52,905 nucleotides of DNA from Candidatus Enterousia scatequi (GTDB taxonomy: Bacteria; Pseudomonadota; Alphaproteobacteria; Rs-D84). A model generated the notes under the pieces. That model saw only the letters and a list, made by a program, of their open reading frames with translations. It searched no databases and was not told the origin of the DNA. The DNA lies in the NCBI GenBank assembly GCA_018064405.1, contig JAGHVG010000001.1, positions 1 to 52,905 of the forward strand, in the 5' to 3' direction. Positions 1 to 52,905 of the stretch are shown here, piece by piece; within the stretch, counting starts at the first letter, position 1, and every line of letters begins with the position of its first letter. The translations under genes were made by a program, and so were the position numbers.

Positions 1-117
1 GGTGTGTTGCATTTGTTGGGTTATGATCATTTGAATAATCGTCAGGCACGTGTTATGGAAGGAAAAGAAGTTCAAATATTAAAAACATTAGGGATTAAAA
101 ATCCATACGCAGATGAA
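1..117 (+). CDS. ybeY: 3' end of endoribonuclease YbeY gene (5' partial; no stop codon, frame continues into lnt)
   Basis: Frame-1 translation GVLHLLGYDHLNNRQARVMEGKEVQILKTLGIKNPYADE matches the conserved C-terminal HLLGYDH metal-site region and tail of YbeY. The window starts inside the gene. Confidence 0.7.
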
Positions 118-1629
118 AATGCAGTTAAACATAGTAATAGTATATTCAAATATATTATCAGTGGTGTGTGTGGAATTTGTGCTGCGTTGGGTTTTGCGCC
201 ATTTAATTTATGGTGGTTATCTGTTGTTGCAATTGGCGTTATGTATTATATTGCAACACGTGAATATAAAAGTGTTCTATACGCATGGTTTCTGGCATTA
301 CCGTTTGGTGCGTGTTATGCAATTGCAATGTTTTGGTGGGTGTTAAATTCTATATATGTTATTCCGGAATTGACACAACAATTTGCGGTTTGGACAATTC
401 CTGGCATAATTGGAATTGGTCTGTTTGGCGCGATGTTTTTTACAATTCCGTTTGTAGTTGTATCGTGTATACGCATGAAATCTGGGGTAAAACCGATTTT
501 ATTTGCTGTGGCATGGGTGTTGGTTTTGTGGTTGCGTGAATGGGTTTTTACTGGTTTCCCCTGGAACCCGTTTGCAAATGTTTTTATTAATATACCGCCT
601 GTAGCAAATTCAATGGCATTGTGGGGTGCTGTTGGACTCTCGTTTGTTGCAATTGGTTTAATTGCATCGTTGGTTGGTGTTTTGCGTAACAGAAAATGTG
701 GTTTTTGTTGGATTACATTTTTGTCTTTCGTTGCATTAATGGGAATAGGGGCAATCGCAGGTTCGTCAAATATGTTATATGCGGAATATGGTGCAGATGC
801 CCCAATGCCAATTATTAGAATTGTTCAACCGGCAACAGATCAGGATGAAAAAACACCGTTTGCTGTTTTTGACCGCATGACACGTGCACAAAATCGTATG
901 AATGATTTAGTGCAAATGGCATCTGAAAATGTTCCGGATATAGTTGTGTATCCTGAAACAACATATCCATTTTTTGTTCGTCCCCATGATGCGATGCCAA
1001 TGGCGAGTGCGTTGAAAACCAATGTAATTGCTGGTGCAAATAGTGTGGCGGATGGAAAAATATACAATTCTATGATTGTGGCTAACACATCGGGCGATAT
1101 AACAAACATATATTCTAAATCGCATTTGGTTCCGTTTGGTGAATATAGCCCACTTGGGTTTATGCCGTCACCGTCTGATTTGACGGCGGGGCGGGGGCCT
1201 GAACTTATATCCATATATTATGGCGATGATCAGGAATTTTTATTCGCACCGGCGGTTTGTTATGAAATTATATTTTCAAATTCATTGGTTGGACGCGATG
1301 ACTTGGATGCAATTGTTAATATAACAAACGATAATTGGTTCGGAAATACCCCGGGTGTATATCAGCATTTGGATATGGTTCGTCGTTATGCAATCGAATC
1401 GGGGTTGCCGATTGTGCGTGCAAATTATTCGGGTATTAGCGCGTTTGTGTTATCGGATGGTTCGGTTATATCGTCGTTGCCGGTGGGGTTGAGGGGAACA
1501 CTCGATGGGTTTGTATGGGGGGCGCATTTGACACCATATCGGTGTATTGGTCTGAATGGTTGGGTAATAATAATTTTACTGTTTTCGATATTAATGGTTG
1601 GCTTTTCTGGTGGTGCCAGGGATGAATAA
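4..1629 (+). CDS. lnt: Apolipoprotein N-acyltransferase (Lnt); independent start unresolved (only GTG at 166)
   Basis: Multi-pass membrane N-terminus, then a CN-hydrolase domain with E/K/C triad contexts (VVYPETT, YSKSHLVPFGEY, APAVCYEI). No ATG lies between the YbeY-like segment and the first TM helix. Confidence 0.85.
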   Translation: MLHLLGYDHLNNRQARVMEGKEVQILKTLGIKNPYADENAVKHSNSIFKYIISGVCGICAALGFAPFNLWWLSVVAIGVMYYIATREYKSVLYAWFLALPFGACYAIAMFWWVLNSIYVIPELTQQFAVWTIPGIIGIGLFGAMFFTIPFVVVSCIRMKSGVKPILFAVAWVLVLWLREWVFTGFPWNPFANVFINIPPVANSMALWGAVGLSFVAIGLIASLVGVLRNRKCGFCWITFLSFVALMGIGAIAGSSNMLYAEYGADAPMPIIRIVQPATDQDEKTPFAVFDRMTRAQNRMNDLVQMASENVPDIVVYPETTYPFFVRPHDAMPMASALKTNVIAGANSVADGKIYNSMIVANTSGDITNIYSKSHLVPFGEYSPLGFMPSPSDLTAGRGPELISIYYGDDQEFLFAPAVCYEIIFSNSLVGRDDLDAIVNITNDNWFGNTPGVYQHLDMVRRYAIESGLPIVRANYSGISAFVLSDGSVISSLPVGLRGTLDGFVWGAHLTPYRCIGLNGWVIIILLFSILMVGFSGGARDE

Positions 1630-1639
1630 TATGTAAATC

Positions 1640-1668
1640 TTGACTTTTGATTGGTAAAAGATTAGTAT
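1640..1668 (+). promoter_or_regulatory. Sigma70-type promoter P1 (TTGACT-17-TAGTAT) driving the thrS leader
   Basis: TTGACT at 1640-1645, 17-nt spacer, TAGTAT at 1663-1668. Confidence 0.45.
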
Positions 1669-1678
1669 TTTAATCACG

Positions 1679-1738
1679 ATGATGTTTGTTGATTTTATTT
1701 TTACAGCCACAACAACTACAACCCCTTTGGGGGTGTAA
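1679..1738 (+). CDS. Thr-rich leader peptide MMFVDFIFTATTTTTPLGV (candidate thrS attenuator ORF)
   Basis: ATGATG at 1679. Codons 1703-1723 read ACA GCC ACA ACA ACT ACA ACC (6 Thr of 7). TAA at 1736-1738. The ORF is below the ORF-track size cutoff. It has no SD and starts a few nt after the predicted TSS. Confidence 0.5.
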   Translation: MMFVDFIFTATTTTTPLGV

Positions 1739-1747
1739 TTTCTATTT
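1718..1747 (+). promoter_or_regulatory. Leader hairpin ACCCC-TTTG-GGGGT followed by a T-rich tract (possible attenuator/terminator)
   Basis: Stem 1721-1725 pairs with 1730-1734 and overlaps the last Thr codon and the end of the leader ORF. Downstream sequence is GTAATTTCTATTT. Confidence 0.3.
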
Positions 1748-1774
1748 GCACATATCTTGTGCACGCATTATAAT
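1746..1774 (+). promoter_or_regulatory. Second promoter-like element P2 (TTGCAC-17-TATAAT) with palindromic spacer
   Basis: TTGCAC 1746-1751 and TATAAT 1769-1774. The spacer contains TGCACA-TATCT-TGTGCA (1747-1763). Confidence 0.4.
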
Positions 1775-1823
1775 CAGTTCAGTTAAAACAATAAAATAAT
1801 GTAAATTAAAAAGGTATTTAATT

Positions 1824-3557
1824 ATGTCTTATCCAATTGAAACAATCCGTCATTCGTTGGCGCATGTTATGGCAGCAGCGGTTAAAAAGTTATATCCAGA
1901 TGTTAAATTCGCGGGTGGCCCTGCGATTGAAAATGGATTCTATTACGATTTTGATACAGAACACAGATTTTCAGAAGAAGATTTTGCTGCGATTGAAAAA
2001 GAAATGAAATCACTGATTAAATCAGACGGTCGGTTTGACCAAAAAATAGTATCACTGGATGAAGCCAAACAGATATTTGCAGATCAGCCATATAAAATGG
2101 AATGGTTAAACGAATATGATGCAAATGGCGAACAGTTGTCTGTGTATACTTTCCGTGATTTTGTTGATTTGTGTCGCGGGCCACACGTTGCATCGTCCAA
2201 GGATTTACCCAAGGATGGATTTAAAATTAAATCTGTGGCGGGTGCTTATTGGAAGGGTGATTCAAAAAATAAAATGTTGCAACGCATTTATGTTGATGCG
2301 TTTGCGTCGGCCGAAGAATTAGAACAATACTTGAAAATGGTTGAAGAAGCGGCGGCACGTGATAACCGTAAACTGGGCAAGGATATGGATTTGTTCCATT
2401 TTGAACCTGAATATGCACCGGGTGCGGTATTTTGGCACGACAAGGGATATAAAATTTATCGTAAGTTAATTGAATATATCCGTTGGCGTCAGGAAAAGGC
2501 AGGGTATCAGGAAATATCAACACCATCTGTGATGGATAGATGCCTGTGGGAACGCAGTGGTCACTGGGCAAAATATGGTGCACATAATTATTCAGGTAAA
2601 ACCCAAGATGGCAAGGTGTTTTGTGTAAAACCCATGTCGTGCCCAGGCGGAATGTTGGTCTTTGGTCAGGGGATTAAATCATATAAAGATTTACCGTTGT
2701 ATTTGGCTGAATTTGGCAAGGTGAATCGTTATGAAGCCGCAGGTTCTCTGGCGGGATTGATGCGTGTTCGTGAATTTACCCAGGATGATGCACATATTTT
2801 CTGCACAGAAGATCAGTTGGAGGCAGAAGTTGTAAAAATATTGCGCTTCATTAAGGATATTTATGGCAAATTCGGATTCGATAAGATTTCTATGAAATTG
2901 GCGACACGTCCAAATTCTGAATTCCGTATTGGGTCTGATGAAGTTTGGGATAAGGCAGAAGGTGCATTAAAGCATGCATTGGACGCAAACGGTATTGAAT
3001 ATGAAATTGCTGAGGGGGACGCAGCATTCTATGGGCCAAAAATTGATAATTATTTGCGCGATTCTATGGGGCGTGTATGGCAGTGTGGAACGGTTCAGCT
3101 GGATATGAATTTGCCGGAACGTTTTGATTTGTCGTATATTGGCGAAGATGGTGAAAAGCATCGTCCGATTATGTTACATCGTGCAATGTTGGGGTCAATT
3201 GAACGGTTTATGGGAATATTGTTGGAATCGACAGGTGGAAATTTGCCGTTATGGTTGTCCCCAGAACCAGTTGTGGTTGTGCCAGTGTCTGAAAAATTCC
3301 GTGATTACGCAAATGATGTTGTTGAGAAATTGCGTGATGCCGGGGTGAGTTCTCGTGCGGATTTGCGTGATGAAAAAGTTAATTACAAGATTCGTGAATT
3401 ATCACTCGCCAAGACACCGATTATTGCTGTTGTTGGCGACAAGGAAATGGGTGACAAAACTGTGACTCTGCGTTATCTGGGCAAAGATGGTCAGGAAGCA
3501 GTTGCGCTGGACAAATTTGTTGCCCAGATGACAGAATCTGTAAAAATGCCAAAATAA
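1824..3557 (+). CDS. thrS: Threonine--tRNA ligase, lacking the N-terminal TGS domain
   Basis: 577 aa. It starts directly in the editing domain (IRHSLAHVMAAAVKKLYPDVKFAGGPAIENGFYYDFD, LCRGPHV), followed by the class II catalytic core and anticodon-binding domain. Confidence 0.95.
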   Translation: MSYPIETIRHSLAHVMAAAVKKLYPDVKFAGGPAIENGFYYDFDTEHRFSEEDFAAIEKEMKSLIKSDGRFDQKIVSLDEAKQIFADQPYKMEWLNEYDANGEQLSVYTFRDFVDLCRGPHVASSKDLPKDGFKIKSVAGAYWKGDSKNKMLQRIYVDAFASAEELEQYLKMVEEAAARDNRKLGKDMDLFHFEPEYAPGAVFWHDKGYKIYRKLIEYIRWRQEKAGYQEISTPSVMDRCLWERSGHWAKYGAHNYSGKTQDGKVFCVKPMSCPGGMLVFGQGIKSYKDLPLYLAEFGKVNRYEAAGSLAGLMRVREFTQDDAHIFCTEDQLEAEVVKILRFIKDIYGKFGFDKISMKLATRPNSEFRIGSDEVWDKAEGALKHALDANGIEYEIAEGDAAFYGPKIDNYLRDSMGRVWQCGTVQLDMNLPERFDLSYIGEDGEKHRPIMLHRAMLGSIERFMGILLESTGGNLPLWLSPEPVVVVPVSEKFRDYANDVVEKLRDAGVSSRADLRDEKVNYKIRELSLAKTPIIAVVGDKEMGDKTVTLRYLGKDGQEAVALDKFVAQMTESVKMPK

Positions 3558-3574
3558 AGAAAAGGAGAAAGCAC

Positions 3575-3718
3575 ATGAAAAAAATAGTGTCTATACTAAT
3601 GTTGGTATTGGTCGTTGTGACGGTTGCAGCGTGTTCGTGCAAGTGCAGTAATGAACCAATAGTGCATGAAAATCAGAAACTGATTGTTCCACCAAATTTT
3701 GGTAATATGCCAAAATAA
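3575..3718 (+). CDS. Small predicted lipoprotein (47 aa), not in ORF track
   Basis: AGGAGA SD 7 nt upstream of the ATG. Sequence MKKIVSILMLVLVVVTVAAC SCKCSNEPIVHENQKLIVPPNFGNMPK has an n-region, an h-region and lipobox VAAC. Confidence 0.55.
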   Translation: MKKIVSILMLVLVVVTVAACSCKCSNEPIVHENQKLIVPPNFGNMPK

Positions 3719-3746
3719 TTTTCTGTTAGGGTTTGTTTTAGACATA

Positions 3747-3761
3747 TTTTTGTGATATAAT
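3747..3761 (+). promoter_or_regulatory. Extended -10 promoter motif TTTTGTGATATAAT (copy 1 of 3)
   Basis: TG-n-TATAAT ends at 3761, 39 nt upstream of the SPOR gene ATG. GGGAGAATGTT RBS block at 3787-3797. Confidence 0.4.
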
Positions 3762-3800
3762 ATGGTTTGAAATAAACCTACGAACAGGGAGAATGTTGTC

Positions 3801-4535
3801 ATGGAAGATGAAAATTTAGATTTACTTGATTTAGATGATGCAGCGTCTGATAGTTTGCCGGATGCGGCGCCGTTGGTTGCGCCACGCCCAAAAAAACCAT
3901 GGTTGTTGATGGTTGTTGGGTTGGCTGTGATTGCGTTGGCAACATTTATAATTGTTCATACAATTAGTTCTGAAAATTCATCTGCCGTGGATATTGATTT
4001 GGATGTACCTGCGGTTGTTGTTGATGGTGATGTGGCAGATATTAAACCAGCTGAGCCGAAAAAGCCAGAGGTTGCACCTGCACCAGTGGCACCGTTGCCA
4101 CAACCTGCAGTGAAAGAGGTTGAAAAGCCAGCGCCTGTTGCGCAAGCGAATGCAAATCCAAGTGCACCTGTTCACGTTATTCAGGACAGAAAAGAGGTTA
4201 CATTTAATCCGGATAAACCCGCAAATGTAAAACCTGCGGCAAAGGCAGCGCAGAAAAAAGCTGTTGCAAAACCTGCGGTAAAGACCAGTTCTAATTCATG
4301 GTATGTACAATTGGGGTCATATAGTTCGCGCAGTTTGGCGGAAAGTGGTGAACGTCAGTTGCGTCGTGCGCATCCAGGGTTGCTTGAAGGGCAACAAACT
4401 GTTATTTTGGCAGCAGTTTTGAAAAATGGAACGACAACATATCGCTTGCGCGCGGTATTTAACAATCAGAACGATGCAAACGGTTTTTGCCGTAATGCAA
4501 AATCTGATGGCTTAGATTGTTATGTCGCAAAATAA
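3801..4535 (+). CDS. SPOR-domain (septal peptidoglycan-binding) membrane protein
   Basis: N-terminal TM helix, Pro/Ala/Lys-rich linker, and a C-terminal SPOR-like domain (SWYVQLGSYSSRSLAESGERQL...YRLRAVFNNQNDANGFCRNAK). Confidence 0.8.
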   Translation: MEDENLDLLDLDDAASDSLPDAAPLVAPRPKKPWLLMVVGLAVIALATFIIVHTISSENSSAVDIDLDVPAVVVDGDVADIKPAEPKKPEVAPAPVAPLPQPAVKEVEKPAPVAQANANPSAPVHVIQDRKEVTFNPDKPANVKPAAKAAQKKAVAKPAVKTSSNSWYVQLGSYSSRSLAESGERQLRRAHPGLLEGQQTVILAAVLKNGTTTYRLRAVFNNQNDANGFCRNAKSDGLDCYVAK

Positions 4536-4550
4536 TCAAAGGGGATAAAA

Positions 4551-4751
4551 ATGAGATTAGGTTGGGCTGAAATACTGATTATAATTTTGTTGGTCGTGAT
4601 TTTATTTGGCCATAACAAAATTCCAGGTATGATGAAAAATTTAGCAGATGGTATAAAAATATTTAAAAAAGAAGTTGCAGTTAAGCCAGCGGATAAAAAG
4701 GCGGTAACCAAAAAAGCAGCAGCCAAGAAAAAGACCGTTTCTAAAAAATAA
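4551..4751 (+). CDS. tatA: Twin-arginine translocase subunit TatA/E
   Basis: MRLGWAEILIIILLVVILFGHNKIPGMMKNLADGIKIFKKE gives the TM helix plus FG..K.P and G...FKK hinge typical of TatA. GGGGA SD. Confidence 0.85.
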   Translation: MRLGWAEILIIILLVVILFGHNKIPGMMKNLADGIKIFKKEVAVKPADKKAVTKKAAAKKKTVSKK

Positions 4752-4760
4752 TACCATAAT

Positions 4761-4797
4761 AAAAAACATCCCGCCGAAATGGCGGGGTGTTTTTTTA
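4761..4797. terminator. Bidirectional intrinsic terminator (tatA / dksA)
   Basis: Stem ACATCCCGCC / GGCGGGGTGT with loop GAAAT, flanked by an A-run and a T-run. Confidence 0.7.
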
Positions 4798-4810
4798 TTG
4801 ATAAATTTTA

Positions 4811-5239
4811 TTAACGGTTTTGTTCGTATTCTTCCTGTTCTTCAACAGTCATTGTTGCCAATGGACGTGCAACCAGACGCTGAATCCCGATTTCGTCACC
4901 AGATATAACGCTGTATCCAAATGTTCCGTTATCCAGGCGATTTAATGCTTCGTTTATTTTACGCAGTAAATTATTATCACGTTGTTGCATACGCAAATTT
5001 GATGCAATTTCCTGTTCCATTGATGCGCTATCAGTATCGTCGCCAACCGCAGCAGTATCGGATTGATCCGCCATACGAACAGAATTTAACACTGTGGCTG
5101 CGTTATTTTCTAGTTCTTGTTTTTGTGCAGATAATAACTGATAAAAATACGCCAACTGCTCAGGACACATATATGGTTCTGATTTTTTTGGAACATACTT
5201 CGGTGGCAGTTCTATTTTCTTAAAATCTTTCTTGGCCAT
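4811..5239 (-). CDS. dksA: RNA polymerase-binding regulator DksA, Cys-less (no C4 zinc finger)
   Basis: Coiled-coil region with an acidic tip (DDTDSASMEQE). The C-terminal GTFGYSVISGDEIGIQRLVARPLATMTVEEQ aligns to the E. coli Y-G-Y-C-x-x-C-G...C-x-x-C region, but all four Cys are replaced. Confidence 0.85.
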   Translation of the reverse strand: MAKKDFKKIELPPKYVPKKSEPYMCPEQLAYFYQLLSAQKQELENNAATVLNSVRMADQSDTAAVGDDTDSASMEQEIASNLRMQQRDNNLLRKINEALNRLDNGTFGYSVISGDEIGIQRLVARPLATMTVEEQEEYEQNR

Positions 5240-5243
5240 CGTT

Positions 5244-5561
5244 TTAACCCTTTAATTCATTAATCCAATTTTTTAATGTTTCTTCGTCCATAACACCTGT
5301 GCGTGCCTCAATCAATTCACCGTTTTTAAATGCTAATATTGCAGGTATTGATCTGATTCCGTATTTCATCGGCGTCATGCGATTTGTATCATCAATTTCA
5401 AACTTTATAAATTTAACATCAGGAACTTCGTCTGAGACAGATTCAAATATAGGACCAAACATACGACATGGACCACACCAGGGTGCCCAGAAATCAGCCA
5501 AGGTTAGACCATTTTGAACCATTGATTGAAATGTTGAATCGTTCGCGTGTTCTATTGCCAT
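5244..5561 (-). CDS. trxA: Thioredoxin
   Basis: WAPWCGPCRM active site, 105 aa, strong AAGGAG SD. Confidence 0.95.
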   Translation of the reverse strand: MAIEHANDSTFQSMVQNGLTLADFWAPWCGPCRMFGPIFESVSDEVPDVKFIKFEIDDTNRMTPMKYGIRSIPAILAFKNGELIEARTGVMDEETLKNWINELKG

Positions 5562-5579
5562 GTTTTTCTCCTTTGCATG

Positions 5580-5607
5580 TTGATTATGTGAAAGAGTGTA
5601 TTATAAT
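5580..5607 (+). promoter_or_regulatory. Promoter-like element upstream of sufS (TTGATT-16-TATAAT)
   Basis: TTGATT 5580-5585 and TATAAT 5602-5607, in the divergent trxA/sufS intergenic region. Confidence 0.4.
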
Positions 5608-5633
5608 TGGCTTAAAAAGCAAGGGAAAACGTC

Positions 5634-6740
5634 ATGAATAAATTCATATACATGGATGCAGCAGCCAGTTTCCTGAAACCACAAGCTGTACTAGAATCTG
5701 AGGGGGATTTTTTGCGTAATAGATATGCAAATGCTGGGCGTGGCGTGTGCGAGCGTGCGGCGGCGGTGGATGACATGGTTGATAAAACACGTCGTTTTGT
5801 GGCTAAATTTATCGGTGCAGATGCCGATTCTATTGTTTTTACCTTTGGTGCAACTGATGGGTTTAACAGAATCGTGAACATATTAAAAAACACCCCTGGA
5901 ATGTTGAATAAAAATACTGTATGCGCGGTATCTGATCTGGATCATCACAGTTTTAGGGGACCATTTGAGATGTCGCCCGCCAAAACCATTGTGTGTCCAT
6001 TGGATAAAAATATGGATATTGATATTAAACGTATTCCATGTGCGGATATTTTGCTTATAACGGCGATGTCCAATGTTTTGGGACATGCACAAAATGTGAA
6101 AAAAATTATATCTGTGGCACGCAAGGCAAATCCGAATGTCATTGCGATTGTTGATTGTGCCCAATATGTTGTGCATGAAAAAATAGATGTTAAAAAATGG
6201 GATTGTGATTTTATGTGCTTTTCGGGACATAAAATTGGTGCTGATACTGGGGTGGGGGTAATGTATATTAAAAATCCAAAACGTTTTAGTCCTGATAAAT
6301 TTGGTGGCGGAATGGTTGCAAAAATATATGGTAAAAAATGGATATTAGAATCGGCACCAATTTGTTTTGAAGCAGGAACGTTGCCAATTACACAAATCGC
6401 TGGATTAATGCCTGCGATAGATTCGTTGATTGATAAACGCCCTGATTTAGATTTAATAAAATATATGTATGATGAACTGGACTATTTAAAGCAAATAAAG
6501 ATTCTGTCCAAACGTGATGCTGCGATTCTGTCGTTTGTAATTGATGGTATGCATCCGTTGGATGTTGGAACAATATTAGGTGTAAATAACATATGTGTGC
6601 GCGTCGGAAATATGTGTGCATCGTGGATACATAAATATATGTCTGTATCGGGCTGTGTTCGTTTGTCTGTTGGGCCATGGAATACTAAGTCAGATGCGCG
6701 TGCGGTTATTAAAGCAATAAAAAAAATAGTGGAAAAATAA
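5634..6740 (+). CDS. sufS: Cysteine desulfurase (class V aminotransferase, SufS-like, short)
   Basis: PLP-lysine context FSGHKIGADTGVGVMY and catalytic Cys context RVGNMCASW. Followed by sufT- and sufE-like genes. Confidence 0.85.
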   Translation: MNKFIYMDAAASFLKPQAVLESEGDFLRNRYANAGRGVCERAAAVDDMVDKTRRFVAKFIGADADSIVFTFGATDGFNRIVNILKNTPGMLNKNTVCAVSDLDHHSFRGPFEMSPAKTIVCPLDKNMDIDIKRIPCADILLITAMSNVLGHAQNVKKIISVARKANPNVIAIVDCAQYVVHEKIDVKKWDCDFMCFSGHKIGADTGVGVMYIKNPKRFSPDKFGGGMVAKIYGKKWILESAPICFEAGTLPITQIAGLMPAIDSLIDKRPDLDLIKYMYDELDYLKQIKILSKRDAAILSFVIDGMHPLDVGTILGVNNICVRVGNMCASWIHKYMSVSGCVRLSVGPWNTKSDARAVIKAIKKIVEK

Positions 6741-7051
6741 TGCCAACACGTGAAGAAATCATTGAAAAATTAAAAACAGTATTTGATCCTGAAATTCCTG
6801 TGAATGTATGGGATATGGGACTGATTTATGATATTATAATTGGTGATAAGGTAATAACAATAAACATGACGTTTACATCACCAACATGTCCGATGATGCA
6901 GGAAATATTAGACCAGGTAAAGCAGGTTGTATCATCAATAGCAAATGGTGCAGATGTTAATGTAAATTTGGTTTGGGAACCGGCATGGGATTTGTCGCGT
7001 ATGTCAGATGCTGCAAGAATAGAACTAGATTTGACCAATATGGGATGGTGA
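6740..7051 (+). CDS. DUF59/MIP18-family Fe-S assembly protein (SufT-like)
   Basis: DPEIPVNVWDMGLIYDI...TSPTCPM motif set typical of DUF59. Its start overlaps the sufS stop (TAATG). Confidence 0.75.
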   Translation: MPTREEIIEKLKTVFDPEIPVNVWDMGLIYDIIIGDKVITINMTFTSPTCPMMQEILDQVKQVVSSIANGADVNVNLVWEPAWDLSRMSDAARIELDLTNMGW

Positions 7052-7053
7052 TA

Positions 7054-7416
7054 ATGACATATACTGAAATGAAGCAGACATTGAATATGGTTTCGGATCC
7101 TGCCGCAAGGTTGGAATTGGTGATGGATTTTGGCAAATATCTGGAACCTGTGCCAGATGGCGCAAAATGTAGTGAAATAGTTGGGTGCACATCGTTGGTT
7201 GAAATCTGCAATTTTAATGGGCGGTTGTATGGTCGTGCCGATTCGGCAATTGTGCGTGGCATTGTTGCATTATTGTTGGCAATGATTGATGAAAAAACAT
7301 TTGCGCAGATAAAGAAAATGGATTTGTGGGGCGAATTTCAATCTTTAAATTTGCAACTAGGAACAGGTAGAGTAGGGGGGGTAAATTCTATGATTCGTTT
7401 TTTGCAAAATTTATGA
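7054..7416 (+). CDS. sufE: Sulfur acceptor SufE
   Basis: ARLELVMDFGKYLEP...IVGCTSLVE (conserved acceptor Cys), ~120 aa. I trimmed track ORF 6973-7416 to the ATG at 7054, which follows the sufT stop. Confidence 0.8.
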   Translation: MTYTEMKQTLNMVSDPAARLELVMDFGKYLEPVPDGAKCSEIVGCTSLVEICNFNGRLYGRADSAIVRGIVALLLAMIDEKTFAQIKKMDLWGEFQSLNLQLGTGRVGGVNSMIRFLQNL

Positions 7417-7447
7417 TAAAATGCACATATCTGTGGGGGAATGATAA

Positions 7448-7735
7448 ATGGGTGACGACGAGAAAATGCTTAAAATTGGTACGTGGGCACTGTGTGGGGT
7501 GTTGCTGTTAACCGTAATTTTGCAGGTGTGTTATCGGACACAAAATAGAACACGTAAGATGATTAAGAATGAAATTGTTAGTATTCAGCGACAAACCACA
7601 ATAGAACAGGGACGCTTTGAATCGTTTACACGCCCAGAATTTTTACGCGATAAGGTCGTGATGATAAACCCAAAGGCCGAAACAGTTGGTTACAGTAAAA
7701 ACATTTCAATTAACGATTTGGGATACAAAAAATAA
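7448..7735 (+). CDS. Small bitopic membrane protein, FtsL-like by position and topology
   Basis: 95 aa with a single N-terminal TM helix. Sits immediately upstream of ftsI and overlaps it (TAATG). Confidence 0.5.
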   Translation: MGDDEKMLKIGTWALCGVLLLTVILQVCYRTQNRTRKMIKNEIVSIQRQTTIEQGRFESFTRPEFLRDKVVMINPKAETVGYSKNISINDLGYKK

Positions 7736-9354
7736 TGTATGAAGTTGGCAAGGATATTAATAAATTTGGTTTTAAGCGTGTGAATACTGCAACGGTCGCG
7801 CATCGGCGAATTAATTTTTTATATAAATGGATTATATGTTTGGTTTTTGCGGTGTTCGTTTGTAAAACACTGTTCTTGGGTATTCAGGGAAATGATATAA
7901 ATCATAATGATGAAAGCAGTTGGCTGAATGAACGTGCGGATATTTATGATAGAAATGGCGAGGTTTTGGCCAAAAATATTATTTCTGGTCATATTATGTT
8001 GCGACCCAAGGTGGTGACAGATGTTGATGCAACCGCGCAAGTGATACATCGGATTTTACCGGAATATTCTGTCAATGATGCAATCAAGTTAATAAATGAA
8101 TCTAGTTTCATTTATTTGAAAAAGTTTGCTACTGATGAACAACGACGCATAGTCAGAAATGCAAAGTTGCCGGGTTTGGAAATAGAACCTGTGAAAATGC
8201 GCCATTACCCCAAGGGACGTCGTTTTTCACACGTAGTTGGTTTTGTTGGAAATGATGGGCATGGTTTGGAAGGGGCAGAATTAACGTATGACGATTACTT
8301 AAGGCAGAATAAAGATCCGTTATATCTATCCGTTGATGCGCGTATTCAAGAACAATTTTATACACAACTAACAATCGCTATGCAGAAATATCAGGCCAGG
8401 GGTGCAATGGGAATGTTGATGGATTCACGAACCGGGGAAATGATTGCTATGGTATCGTTGCCCGATTATAACCCAGAACGCATAGGGTCAGATCCAGTGC
8501 GCAATCGTAAATTTAAACCTATGCGTGATGTTTTGGAAATGGGTTCAATCTTTAAGATATTTAATACCGCATTAGCGTACGAAAACGGAATTAATAAAAA
8601 ATATTATGTTGCAAAACCATATAATATACTTGATGCACGTGGGCGTGTGGCAACGACAATTCATGACGTTAGTTCGTTTAAACCATCACATCCAAATTTT
8701 ACAGTTGATGAAATTATGTTACATTCGTGTAATGTCGGCAGTGTTCAAATTGCACTGGACTTGCCAGATGGTGCCCAGAAATCATTTTTTGAACGTGTGC
8801 ATTTATCAGAACCCTTGAATTTGGAATTTGGTAAAACAGAACGGTCTTTGATGCCTAAAAAGTGGGGACCTGTGGAAAAGGCAACCGTATCGTTTGGTCA
8901 TGGAATATCGGTGACACCAATGCACCTGTTGCTGGCGGTTAACGCAATGACAAATGGTGGTATTTATATTTATCCAACATTGCTTAAACGAAATATTGGG
9001 CGTGTGGTTGGTGAACGCGTTTTGGACGATGGAATATCGGCAAAGTTGCGTGAAATAATGGTCCGTATTGCAGAGGAAACAAGTGGTAAACAGGCGCGTG
9101 TTTCAGGAATAACAATTGGTGGTAAGACCGCAACAGCAGAAAAACGTGATAGTGCAGGTAAGGCAGATTCAAAAAGAAATACAACTGCATTTATTGGTGT
9201 TTTCCCTGCAGAAGCACCGCAATATATTATTTTGGTTGTTCTGGATGAACCACAGGGAACAAAAGAATCCTGGGGATGGCGAACGGCTGCATGGAATGCG
9301 GTGCCAACAACAGGAAAAATATTAGATGGAATCCTGCCATTGCTATTTGAATAA
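7735..9354 (+). CDS. ftsI: Penicillin-binding protein 3 / FtsI-type transpeptidase
   Basis: N-terminal TM anchor and PBP dimerisation region. SxxK (GSIFK) and SxN (HSCN) are present; the third motif reads KTA (GGKTATAEK) instead of KTG. Confidence 0.9.
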   Translation: MYEVGKDINKFGFKRVNTATVAHRRINFLYKWIICLVFAVFVCKTLFLGIQGNDINHNDESSWLNERADIYDRNGEVLAKNIISGHIMLRPKVVTDVDATAQVIHRILPEYSVNDAIKLINESSFIYLKKFATDEQRRIVRNAKLPGLEIEPVKMRHYPKGRRFSHVVGFVGNDGHGLEGAELTYDDYLRQNKDPLYLSVDARIQEQFYTQLTIAMQKYQARGAMGMLMDSRTGEMIAMVSLPDYNPERIGSDPVRNRKFKPMRDVLEMGSIFKIFNTALAYENGINKKYYVAKPYNILDARGRVATTIHDVSSFKPSHPNFTVDEIMLHSCNVGSVQIALDLPDGAQKSFFERVHLSEPLNLEFGKTERSLMPKKWGPVEKATVSFGHGISVTPMHLLLAVNAMTNGGIYIYPTLLKRNIGRVVGERVLDDGISAKLREIMVRIAEETSGKQARVSGITIGGKTATAEKRDSAGKADSKRNTTAFIGVFPAEAPQYIILVVLDEPQGTKESWGWRTAAWNAVPTTGKILDGILPLLFE

Positions 9355-9397
9355 ATTTACGCTATAATTATTCTGATAATAAAAAAAAGAGTAAAGC

Positions 9398-11143
9398 GTG
9401 AGAAGTATAGTTGATAAGTCCGTGTTGGGTCAAACATGGATGTTGCCTGATGATATTGGTATTGGCGGTGATAAAGATTTTGTAACAAATATTTTGCATC
9501 TACGTGGAATTGTTGATGATGCTGATGTTATGCGGTTTTTGTCGCCTAGTGTTAAGGATTCTATGCCAAATCCGTCTGTGTTGCGTGATATGGATAAAGC
9601 AGTGAGTGTTATCATTAACGCAATTTGTGCAAAACAGAAAATAGCAATATATGGTGATTATGATGTTGATGGAATAACATCAACTGCAATATGCGTAAAA
9701 TATTTACGTGCGATTGGATGTGATGTTGTGTGGTATATTCCAACGCGTGATGGTGAAGGATATGGGTTAAATAACAGTGCGATTGATAAGTTGGCTGATT
9801 TGGGTGTTAATTTAATATTAACCGTTGATTGTGGAATAAGTTGTGTTAGTGAGGTGGAATATGCAAAATTGCATGGTTGCAATATCGTAATTACGGATCA
9901 TCATTTACCAGAAGTTTTATTGCCAGATGCAGACGCGGTCGTTAATCCCAAACGTATAGATGATGAATCTGGGCTAAATTATTTGGCTGGGGTTGGCGTT
10001 GCGTTTTTGGTGTTGGTGGCGTTAAACCGTGAACTAAAAAAATTAGATACTTTTAAAGATGTTGTTGATGGTATTAATTTGTTGGATTATTTGGACTTGG
10101 TTTCTTTGGGGACAATATGCGATACAATGCCATTGATTAATTTAAATCGTGCATATGTTGCCACCGGTTTAAAGGTTATGGATTTACGTCATAATTTGGG
10201 ACTTAAAACATTAATGGATGTCGCCAAGGTCAAAAAACCAACAGTATATTCGGCTGGGTTTGTTTTGGGACCGCGCTTAAATGCGGCGGGACGTCTTGAT
10301 TCGGCAGAACCAGCGTTGGAATTATTATTGACTGATAATCCATTAATTGCGCGTGATTTAGCGGAAAAATTGCACGCAATGAATCAGGAACGTGTCGACA
10401 TTCAAAACGCTATTATGGTTGATGCCATAGACAAGGCGCAAAAATGCTGCGATAAGGGCAGGTGCAGTTTATTCGTTTGTGGTGATGGATGGCATGGTGG
10501 AATTATGGGTATAATAGCTGGGCGATTAAAGGATAAGTATAACCTGCCAACGTGTGTCGCAACAAAAATAGATGGTGTAATAAATGGCTCTGGGCGTTCT
10601 GTGGCCTCGGTAGATTTGGGTAAAATTATTCATGATGCAATTGACGCCGGGATTGTGTCTGAAGGTGGTGGCCATGCGGCTGCGGCTGGGTTTTCGTTGC
10701 CTGAAAATAAAGAACAGGATTTTTGTGAATTCTTAGAAAATGCTGTGATGAAGCAATTAAATGGGGCAAAGCCCACGCCAACGGTAATGGTGGATGCAGA
10801 ATTAGATGCGTCAGGGGCAAATATGGGGTTGGTTCGTGAACTATCTAAAATGGAGCCTTTTGGTCAGGGAAACCCTGAACCTGTGTTGGTGCTACATGGT
10901 GCGGTTTTACGGTTCGCGTCTGTTATGGGATCTGGTTCGCATTTACGTGGAACGGTTGGAACATCAAATGGAACAAATTTGTCGTTTGTTGGGTTTAATT
11001 TGGTTGGAACACCGGTGGGTGATTTTTTACTGGACGATGCGAATACAAATACTAAAATAACAATGCTGGGACGATTGAAAGAAAATGATTATAACGGTCG
11101 TATCAGCGCACAGTTCACACTAGAAGATATCGCGATTTTATAA
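9398..11143 (+). CDS. recJ: Single-stranded-DNA-specific exonuclease RecJ (GTG start)
   Basis: DHH motifs (IYGDYDVDGITS, ITDHHLP), a DHHA1 region (GGGHAAAAG) and a C-terminal OB-like domain; 581 aa. Confidence 0.92.
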   Translation: MRSIVDKSVLGQTWMLPDDIGIGGDKDFVTNILHLRGIVDDADVMRFLSPSVKDSMPNPSVLRDMDKAVSVIINAICAKQKIAIYGDYDVDGITSTAICVKYLRAIGCDVVWYIPTRDGEGYGLNNSAIDKLADLGVNLILTVDCGISCVSEVEYAKLHGCNIVITDHHLPEVLLPDADAVVNPKRIDDESGLNYLAGVGVAFLVLVALNRELKKLDTFKDVVDGINLLDYLDLVSLGTICDTMPLINLNRAYVATGLKVMDLRHNLGLKTLMDVAKVKKPTVYSAGFVLGPRLNAAGRLDSAEPALELLLTDNPLIARDLAEKLHAMNQERVDIQNAIMVDAIDKAQKCCDKGRCSLFVCGDGWHGGIMGIIAGRLKDKYNLPTCVATKIDGVINGSGRSVASVDLGKIIHDAIDAGIVSEGGGHAAAAGFSLPENKEQDFCEFLENAVMKQLNGAKPTPTVMVDAELDASGANMGLVRELSKMEPFGQGNPEPVLVLHGAVLRFASVMGSGSHLRGTVGTSNGTNLSFVGFNLVGTPVGDFLLDDANTNTKITMLGRLKENDYNGRISAQFTLEDIAIL

Positions 11144-12094
11144 ATGAAAGAAAATGTTAAATCTTTGATAGAAAAAATAGCAACGGCAAATTCTATTGCG
11201 GTTATTGCACATAAGAATCCGGATGCAGATGCCCTGTGCAGTGTGTTGGCAATGCGTCAACTGATAAAACTGAATTTTAACAAGGATTGTGTTTGTGTGT
11301 ATGATGGTAATATTCCTGAAAATTTAGAAATGGTGCCATTACGTCCATTGTTAAAATATTACGAACATACAGATTTATCCGTTGCGTACGATTTGGTGAT
11401 ATTATTGGACTATGGTACGGTTAAGAATATTGGCGGTCCACAGGTTATTATTGATAATGCTAAATTTGTTGCCGAAATAGATCATCATAAAAACGACAAT
11501 AAATTGGGCGCACTTTGCATAGATAATGAAAATGCTGTTGCCACAGGTGAGGTTTTGTTTGATATCCTTACAGAAGCAAACTGGAAAAAAGATAATTTCA
11601 TTTCGGATTTAATTGCGCTGGCAATATTGACTGATTCGGGAAATTTTAAATTTGCGCGTAATGGGAACGCATTGCGTATAATGGCACAGTTGGTTGATGG
11701 TGGGGTTAATATTGGTAAATTGTTGGCATCATTAAATAATAAACCACCCAAGGCGGTTCAGACAGAGGCACGTGTCGCATCAGAAGCAGAGTTTTTTTAT
11801 CATAAACGTTTGGTTTTGGCGACAATGTCCACGCGCGATTATCGGCATATTGATGGTCGTGGGGAAATTGTGCTAGGGTTGTTAAATCAAATCAAGGGTG
11901 TTGAGTATATTGTGTTGCTAAAACAGCAAAAGCAGGACCAGATAGGGGTTTCATTGCGCAGTAAAACACAACCTGTTAATCAAATCGCAGAGGCGTTGGG
12001 GGGTGGTGGTCATATGTTTGCATCGGGTGCAGTTGTTCGCGATAGTTTGGAAAATGTGCGTGCTAAAGTTTTAGAATTATTTAAAGGAATATGA
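11144..12094 (+). CDS. Stand-alone DHH-DHHA1 phosphoesterase (NrnA / DhhP / Pde2-like)
   Basis: AHKNPDADALCS, LLDYG, IDHHKN and GGGGHMFASG motifs; 316 aa. Its start abuts the recJ stop (TAAATG). Confidence 0.8.
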   Translation: MKENVKSLIEKIATANSIAVIAHKNPDADALCSVLAMRQLIKLNFNKDCVCVYDGNIPENLEMVPLRPLLKYYEHTDLSVAYDLVILLDYGTVKNIGGPQVIIDNAKFVAEIDHHKNDNKLGALCIDNENAVATGEVLFDILTEANWKKDNFISDLIALAILTDSGNFKFARNGNALRIMAQLVDGGVNIGKLLASLNNKPPKAVQTEARVASEAEFFYHKRLVLATMSTRDYRHIDGRGEIVLGLLNQIKGVEYIVLLKQQKQDQIGVSLRSKTQPVNQIAEALGGGGHMFASGAVVRDSLENVRAKVLELFKGI

Positions 12095-12714
12095 GAGAGA
12101 TGAAAAAAATATTTATTCTAATTTGTTGTTTGTTTGTGGCATCGGGGGCAGGTGCCACGGTTGATAAGAATTTGGTGTCGGCGGCAGAAAAATATTTAAA
12201 TTCTGTGACGGGGTTGTCGGGTGATTTTATACAGAGTGCGAACGGAAAATCTGACAAAGGAACATTTTCTATGTTACGCCCTGGGCGTGTTAGGTTGGAT
12301 TATGATTCATTGCCGGTTCAATTAATTTCAGATGGCGAGGATTTGTATTTCTTTGATAAATCGTTAGATCAAATTACAACGGTTCCGTTGACCAGTACAC
12401 CAGCTGGTATATTGGTGCGCAAAAATATAAATCTGCATAGTGCCGATATTGTTGTTGATGAAACAACCGATGGTGACAATACGTTTGCTTTAAAAATGTA
12501 CATGCGGGATCAAATTGGACTCGGGACGATGACGGTTGTTTTTGATAGGCAACCTGTGAAGTTAAATTCCTGGACTGTTGTTGATGCCACTGGGGCAAAA
12601 ACAAATGTGACATTTCATGATTTGAAAACAAAGACAAATTTTGCCAAGGATTATTTTCAGATTCAACGGCATAAAATGGTTAATACTGCCGGTGGTGACG
12701 ACTTTTACGATTAA
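12091..12714 (+). CDS. lolA: Outer-membrane lipoprotein carrier protein LolA
   Basis: Signal peptide, then the LSGDFIQS...GTFSMLRPGRVRLDY pattern typical of LolA. Overlaps the preceding gene by 4 nt. Confidence 0.8.
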   Translation: MREMKKIFILICCLFVASGAGATVDKNLVSAAEKYLNSVTGLSGDFIQSANGKSDKGTFSMLRPGRVRLDYDSLPVQLISDGEDLYFFDKSLDQITTVPLTSTPAGILVRKNINLHSADIVVDETTDGDNTFALKMYMRDQIGLGTMTVVFDRQPVKLNSWTVVDATGAKTNVTFHDLKTKTNFAKDYFQIQRHKMVNTAGGDDFYD

Positions 12715-12716
12715 TA

Positions 12717-12989
12717 ATGTTTGGAATAAGTTGGGCTGAATTTTTAGTAATAATTTTGGTTGCAATTTTAATTGTGCCTGCGCGAAATTGGCCGGATGTT
12801 GCGCGTTTCTTGGCACGCGTTGTGCGTTTTGTTCGGGACTTGGTTTGGCGTATTACAGATGCATCAGAAAAAATTAAAGACAAAATTGATTTACAAAAAC
12901 CCATTGATGATTTAGTTCATACAACAACAGATGATATATTGGCTGATTTTTCATCCAAGATTAAGAAAAAAACTAGGCGTAAAAAATGA
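12717..12989 (+). CDS. tatB: Twin-arginine translocase subunit TatB
   Basis: MFGISWAEFLVIILVAILIVPARNWPDVARFLARVVRFVRD gives a TatA/B-family N-terminus, directly upstream of tatC and overlapping it. Confidence 0.8.
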   Translation: MFGISWAEFLVIILVAILIVPARNWPDVARFLARVVRFVRDLVWRITDASEKIKDKIDLQKPIDDLVHTTTDDILADFSSKIKKKTRRKK

Positions 12990-13690
12990 AAAAAATGACA
13001 TTGATGCAACATTTTGCTGAATTACGCCGACGGTTTCTGTGGACATTGTTGATATTATTGGTGGCATTTGTCGCGGGGTGGTATTTAGCACCATATTTAC
13101 AAAATCTGTTGATAATACCGTTGTTGCGTGTTTGGCCAGATGGCGCGTTAATATATACTGGCATAACAGATGGATTAATGATTAATTTGTCACTGGCATT
13201 CACGATTGCGTTATGTGTGACGATACCTGTGGGGTTGTGGCATTTGTGGGCATATATAGAACCAGGATTGAAAAAGAAGGAAAAAAATTTTGTGTGGCCC
13301 GTTATATTGATGTCGCCAGTGTTGTTTTTTATCGGGGCCTTATTTGCATTTTATGTTCTGTTCCCGTTTGTTTTTGGGTTCTTTATAGAACTTAATGAAT
13401 CTGCGCAGATTCCGACTGTTTTGTTGCCTGTGGCACGTGATTATTTTGTTTTTGCAGTAAATTTAATGAAGGTTTTTGGTTTCGCATTTCAGTTGCCGTT
13501 GGTGATGGTTGTGCTGAATCGCGTAGGCATTTTGTCAAAGCAATCTGTAATAAAATCACGCAGATATGCAATAATCGGAATAGTAACTATTGCTGCAATT
13601 TTAACACCGCCAGATATAGTGTCCCAGATGCTGCTGGCATTGCCATTGTTAGGTCTATTTGAAATAAGTTTGTTGTTTATGCGGGATTAG
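12986..13690 (+). CDS. tatC: Twin-arginine translocase subunit TatC
   Basis: HFAELRRRFLW N-terminus and six predicted TM helices; 234 aa. Confidence 0.92.
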   Translation: MKKMTLMQHFAELRRRFLWTLLILLVAFVAGWYLAPYLQNLLIIPLLRVWPDGALIYTGITDGLMINLSLAFTIALCVTIPVGLWHLWAYIEPGLKKKEKNFVWPVILMSPVLFFIGALFAFYVLFPFVFGFFIELNESAQIPTVLLPVARDYFVFAVNLMKVFGFAFQLPLVMVVLNRVGILSKQSVIKSRRYAIIGIVTIAAILTPPDIVSQMLLALPLLGLFEISLLFMRD

Positions 13691-13704
13691 TTTTGTGATA
13701 TAAT
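13691..13704 (+). promoter_or_regulatory. Extended -10 promoter motif TTTTGTGATATAAT (copy 2 of 3)
   Basis: Identical 14-mer starts right after the tatC stop. TATAAT ends 6 nt before the nlpD GTG. Confidence 0.35.
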
Positions 13705-13710
13705 CTGTGC

Positions 13711-14841
13711 GTGCAGACAAAAATACCGTTATTTTTATTGGTAATAGGATTGATATTATCGGGTTGTGATTTACAACCTAGGATTGTTAATTTACCTAAT
13801 ACTATTGATGAGTTTATTACCGGGCGATATCCAGCATTGTTGGCGGATCCTCAGTCCGAGATATATGATTCCGCGGCATCTGACTATGGGGTTTATGCAT
13901 CACCAAATTTATATGGAACTTATTCTGAATCGGTTGACGATTATGTGTTATATGCCAGTGTGTCTGATTATGATATGCCAACATATGGAACATTAGAACA
14001 GCCCCAAATGTCATCCGAATCGGTTGTGGTTGATGAACCGGGGGATTTCTTGGTTGTTGGAATGTATGGCGGTGATATAGAACAGAATGCAAATGTTGTT
14101 GCACAAGATGTGAAGGTTGCAGATGCCCCCGCGGTATCTGATAATGCAACACGTGTTGCGGTAAAAAGTATAACGGTTTCACCGGGGGATACGCTATATT
14201 CTATATCACGAAAATATGAGATTCCAGTGAACGATTTAGCGGTTATGAACAATATGAACGCACCGTTTACGGTGTCGGTTGGGCAGGTATTAAAGGTTCC
14301 TGATTTGGCGTCTGTAAATGCAAATAATATAGTGAAACCAGAACAACCCGTTGCGCCAAAGGTGGCGGTAAATAATATCAGCCAACCAGTCCCAGAAAAG
14401 CAAGCGGTGCCAAAGATTTCGTCTGATCCAACAAAACAGTTGCCGAAAATAGCAACACGTTCTTCATCTAAGTTTTCATGGCCTGTCAGGGGACGTGTTA
14501 TATCTGAATATGGCGCAAAAAGCAACGGACTGTTTAATGATGGTATAAATATTGCATCAGCAAAAGGAACATCTGTCAAGGCGGCAGAAAATGGTGTGGT
14601 TGCCTATGCCGGGAATGAAGTTAAGGGTATGGGAAATTTGATTATTATTCAGCATAGTGATGGGTGGATGACGGTTTATGCCCATATGGATTCCATGGGG
14701 GTAAAACGCGGGAACAAGGTGACTGTTGGACAAAAAATAGGGACGGTGGGGACATCTGGCAAGGTTGATGAACCGCAGTTGCATTTTGAGGTACGCAAGG
14801 GAACAAAAGCATATAACCCTACACAATATTTAAAGAATTAG
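13711..14841 (+). CDS. nlpD: LysM + M23 peptidase lipoprotein (NlpD-like), GTG start
   Basis: Lipobox LILSGC, LysM (VSPGDTLYSISRKYEIPVNDLAVMNNM...GQVLKVP), and M23 domain (GINIASAKGTSVKAAENGVV, IIIQHSDGWMTVYAHM, PQLHFEVRKG). Confidence 0.85.
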   Translation: MQTKIPLFLLVIGLILSGCDLQPRIVNLPNTIDEFITGRYPALLADPQSEIYDSAASDYGVYASPNLYGTYSESVDDYVLYASVSDYDMPTYGTLEQPQMSSESVVVDEPGDFLVVGMYGGDIEQNANVVAQDVKVADAPAVSDNATRVAVKSITVSPGDTLYSISRKYEIPVNDLAVMNNMNAPFTVSVGQVLKVPDLASVNANNIVKPEQPVAPKVAVNNISQPVPEKQAVPKISSDPTKQLPKIATRSSSKFSWPVRGRVISEYGAKSNGLFNDGINIASAKGTSVKAAENGVVAYAGNEVKGMGNLIIIQHSDGWMTVYAHMDSMGVKRGNKVTVGQKIGTVGTSGKVDEPQLHFEVRKGTKAYNPTQYLKN

Positions 14842-14850
14842 CATAAAAAC

Positions 14851-14878
14851 TTGATTTTATAGGAAAATACCGTATAAT
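14851..14878 (+). promoter_or_regulatory. Promoter for tRNA-Lys (TTGATT-16-TATAAT)
   Basis: TTGATT 14851-14856 and TATAAT 14873-14878. The tRNA starts 15 nt downstream. Confidence 0.45.
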
Positions 14879-14892
14879 TACTGCACAGTTTT

Positions 14893-14968
14893 GGATGCAT
14901 AGCTCAGTTGGTAGAGCAACTGACTCTTAATCAGTGGGTCCAGGGTTCGAGTCCCTGTGCGTCCACCA
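14893..14968 (+). tRNA. tRNA-Lys (anticodon CUU), CCA encoded
   Basis: Folded by hand into a cloverleaf: acceptor GGATGCA/TGCGTCC, D arm GCTCAGTTGGTAGAGC, anticodon loop CTCTTAA, T arm GGGTTCGAGTCCC. 76 nt. Confidence 0.95.
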
Positions 14969-14976
14969 AAATATTT

Positions 14977-15003
14977 CCGATCGATTTTACCGATCGGTTT
15001 TTT
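14977..15003 (+). terminator. Intrinsic terminator after tRNA-Lys
   Basis: CCGATCG-ATTTTAC-CGATCGG followed by TTTTTT. Confidence 0.65.
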
Positions 15004-15004
15004 A

Positions 15005-15026
15005 TATAGGTATTTTTTCTCATTTT
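15005..15026 (+). repeat. Direct repeat copy 1 (TATAGGTATTTTTTCT-C-ATTTT)
   Basis: The 16 nt at 15005-15020 are identical to 15787-15802; similarity extends with one mismatch. Confidence 0.75.
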
Positions 15027-15098
15027 TTTCTTGTTGAAATGATATGGGTTTTTCGTCACAATATCTATATGGCAACCAACGTAACAAAGGGGGATTCA

Positions 15099-15326
15099 AT
15101 GAATCATTTACAAATGTGGTCCGCGATTGATTCCTTTGCGAAGGCAAAAGGAACAACGGCATCTGGGTTGGCGAAAATGTCTGGGCTTAATCCGACAACT
15201 TTTAACAAGTCAAAAAGAATGACAGAATATGGTCAGGAACGTTGGCCATCAACACAGAGTTTATCTAAGATTTTAAACGCTACGAATACTTCGTTTTCAG
15301 AGTTTGCTAAATATATTCATGATTAA
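15099..15326 (+). CDS. Small XRE-family helix-turn-helix protein, paralogue 1 (75 aa)
   Basis: MNHLQMWSAIDSFAKAKGTTASGLAKMSGLNPTTFNKSKR... is an HTH_3-like pattern. GGGGGA SD. Track ORF 14934-15326 was trimmed because its 5' part overlaps the tRNA. Confidence 0.8.
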   Translation: MNHLQMWSAIDSFAKAKGTTASGLAKMSGLNPTTFNKSKRMTEYGQERWPSTQSLSKILNATNTSFSEFAKYIHD

Positions 15327-15352
15327 TTTACAGTTTTAAAAAGGGTTTCAAG

Positions 15353-15382
15353 ACGATCTGGGTAATTCCGGATCGTTTTTTT
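15353..15382 (+). terminator. Intrinsic terminator after XRE paralogue 1
   Basis: ACGATCTGG / CCGGATCGT stem with a 6-nt loop, then TTTTTTT. Confidence 0.6.
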
Positions 15383-15514
15383 GTGTGTGATAATATGAAT
15401 ATTTTCTTGTTACTTTATATGACTTTTGTCATAAAGTGCCTTTTTTCCTAGTGATAATAGGAGCCGATTCGGAACATAATATGTGCATGGTAACACGAAC
15501 AAAGGGAGGATACC

Positions 15515-15739
15515 ATGAACCACGCACAAATTTGGAACGCAATTGACACATTAGCAAAAGAAAAAGGGTATTCTGTATCTGGATTGGCGCGCGCCTCTGG
15601 ATTGGATGCCACAACTTTTAATAAATCTAAACGTTTGTCAACCTATGGCCAGGAACGTTGGCCTACGACGTATAGTATTTCTAAAATTTTGAATTCTACG
15701 CATACTACTTTTTCAGAATTTGCAAAATATGCAGAATAA
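15515..15739 (+). CDS. Small XRE-family helix-turn-helix protein, paralogue 2 (74 aa)
   Basis: MNHAQIWNAIDTLAKEKGYSVSGLARASGLDATTFNKSKR.... By manual count, 50 of 74 aligned residues are identical to paralogue 1. GGGAGGA SD. Confidence 0.85.
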   Translation: MNHAQIWNAIDTLAKEKGYSVSGLARASGLDATTFNKSKRLSTYGQERWPTTYSISKILNSTHTTFSEFAKYAE

Positions 15740-15755
15740 ATCTGTCACAGAAAAA

Positions 15756-15787
15756 CATCCGGTGATAGTCGCACCGGGTGTTTTTTT
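15756..15787 (+). terminator. Intrinsic terminator after XRE paralogue 2
   Basis: CATCCGGTG / CACCGGGTG stem with a 7-nt loop, then TTTTTTT. Confidence 0.65.
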
Positions 15788-15808
15788 ATAGGTATTTTTT
15801 CTTATTTT
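15787..15808 (+). repeat. Direct repeat copy 2 (TATAGGTATTTTTTCT-T-ATTTT)
   Basis: See copy 1. The copies are 782 bp apart and bracket both XRE genes. Confidence 0.75.
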
Positions 15809-15881
15809 AAAACTTCCGATATCGTTTGACTTTTTGGCCCATTTGATAAAAAATTTCAGTGATATTAAAAAGAAGACAGAT

Positions 15882-17156
15882 ATGCAATATAGCCCAGTGT
15901 TACACAAGTTGTCTAATGGTGTGACTGTAATTTTAGATCCAATGGATATTGAAACTACAACCGTAAAGGTCTGTTTTAAAACAGGTTCACGTGATGAGGC
16001 ACCAAATGAATATGGTTTAACACATTTTTGCGAACATATGTTATGCAAAGGAACGCGCAGGTTCCCATCTAAAATATCTATTGATGATTTTATGGAAAAA
16101 AACGGTGGTATTAGGAATGCCGGAACAGGATCGTCTGTGCTGGTGTTTCGTGGTAAAATTTTACCAGAAAATATTCATGCTATGATAGAATTGTTCGCAG
16201 AACAAATTCAGGCGTCTTTATTTTTGCCACAAAAAATAGAAACAGAACGCAGTGTTATAATTGATGAACTGCGTCGTGCGATGGACGACCCCGAAGAACA
16301 ACTGGGATATTTTATTTCTAATACTTTGTTTGGTGGAACAACTCCGTCCTATAAAACACTTGGCACCGTTGAAAATATTATGTCTTTTACGCGTGATCAA
16401 ATGTTGGATTGGGTGGGCAGTCGTTTGTCTGCAAAAAATTGTATAATCGGCATATCTGGTAAAATACTGGATAGTGATGATTTGCTGGCATGTATAGAGA
16501 AAAATTTTTCATCCCTACCAACGTTTGATGTGCCAGAAAATTCTAAAATTGTTTATACGCCAACGGTTGCACATAATTTACGTTCGTATAAGGAAAATGT
16601 GAAATTACGTATATATTTTCCAGATTTGTATGATCAAAGTTTGGATAAAGTGTTTGAACAAAAGTGTGTAAATAAGTTTGAAACATTTTTGATTAAAAAA
16701 TTGTTTCGTATGCTGCGTTATGAAAATGGTCTGGTGTATGATTTTGGTGGAACTAATATAGGTAACGAAAAAAAAGGATGGAGTGGTTTCGCCACAGAAA
16801 CATCCAAGGAACATATTAAACGTGCGGTTTCGTTAATCGCTAAGGGTTGTTATAAATTCTATAATAATCCACGCTTGACGGATAACGATTTGTTACGTAT
16901 GCGTGCCGAAAAACGTTTGTTTAATGCAGATTGGTTGGAATCGGCAAATGCGCGTAGCAGAACGCTGATTAGTTTTTATATAGATTTTGGTAAAATATAT
17001 GATCATTACGAATTTGTAAAAATAGGGCGCACGATTACCGCCCAGGATATCATTGATAAATCGCGTGGATATTTTGATGGACCTATGTCAATCATTACCC
17101 AGGGCGATAGTTTTGATGCTGATTTAAAGGCCGTTTGGGTTGAGAATTTTAAGTAA
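15882..17156 (+). CDS. M16-family (pitrilysin-like) zinc peptidase
   Basis: Inverted zinc motif HFCEHM (HxxEH) near the N-terminus, followed by two M16-like halves. I prefer the ATG at 15882 over the TTG at 15834. Confidence 0.8.
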   Translation: MQYSPVLHKLSNGVTVILDPMDIETTTVKVCFKTGSRDEAPNEYGLTHFCEHMLCKGTRRFPSKISIDDFMEKNGGIRNAGTGSSVLVFRGKILPENIHAMIELFAEQIQASLFLPQKIETERSVIIDELRRAMDDPEEQLGYFISNTLFGGTTPSYKTLGTVENIMSFTRDQMLDWVGSRLSAKNCIIGISGKILDSDDLLACIEKNFSSLPTFDVPENSKIVYTPTVAHNLRSYKENVKLRIYFPDLYDQSLDKVFEQKCVNKFETFLIKKLFRMLRYENGLVYDFGGTNIGNEKKGWSGFATETSKEHIKRAVSLIAKGCYKFYNNPRLTDNDLLRMRAEKRLFNADWLESANARSRTLISFYIDFGKIYDHYEFVKIGRTITAQDIIDKSRGYFDGPMSIITQGDSFDADLKAVWVENFK

Positions 17157-17225
17157 GAAATGCATCCTATGGTAATGTTTTGATTTTCGGTATATTATTT
17201 GTTTCGTGGGGGGAAAAGAAAAGCC

Positions 17226-17792
17226 ATGAAACGAAAAATTATACCAATTTTAATTTCATCGACTTGCTTAACATCGGCGGTGGTAATGGCTGTACCTGCA
17301 AAGACATCAGATTCACAACATCAAATTTTAGTTGTGTATTATTCTTTGACTGGAAATACGGCAGAGGTTGCAGATGCAATTGTTGCCCATACGGGCGCGG
17401 ATGTATTTGAAATCAAAACTGCCACCGAATACCCCACAGATTCATCTTTGCGCAGGGCGGTTATTCAGGGTGAAATAGATTCGGGAACATTGCCAATAAT
17501 TAATAATAGCCCTAAGGATTTATCCAAGTATGATGTTATATTTATTGGGTCTCCAATTTGGGCAAATCATTTGTCTTTGCCGGTTCAAGCATTTTTAACA
17601 AATAATAATTTGTCTGGGAAACATGTGTATCCGTTTATATCACATGCGGGCGGTGGTAAGGGCGAAAGTTTTAAAGATGTCGCTAAATATTGTACTGGGT
17701 GTGTTGTGGATATGGATGGTTGGACCAGTTGGGGTGGCGGAAAGCAACGTGGTATCGATCGTTGGATAGATAAAAAACTTAATGCAGAATAA
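17226..17792 (+). CDS. Exported flavodoxin-like protein (Flavodoxin_4-type)
   Basis: Signal peptide MKRKIIPILISSTCLTSAVVMAVPA, then ILVVYYSLTGNTAEVADAI and FIGSPIWANH, which are flavodoxin-fold FMN-site patterns. GGGGGGA SD before the ATG at 17226. Confidence 0.7.
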   Translation: MKRKIIPILISSTCLTSAVVMAVPAKTSDSQHQILVVYYSLTGNTAEVADAIVAHTGADVFEIKTATEYPTDSSLRRAVIQGEIDSGTLPIINNSPKDLSKYDVIFIGSPIWANHLSLPVQAFLTNNNLSGKHVYPFISHAGGGKGESFKDVAKYCTGCVVDMDGWTSWGGGKQRGIDRWIDKKLNAE

Positions 17793-17846
17793 ATTTTGTT
17801 GTTGGTTAATAAAAATTTCAATGTTTTTTATTTTTATTTTAATAAT

Positions 17847-17870
17847 AAAACGCACCATTAGGTGCGTTTT
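17847..17870. terminator. Bidirectional intrinsic terminator
   Basis: AAAACGCACC-ATTA-GGTGCGTTTT between convergent genes. Confidence 0.65.
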
Positions 17871-17886
17871 ATTCATATGCTTGGGT

Positions 17887-18399
17887 TTAATACAATTTTC
17901 CCCATGCAGCTTTATATCCGCCATCACGTTCAAGAACAATTTTTGAATTCTTTAATTGTGTTGCTGTTAAGCCGCGAATAATATACGATTCTTCCAATTT
18001 GTTAGCATGTGAATTTGTCAAAGTTGGCAAATCAATATTCATACTGGTTGAATCGCATGACCATTTTGAATCTTCTTGGACCTGGCATGGATATATTTTT
18101 ACGTTATATGTTTTGTTTAGGCGTAAATCATCCAAGCTGACCAACATTTTAAGTCCAGAATCTGTTTCATAGAATTTTATGTATCCCATTTTGGATTCGC
18201 CACCTTGTGAATTGCGTGTATACATTTTTGCAGTTACTTTGTTCACGTCAGCATCTTCATAGGTTTGATAGAATACAACTGGATCTGTTTTTTTATGTTG
18301 TTTTGAATGTTTGGCTGCAGGGCAGGTACATGCAGATAGCGTAACAATGGCACCTAATACTGATGCACATACAACGGCTTTTGATGTTAATAGTTTCAT
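17887..18399 (-). CDS. Lipoprotein with degenerate Cu/Zn-superoxide-dismutase-like domain (metal ligands apparently missing)
   Basis: Lipobox TLSAC. MGYIKFYETDSGLKMLVSLDDLRLNKTYNVKIYPC aligns by eye to SodC IGSVTITETDKGLEF...GEHGFHIHAKGSC, but the His ligands are replaced. Confidence 0.45.
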   Translation of the reverse strand: MKLLTSKAVVCASVLGAIVTLSACTCPAAKHSKQHKKTDPVVFYQTYEDADVNKVTAKMYTRNSQGGESKMGYIKFYETDSGLKMLVSLDDLRLNKTYNVKIYPCQVQEDSKWSCDSTSMNIDLPTLTNSHANKLEESYIIRGLTATQLKNSKIVLERDGGYKAAWGKLY

Positions 18400-18470
18400 G
18401 TTTTTTCTCCTTTGTTGGTTTAAAACCGATATATATTATATAACCGATTTGTGCAAATATCGTCAGGTTT

Positions 18471-18496
18471 GAATTCCTGTGAAATACTAGGAATTC
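18471..18496. promoter_or_regulatory. Perfect 8-bp inverted repeat GAATTCCT-N10-AGGAATTC in a divergent promoter region
   Basis: Lies between the SOD-like lipoprotein gene (-) and the Dps-like gene (+). Candidate operator. Confidence 0.3.
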
Positions 18497-18563
18497 ATGC
18501 GCATAGCGCGTTTTCACGTTTCGTGATATTCTAATTTATTGTACATAACGAAAGGAGGTTTGT

Positions 18564-18920
18564 ATGTATGAATTAATGCAACGTTTAATCGCATTTAAAT
18601 ATGCATGTAAAATACATCATTGGTCAACAGACAACTATTCAATGCATTTGTTATTTGATAGATTAACAGAGCATGTTGATGATTGGACAGATAGTATCGC
18701 TGAATGTTATTTTATGGCAAATGGACATAAAGATGTTTTTAAGGCGAACATTTTAAATCCCAAATATATATCGGATGATTTAATCAAAACATGTACTGAT
18801 GTTATTTCTTTTATAGAAAACGCCATAGAAAATGAAGAATTAAATGAAGGTATGGTTTCTTTGTTAACAGATATAGAAGCTGGATTATTAAATAAATTAG
18901 CATTGGTTAAATTAAACTGA
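18564..18920 (+). CDS. Compact Dps/ferritin-like four-helix-bundle protein (118 aa)
   Basis: KIHHWSTDNYSMHLLFDRLTEHVDDWTDSIAECY retains the H...H...D...E ferroxidase-ligand spacing of Dps. AAAGGAGG SD. Confidence 0.55.
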   Translation: MYELMQRLIAFKYACKIHHWSTDNYSMHLLFDRLTEHVDDWTDSIAECYFMANGHKDVFKANILNPKYISDDLIKTCTDVISFIENAIENEELNEGMVSLLTDIEAGLLNKLALVKLN

Positions 18921-18922
18921 TA

Positions 18923-18948
18923 AAAAAACCGCATTTAAGCGGTTTTTT
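18923..18948 (+). terminator. Intrinsic terminator after the Dps-like gene
   Basis: AAAAAACCGC-ATTTAA-GCGGTTTTTT. Confidence 0.65.
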
Positions 18949-18960
18949 GTTTTAGTGTTA

Positions 18961-18994
18961 TAATAAAAATCGTCTGAAGTATTTTTCAGACGAT
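18961..18994 (-). terminator. Intrinsic terminator after the OMP gene
   Basis: ATCGTCTGAA / TTCAGACGAT 10-bp stem. The T-run lies on the minus strand (TAATAAAA on plus). Confidence 0.6.
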
Positions 18995-19014
18995 TTGGTT
19001 CTTGGGTGTGTTTG

Positions 19015-19623
19015 TTAGAATTTGAATCTAATACCAATATCACCACCAAAATTATGCAATCCTGATGCAATATCAACATAGTTATAGCGTCCTGCAATAT
19101 CGACTGCAAAACGATTCATGTCAAATGTTACACCAACTGTTCCCATACCAGAGAATTTTGTTTTGCTTAAAGAAGATGCAGGGCCACTTGCGTCAACATC
19201 TACGAATGCAATACCTAACCCAATACCCACAAATGGACGAATAACATCCCAATCGCCAAATTCCATATAGTTGTTCATCAACAGTGTTTGTAATTTTGTT
19301 GATAATTCAATACCTTGGATGTCGCCAAAATCTTTGGTGTCTTTTGCTTTGGTAAAGATAGAATATTCAATTTCGCTGCGCCATGTTTTGCAAACCTCTA
19401 AACCTAATGCTGCATGACCTTGCCATACCATGTCACCGGCTGTTTCCTTGGCATCATTAAATCTGTAGTTCAGATTGGTGTAGCTTAATCCACCATGAAC
19501 GCCGATATATGTGTTTAATCCCCACAGTTGCCATGTGCTTTCGGTTGGGTATTCTGAATATGCACCTGCAAATGCTGGGCAGGCAATTAATAATGCCAAT
19601 GTTGATATTGCTAGTTTTTTCAT
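19015..19623 (-). CDS. Small outer-membrane beta-barrel protein (OmpA-like TM / Opa-porin family)
   Basis: Signal peptide ending AFA, alternating amphipathic beta strands, and a terminal ...IGIRFKF with C-terminal Phe. Confidence 0.75.
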   Translation of the reverse strand: MKKLAISTLALLIACPAFAGAYSEYPTESTWQLWGLNTYIGVHGGLSYTNLNYRFNDAKETAGDMVWQGHAALGLEVCKTWRSEIEYSIFTKAKDTKDFGDIQGIELSTKLQTLLMNNYMEFGDWDVIRPFVGIGLGIAFVDVDASGPASSLSKTKFSGMGTVGVTFDMNRFAVDIAGRYNYVDIASGLHNFGGDIGIRFKF

Positions 19624-19771
19624 TTGTTTTCTCCTTTGATGTAAAGTTTTTGTGTTTAACTTTTCATGTCAACAATTAGATTTTAACAAACAAATATTTA
19701 TTTTGATACAGGTATGGATACCTAATTTAATGCTTTAAGAAAAAAATCTTATGTGCTATGGTATCTTCGTG

Positions 19772-21313
19772 ATGAGAAAAATATATACGCTTTTGTTTGG
19801 AATAACAATATCTGCTAATGCAATGGCAGAGGTGTTAACAGGTTGTTTGCCTGGCCAGCAGTGTAATTTGGTAGAAGGTGTCTTGTATACAAATACAGGG
19901 GTTATTGATACCGGTGGACAGTTTAATGTTATTAGTGGCAAATCGGTTCAGGTGCAAAACAGTGGAACAATAAAAAATGTTTTTTATATACAAGATGTTG
20001 CGTTTTTGACACAAGTTATAAAATCAAATAATGATGTAACGGTGTTGCCTGTATCAGTAATAGACAATGGTAGGTTCGATTTGTTGATTGATGGTAATAA
20101 TAATGTTACCAATCCGATATCTTTGGCAAGAATTGTTGCTGTTTCAGACAAGGCAGATACAATACAAATTAACAACATGACGTATTTATCACTTGATTCA
20201 GGGTTTAATTCTGGGGGGTTGAAAGGTAAAACAATAAATGTAGCAAATGGGGATTTAGTATGGATAGATATCGCAGATGATTTTAATAATTTTGATTCGC
20301 CTATATTTTATAATAATACTTTTAATATTAATAATATGCCTAAGGTTATTTCGTCTGATACCTTAGCGTCATTGTTTTATTTTTCTGCTTCGGAGCACGA
20401 TGGTGCGTTATACATTAGTCGTCAAAGAGCCACCAACTATACAAATATATTGAATAACAAGATGGGTGCTTTTTTGGACGATATACGGCGCGATAATCCA
20501 AATGATGCTTTGTTGCGCAGGTTGGATTCTGCAGTAAGTTTAGGCGAAATTGATGATATTATTAAATCTGCAGCCAGGTTGAATCCAATTAATCTGATGG
20601 ATTCTGTTCATGCAATTAATATGTTCAATATAAATGACTTGCAGCACTTGGGTGCAGGATTCAGATTTATGTTGAAACCAGTGTTTGTATTTGGGTCGGG
20701 TTTTCAATCTGTGGGTGGTAAAATGTCTGTGTCATCGGATGTTTCAGATAAATTGTATATAGCGTTATCTGGGTATGGATATAAATCATTCTATGATAAA
20801 GATGCAGATAATTATGATGTGATGACATTCGGTGGTGATTTACGGCTGGATTATGTCGGTGATAATATCTTTGTCCATGGGATGGCGGGTGCAAATATAA
20901 ATAATTTTAGTGTTGAATCTGTGTTTGATGGTGATGGGTCAACAGATAATCCGTCGGGGCATAGTTTTTATGCATATGCTGATGGTGGATATAAATTCGT
21001 TTTATCTGATGATATTAGTTTGCGTATGTTTGGTGGTGTGGGTATGGATACGCTATCTATATTGAATGATAAAAAGAATAATTTGTTTGGTCGCGCAGGG
21101 TCTGATATATCATATGATATTAAAACGGGTGATGTTGTGTATGAATATGATGGACGTATATCGATAAATACATTTGGATATTTAGATGCTGCGCTTGGTG
21201 CCAATGTCTGGTTAAATTCTGATGATGCTGGTGGTGGTATATCCGTCAGTGTGTCGGATAGTGATTTGGGATGGATTGGTAAAGTTTCCGCTAATGTTAG
21301 ATTGCTATTTTAA
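19772..21313 (+). CDS. Autotransporter-like outer-membrane protein (passenger + C-terminal beta-barrel)
   Basis: Signal peptide MRKIYTLLFGITISANAMA, an Asn/Gly/Ile-rich passenger, and a C-terminal beta-strand region ending ...VSANVRLLF. Confidence 0.65.
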   Translation: MRKIYTLLFGITISANAMAEVLTGCLPGQQCNLVEGVLYTNTGVIDTGGQFNVISGKSVQVQNSGTIKNVFYIQDVAFLTQVIKSNNDVTVLPVSVIDNGRFDLLIDGNNNVTNPISLARIVAVSDKADTIQINNMTYLSLDSGFNSGGLKGKTINVANGDLVWIDIADDFNNFDSPIFYNNTFNINNMPKVISSDTLASLFYFSASEHDGALYISRQRATNYTNILNNKMGAFLDDIRRDNPNDALLRRLDSAVSLGEIDDIIKSAARLNPINLMDSVHAINMFNINDLQHLGAGFRFMLKPVFVFGSGFQSVGGKMSVSSDVSDKLYIALSGYGYKSFYDKDADNYDVMTFGGDLRLDYVGDNIFVHGMAGANINNFSVESVFDGDGSTDNPSGHSFYAYADGGYKFVLSDDISLRMFGGVGMDTLSILNDKKNNLFGRAGSDISYDIKTGDVVYEYDGRISINTFGYLDAALGANVWLNSDDAGGGISVSVSDSDLGWIGKVSANVRLLF

Positions 21314-22623
21314 TCGGCAATTTTTCCATGCAGACACGATTTGTTTGCACTTGTTATTTTTATGTTTGCCATTGTTTGTGCATTGTCTGATTTTTCAACG
21401 ATACATTGTTGCATATATGGTGTGCGGTAAATAAGATGATTGCCCGTTTTATCAGAACCTTCTAATAAACATGACAGGGTTTTATCAATACACGACAGAT
21501 TAAATGCGCGTTGGATTTCATTTAATGCAGAATCTAATTTTATTAACCGTTCACTTTTTATATTTTCTGGAATTTGATCTGGCATAATGGCCGCGGCGGT
21601 ATGTGGGCGTGGTGAATATTTAAAACAATATGAATTTATATATCCAACATGTTTAGCGATGTGGAGTGTTTGTTCAAAATCAGAATCTGTTTCGCCAGGG
21701 AAACCAACAATAAAGTCACTGGATATTTGTATGTCTGGGCGCGCAATGCGCAATTTATTAACAATGTTTAAATATTGGTCTAAATCATATGGACGATTCA
21801 TACGCTTTAAAACGTCGGGTGAACCGCTTTGAATTGGCATATTCAGAAACGGCAATAATTTTGCCTCTGACTTAAACATATCAATCAGGTCATCTGTCAT
21901 TTCGGTTGGATAACTGGATGTAAAACGTATACGCATGATTTCTGGGATTTTTGCGACTTCGCGTATTAAATCAGATAAACGATAAGTTTTACCGTTTTCG
22001 TCTGTATATTTATATCCGTTTACATTTTGCCCCAGGAAACAAATTTCAACCGCACCGGTTTTCGCGGCATGAATTGTGTCCTGAATAATGTTGTTAAAAC
22101 TGCGTGATAATTCGCGACCACGTGTGTACGGAACAATGCAATACGTGCAACAGTGATTACAACCTTCTTGGATTGGAATGTATGATATCAGGGGTGATTT
22201 TTCCATCTGGGGCAGGGTATCAAATTTTTCAAGCCCACCCAGGTCGATATTAAATAAACGCGTTTCTGGGTCGGTCAGAATTTGTGGTAATTTATGATAA
22301 CTTTGTGGGCCCAAAACAAAATTTAAGTCGGGTATTCGTTTAAACGCATCAGCCCCAGATTCACGCGCAACACATCCAACAATGCCAAACAGAGCAGATG
22401 TTTTTTTTGCTTTACGAATCCGCCCCAGTGCAGAATAAACCTTGTTCGTTGCCTTTTCGCGCACAGCACATGTGTTAAGAATAATGATATCGGCATCAGA
22501 AATTTTATCGGTTTGGGTCAGACCATAATGCGTCATCGCGGCGGCAATTCGCCATCCGTCATACACGTTCATTTGGCAACCAAAAGTTTGAATAAAAAAT
22601 TTCTGTGGCTTCGTCATAATCAT
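21310..22623 (-). CDS. miaB: tRNA-2-methylthio-N6-dimethylallyladenosine synthase MiaB
   Basis: UPF0004 N-domain (FIQTFGCQMNVYD), radical-SAM CNHCCTYC motif and a TRAM C-terminus; 437 aa. Confidence 0.93.
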   Translation of the reverse strand: MIMTKPQKFFIQTFGCQMNVYDGWRIAAAMTHYGLTQTDKISDADIIILNTCAVREKATNKVYSALGRIRKAKKTSALFGIVGCVARESGADAFKRIPDLNFVLGPQSYHKLPQILTDPETRLFNIDLGGLEKFDTLPQMEKSPLISYIPIQEGCNHCCTYCIVPYTRGRELSRSFNNIIQDTIHAAKTGAVEICFLGQNVNGYKYTDENGKTYRLSDLIREVAKIPEIMRIRFTSSYPTEMTDDLIDMFKSEAKLLPFLNMPIQSGSPDVLKRMNRPYDLDQYLNIVNKLRIARPDIQISSDFIVGFPGETDSDFEQTLHIAKHVGYINSYCFKYSPRPHTAAAIMPDQIPENIKSERLIKLDSALNEIQRAFNLSCIDKTLSCLLEGSDKTGNHLIYRTPYMQQCIVEKSDNAQTMANIKITSANKSCLHGKIAD

Positions 22624-22976
22624 CTGTGTCTTGATTTAAATGCTTTCATACGAACATTTTGCAGACGGTTGTAATGCTTTTGTTGTGCATAGGAAAAACT
22701 TTTTTGCTCTTGTTTTTGTTCCCGCTTAATCTCAGCGGATATCAAGGCGATATGTTTTGCCAATTCGTCCATTTTGGATAGTGCAATTTCTTGAAGTCTT
22801 GGTAGCTGATTTTGGATGGATACTTCTGTGTCATATTCATCATGTAAAATCTGGGTCACAGATTCTATTGTTGGATGTTCTATATCACGACCAAAAGCGT
22901 GTAATGCTTTAAGCAGTACACGCAAGTGTTCGTTTGGACCTATGTTGTGACCAATAATAATTATTTTATTTGGCAT
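22620..22976 (-). CDS. Hypothetical protein (118 aa), basic coiled-coil C-terminus
   Basis: ORF overlaps the miaB start by 4 nt and begins 3 nt after the 57-aa ORF. I recognise no motif. Confidence 0.55.
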   Translation of the reverse strand: MPNKIIIIGHNIGPNEHLRVLLKALHAFGRDIEHPTIESVTQILHDEYDTEVSIQNQLPRLQEIALSKMDELAKHIALISAEIKREQKQEQKSFSYAQQKHYNRLQNVRMKAFKSRHR

Positions 22977-22979
22977 ATC

Positions 22980-23153
22980 TTATTTATTATGACCGTTATT
23001 TGCACGTTGCTTTTTTACGATTGCTTCACGTGTTTTTGCCAGTGTGTTTAATGCTTGTTGTTGTGCAGCCATTGGTGTTACGATATCTGGAACATCAATA
23101 GTTGTTGTGCGTGCACCTAAAACTGGGTCGTATATCAAAGTTGTGTGTTTCAT
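22980..23153 (-). CDS. Hypothetical small protein (57 aa), not in ORF track
   Basis: Hand-translated as MKHTTLIYDPVLGARTTTIDVPDIVTPMAAQQQALNTLAKTREAIVKKQRANNGHNK. AAGGA SD lies just downstream of the gatB stop. Confidence 0.45.
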   Translation of the reverse strand: MKHTTLIYDPVLGARTTTIDVPDIVTPMAAQQQALNTLAKTREAIVKKQRANNGHNK

Positions 23154-23163
23154 TTTTTATCCT

Positions 23164-24687
23164 TTATGCTAATTTTTTTCTGATTATTTCGTTTACAATG
23201 GCTGGGTTTGCCTTACCACCAGTCGCCTTCATTACGTTGCCTACAAAAAAGCCAAGTAATCCAACCTTGCCAGATTTGTATTGTTCAACCTGGGACGCAT
23301 TTGCGGCAATGACGGCATCAACCGCTGATTCAATGGCAGATGTATCGGTAATTTGTTTCATCCCGAATTTGTCGGCAATGTCCTGTGGTGTGCCAGATTC
23401 ACCATCAAGCATTTTTATAAATATTTCCTTGGCCTGTTTTCCGTTAATTTGATTTTCAGAAATCATATCAACCAACATTGCCAAATCAGATGGTGTAATA
23501 ATACGTGGCGCGCCATCATCGGAAACTGTTTTTTCATTTGTCACATCCCAATTTTCAGGATGGGCAAATAATTCACTTATCATCCAGTTCGCGATTGGTT
23601 TTGCGCGTTGCTTGTTATCGCCAACGGCCACGTCAAACCAATGTGAAATATCGGTTGTTTCGGTTAAACGTGCCGCATCATATTCAGCAAGTCCCAAATC
23701 ATTTATATAACGTGCACGTGTCGCAGATGGCAATTCAGGCATCGTTTTACGAATACGCTCAATTGTTTCATCGTCAATATATAATGGTAATAAATCAGGG
23801 TCAGGGAAATAACGATAATCCAATGCATCTTCCTTGGAACGCAGGACGGATGTTGTTCCGTCACCCTGGGAATAACGCATTGTGTCCTGGGATACGGTGC
23901 CACCATTTTCATAGATTTCTATTTGACGACGTGCTTCATATTCAATGGCGTTTTTAATAAATTTAAATGACACCATGTTTTTTGTTTCGGTGCGTGTACG
24001 GAATTTTGTGTCACCAACTGGGCGTACAGATACATTAACGTCGGCACGCATTGAACCTTCTTCCATATTTGCCTTAGAAACACCCAGTGCACGTGCAATT
24101 TCACGGATTTCGCGCAGGTACCGTTCGGCTTCATCGGGGGATGTTATATACGAATTGTTTTCTGGATTTTTTGTGTCCAAGAATGTTACGATTTCCAATA
24201 GTGCAACCCCAGTTCTGTTATAGTCGGCAAATGATTTTGTTGGGTGCATATCGTGTTTTAATTTTCCGGCATCTTGTTCCAGGTGGGCGCGTTCAATAAA
24301 TATCTTTTTTTGTTTTCCATCATCGCCCATAATTTCAATCCAACCACGACCAACCACCGGTGGTTCATTTGCAGGTTGTGATATCTGATACCCCTGGGGC
24401 AGGTCAGGGTAGAAATATTGTTTACGGGCAAACATACTTTTGTGTGAAATTTCTGCATTAATCCCCAGACCGAACTTAATTGCCTGTTCAACACAGTGTT
24501 CATTTAATACGGGTAACATACCCGGCATCGCAACGTCAACCATTGAAACCTGGGTGTTCGGGGCAATCGTTGGGTTATAGTTCGCGGATGCACCGCTGAA
24601 AATCTTAGAGTTTGATAAAACTTCTATATGTGTTTCCAGACCAATAACCAATTCCCAATCACATGTTTTTCCCTTAATCGTATACAT
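23164..24687 (-). CDS. gatB: Asp/Glu-tRNA(Asn/Gln) amidotransferase subunit B
   Basis: WELVIGLETHIEL-type N-terminus, full-length GatB body and a YqeY-like tail; 507 aa. Confidence 0.95.
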   Translation of the reverse strand: MYTIKGKTCDWELVIGLETHIEVLSNSKIFSGASANYNPTIAPNTQVSMVDVAMPGMLPVLNEHCVEQAIKFGLGINAEISHKSMFARKQYFYPDLPQGYQISQPANEPPVVGRGWIEIMGDDGKQKKIFIERAHLEQDAGKLKHDMHPTKSFADYNRTGVALLEIVTFLDTKNPENNSYITSPDEAERYLREIREIARALGVSKANMEEGSMRADVNVSVRPVGDTKFRTRTETKNMVSFKFIKNAIEYEARRQIEIYENGGTVSQDTMRYSQGDGTTSVLRSKEDALDYRYFPDPDLLPLYIDDETIERIRKTMPELPSATRARYINDLGLAEYDAARLTETTDISHWFDVAVGDNKQRAKPIANWMISELFAHPENWDVTNEKTVSDDGAPRIITPSDLAMLVDMISENQINGKQAKEIFIKMLDGESGTPQDIADKFGMKQITDTSAIESAVDAVIAANASQVEQYKSGKVGLLGFFVGNVMKATGGKANPAIVNEIIRKKLA

Positions 24688-24752
24688 TTCTTTGCCCTTT
24701 GTTTTATTTTTCCTTGCTTTTTTATTTTTTATACCTTATTATGCGTCCCGTT

Positions 24753-24828
24753 GGCTAGGTAGCTCAGTTGGTAGAGCAAGGGACTGAAAATCCCTGTGTC
24801 AGTGGTTCGATTCCTCTCCTAGCCACCA
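24753..24828 (+). tRNA. tRNA-Phe (anticodon GAA), CCA encoded
   Basis: Acceptor GGCTAGG/CCTAGCC, anticodon loop CTGAAAA, T arm GGTTCGATTCC; 76 nt. It lies on the strand opposite the flanking gatA and gatB. Confidence 0.95.
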
Positions 24829-24856
24829 TTTTTTTTACCATAACCATTTTACTTTT

Positions 24857-26326
24857 TTATTTCCCCATGATTTTTGTTGGACGGTTGTCAATGTTTGCAA
24901 ATTGTTCAATATGTTTTGCCAGTTGCAGTGCACGCATATCATCAAATCTGCGACCAACAACCTGAACACCCAATGGCAGGCCATTTAATGCGATTCCCGC
25001 AGGAACACTGACCGCCGGAATGCCAGCCAGGTTCATCGCAACCGTAAATAAATCGAGTGCATAGTATTCCAATGGGGTTAAATCTGAATCCAGTGGCATT
25101 GCTGTTCCTGCACCAGATGGGCATAAAATTAAATCACATTGTTCAAATGCAGATTTGAAACTATCTGCAATCATACGACGAACACGTGCCGCCTGCATGA
25201 AATATACTTCGTATGATTCACTGGATAGAACTGCGGTACCGATAATCATACGGCGTTGCACTTCGTCACCAAAACCGGCAGCGCGCGTTTTTTTGTATGT
25301 GTCCAACAGGTCGGTTCCTTCAACGCGCAGACCATAGCGCATACCGTCGTATCGTGCCAGGTTTGATGATGCCTCTGCCGGGGCAATAATGTAATATGCC
25401 GCCAATGCATCCAATATGTTTGGTATAGATACCTCAATCACTTCGGCCCCTGCAGACTTCAAATCAGAAATGCGTGATTCAAATATCTGTTTCATATCAT
25501 CAGAAATCTTAACATTTGCGAATTCTTTGATAATACCAATCTTTAATTTTTTACCGTCACCCAAAATAGGTTTCAAATTTCCGTCTGATTCAAAATGTGC
25601 GTTTGGTGCGCTGGTTGAATCCTTAGGGTCATGACCGGCCATCGCGGTTAGCATTAATGCGGCATCATCAACAGTGCGGGCAATTGGTCCCGGTGTGTCC
25701 AGTGATGATGCAAATGCAACGCATCCCCAACGTGAGCACAAACCGTATGTTGGCTTTACACCAACCAGACCGGTTATAGATGCTGGAAAACGAATTGATC
25801 CACCTGTGTCAGTTCCCGTTGCAGCGATAGCAAGTCCACCAGCCACCGCAGATGTTGATCCGCCCGATGACCCGCCAGCGGTTAAACGTTTTTCAATTTG
25901 CCATGGGTTGACAGGTGCACCAAAATATGATGTTTTTGAAAATGTCCCCATCGCGAATTCGTCCAAATTTGCCTTGCCCAATAAAACCGTTCCTGCATCA
26001 ATAAATTTTTGTGATATAGTTGATTCATATTCAGGGACAAAGTTTTCCAACATATGTGATGCCGCCGTTGTGCGAATACCACGTGTTGCAAATAAATCCT
26101 TCATTGCGATTGGCATACCGTCCAATAATTTGGCGGTGCCATTGGCATAACGTTCATCCGCCGCCGCCGCATCAGATAACGCACGTTCAGGTGTTGTTGT
26201 GATATAGCAATTCAAATCAGTGCCATATTTTTCAATACGTTCCAAATACGCATGTGTTAATTCAGTTGCGGAAATTTCACGCGATTTTAATTTTTGTAGT
26301 GCTTCAACAATCGTTAAATCAATCAT
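24857..26326 (-). CDS. gatA: Glutamyl-tRNA(Gln) amidotransferase subunit A
   Basis: Amidase signature GGSSGGSTSAVAGG...GTDTGGSIRFPA; 489 aa. Confidence 0.95.
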   Translation of the reverse strand: MIDLTIVEALQKLKSREISATELTHAYLERIEKYGTDLNCYITTTPERALSDAAAADERYANGTAKLLDGMPIAMKDLFATRGIRTTAASHMLENFVPEYESTISQKFIDAGTVLLGKANLDEFAMGTFSKTSYFGAPVNPWQIEKRLTAGGSSGGSTSAVAGGLAIAATGTDTGGSIRFPASITGLVGVKPTYGLCSRWGCVAFASSLDTPGPIARTVDDAALMLTAMAGHDPKDSTSAPNAHFESDGNLKPILGDGKKLKIGIIKEFANVKISDDMKQIFESRISDLKSAGAEVIEVSIPNILDALAAYYIIAPAEASSNLARYDGMRYGLRVEGTDLLDTYKKTRAAGFGDEVQRRMIIGTAVLSSESYEVYFMQAARVRRMIADSFKSAFEQCDLILCPSGAGTAMPLDSDLTPLEYYALDLFTVAMNLAGIPAVSVPAGIALNGLPLGVQVVGRRFDDMRALQLAKHIEQFANIDNRPTKIMGK

Positions 26327-26343
26327 AATATTCTTTCCTGAGT

Positions 26344-26619
26344 TTATCTGTTGTTTAAATAGTTTTGCAAAAATTTATTTATTACAACATTTGTTAAATA
26401 ACAATGTGAATTAATATTTACTTTTGTGCTGACATCAATAATGTCGCCAACTTTATGCGAAAATTTTCTACTATTACTATTTAAGATACCGACACATTTG
26501 GTTGGTTTTTTTTCAGTATAATAGACCTCTAATTGGTATGGTGCACGCTTTGAATAATATATATTAAATTTGTTATCCATAGGAATAATCGTAACAGTCT
26601 TGGTAATTGTTTGTTTCAT
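26344..26619 (-). CDS. Hypothetical protein (91 aa) inserted between gatC and gatA
   Basis: GGGGGGA SD 6 nt upstream. Looks markedly more AT-rich than its neighbours (by eye). No recognised motif. Confidence 0.55.
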   Translation of the reverse strand: MKQTITKTVTIIPMDNKFNIYYSKRAPYQLEVYYTEKKPTKCVGILNSNSRKFSHKVGDIIDVSTKVNINSHCYLTNVVINKFLQNYLNNR

Positions 26620-26634
26620 AGCGTCCCCCCTGTA

Positions 26635-26934
26635 TTATTCGTCCATCACTTTTGGAACGGCAAAATATCCACGCGATACACCAGCGGTGTCCGGATCGTT
26701 TGCCATAATTTCAGACCGCATATTTGGTTCGGTCACAATATCATCGCGCAGTGGTAATTTGTGTTCGGCTGGATTTAACATAGGTTCAACCCCAGCAGTA
26801 TCAATTTTTTGTAATTTGTTTAACCATTCAATCACAGAATCTATATTCATCTGTTCCAGTTTTTCATCCGATATATCAATGTGAATAAGGTCTGCAAATT
26901 TGTGTAATTGTTGCTTGCTAAATGCCATTTTCAA
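26635..26934 (-). CDS. gatC: Glutamyl-tRNA(Gln) amidotransferase subunit C
   Basis: 99 aa; ...LADLIHIDISDEKLE...LNKLQKIDT..VEP...RDD... is the GatC pattern. Confidence 0.9.
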   Translation of the reverse strand: MKMAFSKQQLHKFADLIHIDISDEKLEQMNIDSVIEWLNKLQKIDTAGVEPMLNPAEHKLPLRDDIVTEPNMRSEIMANDPDTAGVSRGYFAVPKVMDE

Positions 26935-26965
26935 TCCTATTATTTAAAAGTAAAGGAATTATACT

Positions 26966-27403
26966 ATGATTTTGCCAGATTTCAAGGATTTTCCACACTC
27001 AGGACGTGTTTTAGGCATAGATTGGGGGGCGCGTCGCGTTGGGATTGCTGTATCAGATGATGCGCGTCAAATGGTTTTTGTCAGACCAGTTGTTGATGGC
27101 GCAAAATCTGTTGATGTGGTGGTGCAAATTGTTCGTGATGATAAAATATCTGGGGTTGTTATTGGGTTGCCCCTGCGGACAGATGGTTCGGAATCTGAAA
27201 CCACCAATCAGGTTAGAGCGTTTGCAGATAATTTATCTAAAATTACAAATGTACCAATTGCGTTTGTTGATGAAACGTTGTCTTCCCATTTTGCCCAGGA
27301 ATCTATGGGTCGGGTGCGCGTTCGCGATATCAAAGAAAAACTGGATTCCGAATCGGCACGTCTTATTCTGGAAAATGCGCTTGCTTTGATTGCCAGACAA
27401 TAA
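26966..27403 (+). CDS. ruvX: Putative pre-16S rRNA nuclease / Holliday-junction-resolvase-like YqgF (RuvX)
   Basis: GRVLGIDWGARRVGIAVSD N-terminus and VVIGLPLRTDGSES motif; 145 aa. Confidence 0.9.
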   Translation: MILPDFKDFPHSGRVLGIDWGARRVGIAVSDDARQMVFVRPVVDGAKSVDVVVQIVRDDKISGVVIGLPLRTDGSESETTNQVRAFADNLSKITNVPIAFVDETLSSHFAQESMGRVRVRDIKEKLDSESARLILENALALIARQ

Positions 27404-27404
27404 A

Positions 27405-28451
27405 TTATTTGATTTTTGTTTTTTCGGGTATTGTGCCATCTGCGGACAGTAAAACCGCAATCCAACGTGTTGAATCAAATTGGGCGGCGGCAACATATAG
27501 TGCAACCAAAATAGGCACGCTGAAAAACATTCCTGCAATTCCCCAGATTAATCCCCAAAATACCAAATTTACTAATATTGCCAGTGTTGATATGTTTAAT
27601 GCTTTGCCTGTTAGTTTTGGATCAAGGATATTCCCCCATAAAATTTGAAGACCAATTAGTCCCAGGGCAGTTAATATTGCCATATCTAATCCGTTACCTG
27701 AAATTAATGCAAACAATATTGGCAGGCCACATGCAACAACGGAACCAATTGTTGGAATATAATTTAGCAAGAACAGTAAAAATGCCCAAACACCCGCAAA
27801 TTCCAATCCAATTGCGCGTAACCATATGTATCCACAAATGCCGGTCGCCAGTGATATAATCGTTTTCATAAATAAATATTTTTTCATGTTGTTATCTATA
27901 CTGGATAGTATAAAACGTATTTTTTTTGATTTGGCATTGTCTGTGAATAAGTGCGACAGTTTGTTTTCAAATGTTCCCTGTTCAATAAACAAAAATAACA
28001 TATAAATCAAAATCATTCCAACAGATGCCGCCAATGATGCAACAGAAGAACCAACCGACTTTGCAATTTGTGGAATGTTCGGAATCATATTGATGTCAAA
28101 TTTGAAACCGAATGATTCAGACAAGAATTCACCAAACAAACTTAATTTGCGTTGCAGTTCGGGCAATATGCCCATGAATTCTGAAAACATGGGCTTAATC
28201 TGGGTTGCAATCAATAAGATGAGCAGACCCATGGTTATCAGTGATAAAAATAATGATATAAAATTATAAAAACAATATTGTGTGCAGTGTTTACAATCAT
28301 TTTTGTTTTGATATGGCAACGCATGACGATAATATGTTGCGATTGCGTTTATTAAATACCAAAAAAAGACCGCAACAAAAAAGGGAATTAAAATCGGTCG
28401 TCCAATCCAAAGAATAAAAATACTGGATATTGCAATAATTATTTTATTCAT
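27405..28451 (-). CDS. AI-2E family transporter (PerM/YhhT-like permease)
   Basis: About 8 TM helices with the characteristic ...IPTIGSVVA...LNISTLAILVNLVFWGLIWGIAGMFFSVPI region. Confidence 0.8.
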   Translation of the reverse strand: MNKIIIAISSIFILWIGRPILIPFFVAVFFWYLINAIATYYRHALPYQNKNDCKHCTQYCFYNFISLFLSLITMGLLILLIATQIKPMFSEFMGILPELQRKLSLFGEFLSESFGFKFDINMIPNIPQIAKSVGSSVASLAASVGMILIYMLFLFIEQGTFENKLSHLFTDNAKSKKIRFILSSIDNNMKKYLFMKTIISLATGICGYIWLRAIGLEFAGVWAFLLFLLNYIPTIGSVVACGLPILFALISGNGLDMAILTALGLIGLQILWGNILDPKLTGKALNISTLAILVNLVFWGLIWGIAGMFFSVPILVALYVAAAQFDSTRWIAVLLSADGTIPEKTKIK

Positions 28452-28467
28452 AGTGTACTTCCTTTGG

Positions 28468-29139
28468 TTATATTATCTTGCCATTTGATATGGTTGTTGT
28501 GTCTGTGGGCGAAATTAAATCGGCAAAAGATGATTGGTGGCTGATAAACATAAATGTTGTTTCTGGCATTTGTTTAACAGTTGTTGCAATTAATTTTTGT
28601 GTTTCTGCATCAGATCCAGAGTCAGCCTCATCTAAAATCGCCAGTTTCGGTTTTGTCATTATCAAGCGTAATAACATTATTTTTTTTCTTTCGCCACCCG
28701 AAAACCCAACGTTAATATACCTGTTTAACCAATCGCGTGGAATTGATAATTGTTCGCGGGCATCTTCAATGTTTGATAAAAATTCTGCCATGGATAAATC
28801 GCGACCAGTATCAAAATGCATGTGCGCAGATATGGAATGTTTCAAAAAACTAAGTACAGTTAAACCCGGAATTTCAGGAACATTTTGTGCACCAATAAAT
28901 ATGCCACGTAATGCACGATTGGTTGCGTTTTCGTTTGTGATGTCGGTGCCTTCTAGTAGAATTTGACCGGATGTTATTTTGTATTTTGGATCGCCAGCAA
29001 TAGTTGATACAAGTGTTGATTTTCCAGATCCATTATGTCCAGACAATAAATGACGTGCGCCATCCTGTACATTAATGTTTATGTTGTGCAAAATTTCTTT
29101 GGTTTCAAACGCAACTGATAAATTTTTTATTTCTAGCAT
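28468..29139 (-). CDS. sufC: Fe-S cluster assembly ATPase SufC
   Basis: Walker A GHNGSGKST, signature FSGGERKK, Walker B ILDEADSGSD. Immediately downstream of sufB. Confidence 0.9.
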   Translation of the reverse strand: MLEIKNLSVAFETKEILHNININVQDGARHLLSGHNGSGKSTLVSTIAGDPKYKITSGQILLEGTDITNENATNRALRGIFIGAQNVPEIPGLTVLSFLKHSISAHMHFDTGRDLSMAEFLSNIEDAREQLSIPRDWLNRYINVGFSGGERKKIMLLRLIMTKPKLAILDEADSGSDAETQKLIATTVKQMPETTFMFISHQSSFADLISPTDTTTISNGKII

Positions 29140-29143
29140 GCTT

Positions 29144-30472
29144 CTAATCCTTTGATATCGCCATTTGTATTAACTGTTTTGATTCTACTAAAAATTCCAT
29201 GGGCAACCTTTCAATAACGGGTGATGCATTTGCACCGATTATCAATGCAGTTGCTGTGTCTGAATCAATTCCACCCATTTCTAAGTATAATAATGTTGCT
29301 GGGTCTATGGCACCGGTTGTGGCTTCGTGTGATTGGTGATTTGTTCCGTTGCTGTGAACAATGGTTGGTAATGTATTCGCAACTGCGTTATCCCCGATTA
29401 TGCGTGAATCACATTTTGATGCGTTTGTACAGTTGTCACCAATAAAGTTAACCATACTCCTAAACGTTTGTCGCGATTCATCCAACGCAACACCGTATGA
29501 TAATATGTTTGATGTTGTATTGTTACCAACGTGAATCATTTTCGTACCCGTATCAGATTGTTGTGCGCCACGTGTAATTGTTAAAGAATAAAAATCGCTA
29601 TGCGCATTGTTTCCGGATAAAATCGTAGATGGATATTTCCATGTCATTGCAGATCCGATTTCTATCTGGGTCCAATCTAATGACGCATTATTTTCGCATT
29701 TACCACGTTTGGTCACAAAGTTTAATATGCCACCTGATTGGGTGCCACCAGTATATTTCCCAGAATACCAATTTTGAACAGTGGAATATTTTACATGCGC
29801 GTTGTCTTTTACAATAATTTCAACAACCCCGCTGTGTAATTGGTGGTTTGGACGTCGTGGGGCACTGCAACCTTCCATATAACTAAGTTCGGAACCCTTG
29901 TCGGCGATAATAAGCGTTCGTTCAAATTGTCCTATTTTGGCGGTTTCTATACGAAAATAACTGGCCAAATCAATTGGGCACCTGACATTTTCGGGGATAT
30001 ATACAAATGTTCCATCGGAAAATACGGCTGAATTCAATGCTGCGAAGAAATTATCTGTTTTGGGAACGACACTGCCCAGATACTGTTTTACTAAATCCGG
30101 GTATAAATGGACCGCGTCAGACATTGGTAAAAATATTATTCCTAGTTTTTTCAATTCGTCTGTATAGGATGTGTGTACAGATTTGCTATCAATTACCGTA
30201 TCTGTTGCCATCCCAAGTAATGCCTGTTGTTCTGAATCTGGTAACCCCATTTTTTTATAGGTTTCAATCAATTCTGAATTGTCAATGTGTGCAGTATCGT
30301 TATAATAATTTAAATCGTTATAGTTTATTGGGGCGTAATCTATTTCAGCCCAATGCGGTTCGGACATTTTTTGCCATTCGCGAAAAGCATCTAGGCGCCA
30401 ATCAAGCAACCATTTGGGTTCTTGTCTGCGAAGCGATATTTCACGAATAAGATTTTCAGATATCCCTGTCAT
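29144..30472 (-). CDS. sufB: Fe-S cluster assembly scaffold SufB
   Basis: N-terminus LIREISLRRQEPKWLLDWRLDAFREWQKMSEPHW is SufB-like, followed by a beta-helix core (..GVVEIIVKDNAHVKYSTVQNW..); 442 aa. Confidence 0.9.
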   Translation of the reverse strand: MTGISENLIREISLRRQEPKWLLDWRLDAFREWQKMSEPHWAEIDYAPINYNDLNYYNDTAHIDNSELIETYKKMGLPDSEQQALLGMATDTVIDSKSVHTSYTDELKKLGIIFLPMSDAVHLYPDLVKQYLGSVVPKTDNFFAALNSAVFSDGTFVYIPENVRCPIDLASYFRIETAKIGQFERTLIIADKGSELSYMEGCSAPRRPNHQLHSGVVEIIVKDNAHVKYSTVQNWYSGKYTGGTQSGGILNFVTKRGKCENNASLDWTQIEIGSAMTWKYPSTILSGNNAHSDFYSLTITRGAQQSDTGTKMIHVGNNTTSNILSYGVALDESRQTFRSMVNFIGDNCTNASKCDSRIIGDNAVANTLPTIVHSNGTNHQSHEATTGAIDPATLLYLEMGGIDSDTATALIIGANASPVIERLPMEFLVESKQLIQMAISKD

Positions 30473-31013
30473 TGCCTGTTGGTGCTGCTAGTTGTTGGGC
30501 CTGGGCAAAAAAGGTTATAGATTGTCCAAGTAGACCATCAGTAAATGTCGATGTAAGAATGCCATCAGGATCAGTTGTTGTTAAATAATTTAACAATTTG
30601 TTTGCACGTGCCATATAGTTATCAACGTTGCGTGCAATTTCAGGGTCTAGTTTTATTCCACGACGTAATTTTTCAAGTACGAATGGGTTCTTGGCGTATT
30701 CGTCCATTATGCCGCCGATTGCCCGCCATAATGGATGTTCGTTTGTTGATCGGGGCATTACATCCGTTAATGCCATAATGGGAATCAGGGCCTGCAATAA
30801 ATCTTCGTAAATAATTTCTGCGTGCTCTGCGACAGTGTTTGTCGCGTTCTTCGTTTTTAATACAGATTGTATTTTTACAATAAGGTTATATTGGTATTCC
30901 AATGTCTTATTTATGTTTGCGATGCGGTTGCTGTTTTTATATTCATAAATCAGTATGACCAAAATGCCAATTATTAGTGTGCCGAATAGAGTTAATAGCA
31001 GTATATTATTCAT
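30456..31013 (-). CDS. Hypothetical membrane-anchored protein (185 aa)
   Basis: One N-terminal TM helix and a helical remainder. Overlaps the sufB start by 17 nt. No recognised motif. Confidence 0.55.
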   Translation of the reverse strand: MNNILLLTLFGTLIIGILVILIYEYKNSNRIANINKTLEYQYNLIVKIQSVLKTKNATNTVAEHAEIIYEDLLQALIPIMALTDVMPRSTNEHPLWRAIGGIMDEYAKNPFVLEKLRRGIKLDPEIARNVDNYMARANKLLNYLTTTDPDGILTSTFTDGLLGQSITFFAQAQQLAAPTGNDRDI

Positions 31014-31091
31014 ATAAAACCTCGTTTAGTGGACAGTATAACATATATTTTTCCGATTCGCTGAAATTTATATAGCGTATCATTTTAGCCC

Positions 31092-31120
31092 TTGCACCGA
31101 TTCGACCAAATTGTTATAAT
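31092..31120 (+). promoter_or_regulatory. Sigma70-type promoter (TTGCAC-17-TATAAT) for the secretin module
   Basis: TTGCAC 31092-31097 and TATAAT 31115-31120. Confidence 0.5.
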
Positions 31121-31155
31121 AAAAATAATTTAAGGATTTAGGAAAGGAAAATACT

Positions 31156-32073
31156 ATGTTCCGTAAGATTTTGATTATAGCAATGTCTATGACTGCAGCG
31201 GGCTATTGCTTTGCTGCTGATGGATTACCACAGGTTGTCACATCAGAAGTTTTTTATTCGCAGGATCGTGATATTGATGAAAATGTTTATGTTGATACGG
31301 TTGATGTACAACGTAGCATAGAACGTCCGGTTGCGGTTCCGGCGTGGCCAATTGTTGGTTCTGATGCCGATGTTACGGTCGGTTGTGGTGATTCGGTGTG
31401 TTCTGATGCGTCTGATGATAATATTCGTATTGTTTCTAAGATTGGTAATGATTTAATCATAGAAAACAATTTTGATTTAGGGGCACGGGGGGATTTTACA
31501 GGTTGGTCCGGTGGCGCAAATATGTTACATGGTAATCAAATTCCTGTCGGATTTGATGATGAATGTGCGTCTGGATTGGAAATGCCACTGTTGCGTCGCG
31601 AAGTGTTAGAGGATGATGGTGGTAATGTGTTGGCTGTGTCACGCAGTGCGCGAAAAAATTGTACTAAATATGCAGATGGTTATACGGCTTACTTGGCACG
31701 TATGGGATTGACCGAGAAAGATGTTGACCAGGGGGCCGAGATAACCCAAGAAGTTACAGAAGAAGAAATTGGGGTAAACGTCACTGCTGATGCGGAATCG
31801 CCCGCGATATTAATGGATCAGGTGCGTTCATGGGTTGTTGCAAATGGTCAAACCTTGCGTGAGGTTTTGCAAAACTGGTGTGACAAAGAAGGTTGGGATT
31901 TGGTGTGGACAACATCACGCGAATATCCAATAGAAGCAAGTGCTGTGTTCAAAGGACGTTTTGTTGATGTCGCGTCTGCGTTGGTTCGGAATTTTGGTCG
32001 TGCAACACCTGTCCCGTATGCAAAATTTTACAAAGGGAATCGTGTGTTGGTGATTTCCACAACCGAAGAATAG
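31156..32073 (+). CDS. Exported protein with C-terminal TcpQ/PilL-type domain
   Basis: Signal peptide and an acidic N-terminal part. The C-terminus WVVANGQTLREVLQNWCDKEGWDLVWTTSREYPIEASAVFKGRFVDVASALVRNF...YKGNRVLVI matches the TcpQ/PilL C-terminal domain pattern as I remember it. Confidence 0.65.
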   Translation: MFRKILIIAMSMTAAGYCFAADGLPQVVTSEVFYSQDRDIDENVYVDTVDVQRSIERPVAVPAWPIVGSDADVTVGCGDSVCSDASDDNIRIVSKIGNDLIIENNFDLGARGDFTGWSGGANMLHGNQIPVGFDDECASGLEMPLLRREVLEDDGGNVLAVSRSARKNCTKYADGYTAYLARMGLTEKDVDQGAEITQEVTEEEIGVNVTADAESPAILMDQVRSWVVANGQTLREVLQNWCDKEGWDLVWTTSREYPIEASAVFKGRFVDVASALVRNFGRATPVPYAKFYKGNRVLVISTTEE

Positions 32074-32106
32074 TTAGGGTATTCAATCGCCGTAGGAGAA
32101 ATGAGT

Positions 32107-33663
32107 ATGAAAAAATTTATGGAATTATTTGTCGTATGCGGAATTGTTTGCGCGGGGTTGGTTGGGTGCGCAACAAAATATTCAGCAGAGGTTGCAGGAA
32201 CTGTTGATCAGGATTTTGTTAATGCGTATGATGCGTTTGAAATGGCTAAAAATCCACGCGCACGTGTTGCAAGTGGTGATACTGTTTCTATGTCTGAAGG
32301 TGTGTGGCTGGGCAATAAATCAACGGTCTTGGAACATCGGAATAGTTTGCCTGCGGCATTAGAAACGGATACAGGTGTTACATTATTAATGGATGAACCG
32401 GTTACAATTCAGGTTTTGGCAAATAATATTAATTCGGTTACAGGAATCCCGGTAAAAATTGATAGCCAGGTAGATTCTGAAAAACTGAAAAAAACAATGA
32501 ATGTTGCGTATACTGGTAAGTTGTCTGGATTGTTATCCCAGGTTGCAACTGATTTGGATTTACTGTGGTATTATGATAAGAATTCTATTGTTTTTTATGA
32601 AACAGAAACACGCACGTTTACATTGTATGCGCTGGGGACAGATATTTCATATCAAACCTCTGTTGAAACAGACAATAATAACCAAGTATCTTTGGAATCC
32701 ACGTTAAAGGAATGGGATGAAGTTGAAAATGCTATAAATGCAATTATTGGACGTAACAGTAATTCTGAATTTACGGTATCACGCAGTTTGGGAACAATAA
32801 CTGTTACTGCATCACCATCGGTATTGGCACGTGTTGGTGAATATATAGAAAAACAAAATAAACGTCTGTCACAGTTGGTGACTATTGATGTCAAAGTTTT
32901 GCAGGTGTCGATTGCAAATAATTCTGCGTTTGGGTTAAATTTGGCTGCGGCTGTTAATACTGTATCGGGATTGGAAATAGTATCCAACCCAAAGACCCCG
33001 TTGGCCACAACAGAGGCAAGTTCATTAAATGTTGCAGTATTAAAAGAAGCCGCAGCGGGTGGATCGTTGGAACGTGTTGCGGGATCTAGCGCATTGGTTC
33101 AGGCGTTGGCAAAACAGGGCAAGGTTTCGTTGGTTACAAACGTTGGTGTCACAACCCGTAATAATCGTGTTGCGCCGGTGAACAACACGACACGTACCGG
33201 ATATATTAAACGTTTTGAATCGCGTAACTTTACGACCGTTGAATCATCAACTGTTGACCAGGAAGATTTGGAAACTGGTTTTTCAATGCAGTTATTGCCA
33301 AATGTTTTGGAAAATGGGCGTATATTGTTGTTGTTCAGAATGTCTGTTCGTGAATTGTTAAAGATGAACACGCAGACGATAGGTGAAGTGACTCTGCAAT
33401 TACCAGAAGTGGAAGAACGTAGTTTTATGCAGGAAGTTATTATGGAATCGGGTCAAATGTTGGTGGTTTCTGGGTTTGAAAAACAAACAAATAATGATAC
33501 ACGTTATGGCTTAGGCGAAGCGGACTTTATGGCGCTGTCTGGATCACGTGAAAGCAAATCGGAACGTGATGTGTTGGTCGTTATTTTGACCCCGCAGGTT
33601 TTGATTAGTCCTATGGATGCTGAAAGAACAATTCAGCAACATTGGGGTGCACCGTTAAATTAA
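32107..33663 (+). CDS. Lipoprotein secretin, type IVb pilus (R64 PilN / TcpC / BfpB-like) family
   Basis: Lipobox GLVGC. C-terminal secretin domain (VTTRNNRVAPVNNTT..., GFSMQLLPNVLENGRILLLFRMSV, PEVEERSFMQEVIMESGQMLVVSGF, RDVLVVILTPQVL). AGGAG at 32094-32098 favours the ATG at 32107 over 32101. Confidence 0.8.
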   Translation: MKKFMELFVVCGIVCAGLVGCATKYSAEVAGTVDQDFVNAYDAFEMAKNPRARVASGDTVSMSEGVWLGNKSTVLEHRNSLPAALETDTGVTLLMDEPVTIQVLANNINSVTGIPVKIDSQVDSEKLKKTMNVAYTGKLSGLLSQVATDLDLLWYYDKNSIVFYETETRTFTLYALGTDISYQTSVETDNNNQVSLESTLKEWDEVENAINAIIGRNSNSEFTVSRSLGTITVTASPSVLARVGEYIEKQNKRLSQLVTIDVKVLQVSIANNSAFGLNLAAAVNTVSGLEIVSNPKTPLATTEASSLNVAVLKEAAAGGSLERVAGSSALVQALAKQGKVSLVTNVGVTTRNNRVAPVNNTTRTGYIKRFESRNFTTVESSTVDQEDLETGFSMQLLPNVLENGRILLLFRMSVRELLKMNTQTIGEVTLQLPEVEERSFMQEVIMESGQMLVVSGFEKQTNNDTRYGLGEADFMALSGSRESKSERDVLVVILTPQVLISPMDAERTIQQHWGAPLN

Positions 33664-33686
33664 ACGTTTTCGTATAGAGGGGTGTC

Positions 33687-33974
33687 ATGTTTAAGTGGAC
33701 TTCGTTTTTGTACGTTTTTAGTTTGGTTTGTTTGATGAGTGTTGTATCTGTTGCGGATCCTGTTCCTGCAAGTTTAACCACAAAAAGTTATGTTGATTCT
33801 GCTGTTGCTTATGTGTCAGCGAAAATACCTAATTCTTATACAAAAACAGAAACTGATAATTTATTAAATGCTAAAGCCTCATCTGACGATGTGCGTTTTA
33901 ATACTGTTGCAACGTCGCAACCTGAGGGTAGCCCCCCTGAGGGTCAGGTATTTATATGGGTTTCTACAAATTAA
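33687..33974 (+). CDS. Small exported protein (95 aa) with phage-tail-fibre-like sequence motifs
   Basis: Signal peptide ...MSVVSVA/DP, then TTKSYVDSAVAYVSAKI and YTKTETDNLLNAKA. GAGGGG SD. Confidence 0.55.
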   Translation: MFKWTSFLYVFSLVCLMSVVSVADPVPASLTTKSYVDSAVAYVSAKIPNSYTKTETDNLLNAKASSDDVRFNTVATSQPEGSPPEGQVFIWVSTN

Positions 33975-33975
33975 T

Positions 33976-34006
33976 AAAAAACCGTCATTTGGTGACGGTT
34001 TTTTTA
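33976..34006. terminator. Bidirectional intrinsic terminator (secretin module / rpsT)
   Basis: AAACCGTCA-TTTGG-TGACGGTTT flanked by A- and T-runs. Confidence 0.7.
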
Positions 34007-34022
34007 CACATAACCTATTTTT

Positions 34023-34283
34023 TTATGCGATTTTTGCAACTTTTTTTGCCAAACGTGAAACCTTACGTGAAGCGCGTTTTTTTGGCATAATCTTGCCAGC
34101 AGATTTCATAATTTTGCTTTCCGCTGATTTAACAGCAACCACAGCAGCCGCCTTATCGCCAGATTCGATAGCCTTTAATGCCTTTTTGGTTTCGGTTTTT
34201 ACCACGCTGCGACGCGCAGTATTTATAGAATTCTTTTTAATTGTAACCAAAATTCTTTTTTTAGATGACTTATGATTTGCCAC
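34023..34283 (-). CDS. rpsT: 30S ribosomal protein S20
   Basis: MANHKSSKKRILVTIKKNSINTARRS... is a typical S20; 86 aa. Confidence 0.95.
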   Translation of the reverse strand: MANHKSSKKRILVTIKKNSINTARRSVVKTETKKALKAIESGDKAAAVVAVKSAESKIMKSAGKIMPKKRASRKVSRLAKKVAKIA

Positions 34284-34356
34284 TTTATTTTCCTTTTATT
34301 TTGTTAGGTTTTCTGTTATTTTATAGAAAACAAACATAAAATCAAGGAAAAATAAC

Positions 34357-34944
34357 ATGATATACGTTTTAGGAATTATAATTGCTTATTTATTGGGTTC
34401 TGTTCCAATGGGGTTGTTGCTGACGCGTTTGGCGGGCAAGGGCGATATTCGCAATGTTGGGTCCGGTAATATCGGTGCAACAAATGTGTTGCGTGTTGGT
34501 GGACTGCGTCTGGCGGGGGCAACATGGTTGCTAGACATGTTAAAAGCAATTATTGCGGTGTTTGTTGGCCGTTGGATTGGGGGTGATGCTTTCGGGGCAT
34601 GGTGCGGTTTTGTTGCTGTTGTTGGGCATTGTTATCCTGTATGGTTGCGGTTTCGTGGGGGCAAGGGTATTTCAACATTGTTCGGTGTTGTTTTAGCGGT
34701 CAGTCCATTGACATTTATAATATGTGGTATTGAATGGTTAATCGTTGCTTTGCTATCTGGGTTTTCATCACTGGGGGCGGTGGTTGTGTTTTGCTTGTTG
34801 CCATTGTTTGGTTTTTTGATTGGTGCAAATGTTGGGTTTGCCTTCTTAGCAATAGCGATTTTGTGCTTATGGCGCCATTATCAAAATATTATGCGCTTAT
34901 TAACAGGAACGGAATCGCGTGTTGAATGGAAGTGGAAGAAATAA
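34357..34944 (+). CDS. plsY: Glycerol-3-phosphate acyltransferase PlsY
   Basis: YLLGSVPMGLL, GSGNIGATNVLR and FRGGKGIST motifs; 195 aa. Confidence 0.92.
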   Translation: MIYVLGIIIAYLLGSVPMGLLLTRLAGKGDIRNVGSGNIGATNVLRVGGLRLAGATWLLDMLKAIIAVFVGRWIGGDAFGAWCGFVAVVGHCYPVWLRFRGGKGISTLFGVVLAVSPLTFIICGIEWLIVALLSGFSSLGAVVVFCLLPLFGFLIGANVGFAFLAIAILCLWRHYQNIMRLLTGTESRVEWKWKK

Positions 34945-34953
34945 AATTATAAT

Positions 34954-34975
34954 CGCGCTTAATAGCGCGTTTTTT
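34954..34975 (+). terminator. Intrinsic terminator after plsY
   Basis: CGCGC-TTAATA-GCGCG followed by TTTTTT. Confidence 0.6.
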
Positions 34976-34991
34976 CTTGGTTTTAAATGTG

Positions 34992-35005
34992 TTTTGTGAT
35001 ATAAT
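34992..35005 (+). promoter_or_regulatory. Extended -10 promoter motif TTTTGTGATATAAT (copy 3 of 3)
   Basis: Identical 14-mer. GGGAGAATGTT RBS block at 35025-35035, as in copy 1. Confidence 0.4.
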
Positions 35006-35035
35006 ACCACTCATGATATTATATGGGAGAATGTT

Positions 35036-35887
35036 ATGTACAAGGTGTTTTCATTTGTTGTGTTGTGTTTAATTGTGACGGGTACTTGGGCGGATGACGG
35101 TGTTGCGCGTGGTCGTGCTGGGTTGGCGGGTGCCGCACGTGTTACAACACTTGCACAGTTGCAGTCGTCAAAAAAACAGACACCAAATATTCAGGTTGCG
35201 GACAGTGCTATTCCGATGGATCCTGAAAAAACAGGCCCTAGTATTGTTGATCAAAATGAAGCAAAACCTGCACCACAGCAGGATAGAAAGGATATGCGCG
35301 AAAAAGAAAGATCTGCATGTTTGAATAATAATATTGGTGTTGGTAATACGTTTGTTTGGGCATCACGTTATAGTAATACTTCAAATTATTCATATATGGT
35401 TGAAGATATGGAAGAACCTGAAAATAATGTTTGCTTTGTCAAGGTGGATATGCGTTCTGATGATGCGCGTATTTCGCTGTCTGATGTGCCGAGTAAATAT
35501 TTTCAATGGGGTCAAAACATTACATGTGGTTCGTGGACTGATGAGGATTCTTTGCGTCAGCGTATTTTGGATGCTAAAAAGACCGGACGGACATGGGGAA
35601 CCGTTGCTGGTGCGGTTGGTGGTGCCGGATTGGGTGTTGGTGCGATGGAATTGTTTGGAAACAAATTGATAGGTGGTGCTGTTGAAGGTCAACAAAGAAA
35701 GGATCTGTCAGATGTTGAAAAGTTGCAGGCACAGTTATCAAACTTGAAGCGGGAAAATGAATCAGCATATAATGATTTAGTTGAAGATATGCGGAATTTG
35801 GAAAAAGCATGTTTGGCTGCTGGCGATAATGCGCCAAGCATTTGTGATAGTGATTATATCAGGGTGTTAGACAAATTGAATAAATAA
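35036..35887 (+). CDS. Hypothetical exported protein with Gly-zipper membrane segment and coiled-coil tail (283 aa)
   Basis: Signal peptide, Cys-containing middle domain, WGTVAGAVGGAGLGVGAMELFGNKLIGGAVEG, then a heptad-like tail. Confidence 0.6.
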   Translation: MYKVFSFVVLCLIVTGTWADDGVARGRAGLAGAARVTTLAQLQSSKKQTPNIQVADSAIPMDPEKTGPSIVDQNEAKPAPQQDRKDMREKERSACLNNNIGVGNTFVWASRYSNTSNYSYMVEDMEEPENNVCFVKVDMRSDDARISLSDVPSKYFQWGQNITCGSWTDEDSLRQRILDAKKTGRTWGTVAGAVGGAGLGVGAMELFGNKLIGGAVEGQQRKDLSDVEKLQAQLSNLKRENESAYNDLVEDMRNLEKACLAAGDNAPSICDSDYIRVLDKLNK

Positions 35888-35889
35888 AG

Positions 35890-35917
35890 AAAATCGCCAT
35901 TTGGGCGATTTTTTTAT
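35890..35917 (+). terminator. Intrinsic terminator
   Basis: ATCGCC-ATTTG-GGCGAT followed by TTTTTTT. Confidence 0.7.
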
Positions 35918-35951
35918 GCCAGATGTATAAAATATTTTTTATAATCTGGGT

Positions 35952-36974
35952 ATGTCAGATTTGATTAGTAAATTATTATTATTGCGCAGTCCTGGGATAG
36001 GGCCAGTCAAATATAACGAATTGATTAAAAAGTTCGGATCTAGTGAGTTGGCGGCGGAATCATTGATGATTAATTCAGCATTACATGATTCTGTGTTGCG
36101 TGAAATTGATTTGGCGCAGCAATTAAATATACATTATATATGTGACGATTCGGAATTTTATCCCGCAGGATTAACGAAAATAAAAAATCATCCGCCTGTG
36201 ATAACGGCACGTGGAAATTTGGAAACACTGAAAAAACGAATCGTATCAATGGTTGGAACGCGACATGCAACCGCATTTGGAATGTCGTTTATGGCGAATT
36301 TGGCGAATGCGTTTGTGGATAATGGTTTTGCGGTTGCGTCAGGCATGGCGATTGGAACAGATAGTAGTGCCCATTATGGTGCGCTGCGTGGGGTAGGGAA
36401 TCACCAGACAATTGCGGTTTTGGCGGGTGGGGCAGATTATATATGGCCACTTGAAAATGAAAAACTATATTATGAAATTATGGAACGTGGCGTTGTTATC
36501 AGTGAAATGCCGATTGGATATGTGCCCAAGGGAACAAACTTTATTCAGCGTAATCATTGGATTGCGGGGATTGCAGAAAAATTAATATTGGGTGAAGCAG
36601 ATGCCAAATCAGGCAGTATGGCAACCGCCCGATTCGCAATTGAATATGGTGTGCCTTTGTATGCGGTGCCGTCACATCCGTCTGATTCGCGCAGTGTTGG
36701 ACCGAATTCTTTGATTGCATCTGGGGATGCAAAGTTATGTATGGGGATATCTGACTTTTTTGATGCCGAAAAGGCAGTGAATTCAGATAAGAAAATATGT
36801 GATACATCCGAATCGGAAAACGCAATTTTAGATGCCCTTGGATTAATTCCTGTATCCGAATCTGTATTGGCAAATATTGTCAAAAAAACAATTGCGGAAA
36901 TTAAACGCGATTTAGTTGTTTTAGAATTGCGCGGTTTAGTGCGCAAAGACAATGGTGGTTATGTGCGGGTATAG
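35952..36974 (+). CDS. dprA: DNA-processing protein DprA (Smf)
   Basis: LLLLRSPGIGPVKYNELIKKFGS (SAM-like N-domain), Rossmann-fold core (VGTRHATAFG...GMAIGTDSSAHYGAL) and a C-terminal winged-helix-like region. Confidence 0.88.
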   Translation: MSDLISKLLLLRSPGIGPVKYNELIKKFGSSELAAESLMINSALHDSVLREIDLAQQLNIHYICDDSEFYPAGLTKIKNHPPVITARGNLETLKKRIVSMVGTRHATAFGMSFMANLANAFVDNGFAVASGMAIGTDSSAHYGALRGVGNHQTIAVLAGGADYIWPLENEKLYYEIMERGVVISEMPIGYVPKGTNFIQRNHWIAGIAEKLILGEADAKSGSMATARFAIEYGVPLYAVPSHPSDSRSVGPNSLIASGDAKLCMGISDFFDAEKAVNSDKKICDTSESENAILDALGLIPVSESVLANIVKKTIAEIKRDLVVLELRGLVRKDNGGYVRV

Positions 36975-37075
36975 AATTTTTGTTGTCAATACAGTGTATA
37001 TACAAAGTGCGAAAAACAGGGAAATTTTTTAATTTGTGTCAAAATATAAATGTTTAAAAAACGAATAAGAAAAAG

Positions 37076-37103
37076 TTGCAAATGAAAATAGATTTTCTAA
37101 ATT
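37076..37103 (+). promoter_or_regulatory. Promoter-like element (TTGCAA-16-TAAATT) upstream of the dnaA leader
   Basis: TTGCAA 37076-37081 and TAAATT 37098-37103. Implies a ~215-nt leader. Confidence 0.35.
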
Positions 37104-37142
37104 ATCTGGCGTAGCGGAACGGTTGAAAACAACAATCAAACA

Positions 37143-37266
37143 AGAGAGAGCATATAGACGTTTAATTTTATCTGTGCGGTAGGATTCAGCGTCAAAGAAA
37201 GAGAGAGCAGGTAGGAAAACATAAACACTTAATTTTATCGGATGGTAAGATTTAGCGTTTATGTGC
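37143..37266 (+). repeat. Imperfect tandem duplication (two ~57-67-nt units) in the dnaA upstream region
   Basis: Units start at 37143 and 37200 with AGAGAGAGCA. Both contain TTAATTTTATC (37162, 37229) and GGTARGATTYAGCGT (37178, 37244). Confidence 0.6.
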
Positions 37267-37324
37267 AGGTGTTTTTTATACTCTTGCGCATGCGAAACTC
37301 TTTAAGGAAGGAAAGGAGAAAAAG

Positions 37325-38596
37325 ATGCAGGCGACAGCGACAAAACAAATTGTTGATATCAAAACAATCAAGGGTCAAATCGCCACAAAAATTGATAACG
37401 CTGCATTTTCTTCTTGGATTGAACCACTTGATTTTAGCATTGAAAATAATGTTTTGAATTTGGTCGCACAGAATCAATTCTCGGCGGACTATATTAATTC
37501 TGTATTTGGTGCACCATTAAATGCGGTTGCGGCTGAATATGGGTTGGAAATTGCATTGTCTGTATGTGGTTCTAAAAATAAATCTGTGACGGTTGCAAAT
37601 GATAATGTCGTTGCAGCGTATGCCCCGGCACCGGTTGATACGCATGCGGTTGCGTTTGATGCATTTATTGCATCTGATGAAAACGCATTTGTGTTGTCGG
37701 CCTGTAAAAAGGTTGCAAGTGGCGTCGTATCATTTTCACCATTATTTATTTATGGGCCTGCGGGTTGTGGCAAAACGTTATTGGCAGATTGTATTCGTTC
37801 GGCATCGAATCGCGTTGTTATGATGTCGGGTGCACAGTTTGTTTCTGAATTCACACGCAGTTTGCAGAATCATACGATATTCGCGTTCAAAGATTTTTGC
37901 CGTAATTGTGATACATTTATTTTGGATGATGTTCAGGCATTGTCCGGTAAACGTGCATCCAGCGAAGAATTCTTGCAGTTGATTGTTGATTTACGCAGTG
38001 CAGGTAAAAACATTGTTTTGACATCATCATGTGCACCAAACAATTTATCTGGGTTTGACAGACGTGCGCAATCTTTGTTGGCGTCGGGTTTGGTTGCAGA
38101 TGTTGTTGCGCCAAATGCAAATGTAAAACGCACAATGTTGGTACGCGGTGGGGTGTCGGTCAATGTTGCAGATGAAATTGCATCACGCATTGCGAATGAT
38201 GGGCATGCGATTGCGGGTGTTGCAAATAAAATAAAAACATATTCTGAATTAATGGGTTGTGATGTTGATATAAATGTTGCGAATCGTTTGTTGGCGGATA
38301 CATTACAGAAATTCAAAACACCAATTGCAATGGTTAAGGCAATGTGTGAAAAATTGGGTGTATCATACGATGCAATTTGTGGGTCGGGGCGTGCGCGCAG
38401 TTTGGTTGTTGCACGTCAAATAATGATGGTGGTTTTGAAAAATGCGACAACGTTGTCATTGGCGGAAATTGGTTCATATGTTGGTGGTCGTGATCATGCG
38501 TCGGTCCTGTATGCGATTCGCCAGATTGAAAAACAGCAGGCATGTGATTTATTATTGACGGCCCAGATTAATCAGTTGATATCTGAATGTAAATAA
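37325..38596 (+). CDS. dnaA: Chromosomal replication initiator DnaA (divergent, short)
   Basis: Domain I (FSSWIEPLDF...LNLVAQNQFSADYI), AAA+ core (PLFIYGPAGCGKT, FILDDVQALSGK, NIVLTS) and DNA-binding domain IV (LAEIGSYVGGRDHASVLYAIRQIE); 423 aa. Confidence 0.85.
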   Translation: MQATATKQIVDIKTIKGQIATKIDNAAFSSWIEPLDFSIENNVLNLVAQNQFSADYINSVFGAPLNAVAAEYGLEIALSVCGSKNKSVTVANDNVVAAYAPAPVDTHAVAFDAFIASDENAFVLSACKKVASGVVSFSPLFIYGPAGCGKTLLADCIRSASNRVVMMSGAQFVSEFTRSLQNHTIFAFKDFCRNCDTFILDDVQALSGKRASSEEFLQLIVDLRSAGKNIVLTSSCAPNNLSGFDRRAQSLLASGLVADVVAPNANVKRTMLVRGGVSVNVADEIASRIANDGHAIAGVANKIKTYSELMGCDVDINVANRLLADTLQKFKTPIAMVKAMCEKLGVSYDAICGSGRARSLVVARQIMMVVLKNATTLSLAEIGSYVGGRDHASVLYAIRQIEKQQACDLLLTAQINQLISECK

Positions 38597-38619
38597 TCGT
38601 GTGTTGATTGGTTTTGCGC

Positions 38620-38648
38620 TTGGAACAATCCCAGAAATATGATAAAAT
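38620..38648 (+). promoter_or_regulatory. Promoter-like element (TTGGAA-17-TAAAAT)
   Basis: TTGGAA 38620-38625 and TAAAAT 38643-38648. GGGAG SD before the ATG at 38682. Confidence 0.45.
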
Positions 38649-38681
38649 ATTTGTGATTTATTAATGTAAGGGAGTTTTTCT

Positions 38682-40013
38682 ATGAAAAAATTTTTATTTG
38701 TATTAATGGCTTTGGTTGTATGTTCTGGGGCATTTGGGGGTAGTAATATTTGTGGTAAAGAAATGTCTGTTAGCTTTGAAGGAACGCAAAAACCGAAAGA
38801 CAACGAGTTTGTTTATTTTGATGAAACCAGTTATAAATCTGCGGACAAGTATTATAAAAAAAACAGTGTGTCGTTGACTGGGGGTGTATGGGAATGTGAC
38901 AACGATCATTGTCAGCAGGGTAAAGAGATTGAAGCCCCAGCAGGTCACGTTTTTGGTGGAATAACGTACCCTGTACCTAAGAGGTATAGATGTGTTTTAG
39001 GAATGATTGACGATTATTGGGTTTGGGTAAATGATGGTTGCACGTTTAATGGTGAGTTTATAGATGTAGAGAAAGAATATCCTGAATTAGTGTCTTATGC
39101 AGATTGTTGGAATACAGATCAACAAAGTGTATTAAGGTTTTCACAAGATATGAAGTTTAGACTGCTATGTACAGGACCGGGTAATTTGAAGTGTGTTCCA
39201 GAAACAGAATGTGTTGAGAATGCATCTAAGGAGTGTGTGGTGGCAAATGCTGCGGAAGCTGTGCAGATTTGTAAAGGTGGTAAGTGGGGAAATTGTAAAG
39301 TAAGAAAATGTCAGAGTAGTTATCATCAGGTTGGTAATACGTGTGTAAAAGATAGCCAAGAACAAGTGTCGTGTAAAGACAAACGGACAACACCGGAAGG
39401 TAAGGCGTGTTGTGATGTTGAGTCCACAGTGGCGGTTTGGCATAATAATAAATGTGAATGTGTAAATGGTGGTGCATTTGTTTATGGTGCTGGAATTCAA
39501 CCGTATTGCAAAGTGACACAATCCAGCACAACCGTGACAGAATATCAATGTGATGATGCAAAATTGGCACAATTGCGTGGTTGGATGGTTGAATATAGAA
39601 ACAATACGCAAATTGTAACTATGATACAAAATGTTATTGAACAATGCGATAATCATACTATAAGTGAAGGTAGTTTTACGACTACTTATCTGATGATAGA
39701 ACGTATGATACAGGACTTGGTTGCAGATCAAAGTACCCAAAAAATTAATGATTTGGCGGGGCGGATAGACACAAAAATTGAAAAGTTGGGTTTAGATTTG
39801 AAAAAATGGCGGAATGTTGACGGGTCATTTAATACTGCACGTTTGGCATCTGATTCGATTGCGGGGGTTGTGCTCGGAACAGTTGGTGGTGTTGTCACCA
39901 GCAGCATTATTAAAAAGAATCAGGTCGCAGACGGATTTGAAGATATTAAATGTGCCATTGGTGGACAATCAGTTGCATCATACGGTGATCAATTTAGTGT
40001 CGGATTACAATAA
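38682..40013 (+). CDS. Hypothetical Cys-rich exported protein with C-terminal Gly-zipper membrane segment (443 aa)
   Basis: Signal peptide MKKFLFVLMALVVCSGAFG, many Cys in CxxC/CxC-like spacings, and IAGVVLGTVGGVVTSSII near the C-terminus. Confidence 0.6.
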   Translation: MKKFLFVLMALVVCSGAFGGSNICGKEMSVSFEGTQKPKDNEFVYFDETSYKSADKYYKKNSVSLTGGVWECDNDHCQQGKEIEAPAGHVFGGITYPVPKRYRCVLGMIDDYWVWVNDGCTFNGEFIDVEKEYPELVSYADCWNTDQQSVLRFSQDMKFRLLCTGPGNLKCVPETECVENASKECVVANAAEAVQICKGGKWGNCKVRKCQSSYHQVGNTCVKDSQEQVSCKDKRTTPEGKACCDVESTVAVWHNNKCECVNGGAFVYGAGIQPYCKVTQSSTTVTEYQCDDAKLAQLRGWMVEYRNNTQIVTMIQNVIEQCDNHTISEGSFTTTYLMIERMIQDLVADQSTQKINDLAGRIDTKIEKLGLDLKKWRNVDGSFNTARLASDSIAGVVLGTVGGVVTSSIIKKNQVADGFEDIKCAIGGQSVASYGDQFSVGLQ

Positions 40014-40016
40014 TAT

Positions 40017-40047
40017 AAAAAATGCCCATTTGGGCATTTCGTTTTTT
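40017..40047. terminator. Bidirectional intrinsic terminator (overlaps parE stop)
   Basis: AAATGCCC-ATTT-GGGCATTT with flanking A- and T-runs. Confidence 0.7.
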
Positions 40048-42025
40048 ATACAAACAAATCTTTTACAAATTGGGCGTGTTCAGTTATAAATTTAAACCTG
40101 AATTCTGGTTTTTTGCCCATTAATTCGGTGACGATTGTGCGCGTTTTTTCCGTATCTTCGGTGCCGTCATCTGTGCGTGGTGGCAGGTCAACCCGAATCA
40201 AACGTCGCGTTTTTGGTGACATGGTTGTTTCCTTTAACTGATTTGGCATCATTTCACCCAATCCCTTAAAGCGTGATATTTCAACCTTTTTATTTTTATA
40301 TTTGCCGTTCGTTAATTCATCCAATTCTTCGTCAGTGTCAACATATACCGATTCTGTACCACATGTTAATTTATATAATGGCGGACACGATAAGTATAAA
40401 TGTCCCCCATAAATTAGTTGTGGCATATACTGATAGAAAAATGCCATCAATAGTGATGCAATGTGCGATCCGTCAACATCAGCATCGGTCATTACAATTA
40501 TTTTTTCATAGCGCAGTTTTGAATCGTCCCAATCTTTTGCTGTGCCGGCACCGATAATATCAATCAAATCATTCAATTCGCGATTCGCACTGAATCGTTC
40601 ATCAGAATTAGATAAAACATTTAATACCTTGCCACGCAGGGGCATAATTGCCTGGGTCGCGCGGTCGCGTGCCTGTTTTGCGGTACCGCCCGCCGATTCG
40701 CCCTCTACGATAAACAACTCTGTTCCTTCAACACCGTGTTTGGAACAATCAGCCAACTTTGCCGGCATACGAATCCGCTTGGTCGGGGTTTTACGGGCAA
40801 TATCCTTGACCTGTTTCGTTTTGATACGGGCGTTCGCCAGGTTTATTACAAATTCCAATAACGCATTTGATGTTTTCGGATCAGATGCTAAAAACATTTC
40901 CCATGGATCGCGCAGCGCGTTTTCAGTGTAACGCGCGATTTCGGGATTGGAAAGTTTTTCCTTGGTCTGACCTAAAAATTGTGGTGTTTTATAAAATACA
41001 GATACAATCGCCGCCGCAGAATCAAAAACATCATCACTGACAATTGATGCCGCAGATTTGTTGTTGGTCTTTTCGCCGTATGCCTTTATCCCCTTGGTTA
41101 TCGCGGATTTAAAACCACTCTCGTGTGTGCCACCATCAATTGTTGAAATTGTATTACAGTAGGACGAGAAAAATCCATCATCAGATGCCGCACCATTTTC
41201 ATCGGTTAAAAATGTTAGTGCCCATTCAACGCGACCGGTGTCATCAGGGAAATCAACACTGCCACTGAAAATACGCGGAAAAATGCGTGGTTTAGAATCC
41301 GTCTTTTCAGCTAAGAAATCAGCCACCCCATTTGGATAATAAAATGTTTTTTCCGCAGGGATATTCATATCTTCGGTTAATAATTCAGGTGTGCATTTCC
41401 ATTCAACATGAACGCCACGTGATAAAAATGATTTGGCACGAGCCATACGATAAATCTTGATTGGCTTAAACGTTGCAGATTCGCCAAATATTTGTTCATC
41501 AATGGTAAATCTGATTTTGGTCCCGTGCTTTTTTGTTGGGGCACCGCGCATGATTTTTGATGTTGCAACACCACGTGAAAATGTTTGTGTCCATTCGTAT
41601 CCATCACGCGAAATTGTCACAATCATTTCGCGCGACAGGGCATTCACAACTGCACTGCCCACACCATGCAAACCACCACTGGTTTTATAAACATTATTAT
41701 TAAATTTGCCCCCAGAATGCAAGGTGGTCAAAATAACCTCTAATGCAGATTTGCCTGGAAACTTAGGGTGTTCGTCCACCGGAATACCACGACCATCATC
41801 GGTAATTTCAATTGTCTTAGAATCAATCAGGTTCACCGTTATTGTTTTTGCAAATCCTGCCACCGCTTCATCAACAGAATTATCAATAATTTCAATCGGC
41901 AGGTGATGCCATGCCTTTTCATCAGTGCCACCAATATACATCCCCGGACGCAGGCGAACGGGTTCCAGACCTTCCAATACTTGAATGTCTGATGCATCAT
42001 AAGAATTCGTTTTGTTATCTGTCAT
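40046..42025 (-). CDS. parE: DNA topoisomerase IV subunit B (ParE-type, type IIA topoisomerase ATPase subunit)
   Basis: GHKL ATPase (LEGLEPVRLRPGMYIGGT, IDNSVDEA), Toprim (ELFIVEGESAGG, PLRGKVLNV) and DADVDGSHI. At ~659 aa it lacks the long C-terminal insert of proteobacterial GyrB. ATG at 42025 preferred over TTG at 42064. Confidence 0.85.
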   Translation of the reverse strand: MTDNKTNSYDASDIQVLEGLEPVRLRPGMYIGGTDEKAWHHLPIEIIDNSVDEAVAGFAKTITVNLIDSKTIEITDDGRGIPVDEHPKFPGKSALEVILTTLHSGGKFNNNVYKTSGGLHGVGSAVVNALSREMIVTISRDGYEWTQTFSRGVATSKIMRGAPTKKHGTKIRFTIDEQIFGESATFKPIKIYRMARAKSFLSRGVHVEWKCTPELLTEDMNIPAEKTFYYPNGVADFLAEKTDSKPRIFPRIFSGSVDFPDDTGRVEWALTFLTDENGAASDDGFFSSYCNTISTIDGGTHESGFKSAITKGIKAYGEKTNNKSAASIVSDDVFDSAAAIVSVFYKTPQFLGQTKEKLSNPEIARYTENALRDPWEMFLASDPKTSNALLEFVINLANARIKTKQVKDIARKTPTKRIRMPAKLADCSKHGVEGTELFIVEGESAGGTAKQARDRATQAIMPLRGKVLNVLSNSDERFSANRELNDLIDIIGAGTAKDWDDSKLRYEKIIVMTDADVDGSHIASLLMAFFYQYMPQLIYGGHLYLSCPPLYKLTCGTESVYVDTDEELDELTNGKYKNKKVEISRFKGLGEMMPNQLKETTMSPKTRRLIRVDLPPRTDDGTEDTEKTRTIVTELMGKKPEFRFKFITEHAQFVKDLFV

Positions 42026-42086
42026 AGTAACCACATTATTAGAACATTTTACGCCTTTGCGCAAGTCAGATTTTTATTTGCTGCCC

Positions 42087-42114
42087 CTTGATTTTTAGCG
42101 CCCATGGACTATAT
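42087..42114 (+). promoter_or_regulatory. RpoH (sigma32)-like heat-shock promoter candidate upstream of dnaJ
   Basis: CTTG (42087-42090), 17 nt, then ACTATAT (42108-42114). Resembles the CTTG-N17-CCTATAT-type consensus reported for alphaproteobacterial sigma32 promoters. Confidence 0.35.
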
Positions 42115-42146
42115 TTTATCGTGAAAAGTATAAATGGACACGCATT

Positions 42147-43286
42147 ATGAATAAAAATCCGTATGATGTTTTGGGCGTTGCGAAAGGCGCCTCAGATGAT
42201 GAAATTAAAAAAGCATATCATAAATTAGTTATGAAATATCACCCTGATAAAAATCCGGGGGATAAAGACGCCGAAGAAAAATTTAAAGAGGTTAATAATG
42301 CCTTTGATATTCTGAAAGATCCACAAAAACGCGCGGCGTATGACCGTTTTGGTGATGCGGCGTTTGGTGCTGGCAATGGGGCAAGTGCTGGCTTTGGTGG
42401 GGGAAATCCGTTTGGTTCTGGGGCGTTCCATTTTGATATGGGTGGCGGTGCCGGAATGGAAGATATATTGCGCGAGGCAATGCGTGGTTTCGGTTTTGGC
42501 GGATTTGGTGGTGACGATATGGGCGGTCGCGCGTCGCGCGGTGCCCAACGTGGTCGCGATTTGTTAGATTCTGTGGTTATAGGTTTGAAAGATGCCTATT
42601 TTGGAACAACACATACGGTTAGCTTTTCCAGTAATGTAGAATGCGATAAATGCCATGGTTTTGGAACCAGTGATGGCAAGGAAGCCCCTGTATGCCCACG
42701 ATGCCATGGTCGCGGCACGGTTGCAGGTCGCCAGGGATTTTTTGCGGTTGAAATGCCGTGTCCGGAATGTAACGGCCTGGGGCATAAGATTGACAAGAAA
42801 TGTTCAAAATGTGATGGGTCTGGGACAATTAATAAACAACGCACGTTAGAGGTAAAAATCCCTGCGGGTATTGAAGATGGTGCGCGATTGCGCCTGGCGG
42901 GGCAGGGTGAGGCCGGTCAAAACGGTGCCCCGGCTGGTGATTTCTATATTGATGTTCATGTGCGTCAAGACGATACCTTTGAACGTGATGGAAACGATTT
43001 AATTATGCGGGTAAATGTGCCGTTCACAACACTTGCGCTGGGCGGGGATATAGATATAAAAACGATTGATGGCAAGGATTTGTCTGTGGCGGTGCCTGCT
43101 GGAACCCAGGTGGATGCGCGCCTGCGTGTGCGGGGGCATGGTATGCCGAATCCGCGTCGCAGTGGCAGTTTTGGTGATTTGTATATTGAAATCTCTATGA
43201 CTGTGCCAACAAAATTGACGGATAAACAGAAAAAGATTTTGTCTGAATTCGCAGATACTAAACCATCTAAGAAGGGGTGGTTTTAA
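42147..43286 (+). CDS. dnaJ: Chaperone DnaJ (Hsp40)
   Basis: J domain with HPD (YHPDKNPGD), a G/F region, four CxxCxGxG repeats ([32 protein letters not shown]) and the C-terminal domains. Confidence 0.95.
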
Positions 43287-43305
43287 AATATTTATTTTGT
43301 AATGC

Positions 43306-43333
43306 TTGACAATTTGTGTTTTTGTCTTATATT
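43306..43333 (+). promoter_or_regulatory. Near-consensus sigma70 promoter (TTGACA-16-TATATT)
   Basis: TTGACA 43306-43311 and TATATT 43328-43333. AGGAG SD 6 nt before the ATG at 43361. Confidence 0.5.
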
Positions 43334-43360
43334 TTACGTGTATAGATATAGGAGTTGAAT

Positions 43361-43840
43361 ATGTTTGGATTTAATAAAAAACCAGCACGGTTTGCAGAAG
43401 TACCAAAACGTGAATTTGGTCCAACGAAAAAATTAAAAAATACATACGTTATTACGTTTGACACAATGATGGATGAACGTGTTTGGGGGGCATGCCCAAC
43501 ATCTAAATTAGCGGTTAAAAAAATTGATGGTGAAGTAGTCGCCAAAGATGGGGGATGGAATACATTGACGGAATTTCCTAATCCGTTCGCATATCGTATG
43601 GTTTGTGCGTATAACAAATTAGCAACGGTCATGGGCAAGGAATTGGCTGGGACAATAGTTGTGTATGGGGATAAAAAAAATAGGGAAGATGCGTGTGTTA
43701 TATTGTTTCCAACAAATGAAGTTGCGGTTTATGGTCCGGATGCTATGAGCCGTTTAAATCATGCAAGTCGTCGTGATTTAAAACATCAAATGGCAAAACG
43801 CCAAAAGTATATTGATATGTTAAATCAAAATTGTCGTTAA
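43361..43840 (+). CDS. Hypothetical protein (159 aa)
   Basis: Strong promoter, SD and terminator. No recognisable motif. I prefer the ATG at 43361 over the track TTG at 43355. Confidence 0.6.
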   Translation: MFGFNKKPARFAEVPKREFGPTKKLKNTYVITFDTMMDERVWGACPTSKLAVKKIDGEVVAKDGGWNTLTEFPNPFAYRMVCAYNKLATVMGKELAGTIVVYGDKKNREDACVILFPTNEVAVYGPDAMSRLNHASRRDLKHQMAKRQKYIDMLNQNCR

Positions 43841-43870
43841 AAACAAACCGCCTAAATGGGCGGTTTGTTT
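43841..43870. terminator. Bidirectional intrinsic terminator
   Basis: AAACAAACCGCC-TAAATG-GGCGGTTTGTTT, a 12-bp stem. Confidence 0.7.
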
Positions 43871-44468
43871 ATTGTGCGTTTTTCAATTTTTCTATAAATG
43901 TAAATGTGTATTGTGTTGCCGACCATACTGATGCAACCAGTGATATCCATATCCCAAATATGCCAATCTGGGACAGCATATTCATTGAAATAATATAACC
44001 ACGTGAAATTGTATCCGGTGTCACAAACTGTGCCAATGCGAACATTAATAAAAATGAACAGATTGTAACCATTTGAAATGTGGTTTTGATTTTACCCATT
44101 GAAAAACGATACTTTGGAACGGGCATTTCTATTTTCTGGGTTCCCAGGAATTCGCGCAGACCACTGATGTATAATTCGCGCGCAATCATTATTATTACGG
44201 GGACAATTATAAACCATACCGGCATCATAATCGTCAGCATAATTAATGTGTTAACAACAATTAATTTGTCGCCTATGTGATCCATCACACCACCAATTTT
44301 TGTGCATACATCATATTTGCGTGCCAGGTAGCCGTCAAACCAATCAGATAATGCACCCAATAAAAATAATATGAACGATGCCCAATACCAGCGCAACATT
44401 AATGTCGGTATTATCGCGAAAGATGCCGCAATGCGAAATGCAGATAAGAAATTAACAAAAAACTTCAT
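43869..44468 (-). CDS. pgsA: CDP-diacylglycerol--glycerol-3-phosphate 3-phosphatidyltransferase
   Basis: CDP-alcohol phosphatidyltransferase motif DWFDGYLARKYDVCTKIGGVMDHIGDKL; multi-pass, 199 aa. Confidence 0.88.
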   Translation of the reverse strand: MKFFVNFLSAFRIAASFAIIPTLMLRWYWASFILFLLGALSDWFDGYLARKYDVCTKIGGVMDHIGDKLIVVNTLIMLTIMMPVWFIIVPVIIMIARELYISGLREFLGTQKIEMPVPKYRFSMGKIKTTFQMVTICSFLLMFALAQFVTPDTISRGYIISMNMLSQIGIFGIWISLVASVWSATQYTFTFIEKLKNAQ

Positions 44469-44498
44469 AATAAAAACTCCTTATATACTTGTTGCAGA

Positions 44499-45923
44499 TT
44501 ATATCATTTCTGAATGAAAATAGGCATATATTTTTTTTGCCGCAGATTTCCCAAGGCCGTTTACGTGCAGCAGTGCATTTAAATCGGCATCCATAATGGC
44601 ACGCACAGAACCAAAATGTTGTAATAATGCCTGTTTGCGTTTCGCACCGATGCCGTCTATGTCATCCAGCACTGATGCCGTCATTTGTTTTGCACGTGTT
44701 GCACGGTGATATGTTATAACAAATCTGTGCGCTTCATCACGAACGGCACGCAAAAACAAAAACAGGGAACTATCCTTTGGCATGTCGTCACAAACGGTGC
44801 CGTCGGGCATAATAAAATGTTCGTCGCCATTTCGGACAACACCCTTGGTCACGCCCAGTATGTTTATGTCGGGCGCTACGCGGTGCGCGATATTCCACTG
44901 TGCAGGTCCGCCATCAACAATTATTAAACTTAGTTTTGGTCCGCGTGCAACGGCGCGTGATACGAATTCTGCCATCATGCCAATATCGTTGCCCGCAATG
45001 CTGCGGTTTTGTAATTTGAAATGTCGGTAATCAGATTTTATGAAACCATCATGTCCAAAAACTATCATTGCACCAACTGGGTTCTGGCTGAATAAATGCG
45101 AATTATCAAACACCCCGACGCGTTCAATTTTTATCCCTAACCACTGTTCCAATTCAGATACATTTTTATTCCAATCTATATGTGTTTTTTCCCTGGATTC
45201 AATGCGTATACCGCGTGTTGATGTTTGTGTTAATGCAGTGATTTTATCACGACAAACTGCAGCATTTTCAAAATCCATTTTTTCAGAATAAGATTGCATT
45301 TGTTTTGTCAGGTCTGCAATGATTGGTTCACTGTCACCGGTTAGGATACGTCGCGCAAGTTGGACATTTTCTTGATAATGTGTTTGCGGAATACAACATG
45401 GGCCACTGCATCGTCCAATTTGATATAGCAGGCACGGGCGTGATCTGTTTCGCATAAAACTATCTGTACAGGTGCGCAGGCCACATACCTTTTGAATTGT
45501 TTTTATTGTTTCGTTCAATGCCGCAACCGATGGATATGGTCCATAGACATCCCGACGCTGTGATATTTTGCCACGAAATTTTAACAGGCGTGGAAATTCA
45601 GAATTAGTCAGCGCCAACATAGGATACATTTTTCCATCGGTTAGCATAATGTTGTATTTTGGTTTTTCCGTCTTAATCAGTTCCTGTTCACGCAGCAGGG
45701 CGTCAGATTCTGTGGGGACAGTTTCCCATTCAACGCGTGTGACTAAACTGCGCATAACCTGTTTGTGGGGTTCTAATTTTGATGTGTCAATATACTGTTT
45801 CAGCCGGTTTATCAGGTTTTTTGCCTTGCCCACGTATAGCAGTGTGCCATTGACATCAAACATTTTGTATACCCCAGGGGAACGCGGCGCATTTTCAATT
45901 AAATCTGTAAATTGAATATTCAT
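44499..45923 (-). CDS. uvrC: Excinuclease ABC subunit C (compact, 474 aa)
   Basis: GIY-YIG (GVYKMFDVNGTLLYVGKAKNLINRLKQY), UVR domain (MDFENAAVCRDKITAL), RNase-H-like endonuclease region and a C-terminal (HhH)2 (IDGIGAKRKQALLQHFGS). Confidence 0.9.
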   Translation of the reverse strand: MNIQFTDLIENAPRSPGVYKMFDVNGTLLYVGKAKNLINRLKQYIDTSKLEPHKQVMRSLVTRVEWETVPTESDALLREQELIKTEKPKYNIMLTDGKMYPMLALTNSEFPRLLKFRGKISQRRDVYGPYPSVAALNETIKTIQKVCGLRTCTDSFMRNRSRPCLLYQIGRCSGPCCIPQTHYQENVQLARRILTGDSEPIIADLTKQMQSYSEKMDFENAAVCRDKITALTQTSTRGIRIESREKTHIDWNKNVSELEQWLGIKIERVGVFDNSHLFSQNPVGAMIVFGHDGFIKSDYRHFKLQNRSIAGNDIGMMAEFVSRAVARGPKLSLIIVDGGPAQWNIAHRVAPDINILGVTKGVVRNGDEHFIMPDGTVCDDMPKDSSLFLFLRAVRDEAHRFVITYHRATRAKQMTASVLDDIDGIGAKRKQALLQHFGSVRAIMDADLNALLHVNGLGKSAAKKIYAYFHSEMI

Positions 45924-45977
45924 AAGAAATATGATAGAATATTAATTATAAAATAGCAAATAAGAGGTGAAAATATT

Positions 45978-46412
45978 ATTCAAGAATCTGGACGTTCAAT
46001 GATTGAAATGTTAGGGGTACTCGCCATTATGGGTGTTATTACGGTGGGTGCAATAGGGATGATTACATCTGCAATGCGTATGCAAAAACAGAGTACCGTT
46101 AACGATGACGTTGTTATGATGGTAACGTCTGTGCGTCAATTGTTGGGTGAATATGACGATTTTTCTAACATAGATAACTCTACGATATTTACAGCAATCG
46201 GTATGAAAAACAAGAATCCGTATGGTGGAAATTATGCGTTGGCGGTAAACCCATCAAATGCTAGACAATTTATAGTTTCAATTGATGGGTTGTCTAAATC
46301 TGATTGCAAAACATTAACAACCAAGGCGTGGACTGATTCTGTGAATGGTGCCCAGGGTGAATGTGATAAGGACACAAGCGATAATATTGTCAAAATTATT
46401 TATGGCGAATAA
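45978..46412 (+). CDS. Type IV pilin-like protein (type IVb-like N-terminus); probable non-ATG (ATT) start
   Basis: In-frame upstream codons give ..QESG/RSMIEMLGVLAIMGVITVGAIG, with Gly at -1 and Glu at +5 of a prepilin-peptidase-type site. AAGAGGTGA SD at 45962-45970 sits 5-8 nt before ATT 45975/45978. The first ATG (45999) lies inside the motif and has no SD. Extended -10 TGATAGAAT at 45932-45940. Confidence 0.65.
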   Translation: MQESGRSMIEMLGVLAIMGVITVGAIGMITSAMRMQKQSTVNDDVVMMVTSVRQLLGEYDDFSNIDNSTIFTAIGMKNKNPYGGNYALAVNPSNARQFIVSIDGLSKSDCKTLTTKAWTDSVNGAQGECDKDTSDNIVKIIYGE

Positions 46413-46426
46413 GGTACGTTAAATAT

Positions 46427-47401
46427 ATGGCTGATTCTACAACCGTTTTGCAAACCGAAGATGGCGTGCGTTTGTTGCGCTGGTTTTTGCGTCATTATCC
46501 ATCTATGCCGAACAGTGAGTTATATAAACTGTGTCGTGGCGGGCAAATACGTGTTAATTCGTCACGCGTTCAGGCGAATAAAATTTTGCGGTCGGGCGAT
46601 GTTATTCGTATTCCGCCTACAATTGCAGGTTATAGCCAAGAACGCAAAATTCGTAACGAAAGCGGGGATAAATATTCGTTATCTGATTTAGAGGTTTTGC
46701 GCCAATGTGTTATATATGACGATGCAGATGTTGTTGTGTTTAATAAACCTGCTGGGTTGGCGGTGCAGGGTGGCAGTGGGATAAAAAAATCTGTGGATAA
46801 AATGGCGGCGGCGTTGTTTCCGTACGCAAAAATTTCTTTGGTTCATCGGTTGGATAGGGATACAAGTGGTGTTTTAGTCGTTGCTAAAAATCAACGTGCT
46901 GCACAGAATTTGTCTGAACAATTTCAAAATAAAACTGCGCACAAAGAATATTTGGCATTATTGAATGGTGATGTCAGCCCCCAGAGCGGTGTTATAGATA
47001 ATTATATGGTTAAAGGTCAGGTTTTTGATGAACCTAGTCGGATAAATAACGGCACAGGTCAAAGACCCCAACGTGCAATTACAGAATACCGTGTATTATC
47101 AACTGTGGGTGGATGTGTTTCGTGGGTTTTATTTTCACCAAAAACTGGTCGCACGCATCAATTGCGTTTGCATAGTGCATATAGTTTGCATGCGCCGATT
47201 GTTGGCGATGATTTATATGGGTATGATAAAGTATTGTCATGTGGTTTGGATACGGTGCTGGCGACAAATAAGTTATTTTTGTTTGCCTATCGTATAACTT
47301 TTAGACATCCAACAACATCCAAAACAATGACGGTTAAAGCCAGTGTTCCTGATTTTATGAAACCCGTGATGAATTTGTTAGAATTTAATATGCCTGAATA
47401 A
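46427..47401 (+). CDS. RluA-family 23S rRNA pseudouridine synthase (RluC/RluD-like)
   Basis: N-terminal S4 domain and catalytic HRLDRDTSGVLVVAK; 324 aa. Confidence 0.88.
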   Translation: MADSTTVLQTEDGVRLLRWFLRHYPSMPNSELYKLCRGGQIRVNSSRVQANKILRSGDVIRIPPTIAGYSQERKIRNESGDKYSLSDLEVLRQCVIYDDADVVVFNKPAGLAVQGGSGIKKSVDKMAAALFPYAKISLVHRLDRDTSGVLVVAKNQRAAQNLSEQFQNKTAHKEYLALLNGDVSPQSGVIDNYMVKGQVFDEPSRINNGTGQRPQRAITEYRVLSTVGGCVSWVLFSPKTGRTHQLRLHSAYSLHAPIVGDDLYGYDKVLSCGLDTVLATNKLFLFAYRITFRHPTTSKTMTVKASVPDFMKPVMNLLEFNMPE

Positions 47402-47403
47402 AG

Positions 47404-49455
47404 ATGAGGAAAAGAAGACATATCTTTTTTGTGCTTAGAATAATCTCTATCTTTGTATTGGGGTTGGTTGTTGCATCAATTATTGCGGTATCCAAAATTA
47501 ATGTTGAAACAATACGTCGTAACGTTGTTGCAATTTTGGAAAATGCTGTGCATGCACCGGTCCAGATTGATGGTGATGTAAAATGGCGAATGTCGTTGCG
47601 CCCCAGTGTTTCACTTGATAAGGTAAGAATTGCAAATGAAAGTTGGGCTAAAAATACATATGCTGTTGATGCAGAACGTGTGGTTGTCAGATTGAATTTG
47701 CTGTCGCTGTTTAACAAAAATATGGCGGTTGAAAATATATCTGTATTTGACCTAGGGGTTAATATAGAACAAAACAGCAAGGGTGAATTGTCATTACCAA
47801 TATTGAATTCGCGCAGTGGTGAAGAACAGCCAGAGCCAGCAAACACCCTAAAACAAACCAAATATGCGTTTACAGATTCTGGGCTGGGCAGTGTACGGTT
47901 GAAAAATGTAAAATTAAACATTCTAAAAAATAAGATAAATTTTGCCGAATTATCTTTCAGATATGTTGAAAGGCAGAAGGGACCTGAATATTCAGGGTGG
48001 TTGAAATTGGGTGATAAATTTCATTCTTTCATAATATCTGGGGCTGAATATGATGCGGATAAGCAAATGTATCCTGTTCAGATAGCTGTGGCGACATCGG
48101 GCGAGGCATTGGTTGCTGATTTGATGCTTGATGGAAAAAATAAAATCCCAACAGAATTTTCAATTAAAGGTGATGTAATAGATAATGATGTGTTAAGTTT
48201 TGCCTTGGCTAAGAAAATAGATTTACCAAAAATATCGGTTGATATATCAGGCAAGATAAATGATAAACAGTTGGTCTTAAACAAATCTAAGGTTAGTATA
48301 CGTGGTAATACACTTGGTTTTTCTGGCATGTATGATTGGCGGGAATCTGTGCCTGTTGTAATGTTAAACCTTGAATCATCAAGAATAAATATACTAGAAA
48401 TTAAACCAGATTTATATTCTGGATGGATTAGGCCGGATCGTGACTTAAATGTTTTTAAAGATATGGATTTACATGGTTTGGATTTGCGCAAATACAAAAT
48501 TAAGTTAAATGCAGATATAAAGCAGTTAATTGTATATCGTGATATAAATATTAAAAATATAAAATTGAATATTGATTTAAATCAGGGTGTTGGACGCTTA
48601 GACAGTTTTTCAAAGTTTGCAGGGGGTGACGTAACAATAGATGCAAATGTTTCTACGGCCTCAGATGGTGATATAGGTATTCAAGCGGGTGTGTTAGGAA
48701 AACAAATTGTCATTGGACAATTAATGCAAGAAATTCGTATCCAAGATTTGATATCCGATTTACCAGTAGATTTATACGGATATTTTGAAGCCCACGGTCA
48801 TAATATGTCGGAATGGATGCAGACGATTACTGGACCTGTTATAGCATATTCTGTTGGTTCTGGGTATGCATACGCAAAATTAGTTGAATATGTATATGGT
48901 GCAGATTTTTTAACTACATTACGTAATGGAATTACAGATTTGTTTAGATCAACAAAAAAATACGATCAAATGACTATTAAAGCCATGACGATAAATTTAA
49001 AATTGCGTAATGGTGAAATAGAAACCAAACGTGGCGTTGCGATGGAAACCAATATTATAAATGTTGGAATGACAGGAAAACTGAATCTGGGTCAGGAAAC
49101 AATAGATTTGGCATTGGTTACTGTTCCCGCCAGTGGGTTAAAAATATCGCTTACGGGGGCGTTTACGAACGCTGTAAAAATATCTGGTAATTTAGCAGAA
49201 CCTGATGTTAACTTAAGTGGCTCTGCGATTGCGGGTAAGGTTGCATCAAGTGCAGGTATAGGTTTGTTGTTGGCACCGTTTACGGGTGGCCTTAGTATAC
49301 TCGGTGGTTTTTTAGCTGGGGAATTGCTAGAAAATTGGTTGGCGGATGATACGCCTGCCAAGACTGCGATGGAATCTGGGGCGCCAAATAAAAGTGATGA
49401 TCCAGAATGGTTAATAACACCTGTGACGGACTTGGTTAATACGGTAATAAAATAG
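47404..49455 (+). CDS. AsmA-family outer-membrane biogenesis protein
   Basis: N-terminal TM anchor followed by a long beta-rich periplasmic region with AsmA-like N- and C-terminal segments; 683 aa. Confidence 0.65.
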   Translation: MRKRRHIFFVLRIISIFVLGLVVASIIAVSKINVETIRRNVVAILENAVHAPVQIDGDVKWRMSLRPSVSLDKVRIANESWAKNTYAVDAERVVVRLNLLSLFNKNMAVENISVFDLGVNIEQNSKGELSLPILNSRSGEEQPEPANTLKQTKYAFTDSGLGSVRLKNVKLNILKNKINFAELSFRYVERQKGPEYSGWLKLGDKFHSFIISGAEYDADKQMYPVQIAVATSGEALVADLMLDGKNKIPTEFSIKGDVIDNDVLSFALAKKIDLPKISVDISGKINDKQLVLNKSKVSIRGNTLGFSGMYDWRESVPVVMLNLESSRINILEIKPDLYSGWIRPDRDLNVFKDMDLHGLDLRKYKIKLNADIKQLIVYRDINIKNIKLNIDLNQGVGRLDSFSKFAGGDVTIDANVSTASDGDIGIQAGVLGKQIVIGQLMQEIRIQDLISDLPVDLYGYFEAHGHNMSEWMQTITGPVIAYSVGSGYAYAKLVEYVYGADFLTTLRNGITDLFRSTKKYDQMTIKAMTINLKLRNGEIETKRGVAMETNIINVGMTGKLNLGQETIDLALVTVPASGLKISLTGAFTNAVKISGNLAEPDVNLSGSAIAGKVASSAGIGLLLAPFTGGLSILGGFLAGELLENWLADDTPAKTAMESGAPNKSDDPEWLITPVTDLVNTVIK

Positions 49456-49468
49456 GAGAAAATAATAC

Positions 49469-50227
49469 ATGTTAAATTTTATCAATATTATTCAGTTAAT
49501 AGTTGTTGTCGTCGTTATATATTGTTTTTATAAGTTGTTTATTTCTAATACGGGTTCAGAAAAACTTGTACGCGGCCTGTTTGGGTTGGGGGCATTGTGG
49601 GGTTGCAGTTTTGTGTTCGGTTGGATGAATTTGAATATTTTAGCGGGTTTTGCACATTGGGTTGCGCTGTTTTTATCAATTAGTTTAATTGTTATATTTC
49701 AACCAGAACTTAGAAAGTTTTTGGCACTGTTGGGAAATGTTGAAGAACTGAATCGTTTTTTACATAAAGGCAAATTAAAAAAGAATACATCTGCAGATTT
49801 AGATGAAATTGTTAATGCTGTGGAATTTATGTCACAAAAACATACTGGGGCATTAATTGTTTTCCCGCATACATTTGATGACAGCGTTATTGAAAAAAAA
49901 GGTGTTCTCATAGATTCGCGTATATCCACTGAATTGTTGTTAACGATATTTTTTAATAAAACACCGTTACATGATGGCGCAGTTATTATAGAACGCGGTC
50001 GTATTGAATATGCCGGGGCTATTTTGCCATTGTCCCAGAATAATCTGAATTGGAAATACGGAACACGCCATCGTGCTGCGCTGGGGATGTCGGAATTGTC
50101 CAGCGCAACAGTTTTGGTTGTGTCCGAAGAAAGTGGCGATATTTCTATTGCAGAAAAGGGCAAATTTACTAAATATGATGATATAAAGAAATTGCGTGGC
50201 AAAATAGAAAAAGTACTAAATAAGTAA
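49469..50227 (+). CDS. cdaA: Diadenylate cyclase CdaA (DacA-type, membrane-anchored)
   Basis: Three N-terminal TM helices and a DAC domain with TGALIVF, TPLHDGAVII (DGA motif) and GTRHRAALGMSE (RHR motif), then VLVVSEESGDISI. Confidence 0.9.
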   Translation: MLNFINIIQLIVVVVVIYCFYKLFISNTGSEKLVRGLFGLGALWGCSFVFGWMNLNILAGFAHWVALFLSISLIVIFQPELRKFLALLGNVEELNRFLHKGKLKKNTSADLDEIVNAVEFMSQKHTGALIVFPHTFDDSVIEKKGVLIDSRISTELLLTIFFNKTPLHDGAVIIERGRIEYAGAILPLSQNNLNWKYGTRHRAALGMSELSSATVLVVSEESGDISIAEKGKFTKYDDIKKLRGKIEKVLNK

Positions 50228-50265
50228 TAAATATGCCATTTTGCTGTTTTTTGCTTTTGGTCTTG

Positions 50266-50284
50266 CACCGAATCGGTGTTTTTT
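50266..50284 (+). terminator. Weak intrinsic terminator after cdaA
   Basis: CACCG-AAT-CGGTG followed by TTTTTT; only a 5-bp stem. Confidence 0.35.
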
Positions 50285-50337
50285 GCTAAACTAGCCCTAA
50301 AAGGATGTGTTAAACACATAATAATAGGAGCAAAAAA

Positions 50338-51456
50338 ATGGAATTTTCGGTATTTCGTCAGGTGTTAATACGTGCGTTGGGACATATGCAGTCCATTGTT
50401 GAAAAACGTGCGGCTTTGCCGATATTGATGAATGTTAAATTGGATGTTACAGATAATTTGACTTTGTCTGCGACAAATGTTGATTTGGAATTGGTTGAAC
50501 ATGTTGCAGCGGATATAACCCTAGCTGGTAAAACAACTGTGCCGGTTCAAATGTTGTACGACATTGTTCGTAAATTACCCGAAGATGCTGAAATTAGTTT
50601 CAAGCAATCTGGCGATCAGTTAATTGTTTCCAGTGGCCGCGCTGTTTTCAAATTGCCTACGTTGCCGGCTGAAAATTTCCCAGCGATGGCGGGCAGTAAT
50701 TTAACAACAAAATTCCAGATGACAACTGGGGATTTGGCACATTTAATTAATCAGACAAAATTTGCAATTCCAACAGATGATGTCCGGTATCATCTGGGAG
50801 GCATTTATTTACATATATCTGATGAAGGTAAGCAAAAATTATTGACTGCGGTTGCAACAGATGCCCAACGTTTGGCATTATGTTCTATGGCTGCCCCGGT
50901 TGATAGCACTGAAATGCCGGCGGTAATTTTACCACGTCGTGTTATTGGCGAATTGTCTAAGTTATTAGAAGATGCAAATGTTGATGATGTTATGGTTGAA
51001 TTGTCTGATACCAAGGCGCGTTTTACTGTTGGCACCGCGATTTTGACCAGTAAGTTGGTTGATGCGCAGTATCCAAATTATCGTGTCGTTATACCAAAGG
51101 GTAATGACAAGATTGCGGTTATGGACAGAAAGCAATTTGTTAATGCGGTTGATCTGGTGTCTGTGGCCAGTATTGATAAGACAAAATCTGTTCAGTTGAC
51201 GTTTTCTATGAATAAATTGGTGATAAATGCATCCAGTCCTGATGCAGGAACAGCTACCCAGGAATTAGATGTTGAATATAATGGTGATACTGAATTTACA
51301 GTTGTATTTAATGTAAAGTTCTTGTTGGATGTCGCGGGTCAGGTTGAAGGTGATAAATTCAAAATGGAAATGCAGGATCCGTTATCGCCGACAACAATAC
51401 AATCTATGGACAAGAAAACAGATTCGTTATTTGTGCTGATGCCAATGCGAATGTAA
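50338..51456 (+). CDS. dnaN: DNA polymerase III beta sliding clamp
   Basis: Three-domain clamp, 372 aa; the C-terminus ...FVLMPMRM is typical. Confidence 0.93.
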   Translation: MEFSVFRQVLIRALGHMQSIVEKRAALPILMNVKLDVTDNLTLSATNVDLELVEHVAADITLAGKTTVPVQMLYDIVRKLPEDAEISFKQSGDQLIVSSGRAVFKLPTLPAENFPAMAGSNLTTKFQMTTGDLAHLINQTKFAIPTDDVRYHLGGIYLHISDEGKQKLLTAVATDAQRLALCSMAAPVDSTEMPAVILPRRVIGELSKLLEDANVDDVMVELSDTKARFTVGTAILTSKLVDAQYPNYRVVIPKGNDKIAVMDRKQFVNAVDLVSVASIDKTKSVQLTFSMNKLVINASSPDAGTATQELDVEYNGDTEFTVVFNVKFLLDVAGQVEGDKFKMEMQDPLSPTTIQSMDKKTDSLFVLMPMRM

Positions 51457-51466
51457 TAGAAAAAAT

Positions 51467-51494
51467 AAAAACCGCCGGTTAAGGCGGTTTTTTA
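51467..51494 (+). terminator. Intrinsic terminator after dnaN
   Basis: AAAACCGCC-GGTTAA-GGCGGTTTT plus a T-run. Confidence 0.7.
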
Positions 51495-51511
51495 TAAGGT
51501 AGGAGTTGTGT

Positions 51512-52039
51512 ATGAATTTGTATAATCTGACCCCGGGGGCTATGCCACCACAGGAAATGAATGCAATTATTGAAATTCCGGAACACACACGTGTGAAGTA
51601 CGAGATAGATAAAGATACTGGTTTATTGAAGGTGCGCAGGGTTGTAAATGTCCCAATGGTGTATCCGGCCAATTATGGCTATTTTCCTGGAACCTTGGCA
51701 GAAGATGGGGATCCGCTTGATTGCTTTGTAATATGCAGTGCAGAAATGTATCCCGGCAGTTTAATATCTGTTAGACCAATTGGTGCGTTGGCGGTAGAGG
51801 ATCAGAGTGGTAAAGATACAAAAATAATTTGTGTTCCTGTGAATATGGTAGATTCCTGCTATGCAAATATCTTGTCGGTTGATGATTTGCCGATTGTCTT
51901 AAAATCCAAACTAGAATATTTTTGTCAGCACTATAAAGATTTACAGAAAAACGCCTGGGTTAAAATTATTGGATGGTTGGATACGGGTGTAATGCATCAG
52001 ATTATCATGAATAGTATAGAAAATTATAATAAATCGTAA
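51512..52039 (+). CDS. ppa: Inorganic pyrophosphatase (family I)
   Basis: NAIIEIPEHTRVKYEIDKDTG, YPANYGYFPGTLAEDGDPLD and a family I signature region. AGGAG lies 6 nt before the ATG at 51512. Confidence 0.92.
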   Translation: MNLYNLTPGAMPPQEMNAIIEIPEHTRVKYEIDKDTGLLKVRRVVNVPMVYPANYGYFPGTLAEDGDPLDCFVICSAEMYPGSLISVRPIGALAVEDQSGKDTKIICVPVNMVDSCYANILSVDDLPIVLKSKLEYFCQHYKDLQKNAWVKIIGWLDTGVMHQIIMNSIENYNKS

Positions 52040-52121
52040 CTTTGCCGGTGTAATAAATGCTTGCGTTTATTAGGCAAAATTTTATAATGCACACTGTTAT
52101 ATTAAAACAAGGGGTATTATT

Positions 52122-52691
52122 ATGGCATCTTATATTGCAAATGATATGCGTGTGGGTTGGGTTATTTCCCATAATGGCAAGCGTTATTCTGTGACATCTA
52201 TTACCAAGGTTAAACCCGGCAAGGGTGGCGCATTTGTTCAGGCGGATTTGCGTGATATTGATTCTGGGAACAAAGGTGGTGACCGTTGGCGTGCCGAAGA
52301 TAAAGTTGAAAAACTAATGGTTGAAGATTTTGATTGTCAGTATTTGTATTCTGATGGCACAGATGCCTTCTTTATGAACTTGTCTGACTATGAACAATTT
52401 ACAATGCCATTGGATTCTTTGGGTGAACAGACAAAATTTTTGGCACCTGAAATGATGGTCAAGGCGAACTTTGTCGAAGGTCATCCTGTTTCAATTACTT
52501 TGCCAAAAACAGTTGTTGCCATTGTTGAAGAAACAGAACCAGCATTAAAGGGCCAAACCGCAACAGGCAGTGGTGGCAAACCTGCAATTTTGGATAACGG
52601 TGTTCGTGTTCAGGTTCCTGTATTTATTGAACAGGGCGAAAAAATCGTGGTTAATACTGAAACCCTGGAATACGTTGAACGGGCAAAATAA
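52122..52691 (+). CDS. efp: Elongation factor P
   Basis: VKPGKGGAFVQADLRDIDSGNK loop region with KOW and two OB domains; 189 aa. Confidence 0.95.
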   Translation: MASYIANDMRVGWVISHNGKRYSVTSITKVKPGKGGAFVQADLRDIDSGNKGGDRWRAEDKVEKLMVEDFDCQYLYSDGTDAFFMNLSDYEQFTMPLDSLGEQTKFLAPEMMVKANFVEGHPVSITLPKTVVAIVEETEPALKGQTATGSGGKPAILDNGVRVQVPVFIEQGEKIVVNTETLEYVERAK

Positions 52692-52694
52692 ATT

Positions 52695-52797
52695 ATAACA
52701 ACACATCTACGCGGGATACCAATGGGCTCGTGTACGTTTTGTGTACACTTCGCCATTTCTATTCCGTGTATCTGTATTGTTCTAATTTATTTTTTAT
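52695..52797 (+). repeat. Hairpin repeat unit A (108-nt period tandem repeat downstream of efp)
   Basis: 52697-52781 folds into a long imperfect hairpin: stems 52697-52701/52777-52781, 52703-52705/52773-52775, 52708-52718/52760-52770, 52721-52727/52752-52757, 52730-52735/52743-52748. Followed by a T-rich tail. Confidence 0.8.
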
Positions 52798-52802
52798 TTG
52801 CG

Positions 52803-52905
52803 ATAACAACACATCTACGTGGGATAGCAATGGGCTCGTGTACGTTTTGTGTACACTTCGCCATTTCTGTCCCGTGTATCTGTATTGTTCTAATTTATTT
52901 TTTTT
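52803..52905 (+). repeat. Hairpin repeat unit B (runs to window end; array may continue)
   Basis: Near-identical to unit A at an offset of 108 nt. Four substitutions fall inside the hairpin region. Confidence 0.8.

Follow-up and report, generated by a model that had tools for sequence, protein, structure and literature searches.

A leaderless, threonine-rich leader ORF spanning a single hairpin as a probable Thr-specific sensor upstream of thrS in Enterousia

Results

The DNA analysed here (the window, meaning the whole stretch) comprises 52,905 nt of Candidatus Enterousia scatequi (Alphaproteobacteria; Rs-D84; assembly GCA_018064405.1, contig JAGHVG010000001.1, positions 1-52,905, forward strand). 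Its sole aminoacyl-tRNA synthetase (aaRS) gene is thrS, whose product carries the Pfam domains tRNA_SAD, tRNA-synt_2b (class II core) and HGTP_anticodon. The N-terminal TGS domain is absent from this ThrRS according to Pfam, which detects it in the outgroup ThrRS of locus L030. The gene upstream of the element described below is lnt, with a terminator region. The features leading into thrS are the following:

1640-1668, + strand: promoter P1, with the -35 box TTGACT (1640-1645), a 17-nt spacer and the -10 box TAGTAT (1663-1668)
1679-1738, + strand: leader ORF of 19 codons opening with ATGATG (1679-1684); product MMFVDFIFTATTTTTPLGV, then stop
1703-1723, + strand: Thr-codon run, the presumed sensor, ACA GCC ACA ACA ACT ACA ACC, with Thr at 6 of 7 codons
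1717-1737, + strand: hairpin 1, with the core A-CCCC-UUUG-GGGG-U (1721-1734) and a UACA/UGUA extension (1717-1720 and 1734-1737)
1736-1747, + strand: leader stop codon UAA and U-rich tail, UAAUUUCUAUUU
1746-1774, + strand: promoter P2, with the -35 box TTGCAC (1746-1751), a 17-nt spacer and the -10 box TATAAT (1769-1774)
1747-1763, + strand: hairpin 2, UGCACA-UAUCU-UGUGCA, within the P2 spacer
1775-1823, + strand: thrS 5' UTR, A-rich and unstructured, with the SD AAAGG at about 1810-1814
1824-3557, + strand: thrS, threonyl-tRNA synthetase of 577 aa, with its ATG at 1824

A sequence-only reading of this region had placed P1, the ORF, the Thr run, the hairpin, P2 with its palindrome TGCACA-TATCT-TGTGCA (1747-1763) and the thrS ATG as listed, and all of them were recovered there; P1, P2 and hairpin 1 are also picked up by consensus scans of the window. 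The same reading had suggested that ribosomes stalling in the Thr-rich ORF let thrS respond to Thr-tRNA charging, and had named a missing Thr run in the thrS leaders of relatives as an outcome that would refute it. That outcome did not occur: the layout of the leader ORF is common to all 30 genomes of the Enterousia clade, gut bacteria with small genomes, and to 11 further metagenome contigs, and the Thr run is present throughout. P1 matches the consensus TTGnnn-17-TAnnnT at 30/30 thrS loci of the clade, with a spacer of invariably 17 nt; at several loci its -35 box is overlapped by the U tract of the preceding gene's terminator. The leader ATG lies only 6-10 nt 3' of the P1 -10 box (30/30 loci), so that the leader mRNA would be leaderless, and an SD for the leader ORF was found at none of the 30 loci. 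The missing SD and the nearly leaderless start, which had been raised as a caveat, are real and turn out to be a conserved property.

Across the clade, the leader ORF has 17-20 codons and its peptide ends in T(4-7)-P-x-G-V-stop. Indels preserve the frame, and in three sequences the stop codon is preceded by an in-frame CGG insertion. The N-terminal peptide sequence is weakly conserved; what is conserved is codon run, frame and stop position. The element is kept at all 30 loci despite ThrRS identities down to 53% and differing upstream genes. Among the 504 short ATG ORFs of the window, the leader is the only one with at least six identical residues out of seven (shuffles: 0.15 per window); it is not a chance ORF. 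No other leader of this type occurs within the window, and 375 kb of Enterousia DNA hold none besides those of thrS and serS. Outside the clade, a Thr run (4 Thr codons in 6, at most 250 nt upstream) was found at 0/49 alphaproteobacterial thrS loci.

Counted back from the ACC codon that ends the run, Thr is encoded in 30/30 loci at positions 0 and -1, in 28/30 at -2, in 25/30 at -3, in 24/30 at -4, in 21/30 at -5 and in 8/30 at -6. Conservation is highest at the three hairpin-proximal codons and falls off upstream. The third positions vary synonymously (ACA/ACT/ACG), and the run is conserved at the codon level, as coding sequence. Given the dimensions of the ribosome footprint, a ribosome with its A site at one of the three hairpin-proximal codons would cover the 5' arm of hairpin 1. 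A hungry-codon frameshift carrying ribosomes into thrS was considered and rejected, as the +1 and -1 frames are not kept open across the leaders and near-immediate +1 stops occur in five sequences.

In the DNA, the core of hairpin 1 reads ACCCC-TTTG-GGGGT (1721-1734), followed by GTAATTTCTATTT. The last Thr codon supplies the start of its 5' arm, and the rest of the hairpin is made up by the Pro, x, Gly and Val codons. The five core pairs are invariant in 36/36 sequences while the loop varies freely; within the thrS leaders, hairpin 1 shows no covariation. The core is worth about -8 kcal/mol, and most species have a longer form, UACA.CCCC/GGGG.UGUA with A1721 bulged, of -9 to -12 kcal/mol. The window contains a single CCCC-N4-GGGG (0.22 expected). 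The leader stop codon falls 1 nt past the hairpin in 27/30 loci and one codon further in 3/30. The U-rich tail is conserved, yet it is weaker than the U runs of the bona fide terminators in the window, since its U tract is interrupted (GUAAUUUCUAUUU) where the latter have runs of at least five U. This interruption, another caveat of the sequence-only reading, is likewise a conserved property of the leaders. The G+C stems of the same terminators measure only 4-6 bp, a range into which hairpin 1 falls.

The fold of the whole leader is no stabler than that of shuffled sequences (z = -0.76), and just the two local hairpins matter in it. RNAalifold on 29 leaders returned hairpin 1 as the sole conserved structure, with no antiterminator and no hairpin of the 1:2 pause type upstream of it. 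A search for a conserved alternative partner of the Thr run or the 5' arm downstream found none, the best partners being at shuffle level (mean z -0.07). The last caveat, the want of an antiterminator, is thereby borne out. Rfam holds no family that reaches the gathering score on the window leader, and none for the related thrA, thrB and thrS leaders. Thr_leader (RF00506) gives no match even at E <= 10, Phe_leader (RF01859) reaches 22.6 bits against a threshold of 55, on the minus strand, and no T-box covariance model matches the window leader.

Downstream, P2 follows the consensus TTGC..-16 to 18-(T/A)A(T/A)AAT in 30/30 clade loci, its -35 box starting 6-9 nt past the leader stop in 29/30. 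The palindromic spacer pointed out in the sequence-only reading is conserved and corresponds to a covarying structure, hairpin 2, which was found in 29/29 sequences (mean -6.1 kcal/mol, mean z -2.6) with compensatory changes at all 5 pairs. Its covariation score is 0.300, against 0.096 for shuffles (0/500 reach 0.300) and at most 0.108 for slid controls. The P2 spacer stays at about 17 nt throughout, despite the varying length of the hairpin 2 loop. A protein operator was rejected for hairpin 2, as its arms covary and are separated by a loop of variable length (half-site spacing 3-10 nt); a terminator was rejected as it has no consistent U run. In the thrS 5' UTR, including the 50 nt before the SD, RNAalifold found no conserved structure.

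Some Enterousia serS genes (7 loci) are preceded by a leader of the same design with a run of Ser codons. Its peptide frame, MK..F.FF-run-P-x-G-x-stop, is that of the thrS leaders, and the closing pair of its hairpin 1 is U-A, a compensatory swap relative to the A-U of the thrS leaders. The tail (AAUAAUUUAUC) is poorer in U than the thrS tail. The leader is absent at three Enterousia serS loci, hairpin 2 is absent at five (L204-L208, two of them identical), and no P2 is recognisable in some serS leaders.

The module also occurs elsewhere in metagenomes. Among matches whose stop codon lies at most 8 nt from the hairpin, 35/41 are located upstream of thrS, thrA or thrB, compared with 0/39 of the matches inside long ORFs. 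The sensor module before thrA and thrB is identical (a Thr run, ACC-CCN-NNN-GGG-GUN, then stop; T..TPxGV-stop), including an occasional one-codon extension (GVR-stop, GVQ-stop). In thrB leaders, the same hairpin is about 13 bp long with U5 after it, which makes a canonical terminator (13 bp in L098). In the thrA leaders L097 and L148, canonical antiterminator and terminator pairs come after the module of Thr run, hairpin and stop, the 5' strand of the antiterminator lying within about 12 nt of the leader stop. The thrA/thrB contigs look Bacteroidota-like, judged solely from base composition and promoter-like motifs; homology with the Enterousia leader, horizontal transfer and convergence are all possible. 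Vitreschak et al. reportedly predicted Thr attenuators in Bacteroidetes in 2004, and our literature search on thr leaders in Bacteroides found nothing.

Discussion

To our knowledge, the control of aaRS genes is well understood for a few models only (the operators of E. coli, pheST attenuation and the T-boxes of Firmicutes), and that of Alphaproteobacteria and reduced-genome symbionts is largely unknown. Our comparison reveals before thrS of Enterousia a conserved anatomy that includes the predicted promoters P1 and P2 and both hairpins. With high probability, the leader acts as a Thr-specific sensor that regulates thrS. Its amino-acid specificity is demonstrated, at the level of sequence, by the Ser version at serS, which, with the module found before thrA and thrB, leaves an amino-acid-specific sensor as the only reasonable reading. 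Clade conservation, the serS version and the thrA/thrB module also support the earlier proposal that thrS senses Thr-tRNA charging through ribosome stalling. The element is probably a new form of leader-peptide attenuation. Enterousia have no amino-acid biosynthesis (PMC12306168), which leaves aaRS level among the few handles on charging.

We propose a cis-acting leader-peptide sensor of charged tRNA-Thr that works by steric antitermination, a chain of steps that, taken whole, has about an even chance of being correct. P1 would produce a leaderless mRNA whose first 19 codons are translated and finish in the Thr run, which borders on the 5' arm of a short G+C hairpin and contributes part of it, with the stop and the U-rich tail after the hairpin. 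When Thr-tRNA is scarce, the ribosome would linger on the last Thr codons and cover or melt the 5' arm; the terminator- or pause-like hairpin could then not form, and P1 transcripts would reach thrS. When Thr-tRNA is ample, the leader would be cleared fast, hairpin 1 would form and stop RNA polymerase, and P1 transcripts would end or stall in the U-rich tail. Stalling would in this way raise read-through and thrS expression, a homeostatic sign, while P2 just downstream would supply basal transcription of thrS. The steric antitermination step by itself is held more tentatively, at somewhat under even odds.

Several observations speak for the steric model: the 30 clade loci all retain ORF, Thr run, hairpin and stop position, Thr conservation peaks at the hairpin-proximal codons, the Ser-run serS leaders have a compensatory closing pair, and 35 of the 41 stop-near-hairpin matches in metagenomes precede thrS, thrA or thrB. 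Moreover, the thrB leader hairpin is a canonical terminator (about 13 bp plus U5), and the stem of hairpin 1 is within the 4-6 bp of the window's genuine terminators. Leader peptides before aaRS genes also have precedents in pheST, trpS and leuS (PMC1262725), in hisS (PMC2965389) and, in S. lividans, in thrS and alaS (PMC8079986). Against the model stand the lack of both an antiterminator and an upstream pause hairpin, the interrupted U tract (poorer still in serS leaders), the invariance without covariation of hairpin 1 in thrS leaders, and the fact that hairpin 2 is given no role. The ORF furthermore passes through the hairpin, and a fast ribosome behind the polymerase would suppress the terminator, as a ribosome close behind polymerase does in pyrBI and tet(M), which gives the opposite sign. 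As a starved ribosome is never ahead of a replete one, steric masking requires that the polymerase pauses, and no pause site was identified.

Hairpin 1 may instead be a pause or synchronising hairpin, like the 1:2 hairpin of trp, rather than a terminator. Polymerase would wait about 11 nt past it, in UAUUU|G, for the ribosome to arrive at the Thr run. The regulated step would then lie farther downstream, candidates being the formation of hairpin 2 beside a ribosome at the stop codon, Rho as in tna, or an RNase cut in the AU-rich tail, after which hairpin 2 would protect the new 5' end as a stem-loop. In its favour are the covariation of hairpin 2, whose start is placed by estimate some 11-14 nt downstream of the stop codon's first base in 29/30 loci, the poor U tract of the tail, Y-G steps 10-13 nt past hairpin 1 in thrS and most serS leaders, and the canonical antiterminator/terminator pairs past the same module in the thrA leaders L097 and L148. 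We nevertheless consider it unlikely, since there is no terminator past hairpin 2, itself without a consistent U run and missing at the five serS loci L204-L208, and since no downstream step with a homeostatic sign was found. Judging from the sequence, Rho would also meet few YC dinucleotides in the Thr run and a poor rut site in the A-rich spacer.

Somewhat less probable still is a coupling-type attenuator of the pyrBI, pyrE and tet(M) kind, in which only a ribosome close behind RNA polymerase suppresses the terminator, so that fast Thr decoding would give read-through and slow decoding termination. The ORF spans the whole hairpin with its stop 1 nt beyond (one codon later in 3/30 loci), no antiterminator is present, and the Thr run would sit inside the approximately 26 nt between the A site and the polymerase 3' end and so be decoded just during transcription of hairpin and tail. 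Since the tail of the terminator adjoins the P2 -35 box (P2 starts 6-9 nt past the stop in 29/30 loci), termination from P1 might relieve occlusion of P2 and could restore a homeostatic net output of thrS. Read-through that rises with charged tRNA is however anti-homeostatic, and implausible for the thrA/thrB leaders, which share the module, as well as for serS leaders without a recognisable P2 or hairpin 2; the thrS RBS is also intact on read-through transcripts.

Translational attenuation of the mycobacterial kind, with the vacated codon tract pairing with the thrS SD region and a stalled ribosome freeing the SD, is very improbable. The leader is leaderless with a codon tract at its 3' end, as in Ms5788A (10.1101/834739), and about 10 of 29 sequences would allow CAACCCC to base-pair with AGGGUU at the thrS RBS. 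Leader-RBS duplexes are however at shuffle level (mean z -0.25) and inconsistent in position, which led us to reject such pairing; the local CCCC/GGGG hairpin would outcompete a long-range pairing of 4-5 bp, and P2 transcripts do not contain the leader. Finally, we give hardly any credit to the idea that the element does not regulate thrS, being either a stand-alone gene for a small protein that brings its own terminator or an ORF arisen by chance between the lnt terminator region and the thrS promoter. P2 could suffice to express thrS, and hairpin plus tail could just end a small transcript, but the N-terminal peptide is poorly conserved next to the run, frame and stop, the run matches the gene (Thr for thrS, Ser for serS), and the element stays with thrS while upstream genes change and is found in 0/49 outgroup loci.

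The sensor proposed here has partial counterparts in known systems. Like E. coli thrL (RF00506) and pheM-pheST, it combines a short ORF rich in codons cognate to the regulated gene with a G+C hairpin and U-rich tail between leader and gene, and pheM shows that an aaRS operon can be controlled by ribosome-mediated attenuation. The place of the intrinsic terminator is taken by a hairpin that is invariant, of about -8 to -12 kcal/mol and flagged by the scan, with an interrupted tail. In contrast to thrL and pheM, the Enterousia leader is leaderless instead of SD-led, its single hairpin is traversed by the ORF, neither the 1:2 pause hairpin nor the 2:3 antiterminator of a classical attenuator is present, and a second promoter follows immediately. 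The physiological target, ThrRS matched to tRNA-Thr charging, is that of the E. coli thrS operator and Firmicute T-boxes. Unlike the E. coli operator, Enterousia has no tRNA-like anticodon-arm mimic, and the loops of hairpins 1 and 2 vary; the sensor would be the ribosome rather than ThrRS or uncharged tRNA.

A leader ORF that runs through the sole hairpin, with no antiterminator, is what we find in Enterousia and also the arrangement of pyrBI, pyrE and tet(M); what pyrBI and tet(M) sense is ribosome-polymerase coupling and not a cognate amino acid. In actinobacterial ilvB leaders, the regulatory codons or leader ORF likewise overlap the sole hairpin without an antiterminator, and their mode of action is described as unclear (PMC1262725). 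Leaderless ORFs before aaRS genes are found in Streptomyces, with the trpS and leuS attenuators (PMC1262725) and the S. lividans leader peptides thrL-thrS, alaL-alaS, leuL2-leuS and trpL2-trpS (PMC8079986). The resemblance extends to the peptide of S. lividans thrL (MKRVRPFLETTPGFVPAR), in which T-T-P-G occurs, and to the one hairpin past it, which lacks a U run. This thrL has two Thr codons only and rests on a single-genome RNA-seq annotation (PMC8079986), whereas the Enterousia run has 4-7 codons, is conserved over more than 40 sequences and comes with a Ser-run serS leader and a tandem promoter. Mycobacterial poly-Cys sORFs (10.1101/834739) are also leaderless, with the codon tract at the 3' end and several loci per genome, but their tract pairs with a downstream SD for translational control, a pairing not seen in Enterousia. 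Compared with the Enterousia leaders, the thrA/thrB leaders elsewhere encode longer peptides, have different downstream elements and serve biosynthetic targets rather than an aaRS.

It is possible, if doubtful, that the Enterousia leaders form a minimal modular class of aaRS attenuators each combining a leaderless ORF some 18 codons long with a cognate-codon run and a single 5-bp hairpin, the stalled ribosome itself acting as the antiterminator. In that case, one first-base substitution in each codon (ACN to UCN), together with a compensatory flip of the closing pair, would reset specificity, and the thrA/thrB module elsewhere would be a shared or transferred invention. The requirement of the design, an NCC codon with CC after it, would in principle admit Ala and Pro too. 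An uncultured gut lineage without amino-acid biosynthesis appears to retain a dedicated amino-acid-specific ribosomal sensor before thrS and, in some species, before serS. The natural Thr/Ser pair and its dozens of variants offer a ready mutational series for testing homeostatic control in attenuators without an antiterminator, and suggest compact, re-codable sensors of tRNA charging for synthetic biology. The leader ORFs also add unannotated small ORFs to the Enterousia genomes.

A threonine-codon leader upstream of thrS

Comparative sequence evidence makes it very probable that thrS is preceded by a Thr-specific cis-regulatory leader. The sequence-only reading had proposed a Thr-rich ORF and hairpin at this place, and both proved to be real elements, in all 30 thrS loci of the clade, the window included; every position claimed for the promoters, ORF, Thr run, hairpin and palindrome matches the window sequence:

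1640-1668, + strand: promoter P1, TTGACT (1640-1645), 17 nt, TAGTAT (1663-1668), read from the window
1679-1738, + strand: leader ORF, opening with ATGATG at 1679, product MMFVDFIFTATTTTTPLGV, then stop
1703-1723, + strand: Thr run, ACA GCC ACA ACA ACT ACA ACC
1721-1734, + strand: hairpin 1, ACCCC-TTTG-GGGGT, then GTAATTTCTATTT
1746-1774, + strand: second promoter P2, TTGCAC-17-TATAAT
1747-1763, + strand: palindrome in the P2 spacer (hairpin 2), TGCACA-TATCT-TGTGCA
1824, + strand: ATG start of thrS, read from the window

P1, P2 and hairpin 1 were also listed by a promoter and hairpin scan. Among 504 short ATG ORFs in the window, the leader is the only one with at least six identical residues in seven (0.15 per window in shuffles), and CCCC-N4-GGGG occurs a single time. 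The leader matched no Rfam family, and the stability of its whole fold is not unusual. The thrS product is a ThrRS with tRNA_SAD, class II core and anticodon-binding domains, and lacks the TGS domain.

Conservation of codons and reading frame

A ThrRS-based scan of species-representative genomes gave 29 loci at 77-88% identity, from Candidatus Enterousia and gut/rumen Alphaproteobacteria MAGs, plus the most distant clade locus, L059, at 53%; the remaining loci belong to other Alphaproteobacteria. With 28 usable loci (L028 was left out, its gene 5' end being missing), L059 and the window, the set counts 30 loci. The expected leader was present in the relatives, since the Thr run and the same arrangement recur in 30/30, and 11 more Enterousia-type metagenome contigs share it. 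Outside the clade, 0/49 thrS loci carry four Thr codons in six, in any frame, within 250 nt upstream; all 49 encode a ThrRS with a TGS-type N-terminus.

P1 reads TTGnnn, exactly 17 nt, TAnnnT in 30/30 loci. The leader ATG lies 6 nt (5 loci), 7 nt (12), 9 nt (9) or 10 nt (4) after the -10 and none of the 30 has an SD before it, so the mRNA is probably leaderless or nearly so, which bears out an earlier caveat. The ORF spans 17-20 codons, with a variable, Phe/Ile/Val-rich N-terminus and a C-terminal end T(4-7)-P-x-G-V-stop. Counted from the ACC that begins hairpin 1 (codon 0), Thr occupies codons 0 and -1 in 30/30 loci each, -2 in 28/30, -3 in 25/30, -4 in 24/30, -5 in 21/30 and -6 in 8/30. Third positions of the run alternate between ACA, ACT and ACG among loci, Pro is CCT, CCG or CCC, the x position holds Leu, Ala, Phe or Thr, the Val codon can be GTG, GTC or GTA, and three sequences carry an in-frame CGG insert before the stop. 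Across the alignment, such variation is the signature of selection that acts on the codons and their frame rather than on a motif in the RNA sequence. Upstream of P1 the loci have different DNA, and in several the preceding gene's terminator extends over the P1 -35; the element therefore belongs to thrS.

Some details of these loci deserve mention. The Pro codon (window 1724-1726 and homologues) is CCA in 0/30 leaders despite being the commonest Pro codon in window genes (49%), so A seems to be avoided at the first loop position of hairpin 1 in Enterousia; thrA leaders of other bacteria do have CCA there. In L004 (~2150-2195), L011, L016, L017, L020 and L027, the terminator of the gene before P1 has a U tract that also serves as the P1 -35 and the T-rich part upstream of it (e.g. 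GGGGGCAAAATGCCCCCTTGATTTTTT), and the overlap of the terminator-like tail of hairpin 1 with the P2 -35 shows the same compaction. L023 has a ~30-codon insertion in thrS after MSYDID (2904-3001), and L094 (minus strand of the stored locus) an additional G+C hairpin, GGCGGG-TTGT-CCCGCC, in the 5' UTR between P2 and thrS.

Two hairpins and a second promoter

Hairpin 1, A-CCCC-N4-GGGG-U, is invariant in 36/36 aligned leaders apart from its loop. Most sequences lengthen it to UACA.CCCC/GGGG.UGUA, and the three with the CGG insert extend it otherwise.

The proposed second promoter with a palindromic spacer, between hairpin 1 and thrS, is likewise conserved. P2 reads TTGC.., 16-18 nt (17 nt in 25/30), (T/A)A(T/A)AAT in 30/30 loci, and begins 6-9 nt past the leader stop in 29/30. 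Its spacer length is maintained although the loop of hairpin 2 ranges from 3 to 10 nt, which argues for a genuine sigma-70-type promoter. Hairpin 2 was found in 29/29 sequences (mean z -2.6), with arms GCGG/CCGC, GCAC/GUGC, GCGA/UCGC, GCGU/ACGC, GCGC/GCGC or GUGC/GCAC. A model-fitted alignment shows compensatory changes at all five pairs and a covariation score of 0.300, against 0.096 in shuffles (0/500 reach 0.300) and at most 0.108 with slid partners. The variable arm spacing rules out a protein operator and leaves hairpin 2 as a nucleic-acid structure. Because its position is upstream of where P2 transcripts start, it can occur only in RNA from P1, and P1 transcripts must therefore get past hairpin 1 at least sometimes.

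The same design before serS, thrA and thrB

The covariance model also matched the minus strand of two loci, revealing another leader built in the same way upstream of serS, and further serS leaders are found in L204-L208:

L005:7555-7698, - strand: serS leader, Ser-codon run, MKTGFVFFSSISSPLGE, then stop
L013:7368-7514, - strand: serS leader, Ser-codon run, MKNRFVFFSSSSSSPLGE, then stop
L204-L208, ~1290-1500, + strand: serS leaders, Ser-codon run, five loci, four distinct sequences (L205 = L206)

The peptides of the latter are MKREFTFFSRSSSPFGE, MIMSFLFFYLSSSPLGE, MTMKFSFFSHTSSPSGE and MKLNFVFFSRSSSPLGE, each ending at a stop. Each of these five leaders has TTGCAn-17-TATAAT with the ATG 9-10 nt downstream; hairpin 2 is absent and there is no clear P2. 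Three other Enterousia serS loci (L201-L203) have no leader upstream of serS. The serS hairpin is U-CCCC-N4-GGGG-A, its closing pair flipped relative to thrS. It flipped along with the change of codon family at the first base, ACC becoming UCC and GUN (Val) becoming GAA (Glu), which shows that selection is on the base pair, not on the amino acid. Covariation in hairpin 1, which the sequence-only reading had proposed to look for, is limited to this flip; within the 36 leaders only the loop varies.

A metagenome scan for ACCCC-N4-GGGG preceded by four ACN codons gave 80 loci. In 41 a stop codon occurs no more than 8 nt from the hairpin or inside the loop, and in 35 of these thrS (13), thrA (11) or thrB (11) begins within 400 nt, against 0/39 for matches inside long ORFs:

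L081:5650-5850, L093, L095, L097, L113, L125, L134, L138, L143, L148, L155: thrA leaders, Thr-run-P-x-G-V-stop with ACCCC-N4-GGGG
L098, L101, L103, L106, L117, L121, L123, L142, L145, L153, L154: thrB leaders with the same module
L133:900-1045, L150:1930-2060: distant thrS leaders, peptide M..TTTTTP, then stop

The low-GC contigs with thrA leaders look Bacteroidota-like by composition and promoter-like motifs, and those with thrB leaders have ~62% GC; no Rfam family covers either group. L133 and L150 come from an unrelated lineage (39-42% identity, TGS-less ThrRS); their leader stop TAG forms the loop of CCCCC-TAG-GGGGG, a U-rich tail comes next, and a tRNA gene stands just upstream of the leader. 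Every lineage with a Thr-run leader (the Enterousia clade, L059, L133 and L150, the last two judged by N-terminal sequence) has a ThrRS without TGS domain. The Ser-run leaders and the module before thrA and thrB offer independent support for amino-acid specificity.

How the leader may act

The leader sets a codon run that is conserved, looks translated and is specific for an amino acid directly against a hairpin, itself conserved, and both lie between two promoters that are conserved as well. Ribosome-mediated sensing of Thr-tRNA for thrS, as first suggested, is supported by this comparative evidence, and we rate the whole proposed chain, from leader sensing to thrS output, as an even call. 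A ribosome that stalls at the final Thr codons would mask the 5' arm of hairpin 1, and P1 transcripts would then continue into thrS, a homeostatic sign. A ribosome footprint extends ~12 nt 3' of the A site, so Thr conservation is highest at just those codons where a stalled ribosome would extend over the arm. Such steric antitermination at hairpin 1 also fits the presence of the module before biosynthetic genes, the thrB leader of L098, whose hairpin extends to ~13 bp followed by U5 as a canonical terminator, and the short stems of genuine terminators in this genome. Against it, the U tract of hairpin 1 is poor, those of the serS leaders are poorer still, and an antiterminator, for which the sequence-only reading too had no convincing candidate, was not found on further search, nor was an upstream pause hairpin. 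Besides, the ORF continues through hairpin 1. In pyrBI and tet(M), a ribosome close behind the polymerase suppresses the hairpin; by this token, more charged tRNA would mean more read-through, which runs contrary to homeostasis. We rate the steric antitermination step as a somewhat less than even prospect.

The thrA leaders L097 and L148, which place canonical antiterminator and terminator pairs downstream of the same module, suggest that hairpin 1 can pause and synchronise, the decision being taken downstream. In Enterousia the sole downstream element is hairpin 2, with no terminator to partner it. Two other routes, translational attenuation through pairing of the leader with the thrS RBS and a conserved frameshift, were rejected after tests of each.

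Relation to known leaders

Leader-peptide attenuation is classical, and known for pheST in gamma-Proteobacteria. The Enterousia thrS leader differs from this family in lacking the antiterminator and pause hairpin that define it, and matches no Rfam leader model. Attenuation by leader peptides has also been described for trpS and leuS in Streptomyces (PMC1262725) and hisS in bacilli (PMC2965389). Leaderless thrL-thrS and alaL-alaS were annotated in a single genome, S. lividans (PMC8079986); the actinobacterial ilvB ORF overlaps its own terminator, and how it regulates is described as unclear (PMC1262725); and mycobacteria have leaderless codon-tract sORFs with translational action (10.1101/834739). 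Genomes of the host lineage are smaller than 1 Mb and lack amino-acid biosynthesis (PMC12306168). The distinguishing traits here are a leaderless leader with one hairpin for thrS, a tandem basal promoter after it, and a Ser-run version before serS.

Other features of the window

At 4-1629, a frame with the YbeY-like C-terminal motif HLLGYDH reads without stop into apolipoprotein N-acyltransferase (LNT_N, CN_hydrolase), either a ybeY-lnt fusion or an unusual lnt start. Directly after thrS, a 47-aa ORF (3575-3718; MKKIVSILMLVLVVVTVAACSCKC...) with its own SD (AAAGGAGAAAG) has no Pfam match and looks like a small lipoprotein, with a predicted signal peptide and lipobox Cys. Finally, dnaA, gyrB and dnaN cluster within 14 kb of each other (37325-38596, 40046-42064 on the minus strand, and 50338-51456), so the region of the chromosomal replication origin is probably part of the window.

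Follow-up and report, generated by a model that had tools for sequence, protein, structure and literature searches.

A type IVb-type secretin gene pair of Candidatus Enterousia that probably belongs to a pilus encoded at scattered chromosomal loci

The window analysed here, a stretch of 52,905 nucleotides, comes from Candidatus Enterousia, a lineage of the order Rs-D84 (Alphaproteobacteria) with genomes smaller than 1 Mb. Positions 31156–33974 of its forward strand encode three proteins: an exported 305-aa secretin partner of the TcpQ/BfpG/PilL type (g1, 31156–32073), a 520-aa lipoprotein secretin of the PilN/BfpB/TcpC type (g2, 32101–33663; 518 aa from position 32107 in the public gene call) and a Sec-exported 95-aa protein (g3, 33687–33974). 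All three open reading frames lie where a sequence-only reading of this DNA had placed them. That reading had also assigned the module its own promoter, and a sigma-70-type candidate, TTGCAC-17-TATAAT, can indeed be read by eye upstream of g1 on the forward strand (31092–31120, with the −10 element TATAAT at 31115–31120). However, the −35 element TTGCAC, starting at 31092, matches the hexamer at only three of six positions, the site falls under the threshold of a consensus scan, and promoter-like sites are no more common in the region than in shuffled sequence; as a candidate promoter of g1 it is plausible. The strong terminator predicted for the module was recovered between g3 and the convergent rpsT (33976–34004), where a 12-bp stem with a 5-nt loop is flanked by T-runs on both strands, as is characteristic of a bidirectional intrinsic terminator.

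The g1 protein begins with a Sec-type signal peptide, and its first 200 residues are acidic (38 D+E versus 14 K+R) and contain a conserved block at about aa 121–170. The C-terminal part (aa 221–305) is an N0-like TcpQ domain, matched both by Pfam TcpQ (PF10671, aa 224–301, E = 5e-18) and by the BfpG chain 9u5s_R (aa 219–303, E = 6e-15), and across 36 orthologs this domain has a mean identity of 94% to the window sequence. In g2 the lipobox LVGC occupies aa 20–23, and every one of the 38 distinct full-length N-termini of orthologs has a Cys at the position that closes the signal peptide; from its sequence, g2 is a secretin that is itself a predicted lipoprotein, without a separate pilotin. The Pfam Secretin model (PF00263) is covered in full by aa 335–501 (E = 6.5e-14), aa 125–501 align to aa 142–528 of BfpB (9u5s_A, E = 4.5e-44), and a tblastn comparison with bfpB covers aa 1–501. 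Identity to plasmid PilN and to BfpB is 25–34%, over at most 96% of the length of g2. The domains, signal peptide, acidic region and lipobox read from the letters alone are thus all borne out.

When g2 was typed with HMMs, as the sequence-only reading had proposed, the top NCBIfam family was TIGR02520 (PilN, type IVB) with 262.2 bits, which is short of the equivalog cutoff of 287.65 bits; the runner-up was MshL with 92 bits. We considered and rejected a type II secretion GspD, as the NCBIfam matches include no GspD family, and none of the loci compared showed a Gsp gene. A Tad/Flp pilus (RcpA/CpaC, TadA) was likewise rejected, because the best family of g2 is PilN, the T2SSF gene is single, and PilO2 and PilP are present; nor is the pilin encoded in the window, at about 145 aa, a Flp-like short pilin. 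The T2SS and Tad/Flp names given to relatives at NCBI and JGI are automatic and generic.

All species sampled (about 30 species-representative genomes) carry the g1–g2 pair at the same place, flanked by suf and rpsT, in the gene order TM185-g1-g2-[slot]-rpsT-plsY-p283-dprA-dnaA, and the two genes are adjacent in all loci compared. The base composition of the pair is that of the surrounding DNA. Together, the shared position and the local composition indicate that the pair is ancestral to the genus and was not, as had been proposed, inserted between suf and rpsT. Selection on both genes is strongly purifying, with dN/dS of 0.05–0.12 for g1 and 0.03–0.09 for g2 at dS of about 0.9–1.6, similar to rpsT and plsY, and the ratio is also low inside the window's own subclade; with values of 0.03–0.12 overall, g1 and g2 are therefore real genes and not chance ORFs. 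Neither DnaA nor DprA is conserved as well as the secretin, with an identity across the genus of 74–80% for the secretin versus 54–76% for DnaA. The nearest secretin, at 96% identity, lies on JBKSNB010000122.1 of KH370_54, a metagenome-assembled genome of the genus Enterousia (Table 1, PMC12306168). An exact look-up of the 518-aa call of g2 returned only a 6.3-kb Logan contig, and exact look-ups of the 520-aa g2 and of EF-P gave no match. Conservation of the cassette holds for g1 and g2 in all of these species but not for g3, which is missing or replaced in most of them, and a three-gene unit is thus not supported.

As had been noted from the sequence, the 53-kb window contains no pilus motor genes: Pfam searches of gene-like ORFs from about 110 aa upwards found no T2SSE, T2SSF or A24 protein there, and phmmer with BFP and PilL–V seeds matched only g1, g2 and a pilin among the window ORFs. 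Genes for Lnt and LolA are present. The lone pilin gene (45975–46412, forward strand) encodes a prepilin-type protein with the leader M-I-Q-E-S-G / R-S-M-I-E-M-L..., read from an apparent ATT start behind the SD sequence GAGGTG, and is the sole place in the window at which a class III signal (G at −1, E at +5) is joined to a hydrophobic helix. Orthologs with 65–91% identity, named as T2SS or pseudopilin proteins in their sources, start with MKQESG followed by RSMIEMLGVLAIMG and keep the class III signal intact, and phmmer matches to BfpA reach E-values down to 5e-9. Classical type IVb pilins have a leader of about 13–30 aa and a large mature protein; with a leader of 6 aa and a mature part of about 139 residues, the window pilin falls outside that class and is type IVa- or pseudopilin-like. 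No pilin paralogs were seen near the motor genes described below, the best 120 matches all being orthologs. The product of 45975–46412 is likely to be the subunit of the fibre, which would thread the g2 channel.

The module had been described as orphan, but congeners encode PilO2, PilP, a BfpD/PilQ-type ATPase and a BfpE/PilR-type platform protein on the contig that carries the secretin. These genes form a block among housekeeping genes that is homologous to BfpC/BfpD/BfpE and to R64 PilO–R. Pfam assigns PAP_PilO (E = 2.7e-7), T2SSE (4e-62) and T2SSF (4e-24), and PilP scores 46 bits against TIGR03021 (cutoff 34.65). By phmmer, the ATPase matches BfpD (7e-81) and plasmid PilQ (5e-86) and the platform protein matches BfpE (1e-56) and plasmid PilR (5e-61); against GspE, the ATPase reaches 213 bits with a cutoff of 630, below its BfpD and PilQ scores. 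A first scan for the ATPase with the Walker A expression G.TGSGK had given no match, because the Enterousia motif is GPTSSGKST, and plasmid homology seeds then found it. In one congener (L046), the secretin (666–2294) and the ATPase (18573–20204) share a contig. In another, ERZ1026780 NODE_1 (935,024 bp), the motor block lies at ~234.3–239.0 kb (L089) and the secretin and the conserved pilin at ~350.7–352.3 kb and ~368.6–369.0 kb (L127), placing the block ~112 kb from the secretin and ~130 kb from the pilin. It is from these congeners that the block is known, and not from the window's own genome or its nearest relatives, KH370_54 and MJ170. The ATPase is 85–94% identical among its best 120 matches, on gut-metagenome contigs of up to 947 kb, and a VirB-type T4SS adjoins the motor block. 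The Enterousia loci retrieved, 2.45 Mb in all and a redundant sample that covers only part of a genome, yielded neither an A24 prepilin peptidase (phmmer seeded with BfpP and with an A24 protein of a Salmonella plasmid, and motif scans) nor a retraction ATPase. Two candidates were rejected: a weak BfpP match (L084:17572–18279) is not a multi-pass membrane peptidase and looks RecO-like by eye, and a 331-aa ATPase (L145), compared by its length and Walker A motif alone, resembles T4SS VirB11 and not a PilT retraction ATPase.

The congener motor block and the conserved pilin on the secretin contig indicate a type IVb operon that has been split, in the R64 order L-N / O-P-Q-R / S, over at least three loci. 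In our view g1 and g2 probably constitute the outer-membrane secretin complex of such a scattered chromosomal type IVb pilus, and the Candidatus Enterousia genome that encodes it is smaller than 1 Mb. The homology of the pair, its conservation, the purifying selection on it and the presence of the motor block on the same contig in congeners are direct observations. The motor block and the pilin favour the first of two options offered by the sequence-only reading, in which the module would supply the outer-membrane portion of a dispersed type IVb pilus. In relatives, moreover, pilus assembly genes lie elsewhere without a secretin of their own, a finding which that reading had named beforehand as speaking against a novel arrangement. 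The window module is most probably a canonical type IVb secretin pair with its partner genes outside the window, and no novel secretion system that works on its own.

The 95-aa g3 does carry the signal peptide of the exported protein it had been taken for, and matches no Pfam or NCBIfam family. It is not a conserved member of the module; it belongs to a family of fibre-like exported proteins found in a hypervariable slot, which measures 77 bp to 4.3 kb between the secretin and rpsT across species. The nearest long-contig relatives (L005 and L006) both lack g3, L007 has a version of 83 aa, and elsewhere the slot holds other genes. All eight family members in 1.77 Mb of Enterousia loci, a sample biased to this region, stand immediately 3′ of the secretin; they range from 83 to ~504 aa, with the window protein near the short end. 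Common to them are an N-terminal signal peptide with a (D)IAS.xYV(D/Q) motif and the C-terminal end ...AAGDDxRFxT..P.G.PP.G.V.IWFN, separated by a middle of variable length, and the long members contain phage tail/head-fibre repeats. The family evolves fast (dN/dS 0.46), as surface-exposed proteins do. TcpF of the V. cholerae TCP is a precedent for a Sec-exported soluble protein that leaves through a type IVb machine, CofJ of ETEC CFA/III is a comparable case, and export of a g3-type protein by the pilus machinery is possible.

That the type IVb machine would mainly export or display these fibre-like proteins, with g3 as a minimal cargo with conserved ends, is suggested by their position, signal peptides, common ends, repeats and rate of evolution, but we consider it unlikely. 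Species with a family member in the slot make up only about a quarter; in others it is empty (a 77-bp spacer) or occupied by unrelated genes, including a multicopy Cys-rich family. The link is positional only and comes from a region-biased sample, and the slot may be a permissive insertion site by the terminator. We are just as doubtful that the Sec-exported proteins of this genus-specific slot family, which in the sampled loci is confined to that position, are cargo or tip adhesins of the machine, like TcpF and CofJ or like PilV. If they were, the g3 of the window would be a minimal version with the two recognition ends only, and a tiny-genome, partner-dependent gut bacterium would possess an exchangeable attachment fibre.

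Another reading to which we give little weight is a DNA-uptake (competence) pilus that would supply nucleotides or serve transformation, acting together with the nearby dprA. The conserved neighbourhood includes dprA 2 kb downstream, the organism has no nucleotide biosynthesis (PMC12306168), and the short pilin leader is like that of type IVa and competence pilins. However, dprA is near-universal and sits here in the housekeeping block plsY-p283-dprA-dnaA, the components are type IVb, of the R64/BFP class, no ComEC or ComEA gene was noticed in passing, and the retraction ATPase was not found in the 2.45 Mb of redundant, part-genome loci.

Considerably less probable still is the second option offered from the sequence, a stand-alone channel in which g1 and g2, free of any motor, would pass the 95-aa protein or other periplasmic cargo over the outer membrane. 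Its appeal lies in a 53-kb window without a motor gene, in motor evidence that comes from congeners and none of it from the window's own subclade, and in a gene with a Sec signal peptide directly downstream. Yet congeners in which the pair is syntenic also carry, on that contig, the pilin and the full PilO2-PilP-ATPase-platform block, and a window pilin with an intact prepilin signal would be senseless without an assembly machine. The absence of g3 from L005, L006 and most species leaves no conserved co-encoded cargo. With motor genes in congeners and g3 absent or replaced in most species, this option loses its basis, and we know of no motor-less secretin export system. That the pair is a non-functional leftover of a lost pilus operon, as might be imagined in a strongly reduced genome (PMC12306168) for which the motor is known from congeners only, is highly improbable in the face of intact frames, low dN/dS at substantial dS even in the window's own subclade, a secretin more conserved than DnaA or DprA and an invariant lipoprotein Cys.

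Under the preferred reading, a scattered type IVb pilus, g2 would be exported by Sec, acylated at its lipobox Cys and sorted by Lol. By homology to BfpB–BfpG, it would form a multimeric gated outer-membrane channel, and the C-terminal N0-like TcpQ domain of g1 would be placed around the periplasmic N3/LG region of g2, stabilising the multimer. The pilin of 45975–46412 would be polymerised by an inner-membrane machine of PilO2, PilP, ATPase and platform protein whose genes lie elsewhere, and the fibre would exit via the g2 channel. We infer both that g1 and g2 form a complex and that they serve the same machine in this particular genome. The most likely role of such a pilus would be attachment of a metabolically dependent organism to partner or host cells; adhesion, aggregation and the stabilisation of mating pairs are known roles of type IVb pili of the R64/BFP class. 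A study of Enterousia/Rs-D84 genomes (PMC12306168) reports type IV pili for another lineage only, and not for Rs-D84. The present analysis finds conserved, strongly selected type IVb pilus genes in the Enterousia lineage, namely those for the secretin, its partner, PilO2, PilP, the ATPase, the platform protein and pilins, which make the pilus a concrete candidate attachment device in a bacterium presumed to rely on other cells.

Among known systems, the R64 (IncI1) thin pilus, PilL–PilV, and related PilN plasmid clusters such as those of Methylovorus pMsip01 (L088) and of a Salmonella plasmid (L100) are alike in parts and order, with a TcpQ protein, PilN, PilO2, PilP, T2SSE, T2SSF and a pilin. 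The plasmid PilN clusters score higher against the Enterousia proteins than BFP does for the secretin (186 versus 159 bits), the ATPase (289 versus 272) and the platform (207 versus 185–192). Both g1 and PilL far exceed BfpG and TcpQ in length, and a VirB/Trb-type T4SS lies nearby in the R64 and plasmid clusters and in Enterousia alike. Unlike R64, the Enterousia genes are chromosomal and lie among housekeeping genes at three or more loci ~110–130 kb apart, and the PilV shufflon adhesin, the PilT transglycosylase and the PilU peptidase were not found beside the Enterousia block. The low identity of g2, its TIGR02520 score below the cutoff and the 6-aa pilin leader also set Enterousia apart from R64.

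The EPEC pair BfpB–BfpG (PDB 9u5s) shares with g2 and g1 a lipoprotein secretin without a pilotin and an N0-like partner encoded directly upstream, and proteins like BfpC, BfpD and BfpE occur in Enterousia congeners. BfpB–BfpG assembles as a 17:17 ring of a lipoprotein secretin and an N0-like partner that is essential for pilus biogenesis (PMC12531336). BfpG has 133 aa versus the 305 aa of g1, with its extra acidic region and second conserved block, and the EPEC bfp genes form a single 14-gene plasmid operon with a peptidase, a retraction ATPase and minor pilins, whereas those of Enterousia are scattered. The V. cholerae TCP, whose TcpQ gave the Pfam family its name, likewise combines a TcpQ-domain partner with a lipoprotein secretin (TcpC), but is encoded, unlike the Enterousia pilus genes, by a single pathogenicity-island operon.

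The TcpQ-domain protein (g1) and the lipoprotein secretin (g2) encoded in the window are a type IVb secretin-partner pair that most probably serves a dispersed chromosomal pilus system, and the novel minimal secretion arrangement entertained in the sequence-only reading is not supported. All three open reading frames of the proposed module were recovered on the plus strand. g1 (31156-32073, 305 aa) combines a Sec-type signal peptide with an N-terminal region of acidic character (38 D+E versus 14 K+R over residues 21-220) and a C-terminal Pfam TcpQ domain (aa 224-301, E=5e-18). The lipobox of g2 (32101-33663, 520 aa) is LVGC, and Pfam recognises a full-length Secretin domain in the protein (E=6.5e-14). 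By far the best NCBIfam model for g2 was TIGR02520 (PilN family, type IVB outer-membrane proteins), with a score of 262 bits, which is below the equivalog cutoff of 287.65; the runner-up, MshL, scored 92 bits. For g3 (33687-33974, 95 aa), a protein with a signal peptide, neither Pfam nor NCBIfam gave a match. g3 is followed by the expected strong terminator, a bidirectional hairpin at 33976-34004 common to the g3 side and the convergent rpsT. The promoter assigned to the unit, TTGCAC-17-TATAAT, is present at 31092-31120, but it does not reach the threshold of the scan, and the region shows no excess of promoter-like sites.

As had been noted, the window lacks pilus motor genes: Pfam scans of its large ORFs returned no T2SSE, T2SSF or A24 protein, and the other large ORFs with Pfam assignments are housekeeping only (lnt, thrS, sufS/E, PBP2, recJ, lolA, tatC, gatCAB, ruvX, suf, rpsT, plsY, dprA, dnaA, gyrB, dnaJ, pgsA, uvrC, rluD, asmA, dnaN, ppa and efp). 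Two further proteins had no family match. A 185-aa single-pass membrane protein (30456-31013, minus strand) is always the divergent neighbour of g1; with a stop that overlaps the sufD-like start, its gene probably leads the suf operon and does not belong to the pilus. A 283-aa exported protein (35036-35887, plus strand) is found between plsY and dprA in every species but evolves fast (44-74% identity, dN/dS 0.17-0.29). A 520-aa protein without a Pfam hit (19751-21313, plus strand), with a signal peptide and a C-terminal F, resembles an autotransporter or an outer-membrane beta-barrel.

The order of the 185-aa protein gene, g1, g2, a variable slot, rpsT, plsY, the 283-aa protein gene, dprA and dnaA is shared by about 30 species-level genomes, with gyrB in place of rpsT after g2 in three loci (L026, L031 and L044). 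Since the base composition of the module is also that of its surroundings, it is not a recent insertion, and the pair is ancestral where an inserted unit had been proposed. Secretin identity across the genus (74-80%) is above that of DnaA (54-76%) and DprA. With the related locus L007 as reference, dN/dS was 0.027 for g2 and 0.053 for g1, and with L005 it was 0.091 and 0.120; these values are similar to those of rpsT and plsY (dS about 0.9-1.6). The Cys closing the g2 signal peptide is present in 38/38 distinct full-length ortholog N-termini. Mean identity of the window's g1 to 36 orthologs is 94% in the TcpQ domain, 81% in a separate second block (aa 121-170, 31516-31665) and just 40% in the linker (aa 171-220).

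Since the window spans an entire contig, we sampled other parts of Enterousia genomes, using as bait a multicopy Cys-rich exported family, which has a copy in the window (38682-40013, plus strand) and others at L001 11685-13463, L025 8627-10222 and many other loci; the species-representative genomes yielded 79 loci and the metagenomes 77. These loci were searched by local phmmer with an annotated bfp operon and two plasmid PilL-V-type clusters as seeds, which identified a BfpD/PilQ-type ATPase (E=7e-81 to BfpD, 5e-86 to plasmid PilQ) together with a platform protein of the BfpE/PilR type (E=1e-56 to BfpE, 5e-61 to plasmid PilR). By Pfam and NCBIfam they belong to a four-gene block of PAP_PilO (PilO2/BfpC type), PilP (TIGR03021, over the cutoff), T2SSE and T2SSF, flanked upstream by DUF374-lpxK-lpxC and downstream by a gyrB/parE-type topoisomerase subunit gene, probably parE, and then UDG. 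In L089 the four genes lie at 8021-9280 (PilO2), 9270-9980 (PilP), 10001-11638 (ATPase) and 11640-12713 (platform). Identity among the 120 best ATPase matches, on gut-metagenome contigs of up to 947 kb, is 85-94%.

An orphan secretin is not supported, since congeners carry PilO2, PilP, ATPase and platform protein on the same contig as the secretin. In L046 the ATPase and secretin are 16 kb apart, and on ERZ1026780 NODE_1 (935,024 bp, practically a complete genome and one of several single-contig genomes of 0.91-0.95 Mb) the block lies at about 234.3-239.0 kb, with the g1-g2 pair ending near 352.3 kb and the pilin gene placed at about 368.6-369.0 kb. Both the pilin and the g1-g2 pair are intact in the window's subclade and remain subject to strong purifying selection there, and on these grounds we argue that the motor block is probably also present in the window's genome and its nearest relatives. 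No retraction ATPase was identified in the Enterousia DNA sampled. VirB3 and VirB4 genes lie 5-8 kb upstream of the motor block (L089-L096, 1-3400) and a VirB11-like ATPase gene elsewhere (L145, 14927-15922, minus strand); these are VirB-type T4SS parts. The interval between VirB4 and DUF374-lpxK (L089-L098, about 1000-4500) holds a strain-variable island whose cargo (restriction-modification systems, GmrSD/HNH, resolvase, Bro-N, SLFN/AlbA) differs between strains with an identical ATPase protein, which marks it as a defence-island hotspot.

The lone pilin is real (45975-46412, plus strand). It has the SD sequence GAGGTG, an apparent ATT start and the N-terminus MIQESG followed by RSMIEMLGVLAIMGVITVG..., where Gly occupies position -1 and Glu +5, and its prepilin motif has no second instance in the window. 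Its orthologs (65-91% identical; named T2SS/pseudopilin proteins in the source) start with ATG and MKQESG. The first ATG of the window's gene is at 45999, and its use would delete the prepilin leader. A second, diverged paralog, MKNESG followed by RSLIEIVGILAITGV..., is solitary, with dnaX on one side and a gene for an OmpA-like lipoprotein on the other (L065, 3239-3700, minus strand); the pilins are scattered as single genes. Conservation of the prepilin signal implies that a prepilin peptidase exists; none was found in the Enterousia DNA sampled, a redundant and partial sample.

The proposed three-gene unit reduces to the pair, since g3 is not conserved. The g2-rpsT slot ranges from 77 bp and geneless in the nearest long-contig relatives (L005/L006) to 4.3 kb, and may be empty or hold a Cys-rich family member or unrelated small ORFs; g3 and its L007 counterpart are only 46% identical (dN/dS 0.46). 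A jackhmmer search of 1.77 Mb returned eight g3-family members (about 83, 95, 120, 130, 150, 225, 334 and 504 aa), every one directly 3′ of the secretin, which share a signal peptide, N-terminal (D)IAS.xYV(D/Q) and C-terminal AAGDDxRFxT...P.G.PP.G.V.IWFN. Long members contain phage head-/tail-fibre repeats (PHROG 5711, E=3e-21; PHROG 23008, E=2e-16) and match Vibrio phage tail fibres by tblastn, while the window's g3 retains just the two family ends. TcpF and CofJ are precedents for a pilus-handled adhesin or cargo, and the position behind the secretin is suggestive of such a role for the g3 family, though a positional link does not amount to functional evidence. The Cys-rich proteins (the species-representative genomes hold 186 copies and the metagenome collection 127) occupy variable slots after dnaA, the secretin and the pilus platform gene. 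With hypervariable bodies and an invariant C-terminal 78 aa (…FNT[AS]RLxSDSIAxVVLGT…GFEDIxCxIGGQxVAxxGDxFxVGxQ, then stop), they resemble variable surface proteins specific to the genus.

g2 has hundreds of protein matches at 77-96% identity, in MAGs of gut and rumen origin labelled 'Alphaproteobacteria bacterium'; the closest (96%) is on JBKSNB010000122.1 of MAG KH370_54, a Candidatus Enterousia of order Rs-D84 (PMC12306168, Table 1). Genomes of this group are <1 Mb and lack flagella, respiration and pathways for making amino acids, nucleotides or lipids, and a partner-dependent lifestyle has been proposed; that paper mentions type IV pili for another lineage only (PMC12306168). The pilus-system genes are homologous to those of known systems, are conserved and co-occur in congener genomes; that g1 and g2 form a complex and that the cells are piliated is inferred. 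g2 would be exported, lipidated, Lol-sorted and built into a gated multimer whose periplasmic rings are hooped by the g1 TcpQ domain; PilP and PilO2 would join this channel to the ATPase-platform motor, which would polymerise pilin into a fibre leaving via g2. Attachment to partner cells is the most likely role, with DNA uptake and fibre-protein export as alternatives.

The pair resembles that of the EPEC bundle-forming pilus: g2 aa 125-501 align to aa 142-528 of BfpB (PDB 9u5s chain A, E=4.5e-44) and the g1 C-terminus matches BfpG (chain R, E=6e-15). BfpB, a lipoprotein secretin that requires no pilotin, forms a 17:17 complex with the N0-like BfpG, which clamps a region near the N3 ring and on which pilus biogenesis depends; TcpC-TcpQ is a homologous pair (PMC12531336). 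The second conserved block of g1 (aa 121-170) is not found in BfpG or TcpQ, and the short pilin leader is type IVa-like, unlike that of classical type IVb pilins. Annotated plasmid PilN and BfpB secretins are 25-34% identical to g2 and usually have a TcpQ-family gene directly upstream, as g1 precedes g2. The VirB parts near the motor block recall plasmids with a PilN-type thin pilus beside a Trb/VirB system. R64 and BFP have the same gene order (L-N, O-P-Q-R, S), but the Enterousia version is cut into three by housekeeping genes.
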